DNA from: Steroidobacteraceae bacterium | Lineage (GTDB): Bacteria; Pseudomonadota; Gammaproteobacteria; Steroidobacterales; Steroidobacteraceae | Direction of reading: 5' to 3' | Assembly (NCBI GenBank): GCA_036267975.1 | Contig: DATAVA010000026.1 | Coordinates: 8,482 to 72,481, forward strand | Length of the DNA: 64,000 nucleotides | Part shown: positions 1-64,000 of the stretch, piece after piece | Layout: every line of letters begins with the position of its first letter | Position numbering within the stretch: position 1 is the first letter of the stretch | Notes under the pieces: generated by a model | The model's database searches: none | Seen by the model: the letters and a program-made list of their open reading frames with translations, nothing else | Told to the model about the DNA's origin: nothing | Position numbers and translations under genes: made by a program

Positions 1-577
1 AGGTCTTCGGATCATCGATGGTCATGAGCAGATGCAGATGCATTCCATCCTTGCTCAGCTGGTAGCGTTCGGTCAGATGCAGGGCATCCGAGTGCGGCAG
101 GCCCTCATTGTCGAGCAACGTGCCGTCCTCGAATCCATTGCTGTCGACGACCAACGCATCGTCATCCCACTTGCCGACTGAATAACCGAGGTAGTGCGGA
201 TCCACATCGGTGGGCAGCGCCTCATCCAGGTACACGCGTCGTGGCAGTCGATTGATCTGGTGCACGAAGTACAGCGTCTTGGGCCGCTGCAGGATCTCGA
301 AGGGCTCGCGCATGAGCATCAGGCGCGGCAGCCCCGGGGGCAGGCAGTGCGTGACGCCATCGAATGAGTAGTCACCCTTGGCAATGGCGGTCTTGTGGGC
401 GTCATAAAGCGCGTGCGCGGCGGCAGTCAGCGGCGGTGTTTTGCCATCGACCGTCTTCAAGGCACCCACCTGATGGGAAATGAACCACACGCCACTCAGG
501 TCCGGTGCCGCCGCCGCAGCGTTCAAACTCAGGGCGCCCAGGGCGGCCGCCGACAGCAACGCGCGCAACGCTCTCAT
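1..577 (-). CDS. Secreted protein of unknown function, type-B member of a duplicated two-gene module (C-terminus cut by window edge)
   Basis: Not in ORF track because it has no stop in the window. Reverse complement from ATG 575-577 reads MRALRALLSAAALGALSLNAAAAAPDLSGVWF...HCLPPGLPRLM...YLGYSVGKWDDDALVVDSNGFEDG. Clear paralog of 9733..10497. Its ATG overlaps the TGA of 574..1392 (ATGA). Confidence 0.75.
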   Translation of the reverse strand, partial: MRALRALLSAAALGALSLNAAAAAPDLSGVWFISHQVGALKTVDGKTPPLTAAAHALYDAHKTAIAKGDYSFDGVTHCLPPGLPRLMLMREPFEILQRPKTLYFVHQINRLPRRVYLDEALPTDVDPHYLGYSVGKWDDDALVVDSNGFEDGTLLDNEGLPHSDALHLTERYQLSKDGMHLHLLMTIDDPKT

Positions 578-1392
578 TTGGCCACCGTCACGCCGTCCAC
601 CGGCGCGTTGCGATTGTTCTCTTCACAGACATATTCCTGCGGGCGCACGTCGGGTCGCCAGTGGTAGATGCGCCGATAGCTGTACGGATGCTCGAGGGTG
701 ACGGGGTCCTCGACGGTCATGAGGAGTTCGAGGTTCGAGCCGTTGTCGATTTTGCGGAAACGTTCGATCACATGCTCCTGGGTCGAATGGCTGCTGCCCT
801 CATCGTCGATGAAGGTCTTGTCGTTCAGTCCGATGGTATCGACCACGAGGGTGTCCCCCTCCCAGTGGCCGACCGAATCGCCGAGGAAGGTATGGGCGAC
901 ATTCTTCGGATGGTCACGGTTCATCCAGATGCGCCGCAGGTTGTGGGCCACTTCGTGAAGAAACGTGATCCGCCCGGGGGTCTGCACGATCTCGATCGGA
1001 TAGGGACTCTCCATGATGCGCGGCATGCCATGCGGAAGGCACTGGGTCGACGCATCGGCCTCGGGCGTGCCGCGATTCTTGGCGCGGATGCGCCGTTCGA
1101 GAATGGCCATGTACTTGGGCTTCAGAGGCGGCGCGACGCCGGGTTCCGGCCCGAGCAGATATTGATATCCCGCCAACCACCACACGCCGTTGAGGTCATG
1201 CGGATCGGGATTGCCGGGCGGCGTGCCCGGTGGGGCATCGACCGCGCCGCGCAAACCCGGCGTCAGCGCCAGAGTCGGGTCGCCGCTGTTGTTCAGCGTC
1301 TTGGGTGGAGGTGGCGCGGGTGGCGCTGCGATCGCGGTGGCGGAGAAGGCGAGACCGACGATTGCGAGTGAGGCCGAAATGAGGTTGCGCAC
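574..1392 (-). CDS. Secreted protein of unknown function, type-A member of duplicated two-gene module
   Basis: 272-aa ORF with GTG start behind GGAAG, a signal peptide and a Pro-rich linker. Blocks QCLPHGMPRIM, FLHEVAH, GDSVGHWEGDTLVVDTIGLND and C-terminal CEENNRNAPVDGVTVAK are shared with 10494..11345. Confidence 0.8.
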   Translation of the reverse strand: MRNLISASLAIVGLAFSATAIAAPPAPPPPKTLNNSGDPTLALTPGLRGAVDAPPGTPPGNPDPHDLNGVWWLAGYQYLLGPEPGVAPPLKPKYMAILERRIRAKNRGTPEADASTQCLPHGMPRIMESPYPIEIVQTPGRITFLHEVAHNLRRIWMNRDHPKNVAHTFLGDSVGHWEGDTLVVDTIGLNDKTFIDDEGSSHSTQEHVIERFRKIDNGSNLELLMTVEDPVTLEHPYSYRRIYHWRPDVRPQEYVCEENNRNAPVDGVTVAK

Positions 1393-1497
1393 TGGGCAGC
1401 TTCCGGTGACTTGGCCGATAGCGGCTATTGACTATACAAGGCAACAGTATCAGAGCAGAACTGGTAAAAGCACCGTGTAGACTGGCGTGAATCACCC

Positions 1498-3372
1498 GTG
1501 CATTTACAGATCGCGAGGGGGGCCTCCTTGAATTTCGGAATACGAAAAAAGTTTTGCCCGCTGGGCCTTGCGGTCGGTGTGGCGCTGGTCGCGCTCGGCG
1601 CGCACGCGGCAAACAATGACGGTCCGCCCTCCAGCGATCCGGCGCAACTGTTCCGGCAAAACTGTGCCGGCTGCCACGATCACCCCAAGGATCGCATTCC
1701 GCCGCGTGCCGTGATCGCGCGCCGCTCGCCCGATGAGGTGATGCAGATCCTCACGAATGGCTCGATGCGCGCCCAGGCCGCCGGTCTGGGCATGAACGAC
1801 CGGGTGGGCATCGCGACCTATCTCACGGGCAAGGCGCCCACCGGCCGTCTCGCGCCGACGCCGGAGAGCAATCCCTGCGCAGCGGGCGCGTCGGTCGATG
1901 ATGCGGGTGCGGGCTGGAATGGCTGGGGTCACGACATTTCCAACACCCGGTTTCAGGACGCGCCGGGTATCACGGCGGCGCAGGTGCCGCGGCTGAAGCT
2001 CAAATGGGCCTTTGGCTATCGGTCTTCATACGTCTATGGCCAGCCGACGCTGGTCGGCGGGCGCGTCTACGTGACGAGTTCCAGCGGCCGCGTTTATTCA
2101 CTGGATGCCAATACCGGCTGTGCGCATTGGACCTTCGATGCAGCCGGACCCGTGCGCACGGCGGTGTCCATCGCTCGCGTACACGGGCGCCTGCGTGCCG
2201 TGTTCGGCGATGACGCCAGCTTCGTCTACGCGCTGGACGCGGCCAGCGGGAAACAGTTGTGGAAACGGCAGCTCGATACGCATCCGGCCGCACGCATTAC
2301 CGGTGCGCCGGTCATCTACGCCCAGCGCTTGTACGTACCGCTGTCCTCGCTGGAGGAACTGTCGGCGCCGACACCGAGCTATGAGTGCTGCAAGTTCCGC
2401 GGCAGCGTTGTCGCATTGGATATCGCGACCGGCCGTGTGCTGTGGCGCACCTACACGATCGCGCAGGCGCCGCATCCCTATCGCAAGAACGCCACGGGGA
2501 CGCAGCTGTACGGGCCGGCCGGCGGTTCGGTGTGGTCGGCGCCGACCCTGGATCCAAGTCACGATCTGCTGTACGTCGGCACCGGCAATTCGTACACCGA
2601 CTTGCCGACGCGGCACACGGATTCGATTCTCGCGCTGCACATGAGCACCGGGGCAGTGGCCTGGGCCAATCAGCTGCGAGAACATGACAACTACATCGTC
2701 GGCTGTGACACACCGCAGTCGGCGGGGTCCGGCAACTGCCCTCACACCTTGGGTCCCGACGTTGATTTCGGCACCTCGCCGATTCTCACGCAGCTGCCTT
2801 CCGGCGAACGCCTCCTCATCACCGGCGAGAAATCCGGACGGGTTTACGCGCTGGATCCGGCGACCGGTCAGGAACGCTGGCACGCCCAGGTCGGCGTCGG
2901 CAGCAGCCTGGGCGGAATCGAGTGGGGCAGTGCGGCGGATGCCGACCGCCTCTACGCGCCGGTATCCGATGCCGCGGCGACCCAGGGGCCACCCGGCGGG
3001 CTGGTGGCGCTGCGGCTGCGCGACGGGCAGCGATTGTGGCGGGCCGCGCCGCCACCGCCACGCTGCAGCTGGGGGACGCGCGGTTGCCTTGCGGCCCAGT
3101 CGCAGGCCGTCACGGCCATCCCCGGCGTCGTCTTTTCCGGTTCGGAGGATGGCCATCTGCGTGCCTATGCCAGCGGCGATGGCCGTGTTATCTGGGATAT
3201 CGATACGGCCCAGTCCTACGCCACGGTCAATGGCGTGCCGGCTGCCGGCGGCTCACTCGACAATGGCGGCCCTACCCTCGCCGGCGGCATTCTGTTCGTA
3301 AATTCAGGCTACGGACGCATCATGGGCGAGCCGGGGAACGCGCTCCTGGCCTTCAGCGTGGACGGCCACTGA
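1498..3372 (+). CDS. PQQ-type beta-propeller quinohemoprotein dehydrogenase with N-terminal cytochrome c domain (polyvinyl-alcohol-dehydrogenase-like)
   Basis: 624-aa ORF with a signal peptide and a single CAGCH heme motif near the N-terminus. Repeated propeller blades follow (GRVYVTSSSGRVYSLD, VYALDAASGKQLW, VYALDPATGQERW, LRAYASGDGRVIW). The real start may be TTG 1528, behind AGGGGGG. Confidence 0.85.
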   Translation: MHLQIARGASLNFGIRKKFCPLGLAVGVALVALGAHAANNDGPPSSDPAQLFRQNCAGCHDHPKDRIPPRAVIARRSPDEVMQILTNGSMRAQAAGLGMNDRVGIATYLTGKAPTGRLAPTPESNPCAAGASVDDAGAGWNGWGHDISNTRFQDAPGITAAQVPRLKLKWAFGYRSSYVYGQPTLVGGRVYVTSSSGRVYSLDANTGCAHWTFDAAGPVRTAVSIARVHGRLRAVFGDDASFVYALDAASGKQLWKRQLDTHPAARITGAPVIYAQRLYVPLSSLEELSAPTPSYECCKFRGSVVALDIATGRVLWRTYTIAQAPHPYRKNATGTQLYGPAGGSVWSAPTLDPSHDLLYVGTGNSYTDLPTRHTDSILALHMSTGAVAWANQLREHDNYIVGCDTPQSAGSGNCPHTLGPDVDFGTSPILTQLPSGERLLITGEKSGRVYALDPATGQERWHAQVGVGSSLGGIEWGSAADADRLYAPVSDAAATQGPPGGLVALRLRDGQRLWRAAPPPPRCSWGTRGCLAAQSQAVTAIPGVVFSGSEDGHLRAYASGDGRVIWDIDTAQSYATVNGVPAAGGSLDNGGPTLAGGILFVNSGYGRIMGEPGNALLAFSVDGH

Positions 3373-3580
3373 GGCGCGGTCCGGATCCCATTATTGACGG
3401 CGGAGCATGGCAACCATGCTATGCACCAATCCGGCTCCGAGATGCTGGAATTGCCCTCCCGTAGCTGTTGTAATCTCAACCCGCGTGCGCCATTCGAACC
3501 AGGTGGCTAGAGCGTTGGGATCCCGTTTCGTGGCGACCAGTTGTGATTGAGGAAACTGCCGTTCCCGCAATCCCCAGGAG

Positions 3581-6127
3581 TTGTGTCCTTTGAGGTCTTG
3601 CTCGGGAAAACAAGCTCCGGATCGTTCCGGCCTGCTGCGGATTATCGTCGGTGCGGCGCTGCTGGGACTGGCCGTCGCACCCTTGCAGGTAAGCGCCACG
3701 CCGGCAACCCTGTCCGTTGCTGCAGAGCAGCATCTGGTGCAGCAGTATTGCGCCGTCTGTCATAACTACGAAGATTATGCCGGTGGCGTCGAGTTCGAGG
3801 TCTTCGACCCCAGCAAGGCGCACGAGAATGCGGAACTGACGGAGCGGATGCTGAAGAAGCTGCGCGCCGGAATGATGCCTCCGGCCGGCAAACCCCGCCC
3901 GGATTTCGACACCGAACAGGCCCTGGCGACTTCGCTGGAGAACGAGGTCGATGCCCACGCCAAGCCGAACCTGGCGATGCCGCGTCTGCACCGTCTGAAC
4001 CGCTCCGAATATCAGAATGCGGTGCGCGATCTGCTCGGACTGGACATCGATGTCGCCCAGCTGCTGCCGGCGGATGATGTGAGTCGCGGCTTCGACAATC
4101 AGGCGGGTACGCTGACATTCTCTCCGGCACTGCTGGATGCCTACCTGTCGGCGGCCGGTCGCATCAGCCGTAGCGCACTGGGCACGGCCGTGGCGACGAC
4201 GCAGGCGACCTATCGAGTCGCTGATGATACCGCGCAGAACTATCACGTCGACGGGCTGCCTTTCGGTACGCGCGGCGGACTCGCCGTCGAGCACACGTTT
4301 CCGGCCGATGGCACGTACACGTTCAAGGTGTTTGCGGTCAATCTCGGCAACATGGGCAACTTCCGGCCCTTCGGTGAAATCCGCGGCGAGCAGCTGCTGG
4401 TTTACGTCGATGATCAGCGCATCGCCCAGGTTGACTGGGACAAGGCGCTGAGCGTGACCCGCAATCTCGAGGAGGAGTCGACGGGGCAGCTGAAGACCAT
4501 CGATATCACCTTGCCGATGAAGGCGGGCCCGCATCGGATCGGCGTGACCTACCTGGCGACCAACCTCGCGCCCGGGCTGGACATGAATCACGCGTTCGAC
4601 CGTACCACCATCGAGACGGGCGGCCTGCCGGGGTTCACTTTCTTTCCGCACATCGGCCGGCTGCGCATCGATGGACCGGCGCATGCGACGGTGGCCACCG
4701 ATTCCCCGAGCCGTCGACGCATCATGTTGTGCAAACCGGTGGCGGGTCAGGAGGAACGCTGCGGCCGACAGATCGCGACGGAGCTCGCGCGCCGGGCCTA
4801 CCGCGGTTATGGCACCGATGCGGATGTGAACACGCTGGTGCAGTTCTTCGCCAACGGGCAACGCAACGGCGGCTTCGATACGGGCGTGGAATCGATGCTC
4901 CAGCGGCTGCTGGTCGATCCGAAATTCCTGTTCCGGGTGGAGAGCGCTCCCGCGCATGTCGCGCCCGGCGCCGCCTACCACGTCAGCGACCTGGATCTGG
5001 CGGCGCGCCTGTCGTTCTTCCTATGGAGCAGCATTCCCGATGACGAGCTGCTGCGTCTGGCGAACGCCGGTAAGCTGAGCAAGGACGACGTCCTGCGCGG
5101 CCAGGTGCGCCGTATGCTGGCGGATCCACGCGCCGCGGCACTCACCACCAATTTCGCCGACGAGTGGCTTGGCCTGCGCGCGTTGGCGTCGCATGACCCG
5201 GTGGTCGACCAGTTCCCGGACTTCGACGACAACCTGCGGCAGGCATTCCGGCGCGAGGTTGAGCTGTTCTTCGACAGCATGGTCACCGAAGATCGCAGCG
5301 TGCTCGATCTGCTGACGGCCAAGTACACCTTCGTGAATGGGGTTCTGGCACAGTTCTACGGCATCCCGGGAGTACGCGGCAGCTACTTCCGGCGCATCGA
5401 TCTGGATGACAGCCAAAGCGCGCGGTACGGTCTTCTGGGCAAGGGTGCGCTGATGATGATCACGGCGCAGCCGGGACGTACCTCCCCGGTAGTCAGGGGC
5501 AACTGGGTGCTGCGCACCATGCTCGGTACCCCGGCCCCCGATCCGCCGGCGGATGTTCCCTCGCTCAAGCCGCATCCGGTGGATCCGGCCGGCAATGCGA
5601 GCCCGCCGACCTTGCGCCAGCAGATGGAGCAGCATCATTCCGATCCGGTATGCGCCTCCTGCCACAAGATCATGGAGCCGATCGGGTTTGCGCTCGAGCC
5701 CTTCGATGCGGTCGGCCATTGGCGGACCATGGATGGCAGTCGGCCGATTGACGCGCACAGCCAGTTGTACGACGGCACGTCGGTGGATGGACCGGCGGGC
5801 GTGCGTGCCTTCCTGGTGCGCCACCAGGAACAGTATCTGCGCAATGTGACCCAGGCGTTGATGACCTATGCGTTGGGACGTGGTATCGACTACGGCGACA
5901 TGCCGATGGTGCGCAGCGTGCTGCACGCCGCGGCGCACGATAACTATCGATTCAAGGGTCTCATCGAAGCAGTTGTGATGAGTGATCTGTTCCGCATGAA
6001 TGTTGCCCCCGGAACAGACGACAAGGGCGCGACGCTGCATACGCAGGTCACTGGGCCGGCTGGCAGTACCCCTGCCGTTACGACCGCCAGTGCCGCGACC
6101 GCCGGTGCCCTGGACCCGGGCAACTGA
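3581..6127 (+). CDS. DUF1587/DUF1592/DUF1595/DUF1588/DUF1585-family protein with cytochrome-c-like CxxCH motifs
   Basis: 848-aa ORF with a signal peptide. N-terminal [16 protein letters not shown] and C-terminal [25 protein letters not shown] are typical of this planctomycete-type family. The start is uncertain (TTG 3581 or TTG 3590). Confidence 0.8.
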
Positions 6128-6138
6128 AGGAGCCGAGT

Positions 6139-7482
6139 GTGTTTTTCCTGACCAATAAGAAGTTGCCGCGGCGCACGTTTCTGCGTGGGCTCGGGACAAC
6201 GCTCGCATTGCCTCTGCTCGAGTCCATGCTGCCCACGCGTGGTGCCGTTGCAGCCCAGAAACAGATCGTGCCGACGCGCTTCCTCGGCGCCTTCGTCCCG
6301 CATGGCGTAGCCCCGGGCCACTGGATGCCGGACGCTACCGGACCGGGATTTACCTATCCTTACGTATACGAGCCGTTGCAGCCGTTTCGCAAGCACGTGG
6401 TGCTGACCAGCGGCATGTGGTCGAAGTCATCGGAGAATCCTCCGGGTGTCACCGGAGCCGATCACTTCGTCGCTGCCGCCTTCCTCACCGGCGTGAAGCC
6501 CAAGAAGACGACTGGCGCGGACATCCAGGTGGGGACGTCCCTGGACCAGGTGATCGCGGCGAAAATCGGCGGCGAAAACCTGTTGCCCTCGGTGCAGATG
6601 GCTGTCGAGGATCCGGGCGCGAACTCCAGTAACTGCGGCGAGGGTTATAGCTGCGTCTACACCAACACGATCTCCTGGGAATCACCGACGCGCCCGCTGC
6701 CGATGGAAATCAATCCGCAGACGCTGTTCGAGCGCATGTTCGGCGATGGCAGTTCGCCGCAGATGCGCAAGATGCGCCGCGAACGTCAGGCCAGCATCCT
6801 CGATTCCGTGAACGGCAGTCTGCGCGAGATCATGTCCGAGGTTCCGCATGGCGATCAGATGCGACTCGAGCAATACGCCGACGACGTGCGCGAGGTCGAG
6901 CGCCGTCTCACCATTGCCGCGCGCGCCTCCAGCGACGCACCGAACATGGCCATGCCGTACGGCGTGCCGGAGTCGTTCCATGAGCACATCCAGGTGCAAT
7001 GGGATCTGCTGGCGCTTGCCTATCAGGCGGACATCACGCGCGTCGCGACCATGCTGTTCGCGCGCGATCTCACCAGCCGCACCTTCCCGGAAAGCGGCAC
7101 GAACGCCAGTTTCCATGGCGCCTCGCATCACGCAGAGGATCCGGGCCAGATCGCGGTGTTCGCCAAGATCAACCGCTATCACGTGCAGATGCTGACCTAC
7201 CTGGTCAAGAAGCTCGATTCGATCCCGGAGGGCGATGGCACCGTTCTCGATCATTCGCTGATCCTGTTCGGATCTAACATGGGTAATTCGAATCAGCACC
7301 TGCATTACGACACACCGGCGGTGCTGGTCGGTGGCGCCTCCGGGCGCCTCAAGGGCGATCGGTATCTGCCGTATGCCAGCCGCACCGTGCCCACGGGCAG
7401 TCTGATGTTGAGCATCCTGGGCATCTTTGACGTTGAGGCGGAGCATTTCGGTGACAGTACCGGGCCGCTCCAGAATATTTGA
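6139..7482 (+). CDS. DUF1552 domain protein (usual partner of DUF1592 proteins), Tat-like signal
   Basis: 447-aa ORF with GTG start 6 nt after GAAGGAG. N-terminal RRTFLRGLGTTLALPLLESM. Located 11 nt downstream of the DUF1592 gene. Confidence 0.85.
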   Translation: MFFLTNKKLPRRTFLRGLGTTLALPLLESMLPTRGAVAAQKQIVPTRFLGAFVPHGVAPGHWMPDATGPGFTYPYVYEPLQPFRKHVVLTSGMWSKSSENPPGVTGADHFVAAAFLTGVKPKKTTGADIQVGTSLDQVIAAKIGGENLLPSVQMAVEDPGANSSNCGEGYSCVYTNTISWESPTRPLPMEINPQTLFERMFGDGSSPQMRKMRRERQASILDSVNGSLREIMSEVPHGDQMRLEQYADDVREVERRLTIAARASSDAPNMAMPYGVPESFHEHIQVQWDLLALAYQADITRVATMLFARDLTSRTFPESGTNASFHGASHHAEDPGQIAVFAKINRYHVQMLTYLVKKLDSIPEGDGTVLDHSLILFGSNMGNSNQHLHYDTPAVLVGGASGRLKGDRYLPYASRTVPTGSLMLSILGIFDVEAEHFGDSTGPLQNI

Positions 7483-7520
7483 AACGCATATTTCCTTGCA
7501 TGGAACGAGGGGGGGTTACG

Positions 7521-7895
7521 ATGAAAATTAGAACAGCGTTGGGTCTTCTTCTGGCTCTGAGCATCTGGGGTGGGGCCGCTTCCGCGCATCACTCGTTCGC
7601 GATGTTTGATGCAACCCAGACGAAGACCTTGGTCGGGACCGTCAAACAGGTGCAATGGACCAATCCGCACATCTGGGTACAGGTCATGGTGAAGGATGAG
7701 AAGACCGGGGCCGCCGCGGAGTGGTCCATCGAGGGCGGCAGCCCCAATGGTCTGACCCGTCAGGGCTGGCGCCGTACCTCCATCAAGGAAGGTGATGCGA
7801 TCGAAATCACCATCCATCCGCTCAAGGACGGTACCAACGGCGGCAGCATGATGAAGGCCATGATTAATGGTCAGCCGGTCGGCGCGCCCCGTTAA
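7521..7895 (+). CDS. DUF6152-family small secreted protein
   Basis: ATG 7521 lies behind GAGGGGGGG. Signal peptide then AHHSFAMFD...GTVKQVQWTNPHIWV...WSIEGGSPNGLTRQGW. The ORF-track start 7479 would overlap the upstream gene. Confidence 0.8.
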   Translation: MKIRTALGLLLALSIWGGAASAHHSFAMFDATQTKTLVGTVKQVQWTNPHIWVQVMVKDEKTGAAAEWSIEGGSPNGLTRQGWRRTSIKEGDAIEITIHPLKDGTNGGSMMKAMINGQPVGAPR

Positions 7896-7909
7896 CGGGT
7901 GATGGTGGC

Positions 7910-9712
7910 GTGAAGGCACTCAGACTTGCCCTGCTCGCAAGCGTCGTGTCCTGCGCGATGCAGGCTGCGATCGCGACCGCTGCCGGTACGCCGAGCAATG
8001 TCGTCGTCGTCAGCGCCATCCCGCCGGCAACGCCGAGCGAAGTTGCGGACGCCGTCATGCAGCGCGACACCACGCGTCTGCAGGCATTGCTGAAGGCCCA
8101 TGGCGACGTGAATGCGCCCCAGCCGGATGGCAGTACCGCACTGCACTGGGCCGCCTATGAGGGCGACGCGCATCTCGCCGCGATGCTGCTGGCGGCGGGT
8201 GCACGCCCGAACGTCAAGACCGACACGGGCATGACGCCACTGCTGCTGGCCTGCGAGGCCGGCAAGCCCGAACTGGTCGAGGAGCTGCTGCGTGGCGGGG
8301 CGGACCCGAACCAGACCCTCAGCGGCGGGGAGACCCCGTTGATGATGGCCGCGCGCACCGGCAGCGTGCCGGTGCTGAAGCTGCTGCTGGCGCGCGGCGC
8401 AAGTGTCGATGCCCGTGAGGTAAAGCGCGGCACGACCGCGCTGATGTGGGCCGCGGCCAATGGCAATCCGGAGGCCGTGCGGTTCCTGCTGTCGAAGGGT
8501 GCGGACCTCACTGCACGCTCGGGCACCACCGATCCGGGCCGCCGGCCGTATCTCGCGCAGACCGGGCGCGAGCGCATCCAGGAGTTCGTCGGCGGGTATG
8601 GCTTGGCCGGCCGCGTTGAAAAGCAGGATGGCTCACCGGCCGCAGAGCTTGCGGCCGCGAAGCTGGTGGCCGAGCAGATTGCGACGGCGAAACAGGTACT
8701 CGCGGAGCATCCGCTGCCGAAACCGCCACCACCGAGCAGGATTCGATGGGGGGGGCTGACACCGCTGATGTTTGCCACCCGCCAGGGCGATATGGCCACT
8801 GCCAAGGTCCTGGTGGAGAGCGGCGCGGACGTCAATGAAGTCAGCTCCTTTGGCTGGACGGCGTTGCTGGTTGCCACCCAGAACAAGTACTACAAGCTCG
8901 GTGAATATCTGTTGCAGCACGGCGCCAAGCCGAACCTTGCCAACGGCGGCGGCTGGACCCCGCTGTACATTGCGACCGACAATCGCAATATCGAAGGCGG
9001 TGATTACCCGGTGCGCAAGCCCGACATGGATCACCTGGATTTCATCAAGGAGCTGCTGGCGGCCGGTGCCGATCCGAACATGCGGATGCATTCGAGCACG
9101 GAGACCCGTACGGTGTTCACCAATCAATGGCTGGTCGAAAACGGCGCGACCCCGTTCCTGCGCGCGGCGCAGTCCGGCGACCTGGTGCTGATGAAGCTGC
9201 TGCTCGAGCACGGCGCAGATCCGTCCATCGCTACCGATTTCAGCGTGACGCCGCTGATGGTGGCCAGTGGCATCGGCTGGGTCGAGGGCGTCACCTATGA
9301 GTGGTCACCCCAGGAGACGCTCGAGACCGTAAAATTCCTGCTCGATCATGGCGCCAACGTCAATGCACAGGATACCGAAGACCTGCGTACCGCGCTGATG
9401 GGGGCAGCCCACAAGGGCCGCAATGATGTCGTCGAACTGCTGGTGCAGCATGGCGCGGACCCGGCCCTGCATGACATCGGCAGCCGTGACACGGTGCACG
9501 GCCTGGCGGGAGTTTCCTGGCAGGCGATCGACTATGCCGATGGCCTGGTGCGCGTCGGCGTGCAGTCCTCGATTGCCCATCCGGAAACGGCGGCGTTGCT
9601 GCGCAAGATGATGAAGGAGCGCGGTCTGGCCGTACCGCCCGAAGGCCGCACGCTGGCGTCCATCTGCATAACGGACCTGTGTAAGTCAGACGCACCCAGC
9701 CAGGCGCACTAG
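7910..9712 (+). CDS. Ankyrin-repeat protein with N-terminal signal peptide
   Basis: 600-aa ORF. Multiple G.TALHWAA / G.TPL..A...G......LL..GADPN repeats. N-terminal MKALRLALLASVVSCAMQAAIATAAG. Confidence 0.85.
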   Translation: MKALRLALLASVVSCAMQAAIATAAGTPSNVVVVSAIPPATPSEVADAVMQRDTTRLQALLKAHGDVNAPQPDGSTALHWAAYEGDAHLAAMLLAAGARPNVKTDTGMTPLLLACEAGKPELVEELLRGGADPNQTLSGGETPLMMAARTGSVPVLKLLLARGASVDAREVKRGTTALMWAAANGNPEAVRFLLSKGADLTARSGTTDPGRRPYLAQTGRERIQEFVGGYGLAGRVEKQDGSPAAELAAAKLVAEQIATAKQVLAEHPLPKPPPPSRIRWGGLTPLMFATRQGDMATAKVLVESGADVNEVSSFGWTALLVATQNKYYKLGEYLLQHGAKPNLANGGGWTPLYIATDNRNIEGGDYPVRKPDMDHLDFIKELLAAGADPNMRMHSSTETRTVFTNQWLVENGATPFLRAAQSGDLVLMKLLLEHGADPSIATDFSVTPLMVASGIGWVEGVTYEWSPQETLETVKFLLDHGANVNAQDTEDLRTALMGAAHKGRNDVVELLVQHGADPALHDIGSRDTVHGLAGVSWQAIDYADGLVRVGVQSSIAHPETAALLRKMMKERGLAVPPEGRTLASICITDLCKSDAPSQAH

Positions 9713-9723
9713 CAAGGCTGGGT
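9694..9723. terminator. Hairpin between convergent genes (possible bidirectional terminator)
   Basis: ACCCAGCC (9694-9701) pairs with GGCTGGGT (9716-9723), with a 14-nt loop containing the ankyrin stop codon. No U-tract. Confidence 0.3.
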
Positions 9724-9732
9724 GGCCCGCTA

Positions 9733-10497
9733 CTACATCTGGTGGGTATCCATGCAGACGTTTTCTTTCAGATTCATTCCCGGCTGACGCTTCAGGGTGA
9801 ACTTCGTCGTCCACGGTGCGGTGTAGAAGTCCGGGTCCGTGATCGTCACTGATGCATTGATGGTCGAAGGATCACTCAATACATAGCGCTCCTGCACCGT
9901 CAGCTTCTCGCCGTGCGGCAGCCCGGTGTAGTCCAGCCAGGTCAGGTCATTGAATCCGACACTGTCGATGACCAGGGCCTTGCCTTCGAAATGCGCGCCA
10001 GGACTGCCCAGATAGGTGGGGTCCACGTCGGCCGCCGCCGGAGCCTTGTCCCAGTAAATGATGCGGAACGTATGATTGACCTCGTGCACGAAGCTCACGT
10101 TGCGCGTGGTCTGCAGGATCAGCAGCGGATAAGGCGCCAGCATCAGTCGTGGAATGCCCTGCATCAGGCAGCTGGAGACCGGATCGATCTTACGATCGCC
10201 ACTCTTTAGCGCGGCCATGTGCTGCGCGTATTCCTTCTTGCCGGCCGCGTTGAGCGGCGGCTCAGCCCCGGCAGCCGTGCGCAGGTGCCCGCCCGGCTTC
10301 GGGTTCAACCATTTGCCCGTAAAATTCGGCGTGCCTGCCGGCGGTTGTTCAAACAGCGGCGCCGCATCACTGGTCTGGGAGTCCGCGGCCGCGAACACCG
10401 GCGCGCTGGCGAGGATGGCCGGCACCGCCACCAGGCACAGGACGGTGAGCAGCCCGCGAACCTGCGCTGCGACCTTGAGGTTGATGTGTGTCATCAC
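9733..10497 (-). CDS. Secreted protein of unknown function, type-B member of duplicated module
   Basis: 254-aa ORF with a signal peptide. Blocks SCLMQGIPRLM, FVHEVNH, YLGSPGAHFEGKALVIDSVGFND. Its ATG overlaps the stop of 10494..11345 (ATGA). Confidence 0.8.
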   Translation of the reverse strand: MMTHINLKVAAQVRGLLTVLCLVAVPAILASAPVFAAADSQTSDAAPLFEQPPAGTPNFTGKWLNPKPGGHLRTAAGAEPPLNAAGKKEYAQHMAALKSGDRKIDPVSSCLMQGIPRLMLAPYPLLILQTTRNVSFVHEVNHTFRIIYWDKAPAAADVDPTYLGSPGAHFEGKALVIDSVGFNDLTWLDYTGLPHGEKLTVQERYVLSDPSTINASVTITDPDFYTAPWTTKFTLKRQPGMNLKENVCMDTHQM

Positions 10498-11345
10498 TTG
10501 GCCACCGAGATGCCATTCACGGGCGCATTACGATTGTTCTCCTCGCAGGAGTATTCGGCGATATGTATGTCGCCGCGCCAGGGATACAGTCGTTCCGCCG
10601 TCCAGGGCTTGGTGAAGTGCTCGGGGTCCTCGATGGTGATCAGATTGCGGATTTCGACCCCGCCGTACTTGTTGGTGAACTTGGTCATGCGTTCGGTCAC
10701 CTTCAGCTGCAGGCCGTGCGACAGCGACTCCTCATCGATCTGCGTGCGATCGTTGAAATGATCGGTGACGATGACCAGCGTATCGCCTTCCCAATGTCCT
10801 ACCGAGTACCCGAGGAAGGTTCGCGGCGTATCGGCCGGTGCGGGCTTGCCGTCCATATGGATGAACCGCACGTTGTGCGCGACTTCATGCAGGATCGTAA
10901 TCAGGCCCGGCGCGTAGACGAACTCGATCGGGTAGGGCGAGGCCATCAGGCGCGGGATCCCGTGCGGAAAGCACTGCGTCGGAGCATCCGCGATCGGCGT
11001 ACCGGCCTTCTCCATGTCCAGGTGATGCTGGCGGCTGGCTGCCTCAAGCGGGGTCAGCGGCAGCAGGCTTGCCGATTGGGCCGGCGACATCGGCCGATCC
11101 GTGACGGGACGGAAGGTGCGGTCGTAGCCGCGAGTCCACCACACGCCGGAGAAGTCACGTGGATCCGTCGGGGCCGGGTTCTTGTTCCACAGCGCCGCAG
11201 CTGCGGCGTTGCGCTTGTCCTGTGCTGCGGCACGCGCGGCGGGGTCACCGCCCTGTGCAGCACCCGGAGGTGGCGGGCCGTCCTGGGCAAACGATGCCGT
11301 CCAGAGTAGCGCGAAACTAACTGCCAGCCATGCCGATTGACGCAT
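10494..11345 (-). CDS. Secreted protein of unknown function, type-A member of duplicated module
   Basis: Start refined to ATG 11345 behind GGGGGAAAAC (MRQSAWLAVSFALLWTASFAQ). Blocks QCFPHGIPRLM, ILHEVAH, GYSVGHWEGDTLVIV, and it ends CEENNRNAPVNGISVAK. The upstream part of the ORF-track call has no coding character. Confidence 0.8.
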   Translation of the reverse strand: MRQSAWLAVSFALLWTASFAQDGPPPPGAAQGGDPAARAAAQDKRNAAAAALWNKNPAPTDPRDFSGVWWTRGYDRTFRPVTDRPMSPAQSASLLPLTPLEAASRQHHLDMEKAGTPIADAPTQCFPHGIPRLMASPYPIEFVYAPGLITILHEVAHNVRFIHMDGKPAPADTPRTFLGYSVGHWEGDTLVIVTDHFNDRTQIDEESLSHGLQLKVTERMTKFTNKYGGVEIRNLITIEDPEHFTKPWTAERLYPWRGDIHIAEYSCEENNRNAPVNGISVAK

Positions 11346-11599
11346 GTTTTCCCCCTTACAAAAGCGCATCGAGTATACCGCAACGGATCCGGGGATTACC
11401 GCAGTTGTCGGATCAACTGTGCAGTCGGCGTTGTGTAAGGAGGCAGAGACGCGGCCCACGCCACTGCGGCAATCGTGTCGTCCAGGGACAGTCCCGCAGC
11501 CGAGCGCACTATCGCCCGCACCCTGGGTCGCCAGCCGCCGCCGCGGGCGAGGCCGCCGGGCGGCCCATGGGCCCAGCAGGCCCGCCAGCACTACACGCG

Positions 11600-12322
11600 T
11601 CAGGCAGGTTCGGCCGCTGCAACACGCTGAGCGTGACTGCCGCTGCATTCGAGCACGCGGATCAGTTCATCCGTCGACAGCACGTCACCGAACAGGAACG
11701 CCATGTTTTCCAGCGTGGCGTTGTGCGCGGCATCCGTGAGCGCCGCATTGGCATCCGCCACGAAAAGGATCTTGTAGTTCATCTGCATGGCATCGCGGGC
11801 GGTGGACTCGCAACAGCAGTTCGACAGGGTCCCGGTGATGATCAAGGTGTCGATTCGCTGGCGTTGCAGAATTTCATGCAGGGGGCTGGCGCCGGGCACG
11901 AAGGCACCGAAGCGGAACTTGTCGACCTGCTCATCGTCATTGGCGACCTCCAGCGTGGGCCACAGCTGCCAGTAATGCGCGCCGCGTGTGAATGCCTGGG
12001 TGAGGGTCGTGCCGCTCTCGCGACTGTGCAGATGCGCGAACCAGTTCGACCAGCTGGCGCGTGAGTTTGCATCCACGGTCATGCGCAGGAAGATGTTCTT
12101 GCCGCCGTGGGCACGCACCGCGGCGCTGATCCGATTCACGTTCGGGACGATCTCGCGGGCAACGGGCACCTCGACCGGTGCGCCAGGTTCCATGAAGCCA
12201 TTCTGCAGATCCACGACGATGTGCGCGGTGCGTCGCAGGTCGAGCAGCTGGTAGGGGTGCAGCGTTCCACGCTGCGCCTCGATCATTTTCACCACCTCGG
12301 GGGATAGGGAAATCTTGTGCAC
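11600..12322 (-). CDS. Isochorismatase-family cysteine hydrolase
   Basis: HIVVDLQNGF...IDTLIITGTLSNCCCESTARDA...ILFVADA motifs. GTG 12322 lies 6 nt after AAGGAG. Confidence 0.8.
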   Translation of the reverse strand: MHKISLSPEVVKMIEAQRGTLHPYQLLDLRRTAHIVVDLQNGFMEPGAPVEVPVAREIVPNVNRISAAVRAHGGKNIFLRMTVDANSRASWSNWFAHLHSRESGTTLTQAFTRGAHYWQLWPTLEVANDDEQVDKFRFGAFVPGASPLHEILQRQRIDTLIITGTLSNCCCESTARDAMQMNYKILFVADANAALTDAAHNATLENMAFLFGDVLSTDELIRVLECSGSHAQRVAAAEPA

Positions 12323-12470
12323 GAGTGTCTCCTTTACCTTGCACCGCACATCTGCTGCTAGTCCAACATGGAAGCGCCAGTGCTGTAAAGCTGCGCTCCC
12401 GGCCGCTCGCATGCTCTATCATGCGCGACGTGCCGGATGCCTGTGTCGTGTACCTGTAGGGGGGGTCGAT

Positions 12471-13730
12471 ATGTCACAACGCCCGTCTGATTTTCTGGGA
12501 GGGCGCGCCTTCGCCATCGAAATGCGCACCCTGTTGCTGCTCGGCCTGGCGTGGGGCTTCGCCTACTGGGATCGGATGTCGATCACCTTCCTGTCGCCGT
12601 TCATCGTTCCGGAACTGCATCTCACCAATTTCGAATTGTCGGCGCTGCCCGCAGCGCTCGCATTCACCTGGGCCATCGGGGCATACCTGATCGGCTTCTG
12701 GTCCGACCGCACCGGCGCCCGCAAGCCGTTCCTGCTCGGCGCGCTGGTAGTGTTCTCGCTGTGTTCGGTACTGTCCGGACTGGCCACTTCATTCTGGAGC
12801 CTGTTCGCGGCCCGACTGGTGATGGGCGCCGTCGAAGGCCCGTTCCTGCCGATCTGCCTGGCCATCCTGGCCGCCGTCACCGCCGAGCGGCGCCGGGGCC
12901 TGAACGCCGGCATTACCCAGAATTTTTTCGGCTCCGTCATCGGCACGACCCTGGCGCCCATCGTACTGGTGCCGCTGGCCGTGGCCTACTCATGGCATGC
13001 CGCATTCTACCTCTCCGGAGTGCCCGGGCTGATCCTGGCGTTGCTGATCTGGTGGCTGGTGGATGAACCGCCCCGGGCAGCGGTGTTGTCCCCGGCGCAA
13101 GCGACAAGGGAGCCATCCGCTTCGGTGTGGGCCATGTTGGCGAATCGCAATATCGCTCTGTGCTGCGGCATCAGCATTCTGATGGTCGGCTCGCTGGTCA
13201 TCGGATCCATCTTCCTGCCGCAGTACCTCATCAGTGGCCTGCACGTGTCCCCGCAGGTGATGGCGCACATCATGGCCGTCCTCGGTTTCTGTCCGGCAAT
13301 CGGCGGGGTATTCGGGCCGTGGCTGTCGGACCGGTTTGGTCGCCGGCCCGTCATGATCGGGTTCTGCGTGCTGATGGCGCTATGCCCGGCCGCGGTTCTG
13401 ATGATCAATGGATCGGTGGTGTTGATGACGACGCTGATGGCGGTCAGTTGGATCGGCGCCGGCTCCTTCCCGCTGTTCATGGGCGTCGTTCCCGCCGAAA
13501 CCCTCGCCTTCAGACGTGCGGCAACCGCGATGGGGCTCGTCATTGGCGTGGGCGAGATTGGCGGCGGCGTCTTAAGCCCACTCGTGGCAGGCAAGCTGGC
13601 GGATCTGTTCAGCCTGGCAGCGCCATTGATATTCCAGGGCATCATTCCACTGGTTGCCGCAGTACTTGCCCTGGGGCTGCGCGAGACCAACCCACGATTC
13701 GCCCTCAGGGCCGTCGCGCAGGGCGCTTGA
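12471..13730 (+). CDS. MFS transporter
   Basis: ATG 12471 lies behind TAGGGGGGG. About 12 hydrophobic helices. The SDRTGARKP loop is typical of the MFS motif A region. Confidence 0.85.
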   Translation: MSQRPSDFLGGRAFAIEMRTLLLLGLAWGFAYWDRMSITFLSPFIVPELHLTNFELSALPAALAFTWAIGAYLIGFWSDRTGARKPFLLGALVVFSLCSVLSGLATSFWSLFAARLVMGAVEGPFLPICLAILAAVTAERRRGLNAGITQNFFGSVIGTTLAPIVLVPLAVAYSWHAAFYLSGVPGLILALLIWWLVDEPPRAAVLSPAQATREPSASVWAMLANRNIALCCGISILMVGSLVIGSIFLPQYLISGLHVSPQVMAHIMAVLGFCPAIGGVFGPWLSDRFGRRPVMIGFCVLMALCPAAVLMINGSVVLMTTLMAVSWIGAGSFPLFMGVVPAETLAFRRAATAMGLVIGVGEIGGGVLSPLVAGKLADLFSLAAPLIFQGIIPLVAAVLALGLRETNPRFALRAVAQGA

Positions 13731-13786
13731 TTCGCGGCCGCTGCCGCATCAGGTGCAGTTAGCTGATTTTACGAGGGGACATCGAC

Positions 13787-14350
13787 ATGAATCAACTTGG
13801 GAAGTACACCCGTAGCAGCGCCATCTCCGCGGGTCTCGCACTCGGCGCAGCCGTACTCGCGGCGGTGCTCTCCGTGAAGCCCGCGTCGGCCGAGCAGCCC
13901 GCGACGACACTGCAGACGCTGCTCGACAAACAGTCCATCCAGGACATGCTCGTGGAGTACTACGCACATCTGGGTGCGGACGAGAAGGACTTCGGCGCCT
14001 ACTATCTGCCCGACGGCGTCATCGATGTGAATGGCCTCAAGGGGCAGGGCGAAGCGGCCATCAATGATGTCTACAAGAAGGTCGCGGCGGGCACTCCGAA
14101 GCGTCCGGGGACCTTTCGCATGCTGCTGACGAATGTCCGCATCGTGGTCAATGGCAACACCGCGGCGGCGCAGACGCTGTGGACGGGAATCAATTCGCCG
14201 ACCAAGACTGCCGCGCCGGTTTTTGTTGAGCAAGGCACCGAACGCGATGACCTCGTGAAGGTCAACGGGCACTGGCTGTTCAAGCTGCGGATCATCACCA
14301 GCAACGCCGGCATGCAGGCGATGTTCGCGAAACCCGGAAAAGCAGAGTAG
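13787..14350 (+). CDS. SnoaL/NTF2-like fold protein with signal peptide
   Basis: 187-aa ORF. The signal peptide ends SAEQP. IQDMLVEYYAHL...VNGHWLFKLR is typical of SnoaL_4-like proteins. Confidence 0.65.
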   Translation: MNQLGKYTRSSAISAGLALGAAVLAAVLSVKPASAEQPATTLQTLLDKQSIQDMLVEYYAHLGADEKDFGAYYLPDGVIDVNGLKGQGEAAINDVYKKVAAGTPKRPGTFRMLLTNVRIVVNGNTAAAQTLWTGINSPTKTAAPVFVEQGTERDDLVKVNGHWLFKLRIITSNAGMQAMFAKPGKAE

Positions 14351-14361
14351 GGATACAAGTA

Positions 14362-14390
14362 GCAGGCATGACGATGACGTTCATGCCTGC
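14362..14390. terminator. Hairpin between convergent genes
   Basis: Perfect 10-bp stem GCAGGCATGA / TCATGCCTGC with a 9-nt loop, between stops at 14350 and 14414. No U-tract. Confidence 0.4.
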
Positions 14391-14413
14391 CACGGCCAGC
14401 TGTCGGGTGAGCC

Positions 14414-14929
14414 TTACTTGCCCTCGACGATGGCCTTCATGTTGGCCAGTGCGCCAGTGAAGGCCTTGGTGCGACTGTCGCGATCCTTGGCTTTCGCTTC
14501 GTCGGTGGTCTGCGCCGCCTGGTCCCAGATCAGATTGTAGAGAATCTTCGATTTGCCCTTGCCGTCCGCGACCACCTCCAGCGTGCCGTGGTAGAGGATG
14601 GTGGTGTTCGGCTGAGTGTAGGTATAGGAGTGGGCCGTCTTGGCCACCATCACCTCATCCACGCCATTCTTGCCAAAGGCCAGATGTCGCACTGACCCGA
14701 CGTCACCGCTGCCTGAAGTCAGGGTGCACGGGGCTTTCAGCCACGCCTGTATGTCGCAGAACCCGCCGATCTTCTTCCACACCACATCCACCGGTGCATC
14801 GACGACGGTGTTGAGGTTGACGACGGCGTAGTCCGCGGCAGGTGCAGCATCGGCGGCGAATGCGCCCGTTGAGCACAGCGCGATGCCCAGCACGCCCGCG
14901 GCGAGCAGGCCTTTTGATCTGAAGGTCAT
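14414..14929 (-). CDS. SRPBCC (START/polyketide-cyclase-like) family protein with signal peptide
   Basis: 171-aa ORF. VDAPVDVVWKKIGGFCDIQAWL and a C-terminal helix are typical of the SRPBCC fold. Confidence 0.7.
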   Translation of the reverse strand: MTFRSKGLLAAGVLGIALCSTGAFAADAAPAADYAVVNLNTVVDAPVDVVWKKIGGFCDIQAWLKAPCTLTSGSGDVGSVRHLAFGKNGVDEVMVAKTAHSYTYTQPNTTILYHGTLEVVADGKGKSKILYNLIWDQAAQTTDEAKAKDRDSRTKAFTGALANMKAIVEGK

Positions 14930-15016
14930 GAGACTCCCCCTGGTTGATATGCGTTCAGCGCTGCATCATGCCGGGGACGGCGGCAAGAGTCACCCCTGGG
15001 ACCTGCGGCGGGATGA

Positions 15017-16495
15017 TCACCCGCCGGTCGGCGCGCTCCATCCGAGTCCGAGACTCTTCTGCAATGCCACATAGTCCTCGGTGAGCTGCGCCAGCCCCTG
15101 CTGGTAGCTCAACTGCGCCTGCGTGCGCCGCGTGTCGGCATCCAGCACGTCCGTCGTGGCAGCCGTTCCGCCGCGCAGGCGCAGTTCGGTCAATCGATAG
15201 GATTCCTGCGCTGAGGCGCGGGCCAGGGCGAGGTCGGTGACGGCATCGCGCTGCTGACCGTAGCGGGCGAGGGCGGTCTCGGCATCGGCCAGCGCATTCA
15301 ACACCGTCTGGCGGTAATTCGCCTCGGCTTCATCGCGCGCCGCATTGGCCTGCGCCACGCGCGCGCGGTTGCGGCCGAAGTCCCACGGCGTCCACTGCAG
15401 CAGCGGTCCGGCCAGGTAGGTGAAGTTGCCGCTGTTGAACAGGTCTTGCGGGTGGGTCGCCGCAAAGCCGACGGTGCCGAGCAGACTGACCTTGGGAAAT
15501 TCGGCCGCCACACTCTGGCCAACGGCGGCGGTGTGCTGCGCCAGCTGGCGCTCCGCAACGCGGATATCGGGCCTGCGGCGCAGCAGCGCGGCCGGATCGC
15601 CGATGTTGGTGGTGGCCGGCGGGGCCGGCACCGGTCCGACGTTCGCCAGTTCCGTATCCAGTGCGCCGGGGGCGCGGGCGGTGAGGGCGGCCAAGCGATT
15701 GAGCTGCTCGGCAATCGTGGCATTGATCGCGGGCAGCATGGCGCGCGTCGTATCGAGTTGGTTGGTCACGCGTACCACATCCAGGTCCGTCGCCGCACCG
15801 CCGGCCCGCCGCAGCTTCATCAGCTCGACCAGGTGCGACTCGATGTCGATGTTCTGCTGGGTCAGCTGCAGGCGCTGGCGGCCATCGCACAGTGCGACGT
15901 ATGACTGCGCGACCTCGGCGGTGAGGGTGACGATGGCATCCGCCTCATGGGCTTCGGAAGCATCAACGGTCGCGGCAGCGCCTTCGACCGCGCGCCGGTT
16001 GCCGCCGAAGAAATCCAGCTCCCAGGTCGCGTCAAAACCGACCACGTAGAGGTTCAGGCCGCCACCACCGGAAGTGCCGGAGGAACCGCTTTGCGAGCTG
16101 CCCGCACCGCTCCCCGCCTCACTCGAGCTGCCACCGCCGAGCAGCGAGCTGATATTGGCGGTGCGCAGATAGGCTGCCGTGGCACCGGTCGTGGGCAGAC
16201 CGGTCGCCGTCTGCTGGCGCAGGTTGGCGCGCGCTTCGCGCACGCGCGCCCGAGCGATATCCACTCCCGGGTTGGTGGCGAGGGTTTCCTCGATGAGGTG
16301 GTTCAGTTCCGGGTCGCCCAATGCAGTCCACCACTGTGCCGTCGGTGGGGTGGTGGCGGAACTGCCATCGGCGCGCATGAACGTCTTGTCAGTGGCGGTG
16401 ACTGCGGGGGCGCCGTGATAGTCCGGCCCGACCATGCAGCCGGCAAGGCTCAGTGCGATGCTGGCGGTGAGAGCGTAATACTTGATGGATGACAT
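15017..16495 (-). CDS. Efflux outer-membrane lipoprotein, NodT family
   Basis: Lipobox LSLAGC. WW..LGDPELN..I and duplicated OEP repeats. Last gene of the EmrAB-like operon. Confidence 0.9.
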   Translation of the reverse strand: MSSIKYYALTASIALSLAGCMVGPDYHGAPAVTATDKTFMRADGSSATTPPTAQWWTALGDPELNHLIEETLATNPGVDIARARVREARANLRQQTATGLPTTGATAAYLRTANISSLLGGGSSSEAGSGAGSSQSGSSGTSGGGGLNLYVVGFDATWELDFFGGNRRAVEGAAATVDASEAHEADAIVTLTAEVAQSYVALCDGRQRLQLTQQNIDIESHLVELMKLRRAGGAATDLDVVRVTNQLDTTRAMLPAINATIAEQLNRLAALTARAPGALDTELANVGPVPAPPATTNIGDPAALLRRRPDIRVAERQLAQHTAAVGQSVAAEFPKVSLLGTVGFAATHPQDLFNSGNFTYLAGPLLQWTPWDFGRNRARVAQANAARDEAEANYRQTVLNALADAETALARYGQQRDAVTDLALARASAQESYRLTELRLRGGTAATTDVLDADTRRTQAQLSYQQGLAQLTEDYVALQKSLGLGWSAPTGG

Positions 16496-16498
16496 GGC

Positions 16499-18070
16499 TT
16501 AGGTGCGGACCGGTTGATTGATGGATTTTGGCGCGCGCAGCATGAGCAGCAACGGCATCATCACCAGCAGCCCCACGCCGAGTATCCAGAAGCAGTCCGA
16601 AAAGGTCATGACCATGGCCTGTTGATGGATCTGTGCGGCCAGCGAGGCGATCGCCGACTTCTGGCCCAAGGCCAGGTCCCCGGACTGTGCGGCAAATACC
16701 GAGGCCTGCTCGGCCAGCAGGTCCTGCAGCAGCACCGAATTCGCGTTCACCGACTCGCGGATGGCATCGGCATGAACTTCGGTGCGTCGATCGATGAACA
16801 CCCCCATCAGCGCAAGCCCTACTGTGCCGCCGAGATTGCGCGCCATGTTGAACAGGCCCGCGGCATCGGCGGTCTCCGCGCGGGAGACTGCGCCCACGGA
16901 AATCTGGTTCAAGGGCATGAACGAGAAGATCTGTCCGATGCCGCGCAGCAGCTGCGAGGCGATGAAGTCGCGACCGCTGGACTGCGCGGTGAGATGGATA
17001 TCGATGAAGCAGCTGAGGGCGAAGCAGATCAGTCCGAAGCCCACCACCAGCTTCACGTTGCCCACGCGCAGGATGCGTGGCAGCACGGGCATCAGCGCGA
17101 AGGCCGGCAGCCCGGAGAGCGCCAGGATCAGGCCCGACTGGAAGGAGTTGTAGCCGGCCACGCCGCTTAGGAACTGCGGCAGTACGTACAGGATGTTGTA
17201 CAACACCATGCCAATGGTGATCACGATCAGGATCACGCTGGCGTAGGTGAAGTTCTTGAGCAGCCGCAGCTTCAGAACGGGGCGTTTGCTGGTGAACTGG
17301 GTGATACCGAGTATCGTCAGCCCCAGCACCGCAAGGACCGACAGGATGCGGATCACGCTGGAATCAAACCACTGATCGCGCTGCCCTTCCTCCAGCACCA
17401 CGGTCAGGCAGCTCAGACCGATCGACATGCCAATGATGCCGGCCCAGTCGGCCTCCACCAGTTCGTGAATGTTGGCCTTCTTGTGCGGCACGCCCAGCAG
17501 CAGCAGGCTGATCAGGCCGATGGCCACGGGCACGTTGATGAAGAAGCACCACTGCCAGCTGCCATGCTCGGTCAGCCAACCGCCCAGCACCGGGCCCATC
17601 AGCGGACCCAGCAGCACGATGAGGCCGAACATGGTCATGCCGACCGGAATCTGGTGCTCCGGCAGGCGGGTTCGGACGATCGTCTGCGCAGTCGGGATCA
17701 GGGCGCCGCCGAAGAAGCCCTGGCCCACCCGACCGATCACCATGGTGGTCAGGTCGTGACTGGCACCGCACATGACCGAGAAGACGGTGAACAGAATGGC
17801 GCAAGTGAGCAGGAGGGTGCGCATCCCGAGCATTCGCGACAGCCACGCGGTGAGTGGAATCATCACCACTTCACTGACCAGGTAGCCGGTGGCGATCCAG
17901 GTGCCCTCGGTGCCCGTCGCGCCGATTTCTCCCTGGATCTGCGGCAGTGCCGAGTTGACGATTGAAATATCCAAGGTCGCAATCAGGGCGCCCAGCGCGC
18001 CCGCGATGACCGCGATCCAGTCCTGCGGGGTCGCATTCGGCTCGGCGTGTGCCACTTTGGCCGCGCTCAT
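16499..18070 (-). CDS. DHA2-family MFS drug efflux permease (EmrB/QacA type)
   Basis: 523 aa, 14-TMS pattern. N-terminal LDISIVNSALPQIQGE is typical of EmrB. Starts 3 nt after the HlyD gene. Confidence 0.9.
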   Translation of the reverse strand: MSAAKVAHAEPNATPQDWIAVIAGALGALIATLDISIVNSALPQIQGEIGATGTEGTWIATGYLVSEVVMIPLTAWLSRMLGMRTLLLTCAILFTVFSVMCGASHDLTTMVIGRVGQGFFGGALIPTAQTIVRTRLPEHQIPVGMTMFGLIVLLGPLMGPVLGGWLTEHGSWQWCFFINVPVAIGLISLLLLGVPHKKANIHELVEADWAGIIGMSIGLSCLTVVLEEGQRDQWFDSSVIRILSVLAVLGLTILGITQFTSKRPVLKLRLLKNFTYASVILIVITIGMVLYNILYVLPQFLSGVAGYNSFQSGLILALSGLPAFALMPVLPRILRVGNVKLVVGFGLICFALSCFIDIHLTAQSSGRDFIASQLLRGIGQIFSFMPLNQISVGAVSRAETADAAGLFNMARNLGGTVGLALMGVFIDRRTEVHADAIRESVNANSVLLQDLLAEQASVFAAQSGDLALGQKSAIASLAAQIHQQAMVMTFSDCFWILGVGLLVMMPLLLMLRAPKSINQPVRT

Positions 18071-18072
18071 GA

Positions 18073-19155
18073 TTACCGACCGTCAGTGCGGGTATCGACT
18101 TCGGCGCTGACCGACAGCCCAGGCACCAGCCGTCCGAGGACATCCTTGGGCGGCGCCAGCTTGATGCGCACCGGCACGCGCTGCACGATCTTGATGAAGT
18201 TGCCAGTGGCATTCTCCGGCGGCAACAGCGCGAACTGCGCGCCCGTGCCGGGTGCGAAGCTTTGGACAGTGCCGGGGATGGCCTCATCGCCCAGCGCGTC
18301 TACCTTCACGCTTGCCTTCTGTCCCACGCGCATGCGGCGCACCTGGGTCTCCTTGTAGTTGGCGACCAGGTAGACCTCCTGCACCGGTACCACCGACATG
18401 AGCCGCGTGCCCGGCTGCACGAACTGGCCTACCTGGGCGGTCTTATCGCCGATGCGGCCGTCGATGCTGGCACGCACGATGGTGTCGTCGAGATTCAGCT
18501 GTGCGGTGTGCGAGGCGGCCTTGGCACCTTCCAGCTGGGCGCGCACCTGGTTCATCTGGCTGCGGATGGTCACGAGCTGGCGCTCGGCCACCTTGACATT
18601 GGCCTCGGCGCCCAGCACCGCCGCGGCGGTCTGGTTGCGCTGGTTGAGGGCCTGGGCGTAGCGCTCGTCAGTCTCGACGCCCTGGTCGCGCAGCCCCTTG
18701 TAGCGATCCGATTCTTCGCGGGCGTACCTGGCGTTGGCTTCCGCGCCCACCAGCTGCGCGCGGGCCGACTCCACGGCGGCTTCCTGTTGCGTGATCTGGC
18801 TTTGCGCGGCTTCGATGTCCGCATTGCGGGCATCGACGGTCGCATCCTGCTGGTTCAGGACTGCCTTGTAGTTGCGCAGATCGATGCGCACCAGCGGATC
18901 CCCGGCCTTTACGGCCTGGTCATCGACCACGTAGATCTGTTGGATGTAGCCGCTGACCCGTGGCGCGACCGTCACCGTGTCGGCGCGCAGATACGCATCA
19001 TCGGTAGTTTCGATGAAGCGGCCGTACACCAGCCAGCGCACCCCGAAGCCGATACCGATGATCGCAATGACGGTCAGCACGATGAACAGCACGGTACGGA
19101 TGCGTCGGTTTCCGTCACCGTTGGCCGGGGTCTCGGGGGCGGGTGCGTCAGCCAT
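18073..19155 (-). CDS. HlyD-family membrane fusion protein (EmrA type)
   Basis: 360 aa with a single N-terminal TM, a long coiled-coil region and TDDAYLRADTVTVAPRVSGYI. Confidence 0.9.
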   Translation of the reverse strand: MADAPAPETPANGDGNRRIRTVLFIVLTVIAIIGIGFGVRWLVYGRFIETTDDAYLRADTVTVAPRVSGYIQQIYVVDDQAVKAGDPLVRIDLRNYKAVLNQQDATVDARNADIEAAQSQITQQEAAVESARAQLVGAEANARYAREESDRYKGLRDQGVETDERYAQALNQRNQTAAAVLGAEANVKVAERQLVTIRSQMNQVRAQLEGAKAASHTAQLNLDDTIVRASIDGRIGDKTAQVGQFVQPGTRLMSVVPVQEVYLVANYKETQVRRMRVGQKASVKVDALGDEAIPGTVQSFAPGTGAQFALLPPENATGNFIKIVQRVPVRIKLAPPKDVLGRLVPGLSVSAEVDTRTDGR

Positions 19156-19249
19156 GGCAGATCCTGTCAGAAGTATTCTGATCGCTAGATGTTGTCCGAC
19201 TGGAACTTTTGTGTCAAGTGGAATACATTACGGCCGAAGGAGAATCCCG

Positions 19250-19969
19250 ATGCCCATAGCCCGGATCAAGCGCCGTCACCCTGCGGACGGCGGCTATGCC
19301 AGAGGTGAGGAGACCCGCGCGCGCATCGTGACTACGGCGCTGCGTGTATTCGGCGAGGAGGGGTTCACGAAGGCCTCGACCCGGCAGATCGCCGCCGACG
19401 CTGGCGTGAATCCTCCCGCGCTACAGTATTACTTCGGTGGCAAGGAGGGCCTGCACCGCGCTTGCGCCCAATTCATCATCGACCGGGTGATGATCATCAT
19501 CGCGCCCGCACTGGCCGAAGCACGGCAGGTCAGGCAGCACACGCAACGCGACCGTGCCATCGATGCGTTGTGCGCGCTGCTGGACTCGATGGCGGATGCC
19601 CTCGTCGCCGCAGGTTCGGAGAGCTGGAGCCGATTCATCACCCGCGGCAAGGCCGATGGTGCGGGTCCGGCCATCGGCATGCTGCGCCAGAATATTGCGA
19701 TGCCGATCATGCTCACCGTCGCACAGCTGATTGCCATTGTGACGGCGGGCGACCCCTCCGATGAGCTCATCCGCGTCAAGGCTACGGCCATCTTCGGGCA
19801 GATCTCGACCTTCCTGACGAATCGCGAGAGCACACTGGAGGCGCTGAACTGGACTGATTTTGACACGCAGCGCCTGCAGATCATCAAGACTGTTGTGCGC
19901 GAGCATACCCGCGCCATACTGGGTGCACGCGCCGGATCGCCGCGGCGCGCCACAGGAGAATTGCGATGA
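19250..19969 (+). CDS. TetR-family transcriptional regulator
   Basis: ATG 19250 lies 7 nt after GAAGGAG. HTH TKASTRQIAADAGVNPPALQYYFGGKEGL. Divergent from the efflux operon. Confidence 0.9.
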   Translation: MPIARIKRRHPADGGYARGEETRARIVTTALRVFGEEGFTKASTRQIAADAGVNPPALQYYFGGKEGLHRACAQFIIDRVMIIIAPALAEARQVRQHTQRDRAIDALCALLDSMADALVAAGSESWSRFITRGKADGAGPAIGMLRQNIAMPIMLTVAQLIAIVTAGDPSDELIRVKATAIFGQISTFLTNRESTLEALNWTDFDTQRLQIIKTVVREHTRAILGARAGSPRRATGELR

Positions 19970-20820
19970 AGCTGTTTCGGCATGGCGCGAAAGGACAGGA
20001 GAAGCCGGGCATCCTCGATGCGCAGGGTCGACGCCGTGATTTGTCGGGCATCGTCATTGATATCGACGGCCAGTTGCTGGCCGCAGGATTGGCCACGCTC
20101 AAGGATGTGAATACGGCAAGTCTGCCCGAGGTACCGGCGGTGGCGCGCTTCGCCGAGCCGGTCGGCGGAGTTGGAAAATTCGTCTGTATCGGTTTGAATT
20201 ACCGCGACCATGCCGCCGAAGCAAAAATGAAGATCCCCGCCGAGCCGATCATCTTCATGAAGGCGACTTCGGCGATCATGGGCCCGAACGACCCGGTCGT
20301 GATCCCGCCGCAGTCACAGAAGTCGGACTGGGAGGTCGAGCTCGGCATCATCATCGGGCAGGAGGCCCGCTACGTGTCGCTGGAGCGCGCGCTGGATTTC
20401 GTGGCCGGCGTGTGCGTGTGCAACGATCTGTCGGAGCGGCACTTCCAGATCGAACGCGGCGGCCAATGGGCCAAGGGCAAGGGCTGCGACACCTTTGGGC
20501 CGTTCGGACCCTACCTGGTGACGCTCGATGAGGCCGGTGACCTCGACAGTCTGCACCTGTGGCTGAGCGTCAACGGTACGCCCATGCAGAACGGCAGCAC
20601 CCGTGACATGATTTTCAACGTGCCGTTCCTGGTGCACTACGTCAGTCAGTTCATGAGTCTGCAACCCGGTGACATCATCAGCACCGGAACACCTGCCGGC
20701 GTGGGCATGGGGCGCAATCCGCCGGTATTCCTGCAGGAAGGGGATGAGATCCACCTCGGGATCGATGGTCTGGGCGAGCAGCGCCAGCAGGTCAGGCGCT
20801 ATACGCACGCGCCGGCCTGA
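19966..20820 (+). CDS. Fumarylacetoacetate hydrolase (FAH) family protein
   Basis: 284 aa. KFVCIGLNYRDHA...DWEVELGIIIG...ISTGTPAGVG. ATGA overlap with the TetR gene. Confidence 0.9.
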   Translation: MKLFRHGAKGQEKPGILDAQGRRRDLSGIVIDIDGQLLAAGLATLKDVNTASLPEVPAVARFAEPVGGVGKFVCIGLNYRDHAAEAKMKIPAEPIIFMKATSAIMGPNDPVVIPPQSQKSDWEVELGIIIGQEARYVSLERALDFVAGVCVCNDLSERHFQIERGGQWAKGKGCDTFGPFGPYLVTLDEAGDLDSLHLWLSVNGTPMQNGSTRDMIFNVPFLVHYVSQFMSLQPGDIISTGTPAGVGMGRNPPVFLQEGDEIHLGIDGLGEQRQQVRRYTHAPA

Positions 20821-20835
20821 GCGGGCCGGTCAGGG

Positions 20836-21120
20836 TCAGCGACGCACGTAACGACGCTCGCCGGATACCGGGTCGTACTGCACATCCATGACCTCGCCGC
20901 TGATCGGATCGGCGAATTTCTCTTCGGTGGCTTGCCAGTGGGCGCTGTGCGGTCCGGAGCCTTTTCGATAGCGCCAGTTCTCGAAGGCGGTGCCGACGAA
21001 GACGAGCGCGCCCACGAGCAGCAGCTGCACTCCGGGCGACCACACCCGCAGCAGGAGCAGCACCAGTCCCGCGGCCGCCAGCAGCAGTGCGATTGCGAGC
21101 ACGATCCGGCGCAGCATCAT
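20836..21120 (-). CDS. Small two-TM membrane protein, unknown function
   Basis: 94 aa (MMLRRIVLAIALLLAAAGLVLLLL...). Starts 2 nt after the YbjQ stop. The rest of ORF-track call 20836..22986 is antisense to the alcohol dehydrogenase. Confidence 0.55.
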   Translation of the reverse strand: MMLRRIVLAIALLLAAAGLVLLLLRVWSPGVQLLLVGALVFVGTAFENWRYRKGSGPHSAHWQATEEKFADPISGEVMDVQYDPVSGERRYVRR

Positions 21121-21122
21121 CT

Positions 21123-21446
21123 TCAGGCAACGGGCTCGATGATGACGGCAGTCCCATAGGCCACCACTTCGCTCATCGTCTGGCCCATTTCGGATGAATC
21201 GAAGCGCATCATCACGACGGCATTGGCGTGCATGAGGGTGGCGTTTTTCACCATGCGGTCCACGGCGTGGCGCCGAGCTTCCTCCAGCATCTGGGTGTAC
21301 TCGACGATTTCGCCGCCGGCGAGGGAGCGCAGGCTTGCCATGATGTTGCCTCCCAGCCCGCGACTGCGCACCACAACGCCGAAGACCTGGCCCTTGGTTT
21401 CGCGAATGCGGTGACCGGCAACATTCTCCGTCGTGACAACCAGCAT
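21123..21446 (-). CDS. YbjQ/UPF0145 family protein
   Basis: 107 aa. GHRIRETKGQVFGVVVRSRGLGGNI...EARRHAVDRM...NAVVMMRFD is a textbook YbjQ pattern. Confidence 0.9.
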   Translation of the reverse strand: MLVVTTENVAGHRIRETKGQVFGVVVRSRGLGGNIMASLRSLAGGEIVEYTQMLEEARRHAVDRMVKNATLMHANAVVMMRFDSSEMGQTMSEVVAYGTAVIIEPVA

Positions 21447-21582
21447 GTTCGTTCCCCAGTCGGTGATTTACGGCCAGTCCATGGCCCTGGCGCCATTCTA
21501 TGCCCGGATGCTGTCCCCAGACAGCTTTGCGGTTACAATCGTAATCCGCGTTTTTTGCGTGATTTGAGGTCTGCTGGGGGCA

Positions 21583-23718
21583 ATGCTGATGCGTACATGG
21601 AAACTGATCCCGGGACTTGCGACGCTCGGCGTCCTCATGAGCATCATCGCCTCGTATGCGGCAACGGCGGCCGACGGTGCTGCGGATGTGAACGCCAAGC
21701 GCATGATGGATCCGGCGGCGACGGCCGCGAACTGGATGTCCTATGGGGACACCTACTCCGAGCAGCACTTCAGCGCGCTGACCCAGATCAACAAGAATAA
21801 TGTTTCGCAGCTGGGGCTGGCCTGGTTCGCGGACTACGACACCAATCTGACCCAGGCCGGAACCCCGCTGGAGATTGACGGCGTGATTTATGTCTCCACC
21901 GCCTGGAGCAAGGTGTATGCGTTCGACGCCCACACCGGCAAGACGCTGTGGGAGTACAACCCGAAGACGCCCGGGGACTGGATCCGCAATGTGTGCTGCG
22001 GCATCGTCAATCGTGGCATCGCGGCCTGGAATGGCAAGATTTATCTTGGCACGCTTGATGGCCGGCTGGTCGCGCTCAATGCAAAGAACGGCAAGGTCGT
22101 CTGGTCGGTGTTGACGATCGATCCCACCAAGCACTACTCGATCACCAGCGCACCGCGCGTGGCCAAGGGCAAGGTGCTGATCGGCGAATCCGGCGGCGAG
22201 TACGGTGTGCGCGGCTACCTGAGCGCCTATGACGCGCAGACCGGCAAGATGGACTGGCGCTTCTACACGGTGCCGGGTGATCCGAAGAAGGGCTTCGAGA
22301 ATCCAGCCATGGCAATGGCGGCCAAGACCTGGGGCGGTGAGTGGTGGAAACTCGGCGGCGGCGGCACGGTGTGGGATGCCATCGTGTTCGATCCGGTCAC
22401 CAACCTGGTGTACTTCGGTGTCGGCAATGGAACACCGTGGAACGATCACTTCCGTGACCCGACCACCAAGGACAACCTGTTCCTGGCCTCCATCGTCGCG
22501 GTCAACGTCGACACCGGCAAGTACGTGTGGCACTACCAGGAAACCCCCGCGGATACCTGGGACTACGATGCCGTGAGCCCGATCGCGGTCGTGGACATGA
22601 AGATGGATGGCAAGGAGCGCCGCGTACTGCTGCAGCCGAGCAAGAACGGTTTCTTCTATGTGCTCGAGGCGCGCACCGGAAAGCTGCTGAATGCGACGCC
22701 CTTCGTGGATGTCAACTGGGCCAGCGGAGTGGACCTGAAGACCGGTCGCCCGCGCGTCAATCCGGCCGCCCGTTTCCCCGAAGGCAAGCCATGGGACCTC
22801 AGCCCAGGCGTGCAGGGCGCGCATGGCTGGCATTCCAATGCCTACAGTCCCGATACCGGCTTGCTGTATGTGCCGACGCAGATTGCGTACTTCCCCATGG
22901 TATTTGATCCGACCTACACGCCCAATCCGGTCGGCTACAACCTCGGCATCGATTTCGGCGCGCAGCTCACCTACTACAAGAGTCATCCCGAGGCGCCGAA
23001 CAAGTTCGTCGGTTACCTGCAGGCCATTGACCCACGGACCGGCAAGAAGGTCTGGGGTGGGCCGCAGAATCAGGGCCCGACCGGCGGCGCCGTGGCGACC
23101 GCCGCTGGCCTGGTGTTCCAGGGTGGCGGCTCAAGTGATGATTTCCGGGCCTTCGATGCCACGTCCGGAAAAATCCTCTGGACCGCCCAGACCCAGACAG
23201 CCGTGCTGGCTGCCCCCATCTCGTATGAACTGGATGGCAAACAGTACATAGCCGTCAGCGTGGGTGGGGCGGTTCCGGGCGGTGATTATTACGCGCCGAA
23301 TCACTCGCGGATGCTGGTATATACCGTGGGTGGCAGCGCCCAGCTGCCGGCGCCGCAGCCGTACACCCCGCGCGCCTTACTGCCCCCTCCCGACAAGGCC
23401 ACGGTCGCGCAGGTGCATCAGGGCGAGCAGTTGTACGCGCGCAATTGCGCGGCCTGCCATGGTGATCGCGGCCAGACCCGCGGTGCGAACTTCCCCGACC
23501 TGACCCGCACGCCGCTGTTATGGTCGCCGGATGGCTTTGATGCGATCGTGTTGAAGGGCCTGCTGAAGGACAAGGGCATGGCCTCCTTCGCCGAAGTGCT
23601 GAAGCCGACGGACACCGCGCTGATCCGCGACTTCATCATCAATCAGGCCAATCAGCTGAAGAACAATCCACAACCTGCGGCGCCGCCACCCGCAGCGGGC
23701 GCTCACGAGCAGCATTGA
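21583..23718 (+). CDS. Quinohemoprotein PQQ-dependent alcohol dehydrogenase (type II, C-terminal cytochrome c)
   Basis: 711 aa with a signal peptide. NWMSYGDTYSEQHFS, vicinal CC in NVCCGIVNRG, W-docking propeller repeats and C-terminal CAACHGD. Confidence 0.92.
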   Translation: MLMRTWKLIPGLATLGVLMSIIASYAATAADGAADVNAKRMMDPAATAANWMSYGDTYSEQHFSALTQINKNNVSQLGLAWFADYDTNLTQAGTPLEIDGVIYVSTAWSKVYAFDAHTGKTLWEYNPKTPGDWIRNVCCGIVNRGIAAWNGKIYLGTLDGRLVALNAKNGKVVWSVLTIDPTKHYSITSAPRVAKGKVLIGESGGEYGVRGYLSAYDAQTGKMDWRFYTVPGDPKKGFENPAMAMAAKTWGGEWWKLGGGGTVWDAIVFDPVTNLVYFGVGNGTPWNDHFRDPTTKDNLFLASIVAVNVDTGKYVWHYQETPADTWDYDAVSPIAVVDMKMDGKERRVLLQPSKNGFFYVLEARTGKLLNATPFVDVNWASGVDLKTGRPRVNPAARFPEGKPWDLSPGVQGAHGWHSNAYSPDTGLLYVPTQIAYFPMVFDPTYTPNPVGYNLGIDFGAQLTYYKSHPEAPNKFVGYLQAIDPRTGKKVWGGPQNQGPTGGAVATAAGLVFQGGGSSDDFRAFDATSGKILWTAQTQTAVLAAPISYELDGKQYIAVSVGGAVPGGDYYAPNHSRMLVYTVGGSAQLPAPQPYTPRALLPPPDKATVAQVHQGEQLYARNCAACHGDRGQTRGANFPDLTRTPLLWSPDGFDAIVLKGLLKDKGMASFAEVLKPTDTALIRDFIINQANQLKNNPQPAAPPPAAGAHEQH

Positions 23719-23727
23719 GCGCAGCAA

Positions 23728-25104
23728 TCAATCGTGCAGCGTTTTGACGTCCTGCGCGAATTCGGGCTTGGTCGCCAGCAGAATATCGAATGCCGTCTGC
23801 GCATCCGGGGTGCCGTGCAGGTTCTGCGCAAGCTTCGCGTACAGGTATTCGCGGACGAACAGCGGCAGCGCATCGAAGCCTTCGGAATAGATCAGAAAGC
23901 TCACCGGATAACGGAATACGCGCCTGTCCAGATCCAGTTCCCGCAGCGAGCGACCACGCGAATCCCTCGGACCCTGGGCCTGAAACCATTGCGCGTAGCC
24001 GCTGCTGCCCGCGACTTTGTCCGGCAGCGGTGCCGCGCCCCGCACGAGCAGCCCGTCCGCCACCGGGGCCAGCAGTGGGTCGAGCCGGCCCTGCAAAGTC
24101 ACCGGCAACTGCGCCCAATGCAGGCTCGCGGCATCCCCCGTGGGCAGTAAACGGGCGAGCAACATCCGCGATTTGTAATTGGCCCGGATGATGAGATTGT
24201 GCACCGTCACCTGATGCTCGAGCACCAGCAATGCCACGATGTCGGAAGTCTTGCGCAGGTATGGCGAAGTATCCAGCAGCGAGTCAAGCGACATGAGGCT
24301 GCCGCGCCTGACCTTATCGAGCGCGAGCGGGGTATTCGAGGCGGGCGGCTGGATGTTGCCCAGATGCATGGCACCGCCGTCCTGGCCCGTGACGTACCAA
24401 CCGCCCCAGCGCTCGGCAATCGGCGTCTCATCGGCAGTCTCTCGGGCGACGGCATCGGGGATCAACTTGCCATGGTCCACTTCGTAGGTTGACTCGAACA
24501 GGAAGCGTGGCACCCCGCCCCCCATTTCCGAATACGAGTCATGGCAGGTCAGGCAGCGCAGTGCCTGGCGGTCCAGGTTGGCATGGCTGTCTGCGGCCAT
24601 CACGGTGTAGAACACCGGTCCCCGGTCCGCATCCATGGTGTTGATCTCCAACATGCCGGTCTTCTGGACCCAGGCGACGTAAGTGTTGTCGTTGAAGTAG
24701 ATTGCGCGCGGCGTGGCCGCACTGATCGCATCGACCTGCAGGCTGGTCTTCGAGAACACCAGCACCTGGGAGTCCGGATCGATGTTCAGGGCCTTCAGGA
24801 TCGATTCCAGATAGCCGTGCTGCGGCGTGGCGGTGAGCTTCACTGTGCCCGCCTCGATGCGCTGCTGCAGGCGCGCGATTTCGTTGCGTACCGGCGGGTC
24901 GGAATAATGGATGAAGGGATAATCGCGGTCATAGACCATGACCGAACCGCCATCCGGCGGGCGGCGCGCATCCGAGGTGGGGCCGGATTCGGGCTGTGCG
25001 CCATAGCTGACGATGCGCGCATCGGGCGCGCCCGCGAAGGACACAGTGGCGCTCGTGGCCAGCAGGGCGACCACGAACAGCAATCGCATCACCGGCAGTT
25101 TCAT
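23728..25104 (-). CDS. Secreted protein of unknown function with one CxxCH heme-attachment motif
   Basis: Start refined to ATG 25104 (MKLPVMRLLFVVALLATSATVSFAG), overlapping the TGA of the Rrf2 gene. CLTCH is encoded at 24541..24555. The upstream part of the ORF-track call overlaps the Rrf2 gene in another frame. Confidence 0.75.
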   Translation of the reverse strand: MKLPVMRLLFVVALLATSATVSFAGAPDARIVSYGAQPESGPTSDARRPPDGGSVMVYDRDYPFIHYSDPPVRNEIARLQQRIEAGTVKLTATPQHGYLESILKALNIDPDSQVLVFSKTSLQVDAISAATPRAIYFNDNTYVAWVQKTGMLEINTMDADRGPVFYTVMAADSHANLDRQALRCLTCHDSYSEMGGGVPRFLFESTYEVDHGKLIPDAVARETADETPIAERWGGWYVTGQDGGAMHLGNIQPPASNTPLALDKVRRGSLMSLDSLLDTSPYLRKTSDIVALLVLEHQVTVHNLIIRANYKSRMLLARLLPTGDAASLHWAQLPVTLQGRLDPLLAPVADGLLVRGAAPLPDKVAGSSGYAQWFQAQGPRDSRGRSLRELDLDRRVFRYPVSFLIYSEGFDALPLFVREYLYAKLAQNLHGTPDAQTAFDILLATKPEFAQDVKTLHD

Positions 25105-25547
25105 GGCCGCGCGCCGCTGTTGCCGGCCGTCGCCGCGGAAAACAGCCGATGCAACTGATTGCGGCGGACCATCATGTCGGCCAGCGTGTATTGATCGAGC
25201 ACCGCCAGGAAGGCGCGCGTCGCCTGCGCAAACACGTTGTTCACCTGGCAGGCCGGTGAAATCAGGCAATTGGGGCAATCCACCAGTTCGAAGTGCTTCT
25301 CCGTATGGCGTATCAGGGCGCCGAGGTTGATGTCCGCGGCCGCGTTGCGCAGGCGGATGCCGCCGTGCCGACCGCGCACGGTTTCGACGTAGCCGGACTG
25401 CCCGAGGTCCTGGACCACCTTCATGAGGTGGCTTTGCGAGATCCCATATGCCTTCGCAATTTCCGCGATGCACGAGAGTCGGTCGGAATAGGTCGACAGG
25501 TACGTCAGCACGCGGATGGAATAATCGGTATAGCGGGTCAGATGCAT
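25101..25547 (-). CDS. Rrf2-family regulator, NsrR-like (three-Cys cluster motif)
   Basis: 148 aa. MHLTRYTDYSIRVLTYL, HTH ISQSHLMKVVQDLGQSGYVETVRGRHGGIRL, Cys triad CPNCLISPAC. Confidence 0.88.
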   Translation of the reverse strand: MHLTRYTDYSIRVLTYLSTYSDRLSCIAEIAKAYGISQSHLMKVVQDLGQSGYVETVRGRHGGIRLRNAAADINLGALIRHTEKHFELVDCPNCLISPACQVNNVFAQATRAFLAVLDQYTLADMMVRRNQLHRLFSAATAGNSGARP

Positions 25548-25588
25548 CGGATGTCGGGCTCCACAGGGTTATCCGGAGCGGTTCTAAT

Positions 25589-25611
25589 AATATGCATTTG
25601 AAATGAATGTT
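25589..25611. promoter_or_regulatory. NsrR-type 11-1-11 inverted repeat
   Basis: AATATGCATTT-G-AAATGAATGTT. The left half fits the E. coli NsrR half-site AANATGCATTT as I recall it, and the right half fits 10 of 11. Lies 42 bp upstream of the Rrf2 start, in the divergent region shared with osmC. Confidence 0.65.
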
Positions 25612-25760
25612 TAAAGGGCACACACCTTTGCCGAGGGGTAAAGGCAGACGTTGGGCCCCTGCAGGGCCGCTGCGGTTCGTGCTGCGGTGCTAAGATTCCC
25701 CTAATCGGTTGAATAACCCCCTTCACAGCGACGACCTAAGCTCGTCATTAGAGGTTTGAG

Positions 25761-26189
25761 ATGAAGATCACACGCACCGGTTCGGCTGCCTGGCAGGGCG
25801 GCCTGAAGGACGGCAAGGGCACGATCTCAACCCAGAGCGGGGCGCTCAGTGCCTATCCCTATGGCTTCGCCAGCCGCTTCGAGGGCGTGAAGGGCAGCAA
25901 TCCGGAGGAACTGATTGCCGCGGCCCACGCCAGTTGCTTCACCATGGCGCTGTCGCTGATCCTGGGCAATGCGGGCCTTGTCGCCGAACAGATGGATACC
26001 AAGGCGGCCGTGAGCATCGAGCAGATCGGTGATGGTTTCGAGATCACCTCATCGCATCTGACCCTGCGCGCCAAGATTCCGGGAATCACCGCCGCGAAAT
26101 TCACCGAGCTGACGGGGATGGCGAAGGCCGGATGTCCGGTGTCCAAACTGCTGAAGACCGAGATCTCCCTCGAGGCGACTCTGGTCTGA
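25761..26189 (+). CDS. osmC: OsmC peroxiredoxin
   Basis: 142 aa, closely parallel to E. coli OsmC (G.A.W.G....GKGT.ST.SG.L...PYGF..RFEG.KG.NPEELI.AAHA.CF.MALS, AKAGCPVS). Confidence 0.9.
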   Translation: MKITRTGSAAWQGGLKDGKGTISTQSGALSAYPYGFASRFEGVKGSNPEELIAAAHASCFTMALSLILGNAGLVAEQMDTKAAVSIEQIGDGFEITSSHLTLRAKIPGITAAKFTELTGMAKAGCPVSKLLKTEISLEATLV

Positions 26190-26203
26190 ACTGCGAGAGC
26201 GAC

Positions 26204-27292
26204 ATGATCAACAAACGAAGAGTGCTGGTCGCGGCTGCCGCGATCCTATGTGTGGCACTGTCGCCGCGGCCTGCGGCTGCTGCACAGGACTACCAGGTCT
26301 GGGTCTCGAACGAAAAGTCCGGAGACGTGACCATTATCGACGGCGGCTCGCTGAAGGTGCTGGCGACGATGCCGGTGGGCAAGCGCCCGCGCGGCATCCA
26401 CGCAAGCCCCGATGGGCGCACGGTGTATGTAGCGCTGAGCGGCACGCCCATCGAAGCCCCGCCGGAACTGGATGCCGCCGGCAATCCCATCTTCAAGAAG
26501 GGTCATGGAAAAGATGACGATGATGACGATGACAATGTCGTGTCCGACAAATCGGCCGACGGTATCGGTGTCATCAATGTTGCGAACCGGCAGCTGACCG
26601 GAAAGATCAAGGTCGGCTCGGACCCCGAGGAGTTCGCGCTCAGTCCCGATGGCCGCAAGATCTATGTGTCCAACGAAGATGTGAAGACCGCGAGCATCGT
26701 CGACATCGGCTCCGGCAAGGTCCAACACATCATCCTCGTCGGACAGGAACCGGAGGGTGTCGCGGTGACGCCCGATGGCAATCGCATCTACGTGACCTGC
26801 GAAACCGGCGGGGACATTCTCGTCGTCGATGCCCATACCTATAAGACGCTGGCACATTTCAAGGTGCCGCCCAGGCCGCGCAGCGTGGATTTCCGCACCG
26901 ATGCCCCCATAGGCTTCATCCCTTCGGAGTCCGCCGGCCTGCTCAATATCATCGACTCGGCGGCTTCGAAGGTCACGAAGACCATCACTTTGCCCAAAGG
27001 CTCGCGGCCCATGCGGGTGCGGGTGAGCCCCGATAACGCCAAGGTGTACGTCAGCGATGGTCGCGCGGGAACGGTGACGGTGATGGACGCCCACACTTAC
27101 GCCATCGACGGCAGCATCAAGGTCGGCAAGCGACCCTGGGGCATCGTGCTGTCGCCCGATGGCAAGTTTCTGTTTTCGGCCAATGGGCCGTCCAATGACG
27201 TTTCAGTGGTGGACCTGGCGCAGGGCAAGGAGATCGCGCGCATCAAGGCGGGTGCAAGTCCGTGGGGTGTCACGATCGTCCCGACTCACTGA
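26204..27292 (+). CDS. YVTN-family beta-propeller repeat protein (PQQ-catabolism-associated type)
   Basis: ATG 26204, signal peptide. Repeated P.G...SPDG...YV.N......V.V.D blades. Contains an Asp7 run. Confidence 0.8.
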   Translation: MINKRRVLVAAAAILCVALSPRPAAAAQDYQVWVSNEKSGDVTIIDGGSLKVLATMPVGKRPRGIHASPDGRTVYVALSGTPIEAPPELDAAGNPIFKKGHGKDDDDDDDNVVSDKSADGIGVINVANRQLTGKIKVGSDPEEFALSPDGRKIYVSNEDVKTASIVDIGSGKVQHIILVGQEPEGVAVTPDGNRIYVTCETGGDILVVDAHTYKTLAHFKVPPRPRSVDFRTDAPIGFIPSESAGLLNIIDSAASKVTKTITLPKGSRPMRVRVSPDNAKVYVSDGRAGTVTVMDAHTYAIDGSIKVGKRPWGIVLSPDGKFLFSANGPSNDVSVVDLAQGKEIARIKAGASPWGVTIVPTH

Positions 27293-27301
27293 CGGTCGCG
27301 G

Positions 27302-28663
27302 CTACTGCTGTCCAATGATGAACACAGATTCGGCGGTGATGCTGCGCGTCATGCCGTCCTTGTAGGTGCGGGCCCGCACGACAGTGGGTCCGCTGACACT
27401 GATCGGACTTGAATAAAGCATGTCCTGCGGTCCCGGCACGCTGCCATCCTCGGTGTAGCGGATCTGCGCCCCTGGATCAGGACTGGTGATTCTCACCGTC
27501 ACCGCCTTGCCGAAGGTGCCGCCATCAGGCGCGATTTTCGGCGGTGCCAGCACATCCTTGCCCGGCATGCTGTTGATCCAGTCGCGCAGCACCTGCACAC
27601 CCTGCGCATCAATCGTCTCGCGTGCGAGCGGTGGCATGCGGATGTCACCGTTGGTGTTGATGCGCATGTAGGCGATGGAACGCCAGATGTCGTGCGGCGC
27701 AATCACGTGCGGCCGGTCGATTCCTTCATTGATGAGAATCGGACCGTCGATCAGCTCCTGCTTAGCCAGCGGCGTGCTGTAGCGGGCATCAAAATACGCG
27801 ACGGTACCACCGGGGCGGTGGCAGTGGCCGCAGTTCGCATCCAGGTACGAGCGGGCGCGATCCTCGATACTGAGGGATGTATCGGACAGCGCTGCAAGCT
27901 TGGGCAGGGCCTGCAGCTGTGCGTCGGACAGCGACGTGTCAAGCAAATGCAGGTGATTGAAGGTGCGCAGCTCATTATCACTAATGCCGGAGGGGTACGT
28001 GAAACTGCGGTTGAGCTGGCGCGTCTTGAGGCCCAGCGTGCCACTGGTATGCGCGTTGTGGCAGGTGATGCAATTCTCGCGGCTCGGGTAATACCAGGGC
28101 TGCTCGCGGGTGCTGCCATCGCGCCGGCGAATCGCGACATTTTCAACCAGACTACTCGTGAGCAGATCCGCATCCGAGTTATCCGGGCGCCACTTGTAGT
28201 CGACACCGTAAACGCCGCCCTTGCCGTCCCGGACAATCAGTCTTGTCTCCAGCCGCCGCTTGATCTGCGGCTTTGCCTCGTCCGTCGGCAGTTCAAAGGT
28301 CTTCACGAATACCGTACCGGCAGGAAAAGTCCAGTCACCATCCGGTGTGAAGCCGATCTTCTGACCCTTCGGCAGCGCGAGGTACCGCACCTTGGCGGCA
28401 CCGTCTGACCAGAAGGGGACGATCAGGTCATACGGGATCAGGCCCGCGGCCGGGGTCATGGCCCGCACGTCCGTGAAAACCCCCGTCTGCGACAGCAGCG
28501 CCGGAATCCTTCCATGCGCGCTGCTGGGCATGTTCAGATAGGCCTTGGGAGGCACCCGTGAGGCGATGCCATAGGCTGCAGGTGCACCTGCTCGGCTCAT
28601 CGGGGTGACGGCCAACAAGCCGAACACTGCCACTGCCAGCACTACGAATTTGAAGCTTTCCAA
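27302..28663 (-). CDS. Secreted diheme c-type cytochrome (HNE_0200/SO2930-like) with C-terminal chitobiase/FN3-like domain
   Basis: 453 aa. LLSQTGVF...PYDLIVPFWSDGAAKVRY, two heme motifs (CITCH, CGHCH), C-terminal VTVRITSPDPGAQIRYTEDGS..VRARTYK. Confidence 0.7.
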   Translation of the reverse strand: MESFKFVVLAVAVFGLLAVTPMSRAGAPAAYGIASRVPPKAYLNMPSSAHGRIPALLSQTGVFTDVRAMTPAAGLIPYDLIVPFWSDGAAKVRYLALPKGQKIGFTPDGDWTFPAGTVFVKTFELPTDEAKPQIKRRLETRLIVRDGKGGVYGVDYKWRPDNSDADLLTSSLVENVAIRRRDGSTREQPWYYPSRENCITCHNAHTSGTLGLKTRQLNRSFTYPSGISDNELRTFNHLHLLDTSLSDAQLQALPKLAALSDTSLSIEDRARSYLDANCGHCHRPGGTVAYFDARYSTPLAKQELIDGPILINEGIDRPHVIAPHDIWRSIAYMRINTNGDIRMPPLARETIDAQGVQVLRDWINSMPGKDVLAPPKIAPDGGTFGKAVTVRITSPDPGAQIRYTEDGSVPGPQDMLYSSPISVSGPTVVRARTYKDGMTRSITAESVFIIGQQ

Positions 28664-28871
28664 CAGTCAACCTCGAAAAAGCGAGGGCCGCGCCCCTTTT
28701 TCAGGCGCACTCACCCTATTCTTATAGACCGCCGCGGGGGCCGAAAGATCCCTGCCATCGCATCGTGCGCGGCGCCTTGCCCGGTGCGCATCCGCAACGG
28801 TCAGGAGAATTTCCCGAGCAGTATTCGCTACGCTGCGCGCGCCGCTCAGACGGATTAGATGGGGTTTTCCT

Positions 28872-31259
28872 GTGAATAAAAAGTATCGTGCCATCGGGCC
28901 AAGTGTACTCTACGCAACTGTTTTTCTGGGTATCGCGCCCGCCGTCCTGGCCCAGAGCGCAGATCAACCCGGTGACTCAGGAAAGTTGCAGACTGTAACA
29001 GTGACGGCAACGGCGATACCGGGCGCGGAGATCGACATCGACAAGGTTGCGGGCAATGTGCAGGTTTTGACCTCCGCCGACCTCATCCGCGATGGCTCGG
29101 CGAGCCTCACGAATGCGCTGAATTCGAACCTCAGCAGCATCAGCATCAATGACGACCTTGACGATCCCTTTCAGCCCGACATCCTGTATCGCGGTTTTGA
29201 GGCCTCCCCGGTTCTGGGCACGCCGCAGGGTCTCGCGGTGTATCAGAATGGCGTGCGTATCAATGAGGCCTTCGGCGACACCGTCAATTGGGACCTGTTC
29301 CCCGACGTCGCCATCGACCGGGTCGAACTCGTCAGCGCAAGTCCGCTCTATGGCCTCAATGCGCTCGGTGGCGCCATTTCGATCACCATGAAAAACGGGT
29401 TCAGCTACCAGGGCGGCGACCTGGAGCTGTCCGGGGGTTCCTTCGGGCAGCGCTCGGCCACCCTTCAGTACGGAGTCAACAACGGTATATTCGGATTCTA
29501 TGTTGCGAGCCGTGCAGTGGACTGGAACGGCTGGCGCCAGTTTTCGAACGACAGAATGCGTGACGTGTACGCCGTCCTGAGTGCGCACACGGACACGGCA
29601 ACGCTTGATTTGAGCTATACCCGCACGGACAACGCGATGGACGGGCAGGGACCGGCGCCGGTGCAGGAGCTGGCCGTGAGCCGCTCATTGGTTTTCACCG
29701 GCCCGCAGGCCAACATCAACAGCCTGAACTTTCTGACGCTCAATGGCACGCTCAAACTCACTAATACCTGGTCGCTGCAGGGCGTGCTCTATTACCGACA
29801 GTACGCGCAGGGCGTGCAAAACGGCGACAACTCGGACTACATGGCGTGCGCCGATACGCCCGGAATCCTCTGCCAGCCCGACGGCGTCACGCCGCTGACG
29901 AACGCGGCGGGCGCGCAACTGCCCGACATTTCCGACGGCGGCAATCTGGTCATCGGCCAGAATGACTTCGAAGTCATCAATGCGTGGAGCCGCGGCGCCT
30001 CCTTTCAGGTCGCCAACGCGGACTCACTCTTCGGGCGCGAGAATCATTTTGCCGTGGGCGCCGCGGTCGACTATGCATCGACGAGCTTCTTCTCCGGCAC
30101 GCAGATCGGCGTGCTCAATTCGGCCTTGCTCGTGCTGCCATCCGATCTGCTCGTCTTCACACCGGAGAACTCCGACGCCGCGGTCGACAATGGTGATCCG
30201 ACGCCGGTGAGCGTCGCCTCCATCAACAAGAACTTCGGCGTTTTCGTGACTGACACGTTCAATGTGACAGCGGACCTTGCCGTCACTGCCAGCGGCCGCT
30301 ACAACGTCGCGCATATCAATCTTGCGGACCAGTTCGGCGATAATCTCAGCGGCTATAACCGCTTTGTACATTTCAATCCGGCCGTCGGCGCCACGTATAA
30401 GGTGCTGCCGACGATGACTCTCTACGGAGGCTGGTCGACCAATACCCGCACGCCGACCGCCAGCGAAATCGAGTGTTCGGATCCGCTCACTCCGTGCCTG
30501 TTGCCCACGAATCTCGCCGGTGATCCGCCGCTGCTGAAGCAAGTCGTCTCGCACACCACCGAACTGGGCCTGCGCGGCACGCTGCCCGACTTGGCCGGCG
30601 GTGAGATTTCCTGGAACTTGAGCGGTTTCCGCACACTGCTCGAGAATGATATTTTCGGTATTGCGACTTCCATCAGCCAGGGATTCTTCCAGAATATTGG
30701 CGAAACGCGTCGTCAGGGCTTCGAGGCGGGCATCGGCTATCACGGGGAGCGGTGGTCGGCCTTCGCCAACTACAGCTTCGTCCAGGCGACCTTCCGGTCG
30801 GCCCTGACCGTTCCGTCACCGTCGAATCCTTTCCAGGACGATGATGGGGACATCCAGGTGACCCCGGGAGACCGCATGCCCGGCATTCCCGAGAATCGCC
30901 TGAAACTGGGTGCGGATTTCAGAATCATTCCGGATTGGACCGTGGGCGCCACGCTGAACGTGGTCAGCAGCTCCTTCTACGTCGGGGATGAGTCCAATCA
31001 GCTTCCGGCGCTGCCCGGCTATGCGGTCGTGAACCTGCACACCTCATACAAGCCTTCCGCGCACTTTGAGGTCTTCGCCTCGATCAGCAATCTGCTGAAT
31101 CGCAAGTATTCGACCTGGGGTATTCTGAGTGATCCCACGGGCATCAACGCACCGGGCATTCCGGCCGATGCCGACTCCAATGATCCTGGCGTCGACAACC
31201 GTTTCCAAAGTCCGGCGGCGCCCTTCGAGGTGTTCGGCGGCGTGCGACTGACGCTGTAG
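28872..31259 (+). CDS. TonB-dependent receptor
   Basis: 795 aa with a signal peptide. Plug region LQTVTVTATAIPG...NVQVLTSADL..., IYRGFEASP, and it ends VFGGVRLTL. Confidence 0.9.
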   Translation: MNKKYRAIGPSVLYATVFLGIAPAVLAQSADQPGDSGKLQTVTVTATAIPGAEIDIDKVAGNVQVLTSADLIRDGSASLTNALNSNLSSISINDDLDDPFQPDILYRGFEASPVLGTPQGLAVYQNGVRINEAFGDTVNWDLFPDVAIDRVELVSASPLYGLNALGGAISITMKNGFSYQGGDLELSGGSFGQRSATLQYGVNNGIFGFYVASRAVDWNGWRQFSNDRMRDVYAVLSAHTDTATLDLSYTRTDNAMDGQGPAPVQELAVSRSLVFTGPQANINSLNFLTLNGTLKLTNTWSLQGVLYYRQYAQGVQNGDNSDYMACADTPGILCQPDGVTPLTNAAGAQLPDISDGGNLVIGQNDFEVINAWSRGASFQVANADSLFGRENHFAVGAAVDYASTSFFSGTQIGVLNSALLVLPSDLLVFTPENSDAAVDNGDPTPVSVASINKNFGVFVTDTFNVTADLAVTASGRYNVAHINLADQFGDNLSGYNRFVHFNPAVGATYKVLPTMTLYGGWSTNTRTPTASEIECSDPLTPCLLPTNLAGDPPLLKQVVSHTTELGLRGTLPDLAGGEISWNLSGFRTLLENDIFGIATSISQGFFQNIGETRRQGFEAGIGYHGERWSAFANYSFVQATFRSALTVPSPSNPFQDDDGDIQVTPGDRMPGIPENRLKLGADFRIIPDWTVGATLNVVSSSFYVGDESNQLPALPGYAVVNLHTSYKPSAHFEVFASISNLLNRKYSTWGILSDPTGINAPGIPADADSNDPGVDNRFQSPAAPFEVFGGVRLTL

Positions 31260-31459
31260 CGCGCCGCCCCAGCCGCGCCGTGCGAGGCGCGCGCTACCGC
31301 GCCGGATGTGACGATTCGGTGGAGCATCGTGCACCGGAATGATGCGGCAGCCACGCTATCCGCCTCGCGGGCAGGCAATCCAGGGATTACTTGCGGATCC
31401 GCGGAAATTCAGCAAACTCTAGTGGCTGGGGCCATTGGAGTCAGCATGAGCCGCACCGC

Positions 31460-34141
31460 ATGACAGTTCCCGCGAAGCCGATCACCCAGAACGCGGATAT
31501 TCGCTATCTCGGCAAGCTCCTGGGCGATGTGATCCGTGCCTATGGCGGAACCGAGCTGTTCGAGCGCATCGAGTACATCCGGGCGCGCTCGGTGGATCGG
31601 CACCGTGGAATTTCCGATGCGGCCGCGATGGATCGCGGGCTGGAGGCGCTGAGTCTGGATGACACGCTGGCATTTGTCCGCAGCTTCATGCTGTTTTCGA
31701 TGCTCGCCAATTTGGCCGAGGACCGACAGGGCGGCGGCAGCCGCGCGGGCGAGGACGTGGCGGTGGCTCTGCAGGGGCTCGCAGCCAAAGGCATTGGGGC
31801 CGATCAGGCCGCGCAGGTGCTCGATCGGGCGCTCATCGTACCGGTGCTGACCGCGCATCCCACCGAGGTCATGCGCAAAAGCATGATCGACCACCGCAAT
31901 CGTATCGCGGACCTGATGCGCCTGCGTGACCAAGGCCTGTCGCAGGCCACGGGGGGCGAAGAAATCGAGCAGGCCCTGCTGCGCCAGATTGCACTGCTTT
32001 GGCAGACGCGACCCCTGCGCCGCGAGCGCATCATTGTCGCGGATGAGGTCGAGATTGCACTCGCGTACCTGCGCGACATCTTCCTGCCGGTATTGCCCAT
32101 GCTGTACGCACGCTGGGAGCGCCACCTGCCCCAGCGACCCCGCAGCTTCCTGCGGCTGGGCAGCTGGATCGGCGGCGATCGAGACGGCAATCCGAACGTG
32201 AACGCGGCGACCCTGGATTACGCACTGGGACGCTCGGCCGCGGCGGTACTCGATAACTATCTACAGCAGTTGAATGGACTTGGCGCGGAGCTGTCCATCT
32301 CCAGCGAACTGGCGACGCCGACGGCGCAGGTGATGGCATTGGCGCAGGCGAGCGGTGACACTAGTCCCGCGCGCGAGGACGAGCCGTACCGGCGCGCTCT
32401 GACGGGCTGCTACGCGCGGCTCGCGGCCAGCTATGAACGGATCACCGGACGGCCGCCCGCGCGGCGCGCGACGGTGCCGGGAGTGGCGTATGCAAGTCCC
32501 GAAGAATTGCGCACTGATCTGGTCGCCATTGCGCATTCGCTGGCGCAACGAGGTGCCGGACTGCTGGCGACCGGGGGCGCCTTAGCGCGCCTGGTGCGCG
32601 CGGTCGACAGTTTCGGTTTTCATCTTGCGACCCTTGATCTGCGCCAGAACTCCGATGTGCACGCGCGCGTGGTCGCGGATCTGCTCGCCGTGGCTGGCGT
32701 CGAGGCGCGTTACCAGGACCTCGATGAGGCCGCACGCGTGGCGCTGCTGCGTCGCGAGCTCGGGAGCCAGCGCCTGCTGTGCAGTCCGTATTCGCAATAC
32801 ACCGAGGAGACCCAGTCGGAACTGGCAATTGTGCGCGCCGCCGCTGCGGCCCACACCCGCTTCGGTGCCGGCTGCATCACCAGCTACAACATTTCCAAAT
32901 GCGAAAGCGTCTCGGACATGCTGGAAGTGAACCTGATGCTCAAGGAGGCCGGCCTCTACCGTCCGGCGGATCCTGCTGCTGCATCCATCATGGTCGTGCC
33001 GCTGTTTGAGACCATCGCCGACCTGCAGAATGCACCGCAGGTGATGCAGGCCTGGTTCGCATTACCGGAAATCCGCAAGGTTGCCAGACGGCGCGGCTAC
33101 CAGGAGGTGATGGTCGGTTATTCGGATTCGAATAAGGATGGCGGCTACCTCACCTCGGTGTGGAGCCTGAACCGCGCCACGCGGGCCCTGGCGCGGGTGT
33201 TCGAGGACGCCCAGATCCGCATGCAGATCTTCCATGGACGCGGTGGCGCAGTGGGTCGGGGCGGCGGCTCCTCCTACGGAGCGATCCGCGCGCAGCCGCC
33301 GGGCACCGTGCAGGGACGTATCCGGATCACCGAACAGGGCGAGGTCATCGCCGCGAAGTACGGCACGCCGGAAAGCGCGGCCGCGAATCTCGAGGCCATC
33401 ACGGCGGCGACGCTGCTTGCATCCCTGGAGCCCACCTCCGCCTCTGATGAGGCACTGGTGGCGCGTTTCGCCACCGCCATGGAGGAGATCTCCGCCGCGG
33501 CATTCGGCACCTATCGTGGCCTGGTCTACGAAACCGAAGGCTTCAAGACCTTCTTTCGCCAAATGACGCCGCTGACTGAAATCGCCGAGCTGAAAATCGG
33601 TTCGCGTCCGGCTTCGCGTACCCAGTCGGATCGCATCGAGGACCTGCGCGCCATCCCCTGGGTGTTCAGTTGGGCGCAGGCGCGCGTCATGCTGCCGGGC
33701 TGGTATGGCACTGGCCAGGCGCTGAACGCCTTCAAGGATCGCGGACTGCTGCGGGACATGGCCGCGACGTGGCCATTTTTTCAGTCGACGCTCGATAACC
33801 TGGAGATGGTGCTGGCCAAATCGGACATGCCCATCGCCCGCCGCTACGCGACCCTGGTCGAGGATCGCGCCCTGGCCGATGCACTGTTTGCGCGCATCGA
33901 AACGGCCTGGCAAACGACGCATGACACCTTGCTGGATATCACAGGCCAGTCGCGCCTGCTGGAGAAGCATCCGGCGCTGGATGCCTCCATCCGGTTGCGT
34001 CTGCCCTATATCGAACCTTTGAACCTGCTGCAGGTCGAGTTGTTGAAGCGTCATCGGGCCGGCGAAACCGACGCGCGGGTCCGCGAAGGCATCCAGTTGT
34101 CCATCAATGCCGTGGCAACCGCGCTGCGCAACAGCGGCTGA
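31460..34141 (+). CDS. ppc: Phosphoenolpyruvate carboxylase
   Basis: VLTAHPTE, GYSDSNKDGG, FHGRGGAVGRGGG, LRLPYIEPLNLLQVELLKR. ATG 31460 places the conserved IRYLGKLLGDVI near the N-terminus. Confidence 0.95.
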   Translation: MTVPAKPITQNADIRYLGKLLGDVIRAYGGTELFERIEYIRARSVDRHRGISDAAAMDRGLEALSLDDTLAFVRSFMLFSMLANLAEDRQGGGSRAGEDVAVALQGLAAKGIGADQAAQVLDRALIVPVLTAHPTEVMRKSMIDHRNRIADLMRLRDQGLSQATGGEEIEQALLRQIALLWQTRPLRRERIIVADEVEIALAYLRDIFLPVLPMLYARWERHLPQRPRSFLRLGSWIGGDRDGNPNVNAATLDYALGRSAAAVLDNYLQQLNGLGAELSISSELATPTAQVMALAQASGDTSPAREDEPYRRALTGCYARLAASYERITGRPPARRATVPGVAYASPEELRTDLVAIAHSLAQRGAGLLATGGALARLVRAVDSFGFHLATLDLRQNSDVHARVVADLLAVAGVEARYQDLDEAARVALLRRELGSQRLLCSPYSQYTEETQSELAIVRAAAAAHTRFGAGCITSYNISKCESVSDMLEVNLMLKEAGLYRPADPAAASIMVVPLFETIADLQNAPQVMQAWFALPEIRKVARRRGYQEVMVGYSDSNKDGGYLTSVWSLNRATRALARVFEDAQIRMQIFHGRGGAVGRGGGSSYGAIRAQPPGTVQGRIRITEQGEVIAAKYGTPESAAANLEAITAATLLASLEPTSASDEALVARFATAMEEISAAAFGTYRGLVYETEGFKTFFRQMTPLTEIAELKIGSRPASRTQSDRIEDLRAIPWVFSWAQARVMLPGWYGTGQALNAFKDRGLLRDMAATWPFFQSTLDNLEMVLAKSDMPIARRYATLVEDRALADALFARIETAWQTTHDTLLDITGQSRLLEKHPALDASIRLRLPYIEPLNLLQVELLKRHRAGETDARVREGIQLSINAVATALRNSG

Positions 34142-34171
34142 CGGCGTTACATTGTTTTTAGGTGGGGGGCT

Positions 34172-35203
34172 ATGAACATTCTGATGAAGGCGGTGGCACG
34201 CGCGGTCGCGGCTGGCATGTTGTGTGGGTTCGTGACGGGCGCCGCTGCGCCCAGTAGCACGCCCTGTGATCGGGCCTGCCTGCGCGACATCGCCGAGACT
34301 TACCTGGCTGCGATGCTGGCGCACGCGCCCGCGAAGGCGCCGCTCGCCCTGAATGCCCGCTACACGGAAAACGGCGTTGACCTGTCAATTCCGGACGGGC
34401 TTTGGCGCACGCTCGACAAGCTGGGAACCTACCGGCTGTATGTTGCGGATCCCCAGGACCGCACAATCGCCTTTCTGGCCAAGGGGCTGGAAAATGGCGC
34501 ACCGGTGCTGATCGGCACGCGGCTGCGGGTCATCAATCACCAGATCACCGAAATGGAAAGTGTGGTCGCCCGGCTGAGCAACACCACCGGTGGCGCGCTG
34601 TTCGGTACGGCGGCAAAAAACATGAGTATCGATGGCGAGCCGCGCCCGCAGTTCGTCACCGATCTGCCGGCCGCCTCGCGCCGCACCGCGGCCCAGCTGG
34701 CCGCCATCGTCAATGGCTACTTCACCGGCCTCGAAGGCAATACCGGGGATAAGCCGCCACAGTTTGCGGCCGACTGTCAACGCCTGGAGAACGAGACGCC
34801 GACCACCAACGTTCCGGCGGCACAGGGAGCGCAGCCCGGCGCGGCCAGCCTGTCGTGCGCCAAGGCCTTTGGTCTTGGCTATTACCATGAGGACACGCGG
34901 CTGCGTAACCGCCGCATTCTGGCAGTTGATACCGCGCGCGGTCTGGTGGTCGCCAGCGTGTTTTTTGATCACGATGCCACCGTGCGCCACTACCAGCTCA
35001 AGGACGGTCGGGAGATCAAGGTGCGCAACACCGGACCCTGGACGTGGATGATTCAGGAATATTTCGAAGTCAATGCCGCCGGCAAGATCAGCCAGGTCGA
35101 GGCGGTACTCGTGTCGGTGCCGTACGGCACGCGTCCTGGCTGGGTCAGCGGGGTGCACATGCCGAGCCCGCAGGCAAAGGTGGATCACTTCCGCGAATAC
35201 TGA
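34172..35203 (+). CDS. Hypothetical secreted protein
   Basis: 343-aa ORF with a hydrophobic N-terminus and GC3-rich codon usage. No motif I recognise. Starts 30 nt after ppc. Confidence 0.6.
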   Translation: MNILMKAVARAVAAGMLCGFVTGAAAPSSTPCDRACLRDIAETYLAAMLAHAPAKAPLALNARYTENGVDLSIPDGLWRTLDKLGTYRLYVADPQDRTIAFLAKGLENGAPVLIGTRLRVINHQITEMESVVARLSNTTGGALFGTAAKNMSIDGEPRPQFVTDLPAASRRTAAQLAAIVNGYFTGLEGNTGDKPPQFAADCQRLENETPTTNVPAAQGAQPGAASLSCAKAFGLGYYHEDTRLRNRRILAVDTARGLVVASVFFDHDATVRHYQLKDGREIKVRNTGPWTWMIQEYFEVNAAGKISQVEAVLVSVPYGTRPGWVSGVHMPSPQAKVDHFREY

Positions 35204-35229
35204 AGAGCCTGCATGGCGACGGCGCGTCG

Positions 35230-37701
35230 TTATTCGTCCCTGAACTGATAACTGACGGTCACCCCCACCGTGCGCGGTGTGGACACCACCGCCTGGTAGA
35301 AGCTCGCGTAGTTGAATGGATCGGACCAAGAGCTGATGCCCAGTGTGTCCGTCAGGTTATTGCAGTACGCCGCCAGCATCCAATGGGAAACATCCCAGGT
35401 CAGGCGCGTATCGACGGTGGTGTAGCCGGGCACGGTCGGAATCGTGGCCGAAAGGGCCGGGATCAGCGAGCTTTGATAATGGACACTCAACGAGTAGGCA
35501 AGTTCACCTTGGCCCAACCTGACGTGGCCATAGGTGAGCGTAGCCGCGACGCTGGATTTGGGCGTCGCCGGCAACGGGCCGCCGGGCGCCGGCGGCGGTA
35601 CCGCAAGTCCCGCCAGGGCATCGTCGGCATAGGACAGCAGCTTGGTCTGGTCATAGGTATAGGACAGCTGGGCGCTCAGGCGCGCGGTGATATTGGCGAA
35701 AATATCGGTCTCGATGCCCTTGCTGTAGGCGTGGCCGACATTGATGGCACCGGGCAGCACCAACGGCGTCAGCTGCGCGCCCTCCTGGACATGCTGCCAA
35801 TCGATGTAGAACACATCCGCCGAATAGCGGACCCGGTTGGCAATCGTGCCCTTGAGGCCGACCTCGTAATTGTCGGCGGTGTCCGGTGCGACCTTGTACA
35901 GCGCCGGGTCAGTGGTGTAGTTGACGGCTGGCTCGTTGGGAGGCAGCGCGTTGACACCGCCGCGCCGGAAGCCCTGAGACCAGGTGGCGTACACTAGGTT
36001 GGTGGGATCGAGCTGATAGGACGTGTTCATCTTCCACAGTGCCCGGCGCCAGGTGTCGCTCAAGGAGTTGTTGGCGATTGACTCCGGACCGTCAAACAGC
36101 AGTCCTGTCTGCTGCGACTGAGCCACGGTCTGCTTGAACAGACGCGCGCCACCGGTGACGCTCCACGGATCGAAAATATGCCAGGTGAGTTCTCCGAAGG
36201 TCGCCAAGTCCGTGAATTTGGTTTCGAAGTCGCCGATGTAGGCCTGGTCGAGGACGATGGGGATACCGTCCACATAGTTTGGCGGATTGCCGGGTGTGTA
36301 GGCCGTCTCCCCGATGCCACACTCGGATGGGGTCACGCCATCACCGTTGCTCACACCGTACAGCGGCACGCAGGCGTTGAAGAAATCGTTATAGCCGTGA
36401 TAGAACTCATGCTCCTGAATGTCCGTGGTTTCGTTGCGATAGAACAGACCCGCGATCCAATCGAGCCTGCCGCCGGACTTGGAGGCCAGCCGGATTTCCT
36501 CGGCCCAGGGCTTGTCGTTGAGTTCGTCGTGACCGGTAACCAGAACGCGCGGATTGGCGCCGTACAGGGACGGATAGAATGGGAACGAGGAGTACAGCCC
36601 CGTCAGATCGGAGTTGGCGTGGTTGACGTGCCGTCCCCAGGAGGAGTTCGACGTCAAGGTCGCAAATCCCAGCTCATCATTGAGTGTCAGCGCAATCACA
36701 TCCACCTTGTCCTGCGTGGAGCCGCGCGTGAGATCTGTGGACTGGTAAGTGTCCACGCCGTATTGCGGCGAGGAGTAAGGAAAGCCGCCGGCCGTAGAGT
36801 ACTGGTTGTAGTAGGACAGCTGCGCCTTGAAGGTGTCGGTGGGCTTCCACAGCACGGAGGTACGGGCCGAGCGATAGGTGTACCCATTGGTTCCCTTGGC
36901 AGAGCCTGTCACGGCCGGACTGAACGGGTCGGCGGGGTTTTGGAGAATGGGGGCGCCGCTGGCATCCAGCGCGTACAGATGGGGCTGATCGATGAACCCG
37001 GCATCATTCGTGTAGCTGGCATTTGCCCGTATGGCAAGTGTACTGCTGAGCGGAATATTGATCATTCCGCTGATATCGGCATTCGCCCGATGGGTATGGT
37101 CGGTGTCACTGCCGCCCGTGGAAAACTTCGCGTCAAAGGCTTCCGGATCGGGCGCGTTCTGTACGTAGCGAATCGTGCCGCCCAGCGAGCCCGACCCGTA
37201 CAGCGTGCCTTGCGGACCGCGGAGGATTTCCACGTGATCGAGGTCATCCAGCCGCAGGTTTACATACAACGGGGTGTCGTCGACGTAGGTGGCAACCGGC
37301 GGCACGATGGGCGTGGCCAGTGCCAGCTGCCCGGCCGTGGCCTCGCTGTTGAGGCCGCGGATGATGAGCGTCGAGCCATTGGCATCCCCAAACGGTCCCT
37401 TGTCGGTGTAGTTGATTCCGGCCATCGAACGCGCGAGGGAAGCGACATCCTCGATGCCGGCGGCTTCGAGCTGGTAGCCGCTGACCGCGATGATGCTCAT
37501 CGGCAGTTCCTGAGCCGAAGCCTCGCGGCGTGTCGCCGTGACAGTGACTTCCTGGAGCGTGTCGACCTCGTCCGCCGTCGCCGTGGCGCTGGCCGCGGCA
37601 TCGGTGAGCACATCCGCCGACCAGGCGGCGGTGCCATACACAGCGGTGAGTACTGCGAGCGTGATCGTGCGGGTGGGACGCGTCGGCTTTGAAGTCTTCA
37701 A
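35230..37701 (-). CDS. TonB-dependent receptor (downstream of guanidine-I riboswitch)
   Basis: Start refined to TTG 37701, 7 nt after GAGGAG (MKTSKPTRPTRTITLAVLTAVYGTAAWSA). Plug LQEVTVTATRRE...IIRGLNSE, a long beta-barrel, and it ends VTVSYQFRDE. Confidence 0.88.
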   Translation of the reverse strand: MKTSKPTRPTRTITLAVLTAVYGTAAWSADVLTDAAASATATADEVDTLQEVTVTATRREASAQELPMSIIAVSGYQLEAAGIEDVASLARSMAGINYTDKGPFGDANGSTLIIRGLNSEATAGQLALATPIVPPVATYVDDTPLYVNLRLDDLDHVEILRGPQGTLYGSGSLGGTIRYVQNAPDPEAFDAKFSTGGSDTDHTHRANADISGMINIPLSSTLAIRANASYTNDAGFIDQPHLYALDASGAPILQNPADPFSPAVTGSAKGTNGYTYRSARTSVLWKPTDTFKAQLSYYNQYSTAGGFPYSSPQYGVDTYQSTDLTRGSTQDKVDVIALTLNDELGFATLTSNSSWGRHVNHANSDLTGLYSSFPFYPSLYGANPRVLVTGHDELNDKPWAEEIRLASKSGGRLDWIAGLFYRNETTDIQEHEFYHGYNDFFNACVPLYGVSNGDGVTPSECGIGETAYTPGNPPNYVDGIPIVLDQAYIGDFETKFTDLATFGELTWHIFDPWSVTGGARLFKQTVAQSQQTGLLFDGPESIANNSLSDTWRRALWKMNTSYQLDPTNLVYATWSQGFRRGGVNALPPNEPAVNYTTDPALYKVAPDTADNYEVGLKGTIANRVRYSADVFYIDWQHVQEGAQLTPLVLPGAINVGHAYSKGIETDIFANITARLSAQLSYTYDQTKLLSYADDALAGLAVPPPAPGGPLPATPKSSVAATLTYGHVRLGQGELAYSLSVHYQSSLIPALSATIPTVPGYTTVDTRLTWDVSHWMLAAYCNNLTDTLGISSWSDPFNYASFYQAVVSTPRTVGVTVSYQFRDE

Positions 37702-37803
37702 GATCCATCTCCTCACAAACCTGCATGAACAGGTCTGATTGCGCTGGCCAAATTCGGCCAATTGCGAGGATGTCTTGCGTGTCCCGGAGGTTCTCCTGGT
37801 GCA

Positions 37804-37842
37804 GGAGATCTCTCGGGGCGTCATCCCCGCAGCCAGATCTCC
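37804..37842 (-). promoter_or_regulatory. Candidate expression-platform hairpin of the riboswitch
   Basis: On the minus strand GGAGATCT (37842-37835, the last bases of the aptamer) pairs perfectly with AGATCTCC (37811-37804). There is an inner CGGGG/CCCCG helix and no U-tract. Confidence 0.4.
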
Positions 37843-37945
37843 CGGGCTTTTGTCCCGCCGTGTATCCACCGTCGCAGGAAGATTCCTGGAAGTGGACTGC
37901 CTCTCTCGGACCAGTCGCCTGCAAACAGGCCGGAACCCTAGACGC
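37838..37945 (-). promoter_or_regulatory. Guanidine-I (ykkC/yxkD, subtype 1-like) riboswitch aptamer
   Basis: Minus strand reads GCGTCTAGGGTTCCGGCCTGTTTGCAGGCGACTGGTCCGAGAGAGGCAGTCCACTTCCAGGAATCTTCCTGCGACGGTGGATACACGGCGGGACAAAAGCCCGGGAGA. All conserved ykkC blocks I recall are present in order: CUAGGGUUCCG, GGUCCGAGAG, ACACGG, GGGA, AAAAGCCCGGGAGA. Supporting helices are GCCTG/CAGGC, TCCAC/GTGGA and CAGG/CCTG. Confidence 0.85.
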
Positions 37946-37988
37946 ACATTTCAATGAGGAACCTGCAAGGCACGTGCCTGTCGTGCGA

Positions 37989-38017
37989 ATTATCACGCGC
38001 CTTTCTGCAAATGGCTA
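37989..38017 (-). promoter_or_regulatory. Candidate sigma70 promoter for the riboswitch transcript
   Basis: Minus strand TAGCCA-N17-GATAAT, about 45 nt upstream of the aptamer. Weak -35. Confidence 0.25.
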
Positions 38018-38177
38018 AAAAAGCGGCAGTTGCGGGGATGTGTTGACGCCGCGCCAGACTGCGTTGGCAAAATGGCAGGCCGATTTTGCGCCTGCCATGC
38101 ACCAGCGGCGTGCGACGCCCTAAACTATCGCCCCGCTTAGTAACGATTGTTGCGCCCACACGGGGTATGACCCACGC

Positions 38178-38996
38178 ATGAAACACGGCTTTGCAGCTTT
38201 GGCCGACATGCCCGGCATGTGGAACCGGTCGCTGATCATTCAGGCTGACGGCGTACGTGACTCCAGCAGCCGGGTGCGGTGGCTGCAGGCGAGGACTTTA
38301 TTCGTGGACCTGCGACAAAGCGCTGCCCTGCCGGATTTCCCGCAGCTGCGCTGCCTGAACGATCTGACCTTCGCCGACTGCACGCAGCTGGCGCGCCAGC
38401 AAGGATTTGCCGGCCGTCTTCGCTTCGACGGCGATTGCTTCGAGTGGCTGCGCCTGATTGACTTCCAGCCCGCGAGCCTCAGCGCCGATGCCGGGCGCTT
38501 ACGGTGGGAAAATCAGACCCTCATCGAGGCCGGCCGGGACGTACCTTATGTTGAGCACTGGATGCGTGATCCGACGGTGGTAACGCGCCCGCTGGCCGCG
38601 CTGCGGCTGCGTGATGTCGACGCCGGTCTCGCCGGCCTTGCAGTACAGGTGGGAGCCGTGTTCATGTTTGCGCGCGATCGGCACAGATCGTTGCCGGCAG
38701 GCGCATCGCTGAATGACTGCATCGGGGCCGCCACATCCCTGGCTGATGCACGTACGATGCTGGACTGTGAGATTACGCTAGGATCAGCCGCAATCGGTGT
38801 GGGCGCTGCTGATGGCAGTGGCAGCGTGATTCTTGCGTCGACCCACCCGTGGCGGGTGAGCGAGCGCCTGCGGCTCGCATGCACAGGCTCGACCGTCACC
38901 ACGATGGATATCGACCCGACGGGCAGGTCCATGACGCGTCGCTGGGAAATAGTGGAATCCGAAGGCGATCCACAGGCGGTGTGGCCGAGCCGCTAG
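38178..38996 (+). CDS. Hypothetical protein
   Basis: 272-aa ORF with coding-like codon usage, no signal peptide and no motif I recognise. Confidence 0.55.
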   Translation: MKHGFAALADMPGMWNRSLIIQADGVRDSSSRVRWLQARTLFVDLRQSAALPDFPQLRCLNDLTFADCTQLARQQGFAGRLRFDGDCFEWLRLIDFQPASLSADAGRLRWENQTLIEAGRDVPYVEHWMRDPTVVTRPLAALRLRDVDAGLAGLAVQVGAVFMFARDRHRSLPAGASLNDCIGAATSLADARTMLDCEITLGSAAIGVGAADGSGSVILASTHPWRVSERLRLACTGSTVTTMDIDPTGRSMTRRWEIVESEGDPQAVWPSR

Positions 38997-39008
38997 GGCG
39001 GATTACGG

Positions 39009-40427
39009 CTATACGAGCTCGATGCCGGCACGCCGGAGTCGTGCGGCGATAGGCGCCAGGGGAGCCTCGTACTGTCTCCATAAGTCGACTGAAGTTGAGT
39101 AGATCGGGCCTCGGACCTGTGCGGCGCTCGCGGTGGTGCTGGCTGCGCCGCGCTGTCCGATATCGAGGCAGTCATCGCTCCATCCAAGACCACAGTGATC
39201 AAACACCCGTCGTGCTTCAGTCGCCGGCGATGTCACCAGCGTGTCATACGACACATCGAGGATCGCCTGCGGAATCACGCGGCGCCAGTGGGTCATGAGC
39301 CGGTGGTAGCCAATGTAGTAGTCGGCGATCTCACCGAGGTCGTACGAAAATGGATAGCCTTGGTTAAAGAGTGTTTTGAAAACGGCGTAGCAGGTCGCCA
39401 TCGGATGCCGCTGCATGTGCAGGATGCGCGCATTCGGCAGCGCAGCGTGGATGATTCCACCATAGAGATAGTTCAGCGGCATCTTGTCTATAAAGTAGGG
39501 TGTATGGCCGGTGCGTGGCCGTGTCCGCTCGAGATACGAAGCACCGAGGCTCGTGAAGTCGATCGTCGTGCTGGCAGCGACCATGTCGCGTCGCGAAATC
39601 TGATGTGTTCCGATCCTTTTGCGGATGGCATCAACAAGGACCGCCGCGAAATCGATCAACTCGCCTGCGGCGTATACCCCGGCGTTGCCGCTCATGATCC
39701 GCTCCAGGAGCGTGGAGCCGGTTCGCGGCATTCCGAGAATGAATATGGGCTCGGTGCTGCGACACCCGCGGGTATCCAGCCGCGCTTCGGGAAATGACTG
39801 AACTATCCAGCTGACAGAGTCGACATCATGTCGAATATCATAGTGTAGGTTACGGCGCCGAATGGCCGCGCCGGCCGCGAGGTGCTCCCATGATACGGCA
39901 TGTTGACCGATATCTTCGTACTCCTTGGCAAGCGCATACCGGATCGGCACCTCCCCGGTTGGCGCGCCAAAGCCCACGCGCAATCGTTTCAGCAGCGCTT
40001 CTATATGATTGCGGCCGGGCGTCTGCCTGCGCAGTTCCGAGCGGTTGTACCAGGCCTCGACATCCGCCGGATCGGTCGCGATGACACGGTCGTAATCGCT
40101 TTCCGCATCATCAGTCCTGCCGACAAAACGACGCACGGTGGCCCGATTGAACAAGTAGCGCGGATTGTCAGCATCGCGAACCAGCGCTTGATCGTACGCG
40201 GCGCATGCCTCGTGATATCGCTCCAGGCGGCCCAGGAACTCGCCCAGCACAGCAAAGTCATTGGCTTGCCTTGCCGCGGTGCGCGCGGCGTCGATAGCCT
40301 CGTTCAGCTCCTGCCAGCGCCGGGCCGCGCGCAGCGCGGTCGCAAGACGAATCCATGCCTGCGTGCTGCGCTCCCCCTGGGCAATCGCGCCTTGCGCCGC
40401 AGCGACCGCATCGAAGGCTGCCCCCAT
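39009..40427 (-). CDS. TPR-repeat sulfotransferase-family protein
   Basis: 472 aa. N-terminal TPR-like helices, then PAPS-binding-type ILGMPRTGSTLLERIMS and a later RHPMATCYA block. Starts 3 nt after the ABC ATPase stop. Confidence 0.8.
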   Translation of the reverse strand: MGAAFDAVAAAQGAIAQGERSTQAWIRLATALRAARRWQELNEAIDAARTAARQANDFAVLGEFLGRLERYHEACAAYDQALVRDADNPRYLFNRATVRRFVGRTDDAESDYDRVIATDPADVEAWYNRSELRRQTPGRNHIEALLKRLRVGFGAPTGEVPIRYALAKEYEDIGQHAVSWEHLAAGAAIRRRNLHYDIRHDVDSVSWIVQSFPEARLDTRGCRSTEPIFILGMPRTGSTLLERIMSGNAGVYAAGELIDFAAVLVDAIRKRIGTHQISRRDMVAASTTIDFTSLGASYLERTRPRTGHTPYFIDKMPLNYLYGGIIHAALPNARILHMQRHPMATCYAVFKTLFNQGYPFSYDLGEIADYYIGYHRLMTHWRRVIPQAILDVSYDTLVTSPATEARRVFDHCGLGWSDDCLDIGQRGAASTTASAAQVRGPIYSTSVDLWRQYEAPLAPIAARLRRAGIELV

Positions 40428-40430
40428 CGT

Positions 40431-41270
40431 TCAGTCCTGGGCCGAGGTGCGCGATAGCTTCTGCAGCAAATCCAGGTCGGTCTTCATGCCCGAGGTGGAT
40501 CGAATGCGCTCCAGAAGCGCCAGCTTCAGTTCCAGGAACACGGTTTGATGTTTCATCGGTTGCGATCGCTCGAGCGCCAGGGGCACCGGATACACCGTAT
40601 CCACGCGCCCGGGACGCGGTGCCATCAGGACCACGCGTCGGCCCAGATAGATTGCCTCCTCAACATCGTGCGTGACAAAGATTACCGTGCACAATTCCAG
40701 CTGCGAGACATGCAGGATCAGGTCATGCATGACCTCACGGGTCTGCGCATCCAATGCGCCGAAGGGCTCATCCATCAGCAGGATCCGCGGCCGGCTCATC
40801 AGGGCACGCGCGATGGCGACGCGTTGCTGCATGCCGCCCGAAAGCTGGTTCGGGTAGGCATCCGCCACTGCGGTCAGTCCCATGACGGCCAGCAGTGCTT
40901 CAGCGCGACCGGCTGCGACCTCGACATCGGCGCTGGTGCGATCGCGAGTGTGGGCAGCGAGCTGCCGTGTGAACTTGATGTTGCCAATCACCGTCAGCCA
41001 CGGGTACAAGCTGTAGTTTTGAAAGACCATGGCGCGATCCACGTCGGGACCGCTGATCGGCGCCCCGTCCACGGTGATTTCGCCGGCGCTCTGAGTTTCG
41101 ATTCCCGCAATCGTACGCAGCAGCGTCGACTTGCCGCATCCCGATGCCCCCACCAATGTGATGAACTCACCCTCTTCGACGCTGAGGTTGATGTCCTGCA
41201 GCGCTGTCAGCGCACGGGGACCGTTCCCGAAGGTCTTCCAGACTCCCTTGCACTGCACTGCAGTCGACAT
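40431..41270 (-). CDS. ABC transporter ATP-binding protein, NitT/TauT family
   Basis: ATG 41270. Walker [10 protein letters not shown], signature [15 protein letters not shown], Walker [13 protein letters not shown]. Confidence 0.9.
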
Positions 41271-41272
41271 GC

Positions 41273-42079
41273 TCAGCTTCGCAGATAAAGCCACGGGAAG
41301 GCCTTGCGGTGCATCAGGCGGAAAGTCTGATCCATGGCCAGTCCGATCAGGCCGATGAGAATGATGCCGCAGAAGATCTTGTCGGTTTGCAGGAAGCGCT
41401 GCGCCTTGATGATCGCGTACCCAAGGCCGGAGTTGGCCGCGACCAGTTCGGCAACGACCAGGTAGGTCCAGGCCCAACCCATCGTGATGCGCAGCGTATC
41501 CACCAGTCCCGGCTTCACTGACGGAATAATCACCAGCTCGATGATCTCCAGGCGCGAGGCGCCCATGGTCTGTGCCGCCTCGATCTGCGCCATCGGCACA
41601 CGCCTGACATCCTCCGCGACCATCAGCACCATCTGGAAGAAGGTACCGATGAAGATGATGCCAATCTTGGCCCCCTCATCGATGCCGATCCAGAGCATCA
41701 CCAGCGGGATGAAGGCCACGGCCGGCATGTAGCGGATGAAATCGGTGAGCGGCTCAAGCAACGCCTGCACGGAACGATAGGTACCAATGAACAGTCCCAA
41801 CGGCAGTGCGATCAGCGCGGACAGCGCCCAGCCTGCGACGACACGCATGGTGCTGATCGCGATATCGGCCAGCAACTCATCGTTGGTGTACCAGGTGCCG
41901 ACGCGTTTCAGCACGCTCAAGGGTCCGGGCAGGAACACCGGATTGACGATGCCGGTGGCGGAGAGGGTGGACCAGCCAATCAAAGGCAGCAGCAGTCCGA
42001 CGGTCGCCAGTATCCAGTAGCGCTGCTGCGTGATGGTGCCCCTGATGGTCCAGAATCCCATGGCACTTGCGCTCCTCAC
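41273..42079 (-). CDS. ABC transporter permease, NitT/TauT family
   Basis: 268 aa, 6 TMS, EAA-like loop AAQTMGASRLEIIELVIIPSVKP. Its start overlaps the SBP stop. Confidence 0.9.
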   Translation of the reverse strand: MRSASAMGFWTIRGTITQQRYWILATVGLLLPLIGWSTLSATGIVNPVFLPGPLSVLKRVGTWYTNDELLADIAISTMRVVAGWALSALIALPLGLFIGTYRSVQALLEPLTDFIRYMPAVAFIPLVMLWIGIDEGAKIGIIFIGTFFQMVLMVAEDVRRVPMAQIEAAQTMGASRLEIIELVIIPSVKPGLVDTLRITMGWAWTYLVVAELVAANSGLGYAIIKAQRFLQTDKIFCGIILIGLIGLAMDQTFRLMHRKAFPWLYLRS

Positions 42080-43056
42080 CGCTTCAATGCAGCGGACAGA
42101 ATCGAGCCGTCCACACCTTTGGCCGGGTCCGGCTTGCCGTCGATCAGTCGATTCGCCAGCAGGAAGGCGGCAATCTGCGGCGCCACGGTGACCAGACTCG
42201 AGGAGCTCGCGGGATTGAACCCATCAAGATTTGCCGCGGCGTCGAAGAAGCGTGTGCCTGGAAGGAAGACCTTGTAGTCGGCCGGATTCATGCCCACCAC
42301 CTTGGACATAATTTTTACCGCGGCGTCGGGATTGTTCTTGATGAAGTTCACGGTGTCTAACCATGCACGTGTCATGCCGATCAGGTCCTGGCGCTTGTTC
42401 CGGATCGCCGACTCCTGTGCGACCAGCAGGTCCGGAATCAGGCCAGCCATGTCACGCGAGGTGAACAGCGCACGTCCCTTGCCGGATTTCTCGATCTGGC
42501 TGATCCAGGGATTCCACACGACCGCGACCTCGACGCGCCCGCTGATGAATGCTGCCGCGGCGTCCCCGGCCGCCAGGTTGACCACGGTGACATCGCGAGG
42601 GGTGAGTCCGTGGCGGGCAAGCGCGGTGTAGAGCACGAAGTGCGACACGCTGAACTGCTCCAGTGCAACTTTCCTGCCCTTCAAGTCCGCAAAGCTGTGG
42701 ATCTTGGGACTGACCATCAGCGCGTCATTACCGAAGGAGTTGTCGTTGATCAGGACGGCCTTGAGCGGCAGCCCCTTCTGCAGCGGCCCGAGCGTGTCGG
42801 ACCAGGTCTGGCTGTTGGCATCCAACTGCCCGGTGGACAGCGCCGCGATTGAATCGCTGTAATTGGCGAACCAGATCAGCTTCACATCGGCGCCGTATTT
42901 CTTGAAATATCCCTGGTTCTCGGCGACGTACCAGGCAACCCAACCGGTCCAATCGGAGACGCCGACCTTGATTTCGGCGGTGGCTGGCGTGGTAAATGCG
43001 GTGAGCAGTGCGACTGCGGCGATGGCGGCCAAGGTGAGGGGAAATCGGCTCTTCAT
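42076..43056 (-). CDS. ABC substrate-binding protein (NMT1/THI5-like, urea-carboxylase-region type)
   Basis: 326 aa with a signal peptide ending ATAEIKVGVSDWTGW. Overlaps the allophanate hydrolase stop (ATGA). Confidence 0.85.
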   Translation of the reverse strand: MKSRFPLTLAAIAAVALLTAFTTPATAEIKVGVSDWTGWVAWYVAENQGYFKKYGADVKLIWFANYSDSIAALSTGQLDANSQTWSDTLGPLQKGLPLKAVLINDNSFGNDALMVSPKIHSFADLKGRKVALEQFSVSHFVLYTALARHGLTPRDVTVVNLAAGDAAAAFISGRVEVAVVWNPWISQIEKSGKGRALFTSRDMAGLIPDLLVAQESAIRNKRQDLIGMTRAWLDTVNFIKNNPDAAVKIMSKVVGMNPADYKVFLPGTRFFDAAANLDGFNPASSSSLVTVAPQIAAFLLANRLIDGKPDPAKGVDGSILSAALKR

Positions 43057-44888
43057 GAGGATGACTCCGGACTTGCGGGCTGAGTTGGGGGGGTTGATGA
43101 CATGGACGCGACATACGCGCGCCAGCCGCCCATCGAGGTGATGTCGCGAGCGCCCTCAATGGCGCGCGGCTCGGCGACGAATCCTTTGACGATGCTCCCG
43201 TCCGCGAGGACGATGCTGCCGATGGCCAGTGGAGCCGGGATTTCGGCGACAAAGCTGCCGAATGCAGCGAGGTCCAGGTCATAGACCTCGACGGCGATGG
43301 CGCTGCCGCCGCCGCGCGTGCCGGTGTGAATGAGGGCCGGTTTCGGTGGTGTCGTGTTGGCCATCGCGTAGAGGCGGTAGGCGGGTGCCGTATGGGTGGC
43401 GCCGACCAGTCGCGCGTGTCGCGAACTGAGCTGCCAGTGCAGCGGCATGCCGGACAGGTGCGCACCGACCACGGCCACCTGCACGCTCAGGGCGCGCGGC
43501 GTCAGATCCAGCGGCGGATTCACAATTGCCGGTGAACTGTTCAGATAGCGTTGCGCAAGATTCAGCAGCGCGCGATCCATGAATGCCTTGCCGACCAGGG
43601 TGATGCCGAAGCCGGTGTGATTGGCGCGGAATCCGGCGGGCACGGCCACGGCGCTCAGATCCATCAGGTTCACGAAATTCGTATACAGCCCGAGGTTGGC
43701 ATTCAGCGTGACGGGCTCGGCCAGCAGTTCACTCACGCGATAGATGGTCGGGGCGGTGGGTAGTACCAGCACATCAATGACGGACCAGAGTGTTTCGGCC
43801 TGGCGCATGAGTGCCTGCAGTTCATGTTGTCCGCGGAATACCTGTACACCGGTAGTCGCTGCGCCCGCGGCAATGATTGCGCGCACTACCGGATGAATCG
43901 CCCCGGATCGCGTGCGCAGGAAATCCTCGATGGCCGCGGTGCGTTCGGCGACCCAGGGTCCGCAGTACAGCAGCTGTGCTGCATTCAACAGCGCTGCGAT
44001 ATCCACTTCCACCGCGGTGCCACCGGCGGCCACCACTCGGGTGAGTGCTTCGCGGTATAGGCGCGAGGATGATTCGTCGCCAAAGAACTGCAGTTGTTCA
44101 GGTCGCGGCACGCCGAAATGGAAGGCGGGCCCCAGCATGGGCGGCGCCAGCGGATGACGTGCGTACGGGTCCGCGGCGTCAAAGCCTGCGACGACTTCAT
44201 CGACCATCGCCGCATCGTCCACATTTGCAGCGAGTACCGTGATGCAGTCTAAGGAGCGACACGCCGGCACCAGCCCCTGAGTGCTCCAGCGACCCCGGGT
44301 CGGCTTAAATCCGATCAGGCCATTGAATGCCGCCGGAACCCGCCCTGAACCGGCGGTGTCGGTGCCCAGGGCGAAGACCACCAGGCCGGCAGCGACGGCG
44401 ACGGCGGAGCCGGAACTGGATCCGCCGCTGATGAATTCGCGGTTGAATACGCAGCGCGGTGCGCCGTACGGGCTGCGCGTGCCCGCCAGGCCCGTTGCGA
44501 ACTGGTCCAGATTGGTCTTGCCAAGACACACCGCGCCGGCCGCCAGCAGGCGTTGCACCGTGGTGCTCGAGCGCTGCGCAGCATAGGCGAAGCCCGGGCA
44601 GGCCGCGCTGGTCGGCATGCCCTCGACATCGATATTGTCCTTTACCGCAAACGGCACCCCCGCCAGCGACAGTCGCTCTCCGCTGGCCACGCGGGCATCC
44701 ACCTCATGCGCCTGCTGCAGCACATCGCTGTCGCCGGCACGGTGGATAAAGATTTCCGGCTGAACGGGTGCGTACGCGGCGACGCGCAGCAGAGTCTGCG
44801 CCGCGATGTCGACAGCCTTGACGCGGCCGGCGTTGACGTCAGCGCTGATTTGAGCCACTCCCCACTGCAGCCGCGCATCGCCGGTCAT
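43053..44888 (-). CDS. atzF: Allophanate hydrolase
   Basis: Start refined to ATG 44888, overlapping the carboxylase TGA. Amidase signature GGSSSGSAVAVAAG plus a C-terminal AH extension. 611 aa. Confidence 0.9.
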   Translation of the reverse strand: MTGDARLQWGVAQISADVNAGRVKAVDIAAQTLLRVAAYAPVQPEIFIHRAGDSDVLQQAHEVDARVASGERLSLAGVPFAVKDNIDVEGMPTSAACPGFAYAAQRSSTTVQRLLAAGAVCLGKTNLDQFATGLAGTRSPYGAPRCVFNREFISGGSSSGSAVAVAAGLVVFALGTDTAGSGRVPAAFNGLIGFKPTRGRWSTQGLVPACRSLDCITVLAANVDDAAMVDEVVAGFDAADPYARHPLAPPMLGPAFHFGVPRPEQLQFFGDESSSRLYREALTRVVAAGGTAVEVDIAALLNAAQLLYCGPWVAERTAAIEDFLRTRSGAIHPVVRAIIAAGAATTGVQVFRGQHELQALMRQAETLWSVIDVLVLPTAPTIYRVSELLAEPVTLNANLGLYTNFVNLMDLSAVAVPAGFRANHTGFGITLVGKAFMDRALLNLAQRYLNSSPAIVNPPLDLTPRALSVQVAVVGAHLSGMPLHWQLSSRHARLVGATHTAPAYRLYAMANTTPPKPALIHTGTRGGGSAIAVEVYDLDLAAFGSFVAEIPAPLAIGSIVLADGSIVKGFVAEPRAIEGARDITSMGGWRAYVASMSSTPPTQPASPESSS

Positions 44889-47800
44889 ACCTCGTGCCCT
44901 TGCGTTTCCAGCGCGATGATGGCCGCGCCCGGATTGATGGCCTGTCGCGGTTGCACATACACCGCCCGCACAATGCCGGCCTGCGGGGCCGGCACATCGC
45001 ATTCCATCTTCATCGCTTCGATGACAGCAATTACCGTGCCGCGTGCAACCCGGTCCCCGGGCCGCACGTTGACCTTCCAGACATTGCCACCCAATGGGGC
45101 TTCGAGTACCTCGCTGCCGGCTGGGATCACGGAGGTGATCGCAGCCACATCGGCAGGTTCCTGCAGCAGTTTCTCGACCCGGGAGAACTCCTTGTCGCGC
45201 ACCCAGGCTTCGCGCTCGGCCTCGAATGCGGCCTGTCGCTGCGTCTGGAAAGTCTCGATGGCCGGTGCGTTCGCCGCCAGGAAAAGGCGATAGGCGGCGA
45301 GGCTGAAGGTCGCCGATTCGATACGGACATCGCGGCGGCCGAGGGGAAAGTCGCGGCGCCATTCCGTCAGCTCCGCATGGCTGACGGGAAAGAAACGGAT
45401 CTGGTCGAAGAACCGCAGCAGCCACGGCTTATCTTCGGTGAAGGCCTTGGTCTGTTGCCAGGTGTTCCACATCTGCACGGTGCGCCCGAAGAGCTGGTAG
45501 CCCCCGGGGCCCTCCATCCCGTAGATGCACAGGTAGGCGCCGCCGATTCCCACCACGTTCGGTGGCGTCCAGGTGCGCGCCGGGTTGTACTTGGTCGTCA
45601 CCAGCCGATGACGCGGGTCGAGAGGGGTGGCCACGGGCGCGCCGAGGTAAACATCGCCCAGTCCCATGACCAGGTAGCGTGCGTCAAAGACGATGTCGCG
45701 CACGGCATTGATCGACGGCAGTCCATTTATGCGGCGGATGAATTCGATGTTATCCGGGCACCAAGGCGCGTCACTGCGGACGCTGGCCATATACTTTTCG
45801 ATGGTTGCGTAAATCGCCGGGTCGCCCCAGGACAATGGCAGATGAATGACCCGTGAGGGGATGCTGAACTCAGTGAGGTCACCGATCCGATCCTCGGCAT
45901 CCGCGAGCGCGGCAAGCAAGGCGTCCTGAGTCAGCACGCGGCTGTCGAAGTGCACCTGCAAGGAGCGCACGCCGGGGGTGATGTCGATGACACCGGGCAG
46001 GGCACGACGCTGCAGCTCGAGCATCAGGGCATGGATCCGAATTCGCAGTGTCAGATCCAACATCAAGGGGCCGTACTCCACCAGGATGTGGCGGTCGCCC
46101 TGACGCCGATACACCACCTGGGGGCGCTGGCTGCGCGCCGCAATAGTGTCCAGGACGGGACTGTGCTGCGGCTTTCCACGCGCTGCGCTGGATGGGAGTG
46201 GCGGCGGCGGATCGCCGAACAGCGCTTCCATCGAATCCTCCGCGGCGCGTGCCTGCGTGTCGCTGACGATCTCGAAGCTGAGGCTGTCACCCGGGGCCAG
46301 CTGCCCCACCTTCCACAAATCGGCCTGGATTACGACCAGAGGGCATACGAATCCGCCCAGCGAGGGGCCGTCAGGTCCCAGGATGATGGGCATGTCGCCG
46401 GTGAAGTCGATCGTCCCGATGGCGTAGGCGTTGTCGTGAATGTTCGAGGGATGCAGTCCCGCCTCGCCACCATCGCGCCGCGCCCAGCGCGGGCGCGGCC
46501 CGATCAGGCGCACGCCGGTGCGGCTGGAGTTGTAGTGCACCTTCCAAGGCACACTGCTCAGCATGTCGATATCTTCGGGGGCGAAGAAGTCCGGTGCCCC
46601 GTGCGGACCGTACAATACCCGCAGCACCCACGCATGCGTGAGCCGCGGCGGGGAAATCGCAAGGGCATTGGCGGTGGTGGCAACGGGGCGCGGCTCACAC
46701 AGCCGCAGCACGTCACCGGCAACGAGCGTGCGACCGGCGTGTCCGCCAAATCGGCCCAGCGTAAAGGTGGAGCGGCTGCCGAGGTACACGGGCACATCGA
46801 TGCCTCCCGCAAGCAGCAGGTACGCGCGCATGCCGGCGCCACGGATGCGGCCCAGCTTCAGGGTCTGGCCGGCGCGAATCCGGACTGGCCGGAAGGCATC
46901 GATGGCGGCACCGTCGACGGATGCTTCGAGGGCGGCCCCCGTCACGCAAATGCGTGTGTCACGCCGGAACAGCAGCACCGGACCGTGCAACGTGATCTCC
47001 AGTCCCGCCGCATCCGGTGGATTGCCCAGCAGCTGGTTTCCGATGCGAAAGCTCAACGCATCCATCGGACCGCTGGGCGGTACGCCGACGTCCCAGTAAC
47101 CGCGGCGTCCAGGATGGTCCTGCACCGTCGTCGCAAGGCCGCCGCTTTGCACGCGTATCGTCTGCGGCTGGAACTGGATCGACTGTGCCATCGCGGTGAA
47201 GAGCTGACCGCTGACGAAGGCCTCGCTGCGCGCGGCCTGCCGCAGCCATTCGAGATTGGTCTCCAGTCCCTGCAAAGCAGTATGGTCCAGCGCCGTTTGC
47301 ATGGCACGCACGGCGCTGTCCCGGTCGCGCGCGGTGACAATGAGCTTGGCCAGCAGCGGGTCGTAGCAGGCGCTGACCTCGCTGCCGTCGGTCACCCAGG
47401 TCTCCACCCGCACATTCGGTGCGAACTTCACTTGGGACAGAACGCCGCTGCAGGGGCGGAAATCCTGGTCTGGGTCCTCGGCATAAATACGTGCCTGGAT
47501 CGAGGCGCCAACGCTGGCATCCTTCCAGGTGTCCAGAAAATCTAGCTCGCCCGCGGCGCCGCGAACCATCCATTCAACGAGGTCCACGCCGGTGACCTGC
47601 TCCGTGACTCCGTGCTCGACTTGCAGTCGGGTATTCACCTCGAGGAAGAAGAACTGATCGCGCTCGGGGTCGTACAGGAACTCCACGGTTCCTGCTGAGA
47701 GATAGTGCGCCGCACGACCCAGACGCAGGGCCGCATCGCGCAGGCTGGCGCGCGTGGCAGCGGGAAGATGCGGCGCAGGCGCTTCCTCCATCAGCTTCTG

Positions 47801-48502
47801 GTTGCGGCGCTGCAAGGAGCAGTCACGCTCGCCCAGCGCGACGACCCGACCGGCCCCGTCGCCGAAAATCTGCACTTCGATATGGCGCGCGCGCGGTACA
47901 AAGCGCTCCAGATAGACTCCGCCATTCGCAAAATTGCTGCCCGCGAGACGCTCGATGGAAGCGAATGCCTCGCGCACTGTGGCGGCGTTTTCGCAGGTAC
48001 GCATGCCGATACCCCCGCCGCCGGCGGTGGCCTTGAGCATGACCGGATAGCCCACCCGCTCAGCCGCATGAACCGCGGTATGCTCATCGCCAAGCAGGTC
48101 ACTGCCCGCCATGAGTGGCAGGCCCGCCTGCTGCGCGATCTGGCGAGCGGTGTGCTTGAGGCCAAAGGCACGGATATTCTCCGGCGTAGGTCCGATGAAA
48201 GTGAGGCCAGCCTGCGCGCAGCGTTCGGCGAACTGCGCGTTCTCGCTCAGAAAGCCATAACCCGGGTGAATGGCAGTGGCGCCGGTGCTGCGGGCGGCCG
48301 CGATGATGGCATCCATGTGCAGATAGCTCTGTGCGGCAGGTGCAGGCCCGATACGCACGGCCGCGTCGGCCTCGCGAACATGCAGCGAGCCTAAGTCCGC
48401 GTCCGAGTACACCGCGACCGAATCTATCCCCAAGCGGCGCAGGGTGCGAATGATGCGGCACGCAATCGCGCCACGATTGGCGATCAGGACCTTGTTGAAC
48501 AT
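44885..48502 (-). CDS. uca: Urea carboxylase-type biotin enzyme (likely guanidine carboxylase)
   Basis: 1205 aa. Biotin carboxylase N-terminus MFNKVLIANRGAIACRIIRT, KipI/KipA-like carboxyltransferase middle region, biotinyl motif EAMKME. Confidence 0.92.
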   Translation of the reverse strand: MFNKVLIANRGAIACRIIRTLRRLGIDSVAVYSDADLGSLHVREADAAVRIGPAPAAQSYLHMDAIIAAARSTGATAIHPGYGFLSENAQFAERCAQAGLTFIGPTPENIRAFGLKHTARQIAQQAGLPLMAGSDLLGDEHTAVHAAERVGYPVMLKATAGGGGIGMRTCENAATVREAFASIERLAGSNFANGGVYLERFVPRARHIEVQIFGDGAGRVVALGERDCSLQRRNQKLMEEAPAPHLPAATRASLRDAALRLGRAAHYLSAGTVEFLYDPERDQFFFLEVNTRLQVEHGVTEQVTGVDLVEWMVRGAAGELDFLDTWKDASVGASIQARIYAEDPDQDFRPCSGVLSQVKFAPNVRVETWVTDGSEVSACYDPLLAKLIVTARDRDSAVRAMQTALDHTALQGLETNLEWLRQAARSEAFVSGQLFTAMAQSIQFQPQTIRVQSGGLATTVQDHPGRRGYWDVGVPPSGPMDALSFRIGNQLLGNPPDAAGLEITLHGPVLLFRRDTRICVTGAALEASVDGAAIDAFRPVRIRAGQTLKLGRIRGAGMRAYLLLAGGIDVPVYLGSRSTFTLGRFGGHAGRTLVAGDVLRLCEPRPVATTANALAISPPRLTHAWVLRVLYGPHGAPDFFAPEDIDMLSSVPWKVHYNSSRTGVRLIGPRPRWARRDGGEAGLHPSNIHDNAYAIGTIDFTGDMPIILGPDGPSLGGFVCPLVVIQADLWKVGQLAPGDSLSFEIVSDTQARAAEDSMEALFGDPPPPLPSSAARGKPQHSPVLDTIAARSQRPQVVYRRQGDRHILVEYGPLMLDLTLRIRIHALMLELQRRALPGVIDITPGVRSLQVHFDSRVLTQDALLAALADAEDRIGDLTEFSIPSRVIHLPLSWGDPAIYATIEKYMASVRSDAPWCPDNIEFIRRINGLPSINAVRDIVFDARYLVMGLGDVYLGAPVATPLDPRHRLVTTKYNPARTWTPPNVVGIGGAYLCIYGMEGPGGYQLFGRTVQMWNTWQQTKAFTEDKPWLLRFFDQIRFFPVSHAELTEWRRDFPLGRRDVRIESATFSLAAYRLFLAANAPAIETFQTQRQAAFEAEREAWVRDKEFSRVEKLLQEPADVAAITSVIPAGSEVLEAPLGGNVWKVNVRPGDRVARGTVIAVIEAMKMECDVPAPQAGIVRAVYVQPRQAINPGAAIIALETQGHEV

Positions 48503-49131
48503 CAGATATGTCCGGCGATCACCATGCGCAGGGCCGTGGGATTAAAACCATTGCAGGGGTTGTTGATCTGGGGGCAGTTGGAAACCACGGCCGTCAGATC
48601 CATCTGCGCCCTCAGGTCCACGTGCAGCCCCGGGGCGGATATGCCGTCGACGATACCCAAGGTCCCGTCGGCTTCGATTGGTACATTCATGAACCAGTTG
48701 ATGTTGGACACCATGTCGCGCTTGCCCCGCCCGTAGCGCAGATTGGCGGCGAGAAAATTTTCGACACATGCGTGCTGCGACTGGGTATGGAAGCCGTAAC
48801 GCAAGGTATTGCTCTCGCAGCTGCACGCTCCACCGATGGTGTCGTGATGGTCGACATCGGTGCCTGCGATCAGCGCCATGGGATTACCTTCATTCGAATA
48901 CAGCATCGAGCCTTGGCGCAGGTACACATTGTGCTGCGCCGCGATGGTCTCCTGTGCGCTGTAGCGCTCGGCGTCATCCGCTGTCGCATACATCAGGAAG
49001 TCGGCGGATTGATTGCCCTGCAGATCAATGATGCGCAGGGTTTGCCCTTTGCGCACCCGATGTGACCACGGCGCCCGCGATGGCACGATCTGATCCAGGA
49101 TGATCGGCCCCAATCCGGCCAGCGCATTCAT
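48502..49131 (-). CDS. Urea-carboxylase-associated DUF1989 protein 2 (carboxyguanidine deiminase subunit type)
   Basis: ATG 49131 lies behind GAGGTG. 209 aa, paralogous to 49139..49960. Its stop overlaps the carboxylase ATG by 1 nt. Confidence 0.85.
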   Translation of the reverse strand: MNALAGLGPIILDQIVPSRAPWSHRVRKGQTLRIIDLQGNQSADFLMYATADDAERYSAQETIAAQHNVYLRQGSMLYSNEGNPMALIAGTDVDHHDTIGGACSCESNTLRYGFHTQSQHACVENFLAANLRYGRGKRDMVSNINWFMNVPIEADGTLGIVDGISAPGLHVDLRAQMDLTAVVSNCPQINNPCNGFNPTALRMVIAGHI

Positions 49132-49138
49132 AATCACC

Positions 49139-49960
49139 TCACCGGGCAAAATAATCTTCAACGTTCAGAAAAGCCCGTAAGCCCTCCGGGGTCGCGTTGC
49201 GAAGCGGATCCTCCGCCGGCGTCGGCTCACCCCGCCAGGCGCTCATCCGGACCGGCGTCACCGTGTAATCGGCGCGCGCATCGAGTCGATGGGGACAGTT
49301 CGCCATCACGACAAAGACATTCATTTCGGCCCGAAGCGTCAGCGTGCGGCCCGGCGCGCAAGGGCCCGAGGCAAACTCGGTGGAGCCATCCGCGGTAATC
49401 CGAACGGCCTTGAACCAGTTGATGCAGGGATGAATGTCCCTGCGCCCCAGCCCGAATTTGCTGACCGCGAGGGCGAAGCGGTCGCGGGCGTTGGGATGGG
49501 CGCCCCAGCTATCCCCATCTCCGTACCTTGCGGCATTGGAGTGCACCGTCGAGGCACCGCAAAAGCAATCGTGGGTGCCGGCGCCATCTTCAATGACACT
49601 CATCAGCACGCGGCCCATATCCGAGAGCAGCAAGTGGCCCGCTCCCAGGTAGGCGTTCCACTGGACTTTGATGGTGTCCGCAACGTTCAAGCGTTCAACC
49701 GGGCGCTCCGCGTTGAAAACGAGCATGGAGACGCAGGCGTCGCCGAGCACGTCCTGCAGCTGCAGGCGTGCCCCGCGCCAAAGTTCCTTGCTGGCGTAGC
49801 CGCCCGCGCCCAGTGTCGTTTCCCACAGCATGCTGCTCGCGGGCACTCCCGGTGGCCGCGATGCTGCGACACCGGCTGGCAAGGTGGGCATAGCCGCTAC
49901 CCGAATGTCGCCCATGGCCCGGGCGTGCGCCCGGGCGCTGTGAGGGTCGGCCGTGCTCAC
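49139..49960 (-). CDS. Urea-carboxylase-associated DUF1989 protein 1 (carboxyguanidine deiminase subunit type)
   Basis: 273-aa ORF. Its GTG start overlaps the TGA of the NikR-like gene. Blocks such as NCPH/INWF are shared with 48502..49131. Confidence 0.85.
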   Translation of the reverse strand: MSTADPHSARAHARAMGDIRVAAMPTLPAGVAASRPPGVPASSMLWETTLGAGGYASKELWRGARLQLQDVLGDACVSMLVFNAERPVERLNVADTIKVQWNAYLGAGHLLLSDMGRVLMSVIEDGAGTHDCFCGASTVHSNAARYGDGDSWGAHPNARDRFALAVSKFGLGRRDIHPCINWFKAVRITADGSTEFASGPCAPGRTLTLRAEMNVFVVMANCPHRLDARADYTVTPVRMSAWRGEPTPAEDPLRNATPEGLRAFLNVEDYFAR

Positions 49961-50445
49961 CGTGCACCTCGAATAGAACGTGGCGCGGGACTTGCGGGCT
50001 GCTCGGCGCCATGCGAATGCAGTGGTGGCAGCAACGCGGTGGTGGTGACCAGTTTGATTTGCTGTACGCCGCGTACCGTGCGCAGGGCATCACATAGCGA
50101 ATGCAGGCGCACCGCCGGACCTTGCACCAGCAGCACCTCCAGTGACTGGTCGTCCTCGAGCAGGACGTGCTGCGAGGAGATCACTTCCTTGACGTAGGCG
50201 GTTTGGGTGTTGGCTAGCGCATGCCGCACCCGGCCGCTCTCGGCCTTGTAGATCAAAGTGAGGGTGCCGGCGAGTACCGCGTCATCGCGACTCTCGCTGT
50301 GCTCAGCCAATTCGTGACGAATCAGCTCAGCGATCATCTGGGAGCGGCTTGGGAGGGCGCGCTCGGCGACCATGTCATCCAGCTGCGTGAGCAGTTCAGC
50401 CGGCAGGCTGATACTCAAACGTGCAAGTTGCGGCAGTACGTCCAC
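49957..50445 (-). CDS. NikR-fold ribbon-helix-helix regulator (CopG/NikR family)
   Basis: 162 aa. RHH LSISLPAELLTQLDDMVAERALPSRSQMIAELIR followed by an ACT-like C-terminal domain that aligns to NikR_C. Confidence 0.8.
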   Translation of the reverse strand: MDVLPQLARLSISLPAELLTQLDDMVAERALPSRSQMIAELIRHELAEHSESRDDAVLAGTLTLIYKAESGRVRHALANTQTAYVKEVISSQHVLLEDDQSLEVLLVQGPAVRLHSLCDALRTVRGVQQIKLVTTTALLPPLHSHGAEQPASPAPRSIRGAR

Positions 50446-50459
50446 TAGGGCAGCCCCGT

Positions 50460-50489
50460 AGTATTACTAAAATTGAGTTTAGTAATACT
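50460..50489. promoter_or_regulatory. Perfect 12-6-12 inverted repeat, NikR-operator-like (GTATTA-N16-TAATAC)
   Basis: AGTATTACTAAA-ATTGAG-TTTAGTAATACT. An AT-rich island in GC-rich DNA, 15 to 44 bp upstream of the regulator start codon. Confidence 0.7.
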
Positions 50490-50609
50490 CCAGGAGGGTG
50501 CGCCCCTGTCAAGCGAGTGCGCGAAGATGGTGCAGGTTAGCCGCAGGCGCGCCACGCAAGTGCGCCTGCGTCCCGATGCGCCGCGCGTGAGCGGCGCCGC
50601 TTGCGGGTA

Positions 50610-51245
50610 TTAGGGAGTAATGCTTAGGAACACCACTTCGGCGGTGCCGTTGGCGCCCGGCTTGGCGGCTCCGTTGACCTTTACGCCCGGCCTCACCATG
50701 GCGGGAGAGCCCGCGTCGATCTTGGTAATGTCCGTGTCCGCACCGACGTGGATGGCCTGCTCACCACCCCTGTAGGTCACCTTGATGGTGGCGCTGGCGC
50801 TGCCGGAGTTGGCGGTCACCTGGCCATTGGTCATGGTGGCGACATTGCCGTTGGTCATGGTGGTGTTCGGGGGCCCCATCGGATTGTGCCCTTCACCCAT
50901 GCCACGCATGGATTCAGGGAAAATATGGCATTCCGTCGCATGCAGCAGGTTGTCGGCGCGCTTGACGGCCGTGCAGCCGACAAACTTGCCCGGACCCAGG
51001 TCGGCCACCGTGCCTTTGCCGCTCACCATGATGTTCGGCTTGTCAGGAAAGGTAAGCTTCACATCGCCCCCCTGCTGGGAATGAACCACGAAGCTGTTGC
51101 CGCTGGCACTGGCGACGGTACCGCCGAAACGGATCAGGCCGGCGAAGGGATTCGGCGGCGCGGAGGAGGCCTGCGCGAGCACCGGCCCGGTTGCGGCCGC
51201 ATACAGCAGCAGGCCACAGGCGGTCATCAGGGTTCTGAGGGTCAT
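50610..51245 (-). CDS. Hypothetical secreted protein with Met/His-rich segment
   Basis: 211 aa with a signal peptide ending VLAQA. Central CTAVKRADNLLHATECHIFPESMRGMGEGHNPMG and a TMTNGNVATMTNG repeat. Confidence 0.65.
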   Translation of the reverse strand: MTLRTLMTACGLLLYAAATGPVLAQASSAPPNPFAGLIRFGGTVASASGNSFVVHSQQGGDVKLTFPDKPNIMVSGKGTVADLGPGKFVGCTAVKRADNLLHATECHIFPESMRGMGEGHNPMGPPNTTMTNGNVATMTNGQVTANSGSASATIKVTYRGGEQAIHVGADTDITKIDAGSPAMVRPGVKVNGAAKPGANGTAEVVFLSITP

Positions 51246-51307
51246 CGTCGTTCTCCTTAAGGCGCTGCAATGCGCACCGCAATTCGATGGTGTATATCTG
51301 CAGACCG

Positions 51308-52756
51308 ATGCGACAGGTATTTCATTACATCAAGGGTTGCCGGTTGCCGGGCCATGGCACCCGCCTGGGCGAAGTGTTCGACCCGGCCAGGGGGCAGGCC
51401 CAGGCGCAGGTGCCGCTGGGAGGAATTGCCGAGCTCAACGCCGCGGCCGCGGCGGCGCTCGCCGCGCAGCCGGGCTGGGCGGCGCAGAGCGCCCATCGGC
51501 GCTCGCAGGTGCTGTTCCGCTTCAAGGCCCTGATTGAAGAGCATATGGAAACCCTCGCGAAGCTGCTCTCCAGTGAGCACGGCAAGCTGCTGGCCGATGC
51601 CCGGGGTGACATCCAGCGTGGACTGGAGGTCATTGATTTTGTCTGTGGCGCCCCGCAACTGCTCAAAGGCGAGTTCTCGGCGGGTGCCGGGCCGGGGATC
51701 GACGTATGGTCCATGCGCCAGCCGCTGGGCGTGGTTGCCGGCATCACGCCCTTCAATTTTCCCGCCATGATTCCGTTGTGGATGCTGGGGCCGGCGATTG
51801 CCGCCGGCAATGCCTTCATCCTCAAGCCCTCGGAGCGCGTCCCTTCGGTGGTCGTGGAACTGGCGGCGCTGCTGAGCGAGGCCGGGGCTCCGGAGGGCAT
51901 CCTGAACGTCGTACACGGCGACCGCGAAATGGTCGAGGCGATTCTCGGACATGCGGCCGTCAAAGCGGTGAGTTTTGTCGGCTCATCCGATGTGGCCCAG
52001 CATGTGTACGCGACGGCGGCCGCCGCCGGCAAGCGCGTCCAGGCCATGGGCGGTGCCAAGAACCATGGCCTGGTACTGCCGGATGCCGACCTCGATGCGG
52101 CCGTTGCCGCCATTGTCGGGGCCGCGTTTGGTTCGGCCGGCGAGCGCTGCATGGCGTTGCCGGTGGTGATCCCCATCGGGGAGAGCACCGCCGTGGCGCT
52201 GCGTCAGCGCCTGCTCGTTGCGATCAAGCAATTGCGCGTCGGCGCCGCCGATGATCCGCTTGCAGACTATGGTCCGCTGATCACCGCCGCGCACAAACAG
52301 CGCGTCGAGCGTCATATCGCCATGGGCATTGATGAAGGCGCCGAGCTGGTCATCGATGGTCGCGCTGTGAGCGTCGCGGGGCACGAGCGCGGCTTTTTTC
52401 TGGGCCCCACCTTTTTTGATCGCGTGCGCGCCGACATGCGCAGCTACCAGGAAGAGATATTCGGTCCGGTGCTGCAGATGCTGCGGGTCGATTCCCTGGA
52501 GCAGGGCATCGCCCTCGCCTCAGCGCATCCGTATGGCAACGGTGTGGTGGTGTTCACCCGCTCGGGGGAGGCTGCGCGCTGCGTCGCCGAACAGGCCGAG
52601 GCCGGCATGGTCGGCATCAATGTCCCGATCCCGGTGCCCGTGGCCTACCATGGCTTCGGTGGCTGGAAGCGCTCAGCCTTCGGCGATCTCAATCAATACG
52701 GCACCGACAGTATCCGTTTCTTTACCCGCACCAAGATCGTCACGCAACGGTGGTGA
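51308..52756 (+). CDS. mmsA: CoA-acylating methylmalonate-semialdehyde dehydrogenase
   Basis: ITPFNFPAMIPLWM, ILKPSERVP, catalytic GERCMAL. The start could be ATG 51308 or ATG 51287. Confidence 0.9.
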   Translation: MRQVFHYIKGCRLPGHGTRLGEVFDPARGQAQAQVPLGGIAELNAAAAAALAAQPGWAAQSAHRRSQVLFRFKALIEEHMETLAKLLSSEHGKLLADARGDIQRGLEVIDFVCGAPQLLKGEFSAGAGPGIDVWSMRQPLGVVAGITPFNFPAMIPLWMLGPAIAAGNAFILKPSERVPSVVVELAALLSEAGAPEGILNVVHGDREMVEAILGHAAVKAVSFVGSSDVAQHVYATAAAAGKRVQAMGGAKNHGLVLPDADLDAAVAAIVGAAFGSAGERCMALPVVIPIGESTAVALRQRLLVAIKQLRVGAADDPLADYGPLITAAHKQRVERHIAMGIDEGAELVIDGRAVSVAGHERGFFLGPTFFDRVRADMRSYQEEIFGPVLQMLRVDSLEQGIALASAHPYGNGVVVFTRSGEAARCVAEQAEAGMVGINVPIPVPVAYHGFGGWKRSAFGDLNQYGTDSIRFFTRTKIVTQRW

Positions 52757-52760
52757 GGGC

Positions 52761-53318
52761 TCACCACATCAGATCGTCGGGAACGACGAAATCCTTGTAG
52801 GCCTCATCCACGACTTCGATCGTGCTGCTGATCTGACCTTGCGCGACGACGGCGCGCGCGTCGCGTTCGCGGATCTTCTCCGCGATATTCGGGGGTACCA
52901 GTTCGTAGCGTCCTTCGCAGCGCACCAGCATTACGTCCCCGCGCGTGATGCGTTCGCGTAGCGCGGCATCGGCGCGGATGCGCCGCACCTTGCCGCCGTC
53001 GATGAAGTTGTAGGTCTCCTCCACGTCCGGTCGCGCAATGCGGTTTTCGCTCACCAGTTCGCGGATCTGGGCGTACAGTGCCTTGCGCTGTGCCTTTTCC
53101 TGTTGTTTGCGGTTCAGCTCCTGGTCGCGGGCCGCCTTGGCGTCGGCCTGCTTTTTGGCGGCAATTTCCGCGGCCGTCGGGCCGTTGCGCTGTTCGCGGG
53201 GCTGGTGCTTCTGGCCCTGATACTGCTTGCGCTGTGCTTGCCGCTCGGCTTCCTTGACCTGCTGCTCATTGACCAGCCCGGCCTGCAACAACTGGTCACG
53301 TAGTGAAAGTGAACTCAT
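52761..53318 (-). CDS. DUF2058-family protein
   Basis: 185 aa. MSSLSLRDQLLQAGLV, a highly charged K/E/Q/R-rich middle section, and a C-terminal VPDDLMW. Confidence 0.8.
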   Translation of the reverse strand: MSSLSLRDQLLQAGLVNEQQVKEAERQAQRKQYQGQKHQPREQRNGPTAAEIAAKKQADAKAARDQELNRKQQEKAQRKALYAQIRELVSENRIARPDVEETYNFIDGGKVRRIRADAALRERITRGDVMLVRCEGRYELVPPNIAEKIRERDARAVVAQGQISSTIEVVDEAYKDFVVPDDLMW

Positions 53319-53335
53319 AGTCAGTCCCGAACGGT

Positions 53336-53932
53336 TCAGGCGAACCTGCCGGCCTCGTCAAATGTCAGGCGCGGATTGCGCGCAAAGAGTTTTTCATCCG
53401 TGCCGTATCCCAGCGAGCAGATGAAGTTGGAGCGGATGCGCGTATCGGCAAAGAACTCGCGATCGACGCCGGCATTGTCGAAACCGGACATCGGGCCGCA
53501 GTCGAGGCCCAGGGCGCGCGCCGCGAGGATCAGGTAGGCGCCCTGCAGGCTGCCGTTGCGGAACGCCGCCGTTTCGGAGGCGACCGGATTGCTGGCAAAA
53601 TTGGCCTTCATGGCTTCGCCGCGTGCCGGGAACAGTTTCGGCATCTGCTCGCCAAAGGCCAGATCGTAACCAATGATGACGGTCACGGGCGCCGCCAGAA
53701 TCTTTGCGTGGTTCGCGTCGGAGGCCAGGGCGGCGAGCTGCGCCTTGCCCGCCGGTGAGCGCACCCACACAAAGCGCGCCGGATTGCTGTTGGCCGAAGT
53801 GGGACCCCATTTGAAGAGTTCATACAACTCCCGTAGCTGCGCGTCGCCGACGGCTTCGGGACTCCAGCCATTGCGGGTCCTGGCAGTACGGAACAGTATG
53901 TCCAGCGCCGGTCCGTCGAGTTTTTCGTGCAT
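53336..53932 (-). CDS. Nitroreductase-family malonic semialdehyde reductase (RutE-like)
   Basis: ATG 53932. 198 aa. [14 protein letters not shown]...[17 protein letters not shown]...[20 protein letters not shown]. Confidence 0.85.
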
Positions 53933-54117
53933 GTAGTGATCCTGTTGATTTGTGACAGTCCTTGTCGCCAAGGGCTGCTGGGCGGAAGGAATGTTACACC
54001 GCGGCCGGCGCGCGGCGAAGGTGCGCAAATCCTATGCTGTTTCGGGCAAAGGATGACATTTAAGCGCGACGACTGCGCATAAAATGCGCCTCCTTCAGTT
54101 ATACCGTTGCCGATAGC

Positions 54118-56649
54118 ATGAATTCCCCGAACGACAGCATGGGTGCCTTGACCGAGCTTGCGCTGGATTTGCGCACCGCCTGGGACCATGGTGCGAATGA
54201 CCTGTGGCGCCACCTCGATGCGGATCTGTGGGAGTTCACGCACAATCCGTGGACGGTGCTGCAGACGGTGTCTGCGCAGAGCATCAGCAAGGCCCTGGAA
54301 GATCAGGCTTTTCGGGACGAGGTGGACAAAGTAGTGCGCAGCCGGCGCGCCGCGCTCGACGCTCCGGCCTGGTTCGACCAGCACCATTCGAACAGCGCAC
54401 TGAAGCAGGTGGCCTACTTCAGCATGGAATACATGCTGAGCGAGGCGCTGCCCATTTACTCCGGCGGCCTGGGAAATGTCGCGGGCGACCAGCTCAAGTC
54501 CGCCAGCGATCTGGGCGTGCCGGTGGTCGGCGTGGGACTGCTCTATCAACAAGGATACTTTCGCCAGCTCATCGACCGGGCCGGCGGTCAGCAGGCGCTG
54601 TTTCCGTACAATGCGCCGGACCAGTTGCCCATTACGCCGCTGCGCACGGCCGGTGGGGATTGGTTGCGTCTGCGCGTCGATCTGCCCGGCATATCGGTGT
54701 GGCTGCGGACCTGGCAGGCGCGCGTGGGACGCTGCCGGCTATTGTTGCTGGATAGCAATGATCCGGCCAATTTCCCGGCGTGGCGGGGCATCACCAACGA
54801 ACTGTACGGCGGGGGGCCGGAGCAGCGCCTGCGTCAGGAAATGATCCTGGGGATCGGGGGCTGGCGGCTGTTGAGCGCCCTGGGCATCGAGCCGCAGGTG
54901 TGCCATCTGAACGAGGGGCATGCGGCTCTCGCGGTGCTCGAGCGCGCTGGCGCGTACATGAAGCAGACGGGGCAGGACTTTGCGACGGCCCTGGCCACCA
55001 CGCGTGCCGGAAATCTCTTCACCACGCACACCGCGGTCGCGGCGGGCTTCGACCGCTTCGCGCCCGAACTCATCGACCAGTACTTGAGCCGCTATGCGAA
55101 AAGCCGCTTGGGCATCTCCACCGAACAACTGCTGGCGCTGGGTCGCGCCAACCCGCAGGACTGGTCGGAGAGCTTCAACATGGCATACCTCGCAATTCGC
55201 GGCAGTGGCGCGGTCAGTGGCGTCAGCCGCCTGCACGGTCAGGTGAGCCGGCAGATACTCGGCACGCTGTTCCCGCGCTGGGCCGAGGATGAAGTCCCGG
55301 TCGGGTACGTCACCAACGGGGTGCACATGCCGACCTGGGACTCCAGGATGGCCGAAGCGCTGTGGAACGGCGCGTGCGGGCCCGATTGCTGGCAGTCATT
55401 CGATGGCGCTGCTGCCGACGGCATCCGGCGCGTCGGCGATGCGGAGCTGTGGCGCTTTCGCAATGAAGCGCGCGCCGCCCTGATCGAGTGGGCGCGTAAT
55501 CATCTGTCGCGAACGTTATTGATTTCCGGTGAGAGCCTCGAAGTGGCGCAGAACGCCCGCAAGCTGCTCGACCCGAAGGTGCTGACCGTGGGGTTCGCGC
55601 GGCGCTTCGCGACCTACAAACGGCCGAACCTGCTGTTGCGCGACTCGGCGCGGCTGTTGCGATTGCTGTCCGATGCCGAGCGGCCCGTGCAGTTGATCAT
55701 TGCCGGCAAGGCCCATCCGGCGGATGAACCGGGACAGGCGCTCATCAGGCAGTGGCTGCAGTTCATACGTGGCACTGATGCGCGCAACCATGTCATTTTT
55801 CTGGCCGACTACGACATGGAAGTCGCGCAGCAGCTGGTGCACGGGGTGGATGTGTGGATCAACACGCCGCGGCGCCCCTGGGAGGCGTGTGGCACCAGCG
55901 GCATGAAGGTGCTGGTGAATGGTGGTTTGAACCTGTCGCAACTGGATGGCTGGTGGGCGGAAGCCTTCCGGCCGGAGCTCGGCTGGGCGATCGGTGATGC
56001 CCAGACGCACACGGACGAAACGGTATGGGACGACCGCGACGCGGGCGCCCTGTATGAACTGCTGGAGCGTGAGGTGGTTCCACAGTTCTACTCGCGCGAT
56101 GCGGCCGGTATTCCCGGCGCGTGGCTGGCGCGCATGCGCGCCAGCATGGCGCAGCTGACACCGCAGTTCTCGAGCAGTCGGGCCGTGCGCGAATACACCG
56201 AGCGTTACTACCTGCCGGCGGCGCAGGAGTGGCTGCGTCGCAGTGGCGATTCAGCCCAAGGCAAGGGCAATGGCGAGGGCGGCAGGCAGGTGCTGAAATG
56301 GCGCCAACTGCTGGACGGCGCCTGGAGCCAGCTGCGCTTCGAGAAACTGGACGTGTCCTCCACGGTCGGCGGACTTGCCTTCGATGCGCAGGTGCAGCTG
56401 GCGGGACTGGCACCCACCGACGTGGCGGTGCAGGTATACGCCAATGGTGTCGACGGGGCTGCCCCGCGGGTGTATGACATGACGTTGCAGAGCCCGCCTC
56501 CCACGGGTGGGAATTCCGGCGGGAGCAGGGCGTATCGGGTGGTGGTGCCGGCGAACCGGCCCATCACCGACTACACTGCCCGGGTGATACCGCGCCTGGC
56601 GGGCGCCGCTGTGCCACTGGAGGCAAATCATATTCTGTGGCAGCGGTAG
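54118..56649 (+). CDS. glgP: Alpha-glucan phosphorylase family protein
   Basis: 843 aa. VAYFSMEY...PIYSGGLGNVAGD, FTTHT, FARRFATYKR, GTSGMK. Confidence 0.9.
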   Translation: MNSPNDSMGALTELALDLRTAWDHGANDLWRHLDADLWEFTHNPWTVLQTVSAQSISKALEDQAFRDEVDKVVRSRRAALDAPAWFDQHHSNSALKQVAYFSMEYMLSEALPIYSGGLGNVAGDQLKSASDLGVPVVGVGLLYQQGYFRQLIDRAGGQQALFPYNAPDQLPITPLRTAGGDWLRLRVDLPGISVWLRTWQARVGRCRLLLLDSNDPANFPAWRGITNELYGGGPEQRLRQEMILGIGGWRLLSALGIEPQVCHLNEGHAALAVLERAGAYMKQTGQDFATALATTRAGNLFTTHTAVAAGFDRFAPELIDQYLSRYAKSRLGISTEQLLALGRANPQDWSESFNMAYLAIRGSGAVSGVSRLHGQVSRQILGTLFPRWAEDEVPVGYVTNGVHMPTWDSRMAEALWNGACGPDCWQSFDGAAADGIRRVGDAELWRFRNEARAALIEWARNHLSRTLLISGESLEVAQNARKLLDPKVLTVGFARRFATYKRPNLLLRDSARLLRLLSDAERPVQLIIAGKAHPADEPGQALIRQWLQFIRGTDARNHVIFLADYDMEVAQQLVHGVDVWINTPRRPWEACGTSGMKVLVNGGLNLSQLDGWWAEAFRPELGWAIGDAQTHTDETVWDDRDAGALYELLEREVVPQFYSRDAAGIPGAWLARMRASMAQLTPQFSSSRAVREYTERYYLPAAQEWLRRSGDSAQGKGNGEGGRQVLKWRQLLDGAWSQLRFEKLDVSSTVGGLAFDAQVQLAGLAPTDVAVQVYANGVDGAAPRVYDMTLQSPPPTGGNSGGSRAYRVVVPANRPITDYTARVIPRLAGAAVPLEANHILWQR

Positions 56650-56691
56650 GCTGCGCGGGAACGAACCGGAACTTTTTACGGAGTGATCAAT

Positions 56692-57792
56692 ATGGCGACC
56701 GAAAGCACGCGCTCCGACGCGCCGCGCAAGCTGAATGAGTTGGGACAGAGCCTGTGGCTGGACAACATCACCCGCGACATGCTGAATAACGGCACCCTGG
56801 CGCGCTACATCAACTCCGGATTGTCCATCACGGGGTTGACTTCCAACCCGACGATCTTTGATCACGCGATCAGCAAGAGTGCCGCCTACGATGCCGACGT
56901 GAGTTCGCTGGCCGCCAAGGGCGCGGCGGTCGAGGACCTGTTCTTCGAGCTGGCAATTGCGGACCTGACCCGCGCTGCGGACCTGTTCAAGCCGGTGTAC
57001 GACTTTACGGCCACCGTCGATGGCTGGGTATCGCTGGAGGTCTCCCCATTACTGGCCTACGACACCAAGGCGACGCTCGCGGCGGCGCGCAAACTGCACG
57101 CGAAGGCGGCCCGCCCGAATCTCTTCATCAAGATTCCGGGCACCCGCGAGGGCATCCCCGCCATCGAGGAGTCCATCTTCCAGGGCGTACCCATCAACGT
57201 GACGCTGCTGTTCTCGACCGAGCAATACCAGGCCGCCGCTGAAGCCTATCTGCGCGGCCTGGAGCGGCGCGTGGCCGCCGGCCTGAGCCCCGATGTGCGC
57301 TCGGTGGCCTCACTGTTCGTCAGCCGCTGGGACAAGGCAACGATGGAGAGCCTGCCCGCGAACCTGCGCAATACCCTCGGGATTGCCGTGGGGCAGCAGT
57401 GCTTCCGCGCCTACCGGCAGCTGCTCGCAACCGATCGCTGGCAGCGACTGGCGAACCTGGGTGCCCGGCCCCAGCGGCTGCTGTTTGCCAGTACCGGAGT
57501 GAAGGATCCGTCCGCGCCGGACACGCTGTATGTCACGGCACTCGCGGCCCCGAATACCGTGGACACCATGCCCGAGGAAACGCTGCTCGCGCTGGCGGAT
57601 CATGGAACCTTGAAAGGGACGCTGGCACCCGACGGCGGCAACTGCGAGCAGGCACTGGCGGCCATCAAGGCAGCGGGAGTCGACCTGGTGGCCCTGGCGG
57701 CGAAACTTCAGACCGATGGCGCCGAGTCCTTCAACGCCTCCTGGAAGAATCTCCTCAAATCCATTGAGACGAAGAGCAAGGCGCTGAAGTAG
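56692..57792 (+). CDS. tal: Transaldolase (long form)
   Basis: LGQSLWLDNITR, GLTSNPTIF, FIKIPGTREG. ATG 56692 lies behind GGAG. Confidence 0.9.
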   Translation: MATESTRSDAPRKLNELGQSLWLDNITRDMLNNGTLARYINSGLSITGLTSNPTIFDHAISKSAAYDADVSSLAAKGAAVEDLFFELAIADLTRAADLFKPVYDFTATVDGWVSLEVSPLLAYDTKATLAAARKLHAKAARPNLFIKIPGTREGIPAIEESIFQGVPINVTLLFSTEQYQAAAEAYLRGLERRVAAGLSPDVRSVASLFVSRWDKATMESLPANLRNTLGIAVGQQCFRAYRQLLATDRWQRLANLGARPQRLLFASTGVKDPSAPDTLYVTALAAPNTVDTMPEETLLALADHGTLKGTLAPDGGNCEQALAAIKAAGVDLVALAAKLQTDGAESFNASWKNLLKSIETKSKALK

Positions 57793-57805
57793 CCGCGCCG
57801 CGTCG

Positions 57806-58756
57806 ATGCAGCTCGCGCAACACGGCCTCGCGTTCCTGTCGCTCGCCATCTTCCTGCAGGCGATCGGTCTGCCGATCCCGGGTGCTGTCGCGCTGATTCT
57901 GGCGGCCGCGCAGGCTGCCACCGGGCACGTGTCCGGCATCGCCGTCGTCGGCAGCGCGCTGCTTGCCATGCTCGCAGGCGATGCCGTGATGTTCCTGCTG
58001 GGGCGTCGCACGGGCTGGTGGCTGCTCGGCACCCTGTGCCGCATTTCCCTGAACCCGGAATCCTGCGTCGTCACCTCCGCGGATACTTTCCATCGTCGCG
58101 GCCGCCCGCTGCTGGTGGTCGCGAAATTCCTGCCCGGCATCAATACCATGGCGCCGCCGCTCGCGGGCAGCATGCAGATGGGCTGGTGGTCCTTCCTGGG
58201 GCTGGACACGGCCGGCTGCGCGCTCTACATCGGTGCCTACTTCGTACTCGGATACCTGTGCAGTGGCGCGGTGACGCAGGTCATTCGGTTTTACGAGCGC
58301 TTCGGCCACCTCACCACGGCGGTGGTGCTGATCCTGCTGACCGCTTACGGCCTGTGGCTGTTATGGGGCAGTTTGCGGGCGCGCCGGCTGGGACGCGCGG
58401 TGCCGCATGCGCCCGCCGCCATCGTGGCCCGGGAACTGAAGTCTGGGGAAGCCCTCGTGTTCGACGTGCGCAGTCATGGTTACTTTGATTCCGGCGCGGT
58501 ACGCATTCCGGGATCGCGGCGGGTCGATCCCAACGCCCTGCGCGCGAGCCTCAGTGAGTTTGCGCAGGATCGGCAGATCTACCTGTACTGCACCTGTGCG
58601 CGCCAGGCCACCAGCGTGCGCGTCGCGCGCGAGCTGCTGAAGCTCGGACTGCGGGTCGCGGTGATCGACGGCGGCCTGCGCGGCTGGCGCAGCGCCGGAC
58701 TGGCGGTGGAGACGGTACCGCCCGAGGAGCTGGCGGCGCTGCCACTGTTCAGCTAG
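57806..58756 (+). CDS. DedA/VTT-family membrane protein fused to a C-terminal rhodanese-like domain
   Basis: 316 aa. N-terminal IFLQAIGLPIPG...VVAKFLPGINTMAPPLAG. C-terminal VFDVRS...IYLYCTCARQATSVRVARELLKLG..V.VIDGGLRGW. Confidence 0.8.
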   Translation: MQLAQHGLAFLSLAIFLQAIGLPIPGAVALILAAAQAATGHVSGIAVVGSALLAMLAGDAVMFLLGRRTGWWLLGTLCRISLNPESCVVTSADTFHRRGRPLLVVAKFLPGINTMAPPLAGSMQMGWWSFLGLDTAGCALYIGAYFVLGYLCSGAVTQVIRFYERFGHLTTAVVLILLTAYGLWLLWGSLRARRLGRAVPHAPAAIVARELKSGEALVFDVRSHGYFDSGAVRIPGSRRVDPNALRASLSEFAQDRQIYLYCTCARQATSVRVARELLKLGLRVAVIDGGLRGWRSAGLAVETVPPEELAALPLFS

Positions 58757-59955
58757 GCGGTCGCGACCGCGGCTGGCCGGCGATTGCGCAGCGTGATGCG
58801 TCCAAACGTCATGCACAGCACTGCGCACACGGTGATGCCGGCGACCATCGGCAGCGGTGCGCCATTGGCAAAGGTGCCCGAAAACGCCATGACCACGGAT
58901 CCTAAGCCAAATTGCAGGGTGCCGATCAGGGACGAGGCCGTGCCGGCTATGGCGCCGTGATCATCCAATGCCAGGATGGTGGCGGTAGGCACCGTCATTC
59001 CCAAACACGCGTACGCGCAGCACAGCAGCGCGACCAGCACCACCAGATTATCGACGCCCGCCGCAAACACGCCCAGCAGCAGCACCATGGCCATCGCGAA
59101 GCCGGTGGAAGCACGGCGCACGAGTGTCTTCAGACCCACGCGCATGGCCAGCCTGCCGTTGAACTGCGCGGCCACGAAGAACGAGGCGGCGTTGACGGAG
59201 AACAGCAGGCTGAAGCCGCGCGGGCTCAGGTGGTAGTGCTCGATCATCACATAGGGTGAATTCGACAGGTACAGGAAGAAGCTTGCCATGCCGCAGGTGC
59301 CGATCAGCACCGTGCCCATGAAGTGCCGGTCAGCCAGCAGCCGTCGATACGAATGGAACGCGCTGACCAGGCTGCTGTCGGCGCGCGCCGCAACGGGACG
59401 CGATTCCTTGAGCGTGGTCAGAATGCCGAAGCCGATGACGGCCGCGCCCAGCACCATCCAGAACACGCCGCGCCAGCCGGCGACTTGGATGACGAAGCTG
59501 CCGGTCAGCGGGGCCAGCAGCGGCGAGATGCTGAACACCAGCATCAGCAGCGACATCAGCCGTGTGGCCTCGACGCCCGAATGCAGATCGCGCACGACCG
59601 CCCGCGGGATCACCATGCCACCGCAGGCGCCCAGGCCCTGCACAAATCGGCCGAGCAGGAACAGCTCCGCGTTCGGCGCCAGCGCGCAGGTGACGCTGCC
59701 GATGCAGAACAGCGTCAGCCCGACATACAGCGGCAGCTTGCGGCCGTACATATCCGACAGGGGGCCATACAGCAACTGCCCGCCACCGACGGCGATGAAG
59801 AACACCGTCAGACTCAGCTGCACAGTGGCGGCGTTCGCATGCAGGCTCGTGCCGATGGAGGGCAGGGCCGGCAGGTACATGTCGATGGCAAAAGGGCCGA
59901 TTGCCGAGAGCAGCCCTAAAATAATCCCGTGCCGTAAGTAACTCTTGTCCATCAT
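58753..59955 (-). CDS. MFS drug-resistance transporter, Bcr/CflA subfamily
   Basis: LLSAIGPFAIDMYLPALPSIG, DMYGRKLPL, 12 TMS. ATG 59955 or 59952 is preferred over the TTG at 59967. Confidence 0.88.
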   Translation of the reverse strand: MMDKSYLRHGIILGLLSAIGPFAIDMYLPALPSIGTSLHANAATVQLSLTVFFIAVGGGQLLYGPLSDMYGRKLPLYVGLTLFCIGSVTCALAPNAELFLLGRFVQGLGACGGMVIPRAVVRDLHSGVEATRLMSLLMLVFSISPLLAPLTGSFVIQVAGWRGVFWMVLGAAVIGFGILTTLKESRPVAARADSSLVSAFHSYRRLLADRHFMGTVLIGTCGMASFFLYLSNSPYVMIEHYHLSPRGFSLLFSVNAASFFVAAQFNGRLAMRVGLKTLVRRASTGFAMAMVLLLGVFAAGVDNLVVLVALLCCAYACLGMTVPTATILALDDHGAIAGTASSLIGTLQFGLGSVVMAFSGTFANGAPLPMVAGITVCAVLCMTFGRITLRNRRPAAVATA

Positions 59956-60194
59956 AAAAACGTCCAAAACGCCCGCGGGCGCCGTAGTCGGCGCGCCGGG
60001 GCCGGAATATCAAGGAGTGGGTCGGCTAGGGTTCAGGAGAGACAGGCTCGCCTGCGCGCCAAAGACTTCAGCACGGCTGCCCCAAAGTAGGACAAACCCG
60101 CATCCACGCACTGCTGCCGCAAATGCGACAATCCCCTAAATGTTCGCCTGCGCGGCGCCGCCGCGCAAGTGAAAACTCACGGGAGTGCAAGCAG

Positions 60195-61865
60195 ATGACA
60201 ATAAGTCCGATGGCCGGCAAGCCGGCACCCGCGTCCATGCTGGTGAACGTGCCGCGACTGGTGTGTGCGTATTACGCAGATGCACCCGATCCAACAGTGC
60301 CTGACCAGAAAGTGGCATTCGGCACTTCCGGACACCGAGGCAGCAGCTTCCAGCGCTCGTTCAACGAGGCGCATATCCTGGCGATCACGCAGGCCATCGT
60401 TCTGTACCGGACCCAGCAGGGGATCAGCGGCCCGCTGTTTCTGGGCATGGACACGCACGCGTTGTCCGAGCCGGCCTTCATCAGCGCACTGGAAGTGCTC
60501 GGCGCCAATGCCGTGACGGTCATGGTGCCGGATGAGCATACCGACTACACCCCGACACCGGTCATCTCCCATGCCATCCTGACCTACAACCGCGGCCGCA
60601 CCGCGGCCCTGGCCGATGGCATCGTGATCACCCCGTCGCACAATCCGCCCGACAGTGGTGGCTTCAAATACAACCCGCCAAACGGCGGCCCCGCCGACAC
60701 GGCCGTGACATCGTGGATCGAAAACAAGGCCAACGAACTTTTGGGCAAGCAACTCGAGGGCGTGCGGCGCGTGCCTTATCATCAGGCCCGCAAGCTTGCG
60801 ACGACGCGCAAGCACGATTATCTGCACAGCTACGTCGATGACCTGCCATCGGTGCTGGATCTGGATGCGATCCGCGCGTCGGGGGTGCACATGGGAGTGG
60901 ATCCGCTGGGCGGCGCGGGCGTGCATTACTGGCCACTGATCGCCGATCAGTACAAGCTGGATCTGACCATCACCAACGATGCGGTCGATCCAACCTTCCG
61001 TTTCATGACGCTGGACTGGGACGGCAAAATCCGGATGGATCCCTCCTCGCCCAACGCCATGCAGCGCCTGATCGGTTTGAAGGAGCGATTCGACATCGCC
61101 TTCGCCTGCGACACGGACCACGACCGTCACGGCGTGGTCACGCGCAGCGCCGGACTGATGCCGCCGAATCACTACCTGACCGCGGTGGCGCATTACCTGT
61201 TTTCGAACCGCCCCCACTGGAACGGCAAGGCCACGATCGCGAAAACCGTTGTCACCAGCATGATGCTGGACAAGGTCGCCGCGCAGCTGGGACGCAAAAT
61301 CTATGAGACGCCAGTGGGCTTCAAATGGTTTGTCGACGGTCTGGTCGAGGGCTCGCTGGGTTTCGTGTGCGAAGAGAGCGCGGGAGCTTCGTTGCTGCGA
61401 CGCGATGGCAGCGTGTGGACCACCGACAAGGACGGCATTGCCCTAGGCCTGCTCGCCGGTGAGATCACGGCGCGCGGCGGTAGGGATCCTTCCCAGCAGT
61501 ACCACGAGCTCACCCAGGCCTTCGGCAATCCGGCCTACGAACGTGTCGATGCACCGGCCGATGCCGCCCAGCGCAAGGCACTGTCGAAGCTGTCCGGTGA
61601 GCAGGTGAAGAGCGCCACGCTGGCGGGCGAAAAGATCGACGCGGTACTCACCCGGGCGCCGGGCAATGATGCCGCCATCGGTGGTGTCAAGGTCGTCACG
61701 GCCAGCGGCTGGTTCGCCGCCCGCCCCTCCGGTACCGAGAGCATCTATAAGATCTACGCCGAAAGCATGCGCGGCCCCGAGCATCTGCAGCAAATCTTTG
61801 CCGAGGCGCAGCAGATCGTGGGCGCGGCGCTCGGCTCGGTCGGCAAGGACCAAAGCGCGGTCTAG
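60195..61865 (+). CDS. pgm: Phosphoglucomutase, alpha-D-glucose phosphate-specific
   Basis: ATG 60195. FGTSGHRG, ITPSHNPPDSGGFKYN, GVDPLGGA, CDTDHDRHG, CEESAGAS. Confidence 0.95.
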   Translation: MTISPMAGKPAPASMLVNVPRLVCAYYADAPDPTVPDQKVAFGTSGHRGSSFQRSFNEAHILAITQAIVLYRTQQGISGPLFLGMDTHALSEPAFISALEVLGANAVTVMVPDEHTDYTPTPVISHAILTYNRGRTAALADGIVITPSHNPPDSGGFKYNPPNGGPADTAVTSWIENKANELLGKQLEGVRRVPYHQARKLATTRKHDYLHSYVDDLPSVLDLDAIRASGVHMGVDPLGGAGVHYWPLIADQYKLDLTITNDAVDPTFRFMTLDWDGKIRMDPSSPNAMQRLIGLKERFDIAFACDTDHDRHGVVTRSAGLMPPNHYLTAVAHYLFSNRPHWNGKATIAKTVVTSMMLDKVAAQLGRKIYETPVGFKWFVDGLVEGSLGFVCEESAGASLLRRDGSVWTTDKDGIALGLLAGEITARGGRDPSQQYHELTQAFGNPAYERVDAPADAAQRKALSKLSGEQVKSATLAGEKIDAVLTRAPGNDAAIGGVKVVTASGWFAARPSGTESIYKIYAESMRGPEHLQQIFAEAQQIVGAALGSVGKDQSAV

Positions 61866-61899
61866 GGACAAGCAGCCCCGGCTGGTATACTGCAGCCGT

Positions 61900-62075
61900 T
61901 AGTAAACGCTCAGGGTTCCCCGCAAGGGGATTTGAATGGGAACGCGGTGCGATGCCGCGGCTGCCCCCGCAACTGTAACCGGCGAGTAATCGTCCTTGAC
62001 TGCCACTGGGCCTCGCGGCTTCGGGAAGGCGGACGAGCACTGTGACCCGGGAGTCAGGAGACCAGCCCTGTGCCG
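61900..62075 (+). promoter_or_regulatory. Cobalamin riboswitch
   Basis: GGTTCCCCGCAAGGGGA..TGAATGGGAACGCGGTG..GCCGCGGCTGCCCCCGCAACTGTAA..GCCACTGGG..GGGAAGGC..GAGTCAGGAGACCAGCC (B12 box 62052-62067), immediately upstream of btuB. Confidence 0.9.
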
Positions 62076-62161
62076 TCGTCCATGCTTTTGGCCGGGGTGT
62101 GTCATGAGCTGCGGGTAATCCGCTGCGACGACTTTGTTGTGTCGTTGTTGCGGAGAATGTT

Positions 62162-64000
62162 GTGCCCAAGATTTCAATGGCTGCCGCCCTCGGCGCGGTC
62201 TGCCTGACCCTATTCATTCAATCAGTCCGTGCGGATGACAGTTCGATCTCGGATGAACGGCTCCAGGATGTGATTGTCTCGGCCACGCGCATTGCGACGC
62301 CGGCAGCGCAGATCGGCAGCAGTGTCACCGTGATCACGGCCGCGGATATCGCGGCCGAACAGCTGCGCACCGTGAGCGATGTCCTGCAGCTCGTGCCTGG
62401 ACTGAATGTCGTGCAATCCGGCGGACCCGGCGGCCAAACCTCGATCTTCATGCGCGGCACGAATTCGAATCACACCAAGGTGCTGATTGACGGCATCGAC
62501 GTCAGTGATCCGAGCAATGCCGGCGCGTCGTTCGATTTCGGACAGTTGCTGGCTTCGGACATCGAACGCATCGAGGTCCTGCGCGGCCCGCAAAGCGGAC
62601 TGTATGGATCCGACGCCATTGGCGGCGTCATCAGCATCACCACGCGTGCGGGTCAAGGTCCGCTCACTGTCGCCGGCAGCGTCGAAGGCGGCACCTTCCG
62701 TACTAGCAACGAAACTCTGGCGCTGAGCGGCTCCGCCGACCAGTTTCAGTACGCTGCCAATGTCGAGCATCTGCATGCGGGTTCAACGCCCGTCACGCCG
62801 CTGGATCTGCTGCAGCCCGGCGAGGCGCGCGCTGACGACTACGAGGACAATGTCACGCTCTCCACCCGGCTCGGGCTTGCGGTGACGTCGGGATTGGACG
62901 TGAACCTGGTGAGCCGTTTCACCGACGCGCACTACGCCTTCACCGGCGATGATCCCTTCGCCTTTCCGAGCTTTCCGGCGGCCCAGCCGAGCAAGAGCGA
63001 TACTTCGCAGAACTACTCGCGACTGAGTGGCCACCTGGTCAGCTTTGATGGGGCTTTGGATCAGACGCTCGGTGTGGCCTATTCCAGTGCCTGGACCTTG
63101 AACCTGGATCCGAATTTCGGCGCTTCGGTGAATACCGGCGATCGCCTGAAGGTCGACTGGCAGGGCGCAGTGCGGCTTTCAAATGATGAGACCCTGGTAC
63201 TGGATGCGGAGCATGCGCGCGATGCCGTCCACGAGCCGATCAGTGCCGCCGTCAGCGACGCGGCGGGCGCGGTGGAACTGCAATCGCACCTCGCACCACA
63301 GCTCAGTTCGGCACTGAACGTGCGTTACGACGACAACAGCCGGTTTGGCAGCAAGGTAACCTGGCGGTTCGCGCCGACGTATGCGATTGCGGCAACCGAC
63401 ACGCGCTTCACGGCCAGCACCGGTTCGGGCTTCAAGGCGCCCACGCTCGGTGAGCTCTACCAGAATTTCCCGCCGTACTTTTTTGCGAACCCCAATTTGA
63501 AACCGGAGACCAGCACCGGCTACGACTTCGGCATCGAGCAGGAGTTATTTGACCGGTCCGCGCAGCTCGGCGCCACCTGGTTCCGCAACGATATCCGCGA
63601 TCTCATCACAACAGATGTGACTGGCTCGACATACGCCAACGTCGGCCGCGCACTCACCCGCGGCGTGGAGAGCTTCATCGCCTGGCAGCCCTTGCAAGCC
63701 TTGCATCTGCGGGCTGATTACACCTTCACGCAGGCCGATGATGAGGTACTGCACGAGGAGCTGCTGCGTCGTCCCAGGCATAAGGCAACGTTGAACGCCG
63801 CATGGCAGTTGAATGACAGCTTAGCGCTGGACACCACGGTGCTGTATGTGGGCAGCTGGATCGACGGTAATCGTGATTTCTCGATTCCGCGGCTGACGGC
63901 ACCCGCCTATGCGACGGTGAACATGGCCGTAAATTACGCGCTGCGCCCGCGATTGACCCTGTTCGGTCGCATCGACAACCTGTTCGACCGCCACTATCAG
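62162..64000 (+). CDS. btuB: TonB-dependent vitamin B12 receptor (3' end beyond window)
   Basis: Not in ORF track because it is open to the window end. GTG 62162 lies 6 nt after GGAG. MPKISMAAALGAVCLTLFIQSVRA, TonB box/plug DVIVSATRIATP...VTVITAADI...IFMRGTNSNHTKVLIDGIDV. In frame through ...LFGRIDNLFDRHYQ at 64000. Confidence 0.88.
   Translation, partial: MPKISMAAALGAVCLTLFIQSVRADDSSISDERLQDVIVSATRIATPAAQIGSSVTVITAADIAAEQLRTVSDVLQLVPGLNVVQSGGPGGQTSIFMRGTNSNHTKVLIDGIDVSDPSNAGASFDFGQLLASDIERIEVLRGPQSGLYGSDAIGGVISITTRAGQGPLTVAGSVEGGTFRTSNETLALSGSADQFQYAANVEHLHAGSTPVTPLDLLQPGEARADDYEDNVTLSTRLGLAVTSGLDVNLVSRFTDAHYAFTGDDPFAFPSFPAAQPSKSDTSQNYSRLSGHLVSFDGALDQTLGVAYSSAWTLNLDPNFGASVNTGDRLKVDWQGAVRLSNDETLVLDAEHARDAVHEPISAAVSDAAGAVELQSHLAPQLSSALNVRYDDNSRFGSKVTWRFAPTYAIAATDTRFTASTGSGFKAPTLGELYQNFPPYFFANPNLKPETSTGYDFGIEQELFDRSAQLGATWFRNDIRDLITTDVTGSTYANVGRALTRGVESFIAWQPLQALHLRADYTFTQADDEVLHEELLRRPRHKATLNAAWQLNDSLALDTTVLYVGSWIDGNRDFSIPRLTAPAYATVNMAVNYALRPRLTLFGRIDNLFDRHYQ

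What the first reader, a model, noticed from the sequence alone, without database searches (positions are those of the whole stretch)
50460..50489. Perfect 12-6-12 palindrome with NikR-operator geometry directly upstream of the regulator gene
- AGTATTACTAAA ATTGAG TTTAGTAATACT is a flawless inverted repeat.
- It forms an AT-rich island in otherwise GC-rich DNA, 15 bp from the regulator start codon.
- Its outer hexamers, GTATTA-N16-TAATAC, reproduce the spacing and most bases of the E. coli nik operator GTATGA-N16-TCATAC.
- The position fits an autoregulated operator overlapping the promoter of the whole operon.
Basis: seen in the sequence. Interest (0 to 1): 0.6.

Follow-up and report, generated by a model that had tools for sequence, protein, structure and literature searches.

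The report
Operator of a nickel-less NikR-type repressor
The palindrome is almost certainly the DNA docking site of the adjacent NikR-like regulator, which has lost NikR's nickel-binding residues and sits at the head of a guanidine-breakdown operon, so it gives a direct handle for testing what may be a protein (not RNA) switch for guanidine use.

Summary
AGTATTACTAAA-ATTGAG-TTTAGTAATACT lies at 50460-50489, is 80% A+T in a 64% G+C genome, and occurs once in the genome.

Only the outer part is conserved: GTATTAC-N14-GTAATAC (50461-50488). The same box lies upstream of the orthologous regulator in 76 of 80 related loci from Steroidobacteraceae, Caulobacter/Phenylobacterium and Verrucomicrobiota. 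In every locus with enough downstream DNA the regulator heads the same operon: two DUF1989 genes, a carboxylase and allophanate hydrolase.

Among 61 related genomes the box occurs exactly once in exactly the nine that carry the regulator, and in none of the other 52.

Protein and box co-vary. Ser in the DNA-reading strand goes with GTATTA; Thr goes with GTATGA, the E. coli nik box.

In this lineage a conserved TTGACA lies 18 nt upstream, so the box covers the -10 region and the transcription start. That is repressor geometry and implies autoregulation.

The "NikR" label needs correcting. The His3Cys nickel site is absent in all 76 family members, and the protein falls below every NCBIfam NikR cut-off. 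Relatives without the regulator place a guanidine-I riboswitch upstream of the operon instead.

The effector is unknown. Guanidine or a pathway intermediate is my leading guess.

The parts
50460..50489 (.). Perfect 12-6-12 palindrome as reported. The conserved operator core is 50461-50488 (GTATTAC-N14-GTAATAC).
   Evidence: sequence; positions 2-7 (TATTAC) and 22-27 (GTAATA) are >=97% conserved in 60 distinct proteobacterial contexts, while the flanks carry <0.7 bit.
50461..50467 (.). Half-site GTATTAC, proximal to the regulator's start codon. On the gene strand it reads GTAATAC.
50482..50488 (.). Half-site GTAATAC on the plus strand. On the gene strand it reads GTATTAC, is distal to the gene, and overlaps the putative -10.
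50507..50512 (-). Putative -35 hexamer TTGACA, 18 nt upstream of the operator's first G on the gene strand.
   Evidence: TTGAC(A/G) lies 18-21 nt upstream of the box in all 12 Steroidobacteraceae/gammaproteobacterial loci. The consensus scanner did not call a promoter, so this part is inferred.
50485..50490 (-). Putative weak -10 (GAGTAT; A at position 2, T at position 6), 16 nt from the -35 and overlapping the operator's distal half-site.
   Evidence: Read ((C/G)AGTAT is conserved in the lineage). Inferred, with no transcript-start data.
49957..50445 (-). NikR-family regulator gene (RHH + NikR_C domains, 162 aa, GTG start) lacking the His3Cys nickel site.
   Evidence: Pfam; PDB 2bj1, E = 2.6e-22; ligand columns; below NCBIfam NikR cut-offs.
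49139..49960 (-). First DUF1989 gene (TIGR03425, UAAP1; carboxyguanidine-deiminase-type subunit). Overlaps the regulator's stop by 4 nt.
48502..49161 (-). Second DUF1989 gene (TIGR03424, UAAP2).
44885..48502 (-). Biotin carboxylase of the urea/guanidine carboxylase type (TIGR02712), 1205 aa.
43053..44900 (-). Allophanate hydrolase (the start is approximate).
40431..43056 (-). NitT/TauT-type ABC importer: binding protein 42076-43056, permease 41273-42079, ATPase 40431-about 41261. The genes overlap or abut, so they are probably on the same transcript.

Best explanation
The palindrome is the single operator of the adjacent NikR-fold regulator. A tetramer places its two ribbon-helix-helix domains in the major groove of GTATTAC and GTAATAC, two helical turns apart, as E. 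coli NikR does on GTATGA-N16-TCATAC. In this lineage the box lies 18 nt downstream of a conserved TTGACA, so it covers the -10 region and the transcription start. Bound protein should therefore shut off the promoter of the regulator's own gene and of the tightly packed genes behind it: two DUF1989 genes, a carboxylase, allophanate hydrolase and an ABC importer. That amounts to negative autoregulation of a guanidine-assimilation operon. The protein cannot sense nickel through the classical His3Cys site, because that site is gone. It takes the position that a guanidine-I riboswitch holds in relatives. I infer that a small molecule linked to the pathway, most likely guanidine or an intermediate, releases it from the box. 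Shown in silico: the site, its conservation, its exclusive co-occurrence with the regulator, and protein-DNA co-variation. Inferred: repression, the promoter elements, and the effector.
For: (1) The site is real, unique and unlikely by chance. (2) Footprint: a box matching GTATKA-N16-TMATAC at >=10 of 12 positions lies upstream of the regulator in 76 of 80 loci from three lineages. The core is >=97% invariant while the centre and flanks drift. (3) Phyletic test: TATTAC-N14-GTAATA occurs once in each of the 9 of 61 related genomes that have the regulator, always next to it, and in 0 of the other 52. The reversed control pattern hits 4 genomes. (4) Recognition co-variation: Ser at the E. coli Thr5 position goes with T at half-site base 5 (62 of 62), and Thr goes with G (14 of 14). 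Canonical Thr-type NikRs of relatives have GTATGA-type boxes upstream. H. pylori NikR (RFSVS strand) binds TRTTA/TAWTA (PMC5385501). (5) Synteny: the regulator is followed by DUF1989 x2, carboxylase and allophanate hydrolase in every locus with enough DNA. (6) Promoter overlap: TTGAC(A/G) lies 18-21 nt upstream in all 12 gammaproteobacterial loci. In Phenylobacterium a TTGACG sits in the centre of the box. (7) Not a nickel sensor of the known type: H76, H89 and C95 are never His/His/Cys in 76 sequences, and the protein is below all NCBIfam NikR cut-offs. (8) Guanidine link: same-genus genome G010 lacks the regulator and has guanidine-I riboswitch, TonB receptor, then the first DUF1989 gene 13 nt later. 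Fourteen isolate genomes with the regulator have no guanidine-I riboswitch anywhere. A guanidine-I riboswitch lies at 37837-37952 in the window.
Against: No binding, expression or transcript-start data exist. The consensus promoter scanner called nothing here, and the proposed -10 matches only 3 of 6 positions. The Ser/Thr-to-T/G correlation rests on one switch inside the subfamily, plus outside examples. In several same-genus genomes a guanidine riboswitch and TonB receptor already sit just upstream of the regulator, so a second guanidine sensor would be partly redundant and the effector could be something else. Classical NikR binds DNA when liganded (co-repressor logic), which does not fit substrate induction. 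Five residues are invariant in the subfamily (H49, E87, E97, D99, H143) and could form a new metal site. Rubritalea (L080) has the regulator but no recognisable box.
Confidence: 0.8

Rival explanations
1. The box is the regulator's operator, but the ligand is a co-repressor signalling nitrogen sufficiency (for example an amino acid or another nitrogen-rich metabolite bound by the ACT-like domain). It is not guanidine. The riboswitch on the receptor gene supplies the guanidine signal, and the protein adds a nitrogen-status veto.
For: Classical NikR logic is ligand-activated DNA binding (PMC11672702). The C-terminal domain has an ACT-like fold (Pfam NikR_C). In same-genus genomes a guanidine-I riboswitch and receptor lie directly upstream of the regulator, which makes a second guanidine sensor partly redundant.
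Against: Caulobacter, Phenylobacterium and Verrucomicrobia carry the regulator but no guanidine-I riboswitch anywhere. In those genomes nothing else visible would make the operon substrate-specific. There is no direct evidence for any ligand.
Confidence: 0.2
2. It is an ordinary nickel-dependent NikR operator. Nickel-loaded protein represses the nickel-free carboxylase route when nickel enzymes such as urease can work.
For: NikR geometry of the box. Pfam NikR_C match. The genome has a urease and this is its only NikR_C protein. Invariant His/Glu/Asp residues could form a different metal site.
Against: H76, H89 and C95 are replaced in all 76 subfamily members, and H87 as well in 17 of them. E30 of the second site is Gln in 75 of 76. 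The protein is below all five NCBIfam NikR cut-offs. No nickel transporter or nickel enzyme lies in any of the 80 loci examined.
Confidence: 0.07
3. The palindrome acts as a nucleic-acid hairpin: a 5'-leader structure, or the terminator of the upstream 211-aa gene. It is not a protein site.
For: The RNA would fold at -10.6 kcal/mol (z = -6.8). Orthologous elements fold at -3.5 to -15.7 kcal/mol.
Against: The outer six base pairs are invariant in sequence rather than merely in pairing, and 20 of 68 sites are non-complementary at positions 8/21. The loops are 10-12 nt in most orthologues. No T-run follows, and the scanner calls no terminator. The upstream gene differs between loci (TonB receptor, tRNA, others) while the box stays. 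In Phenylobacterium the -35-like TTGACG lies inside the element, so the element would not be transcribed. There is no Rfam match.
Confidence: 0.03
4. It is a chance palindrome, or the site of an unrelated DNA-binding protein.
For: A+T-rich intergenic DNA often contains short dyads, and 10-16 perfect 12-nt dyads are expected per genome by chance.
Against: Conservation across three lineages, one-to-one co-occurrence with the regulator (9 of 9 against 0 of 52), and co-variation with its DNA-reading strand.
Confidence: 0.02

Closest known systems
E. coli nikABCDE operator bound by NikR (GTATGA-N16-TCATAC; PDB 2HZV)
   Same: A 28-bp dyad with 6-7-nt half-sites two helical turns apart, 5 of 6 bases identical per half-site, a position over the core promoter, and a regulator with RHH + NikR_C architecture. 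The Verrucomicrobial Thr-type members of this subfamily use exactly GTATGA-N16-TCATAC.
   Different: Base 5 of each half-site is T rather than G, matching Ser in place of Thr5. The regulator lacks the His3Cys nickel site. The target is a guanidine/urea-carboxylase operon headed by the regulator's own gene, not a nickel importer.
Predicted delta-proteobacterial NikR box GTGTTAC-N13/14-GTAACAC, and the H. pylori NikR consensus TRTTA-N15-TAWTA
   Same: The same 7-N14-7 layout. One base per half-site differs from the delta-proteobacterial box (PMC545781). The pentamers TATTA/TAATA fit the H. pylori consensus (PMC5385501), and H. pylori NikR also has Ser at the corresponding strand position.
   Different: Those boxes belong to nickel-binding NikRs and to nickel transport or urease genes. 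H. pylori spacing is one base shorter.
Guanidine-I (ykkC) riboswitch control of guanidine carboxylase operons
   Same: It governs the same gene set. In same-genus genome G010 the riboswitch-led receptor gene runs directly into the same DUF1989/carboxylase genes (gap 13 nt), where this locus has the regulator and box.
   Different: It is an RNA element acting on the transcript, with a proven guanidine ligand. Here a protein and DNA operator act at transcription initiation, and the ligand is unknown.

Membership tests
NikR-type operator | Dyad-symmetric box: two 6-7-nt half-sites related to GTATGA, separated so that their centres lie about two helical turns apart (28 bp in all). | tested here: met
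   GTATTA-N16-TAATAC; conserved as GTATTAC-N14-GTAATAC. Published boxes.
NikR-type operator | Lies at the promoter of a gene or operon linked to a NikR-family regulator. | tested here: met
   It is 14 nt upstream of the regulator's start. It co-occurs one-to-one with the regulator in 61 genomes. The overlap with the -35/-10 elements is inferred from conserved TTGACA spacing.
NikR-type operator | Bound by the NikR tetramer (footprint or gel shift). | not testable with these tools
   Needs purified protein. The indirect support is the Ser/Thr versus T/G co-variation.
NikR (nickel-responsive regulator) | N-terminal ribbon-helix-helix domain plus C-terminal NikR_C tetramerisation domain. | tested here: met
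   RHH_1 27.1 bits, NikR_C 69.4 bits. P. horikoshii NikR, E = 2.6e-22 over residues 6-136.
NikR (nickel-responsive regulator) | Square-planar His3Cys site (E. coli H76', H87, H89, C95). | tested here: not met
   In the window protein these are T, H, L, S. Across 76 subfamily sequences H76 is never His, H89 is L or F, C95 is never Cys, and H87 is His in 59 and Asn in 17.
NikR (nickel-responsive regulator) | Reaches the curated score of an NCBIfam NikR model. | tested here: not met
   99 against 105, 83.4 against 111, 69.4 against 119, 61.7 against 83, 57.1 against 175.
NikR (nickel-responsive regulator) | Controls nickel uptake or nickel enzymes. | tested here: not met
   The downstream genes are two DUF1989 genes, a carboxylase, allophanate hydrolase and a NitT/TauT importer, in all loci. 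The only box in the genome is this one.
Guanidine carboxylase pathway operon | Paired DUF1989 genes, a urea-carboxylase-type enzyme and allophanate hydrolase. | tested here: met
   TIGR03425, TIGR03424, TIGR02712, TIGR02713, all above cut-off.
Guanidine carboxylase pathway operon | Association with guanidine riboswitches. | tested here: met
   Relatives G010, G022, G035 and G036 have guanidine-I and/or guanidine-II riboswitches at the same genes. The window has a guanidine-I riboswitch at 37837-37952.
Guanidine carboxylase pathway operon | Enzyme preference for guanidine over urea. | not testable with these tools
   Needs an enzyme assay. Active-site residues were not examined here.
Dispersed repeat or intrinsic terminator | Many copies in the genome, or a G+C-rich stem followed by a T-run. 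| tested here: not met
   A single copy. No terminator called. The stem is 80% A+T.

The most novel reading that the evidence does not exclude
The box and its regulator form the first protein-based guanidine switch. This would be a NikR-fold tetramer whose nickel site has been remodelled (invariant H49, E87, E97, D99, H143), which binds guanidinium or carboxyguanidine and then leaves GTATTAC-N14-GTAATAC. It would replace the guanidine-I riboswitch in Caulobacteraceae, Steroidobacteraceae and Verrucomicrobia. A 2025 review states that riboswitches are the only known guanidine receptors apart from transporters and enzymes (PMC12186494). A 2024 review states that NikR proteins sense nickel only (PMC11672702).
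Probability: 0.35. Interest if true: 0.8.

Novelty: new variant of a known kind. Interest (0 to 1): 0.62.

Why it matters
NikR is treated as a nickel-only sensor family (PMC11672702), and guanidine sensing in bacteria is known only from riboswitches (PMC12186494). This finding gives a precisely defined 28-bp operator, conserved across three bacterial lineages, for a NikR-fold protein that has lost the nickel site and travels with the guanidine-assimilation operon.

That makes a simple experiment possible: a gel shift of this probe with and without guanidine, pathway intermediates, nickel and nitrogen metabolites. The experiment would show whether a protein guanidine sensor exists.

The Ser/Thr versus T/G pairing also offers a small, testable recognition rule for NikR-type ribbon-helix-helix domains. 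It helps to annotate 'NikR' genes that are not nickel regulators.

Tried and rejected
- Consensus promoter and terminator scan of 50300-50800: nothing called. The promoter is therefore inferred only from conserved spacing.
- Rfam on 38000-53000: no RNA family at the element.
- Hairpin folding of ten orthologous elements: all dyads fold to some degree, so folding alone does not discriminate. The hairpin reading was rejected on sequence invariance, long loops and promoter position.
- Sigma-54 reading of TGGCAG upstream of the box in some relatives: there is no TTGC element at the right distance (by eye).
- RNA evidence: the window is present only in soil DNA metagenomes. Caulobacter RNA-seq runs are held as contigs of up to 35 kb that span the locus and give no transcript start.
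- Second site: the sequence CATTAC-N4-TAATAC at 50596-50612 overlaps the stop codon of the upstream gene and is not conserved in L016/L017. It was dismissed.
- Literature: searches for NikR with guanidine, urea carboxylase or Caulobacter, and for RHH/CopG with urea carboxylase, found nothing linking the two. PMC1317602 is not held.
- Structure prediction was not run. Sequence matches to solved NikRs already fix the fold, and a monomer model cannot show the inter-subunit ligand site.

Full report
**Observation.** One search shows AGTATTACTAAA-ATTGAG-TTTAGTAATACT at 50460-50489, as reported.
- It sits in the 164-bp gap between a 211-aa gene (50610-51245, minus strand) and a 162-aa gene (49957-50445, minus strand, GTG start).
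- Fourteen nt separate it from that start codon.
- It is 80% A+T in a genome of 64.1% G+C.
- The genome holds 68 perfect inverted repeats with arms of at least 12 nt and gaps up to 20 nt. This one is the most A+T-rich.
- First-order Markov genomes of the same size give 10-16 such repeats.
- An exact search, a 2-mismatch search and a weight-matrix scan each find only this copy in 4.13 Mb.

**Surroundings.** The 162-aa protein has a ribbon-helix-helix domain and a NikR_C domain. It matches P. horikoshii NikR over residues 6-136 (E = 2.6e-22).

Behind it, overlapping or abutting on the same strand, lie:
- two DUF1989 genes (TIGR03425 and TIGR03424);
- a 1205-aa urea-carboxylase-type enzyme (TIGR02712);
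- allophanate hydrolase (TIGR02713);
- a NitT/TauT-type ABC importer.

Published work assigns this gene set to guanidine assimilation (cited in PMC12186494 and PMC12623156). No riboswitch lies in front of the operon. A guanidine-I riboswitch lies 12 kb away at 37837-37952.

**Comparative footprint.** Eighty related loci were fetched. They come from Steroidobacteraceae and other gammaproteobacterial MAGs, from Caulobacter and Phenylobacterium (75-83% identical regulator), and from Verrucomicrobiota (39-47%).
- In every locus with enough downstream DNA, the regulator is followed by the same two DUF1989 genes, carboxylase and hydrolase.
- In 76 of 80 loci, a box matching GTATKA-N16-TMATAC at 10 or more of 12 positions lies just upstream of the regulator.
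- Over 60 distinct proteobacterial contexts, positions 2-7 (TATTAC) and 22-27 (GTAATA) are at least 97% conserved. The flanks carry under 0.7 bit, and the 12-nt centre is only A+T-rich.

So the conserved unit is GTATTAC-N14-GTAATAC (50461-50488). The inner five base pairs that make the window's palindrome perfect are local to this genome.

**Phyletic test.** In 61 related genomes the pattern TATTAC-N14-GTAATA occurs exactly once in each of the nine genomes that encode the regulator, always beside it. It occurs in none of the other 52. The reversed control pattern hits four genomes.

**Protein-DNA co-variation.** In NikR the N-terminal beta-strands enter the major groove of each half-site (PMC4486848, PMC6332059). 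At the position of E. coli Thr5:

| Strand residue | Half-site | Count |
|---|---|---|
| Ser (RLSxSL, RISVSL) | T at base 5 of both half-sites (GTATTA) | 62 of 62 |
| Thr (RxTVSM) | G at base 5 (GTATGA, the E. coli box) | 14 of 14 |

- The tree shows this is one switch inside the subfamily, a Verrucomicrobial clade with 100/100 support. It counts as one event, not 76.
- Outside examples agree. E. coli NikR has RVTIT and binds GTATGA (PMC7055735).
- Canonical Thr-type NikRs of two relatives have GTATGA-N16-TCATAC 35 nt upstream and GTATGC-N16-TCATAT 49 nt upstream.
- H. pylori NikR has RFSVS and binds TRTTA/TAWTA (PMC5385501).
- One divergent Caulobacteraceae member has Gly at this position and a degenerate box.

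**Promoter geometry (inferred).**
- In all 12 gammaproteobacterial loci, TTGAC(A/G) lies 18-21 nt upstream of the box. In the window it is at 50507-50512.
- This places a weak -10, (C/G)AGTAT, over the distal half-site, and the transcription start inside the box.
- In Phenylobacterium a TTGACG sits in the centre of the box, and the ATG follows GCCAAGATG. That fits a Caulobacter-type promoter with a leaderless message; this reading rests on my own knowledge of that consensus.
- Both layouts are repressor layouts.
- The consensus scanner called no promoter, and there are no transcript-start data.

**The regulator is not a classical NikR.** NikR's nickel ligands are H76', H87, H89 and C95 (PMC7055735).
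- Here they are T, H, L and S. In C. vibrioides they are L, N, F and A. In Verrucomicrobia they are R, H, L and T or V.
- In 76 distinct subfamily sequences H76 is never His, H89 is always L or F, and C95 is never Cys. E30 of the second site is Gln in 75 of the 76.
- The protein scores below the curated cut-off of all five NCBIfam NikR models.
- It is the only NikR_C protein in the genome. A urease is present elsewhere.
- The subfamily has its own invariant residues (H49, E87, E97, D99, H143) and a conserved LLPPLHxHG tail.

**Link to guanidine.**
- Same-genus genome G010 lacks the regulator and the box. There, a guanidine-I riboswitch precedes a 917-aa TonB-type receptor gene that runs straight into the first DUF1989 gene, with a 13-nt gap.
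- Other family members have guanidine-I and guanidine-II riboswitches at the same genes.
- Fourteen isolate genomes with the regulator (Caulobacter, Phenylobacterium, Rubritalea, Haloferula, Luteolibacter) have no guanidine-I riboswitch anywhere.
- So the regulator with its box and the riboswitch appear as alternatives at this operon.
- They also coexist in tandem in some same-genus genomes: riboswitch, receptor, box, regulator. That keeps a non-guanidine effector possible.

**Mechanism proposed.** A tetramer binds the box and occludes the promoter. This represses its own gene and the operon, and a pathway-related ligand relieves repression.
- Operator and repressor role: confidence about 0.8.
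- Guanidine or an intermediate as inducer: about 0.35-0.45.
- A nitrogen-status co-repressor: about 0.2.
- Nickel or another metal at a remodelled site: under 0.1.

**Novelty.** I found no paper that links a NikR-family protein to urea or guanidine carboxylase genes.
- A 2024 review says NikR proteins sense nickel only.
- A 2025 review says guanidine-binding transcription factors remain to be found.
- The operator is a new variant of a known kind. Its value is that it makes the effector question directly testable.

Noticed in passing
window 37837-37952 (minus strand): A guanidine-I riboswitch (87.1 bits) lies 12 kb from the operon on the same strand. Earlier notes in this scan place it in front of a TonB-dependent receptor gene. 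In same-genus relatives this riboswitch-receptor unit lies directly upstream of the regulator or of the first DUF1989 gene.
   Followed up: partly
L111 (G010:C75:19000-27000): This same-genus genome has no regulator and no box. A guanidine-I riboswitch (5709-5824) is followed by a 917-aa ORF (2956-5709), then the first DUF1989 gene 13 nt later. It is a natural 'regulator-less' version of the operon.
   Followed up: yes
L112, L113, L114 (genomes G036, G035, G022): A guanidine-II (mini-ykkC) riboswitch sits between the second DUF1989 gene and the carboxylase gene. A guanidine-I riboswitch on the opposite strand precedes the ABC binding-protein gene. An internal riboswitch inside the degradation operon is unusual.
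   Followed up: no
tree; loci L019-L074: Caulobacter and Phenylobacterium regulators (75-83% identical to the window's) nest inside the gammaproteobacterial clade. This suggests the whole regulator-box-operon unit moved between Alpha- and Gammaproteobacteria.
   Followed up: partly
L094 (betaproteobacterial MAG), about 80-130 nt upstream of the match: Extra half-site copies flank a perfect box: GTATT-gcga-GTATTACGAAAGTTAATTTTCGTAATAC-c-GTAATAC. The regulator reading frame there looks frameshifted. This could be an assembly error or a decaying copy.
   Followed up: no
L063 (MAG labelled Actinomycetes): The regulator is 93% identical to the window's and has the same upstream gene and box, but it is interrupted after about 30 codons. 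The contig is probably misbinned Steroidobacteraceae DNA with a frameshift.
   Followed up: no
L080 (Rubritalea spongiae): The regulator and operon are present, but no NikR-type dyad is recognisable within 300 nt upstream. It is the one clear exception among complete loci.
   Followed up: partly
window 50596-50612: On the gene strand, CATTAC-TCCC-TAATAC overlaps the stop codon of the upstream 211-aa gene. It looks like half-sites but is not conserved in the closest relatives.
   Followed up: yes
window 39009-40427 (minus strand): A TPR-sulfotransferase gene starts 3 nt after the ABC ATPase gene, so it may be the last gene of the same transcript. It has no known role in the pathway.
   Followed up: no
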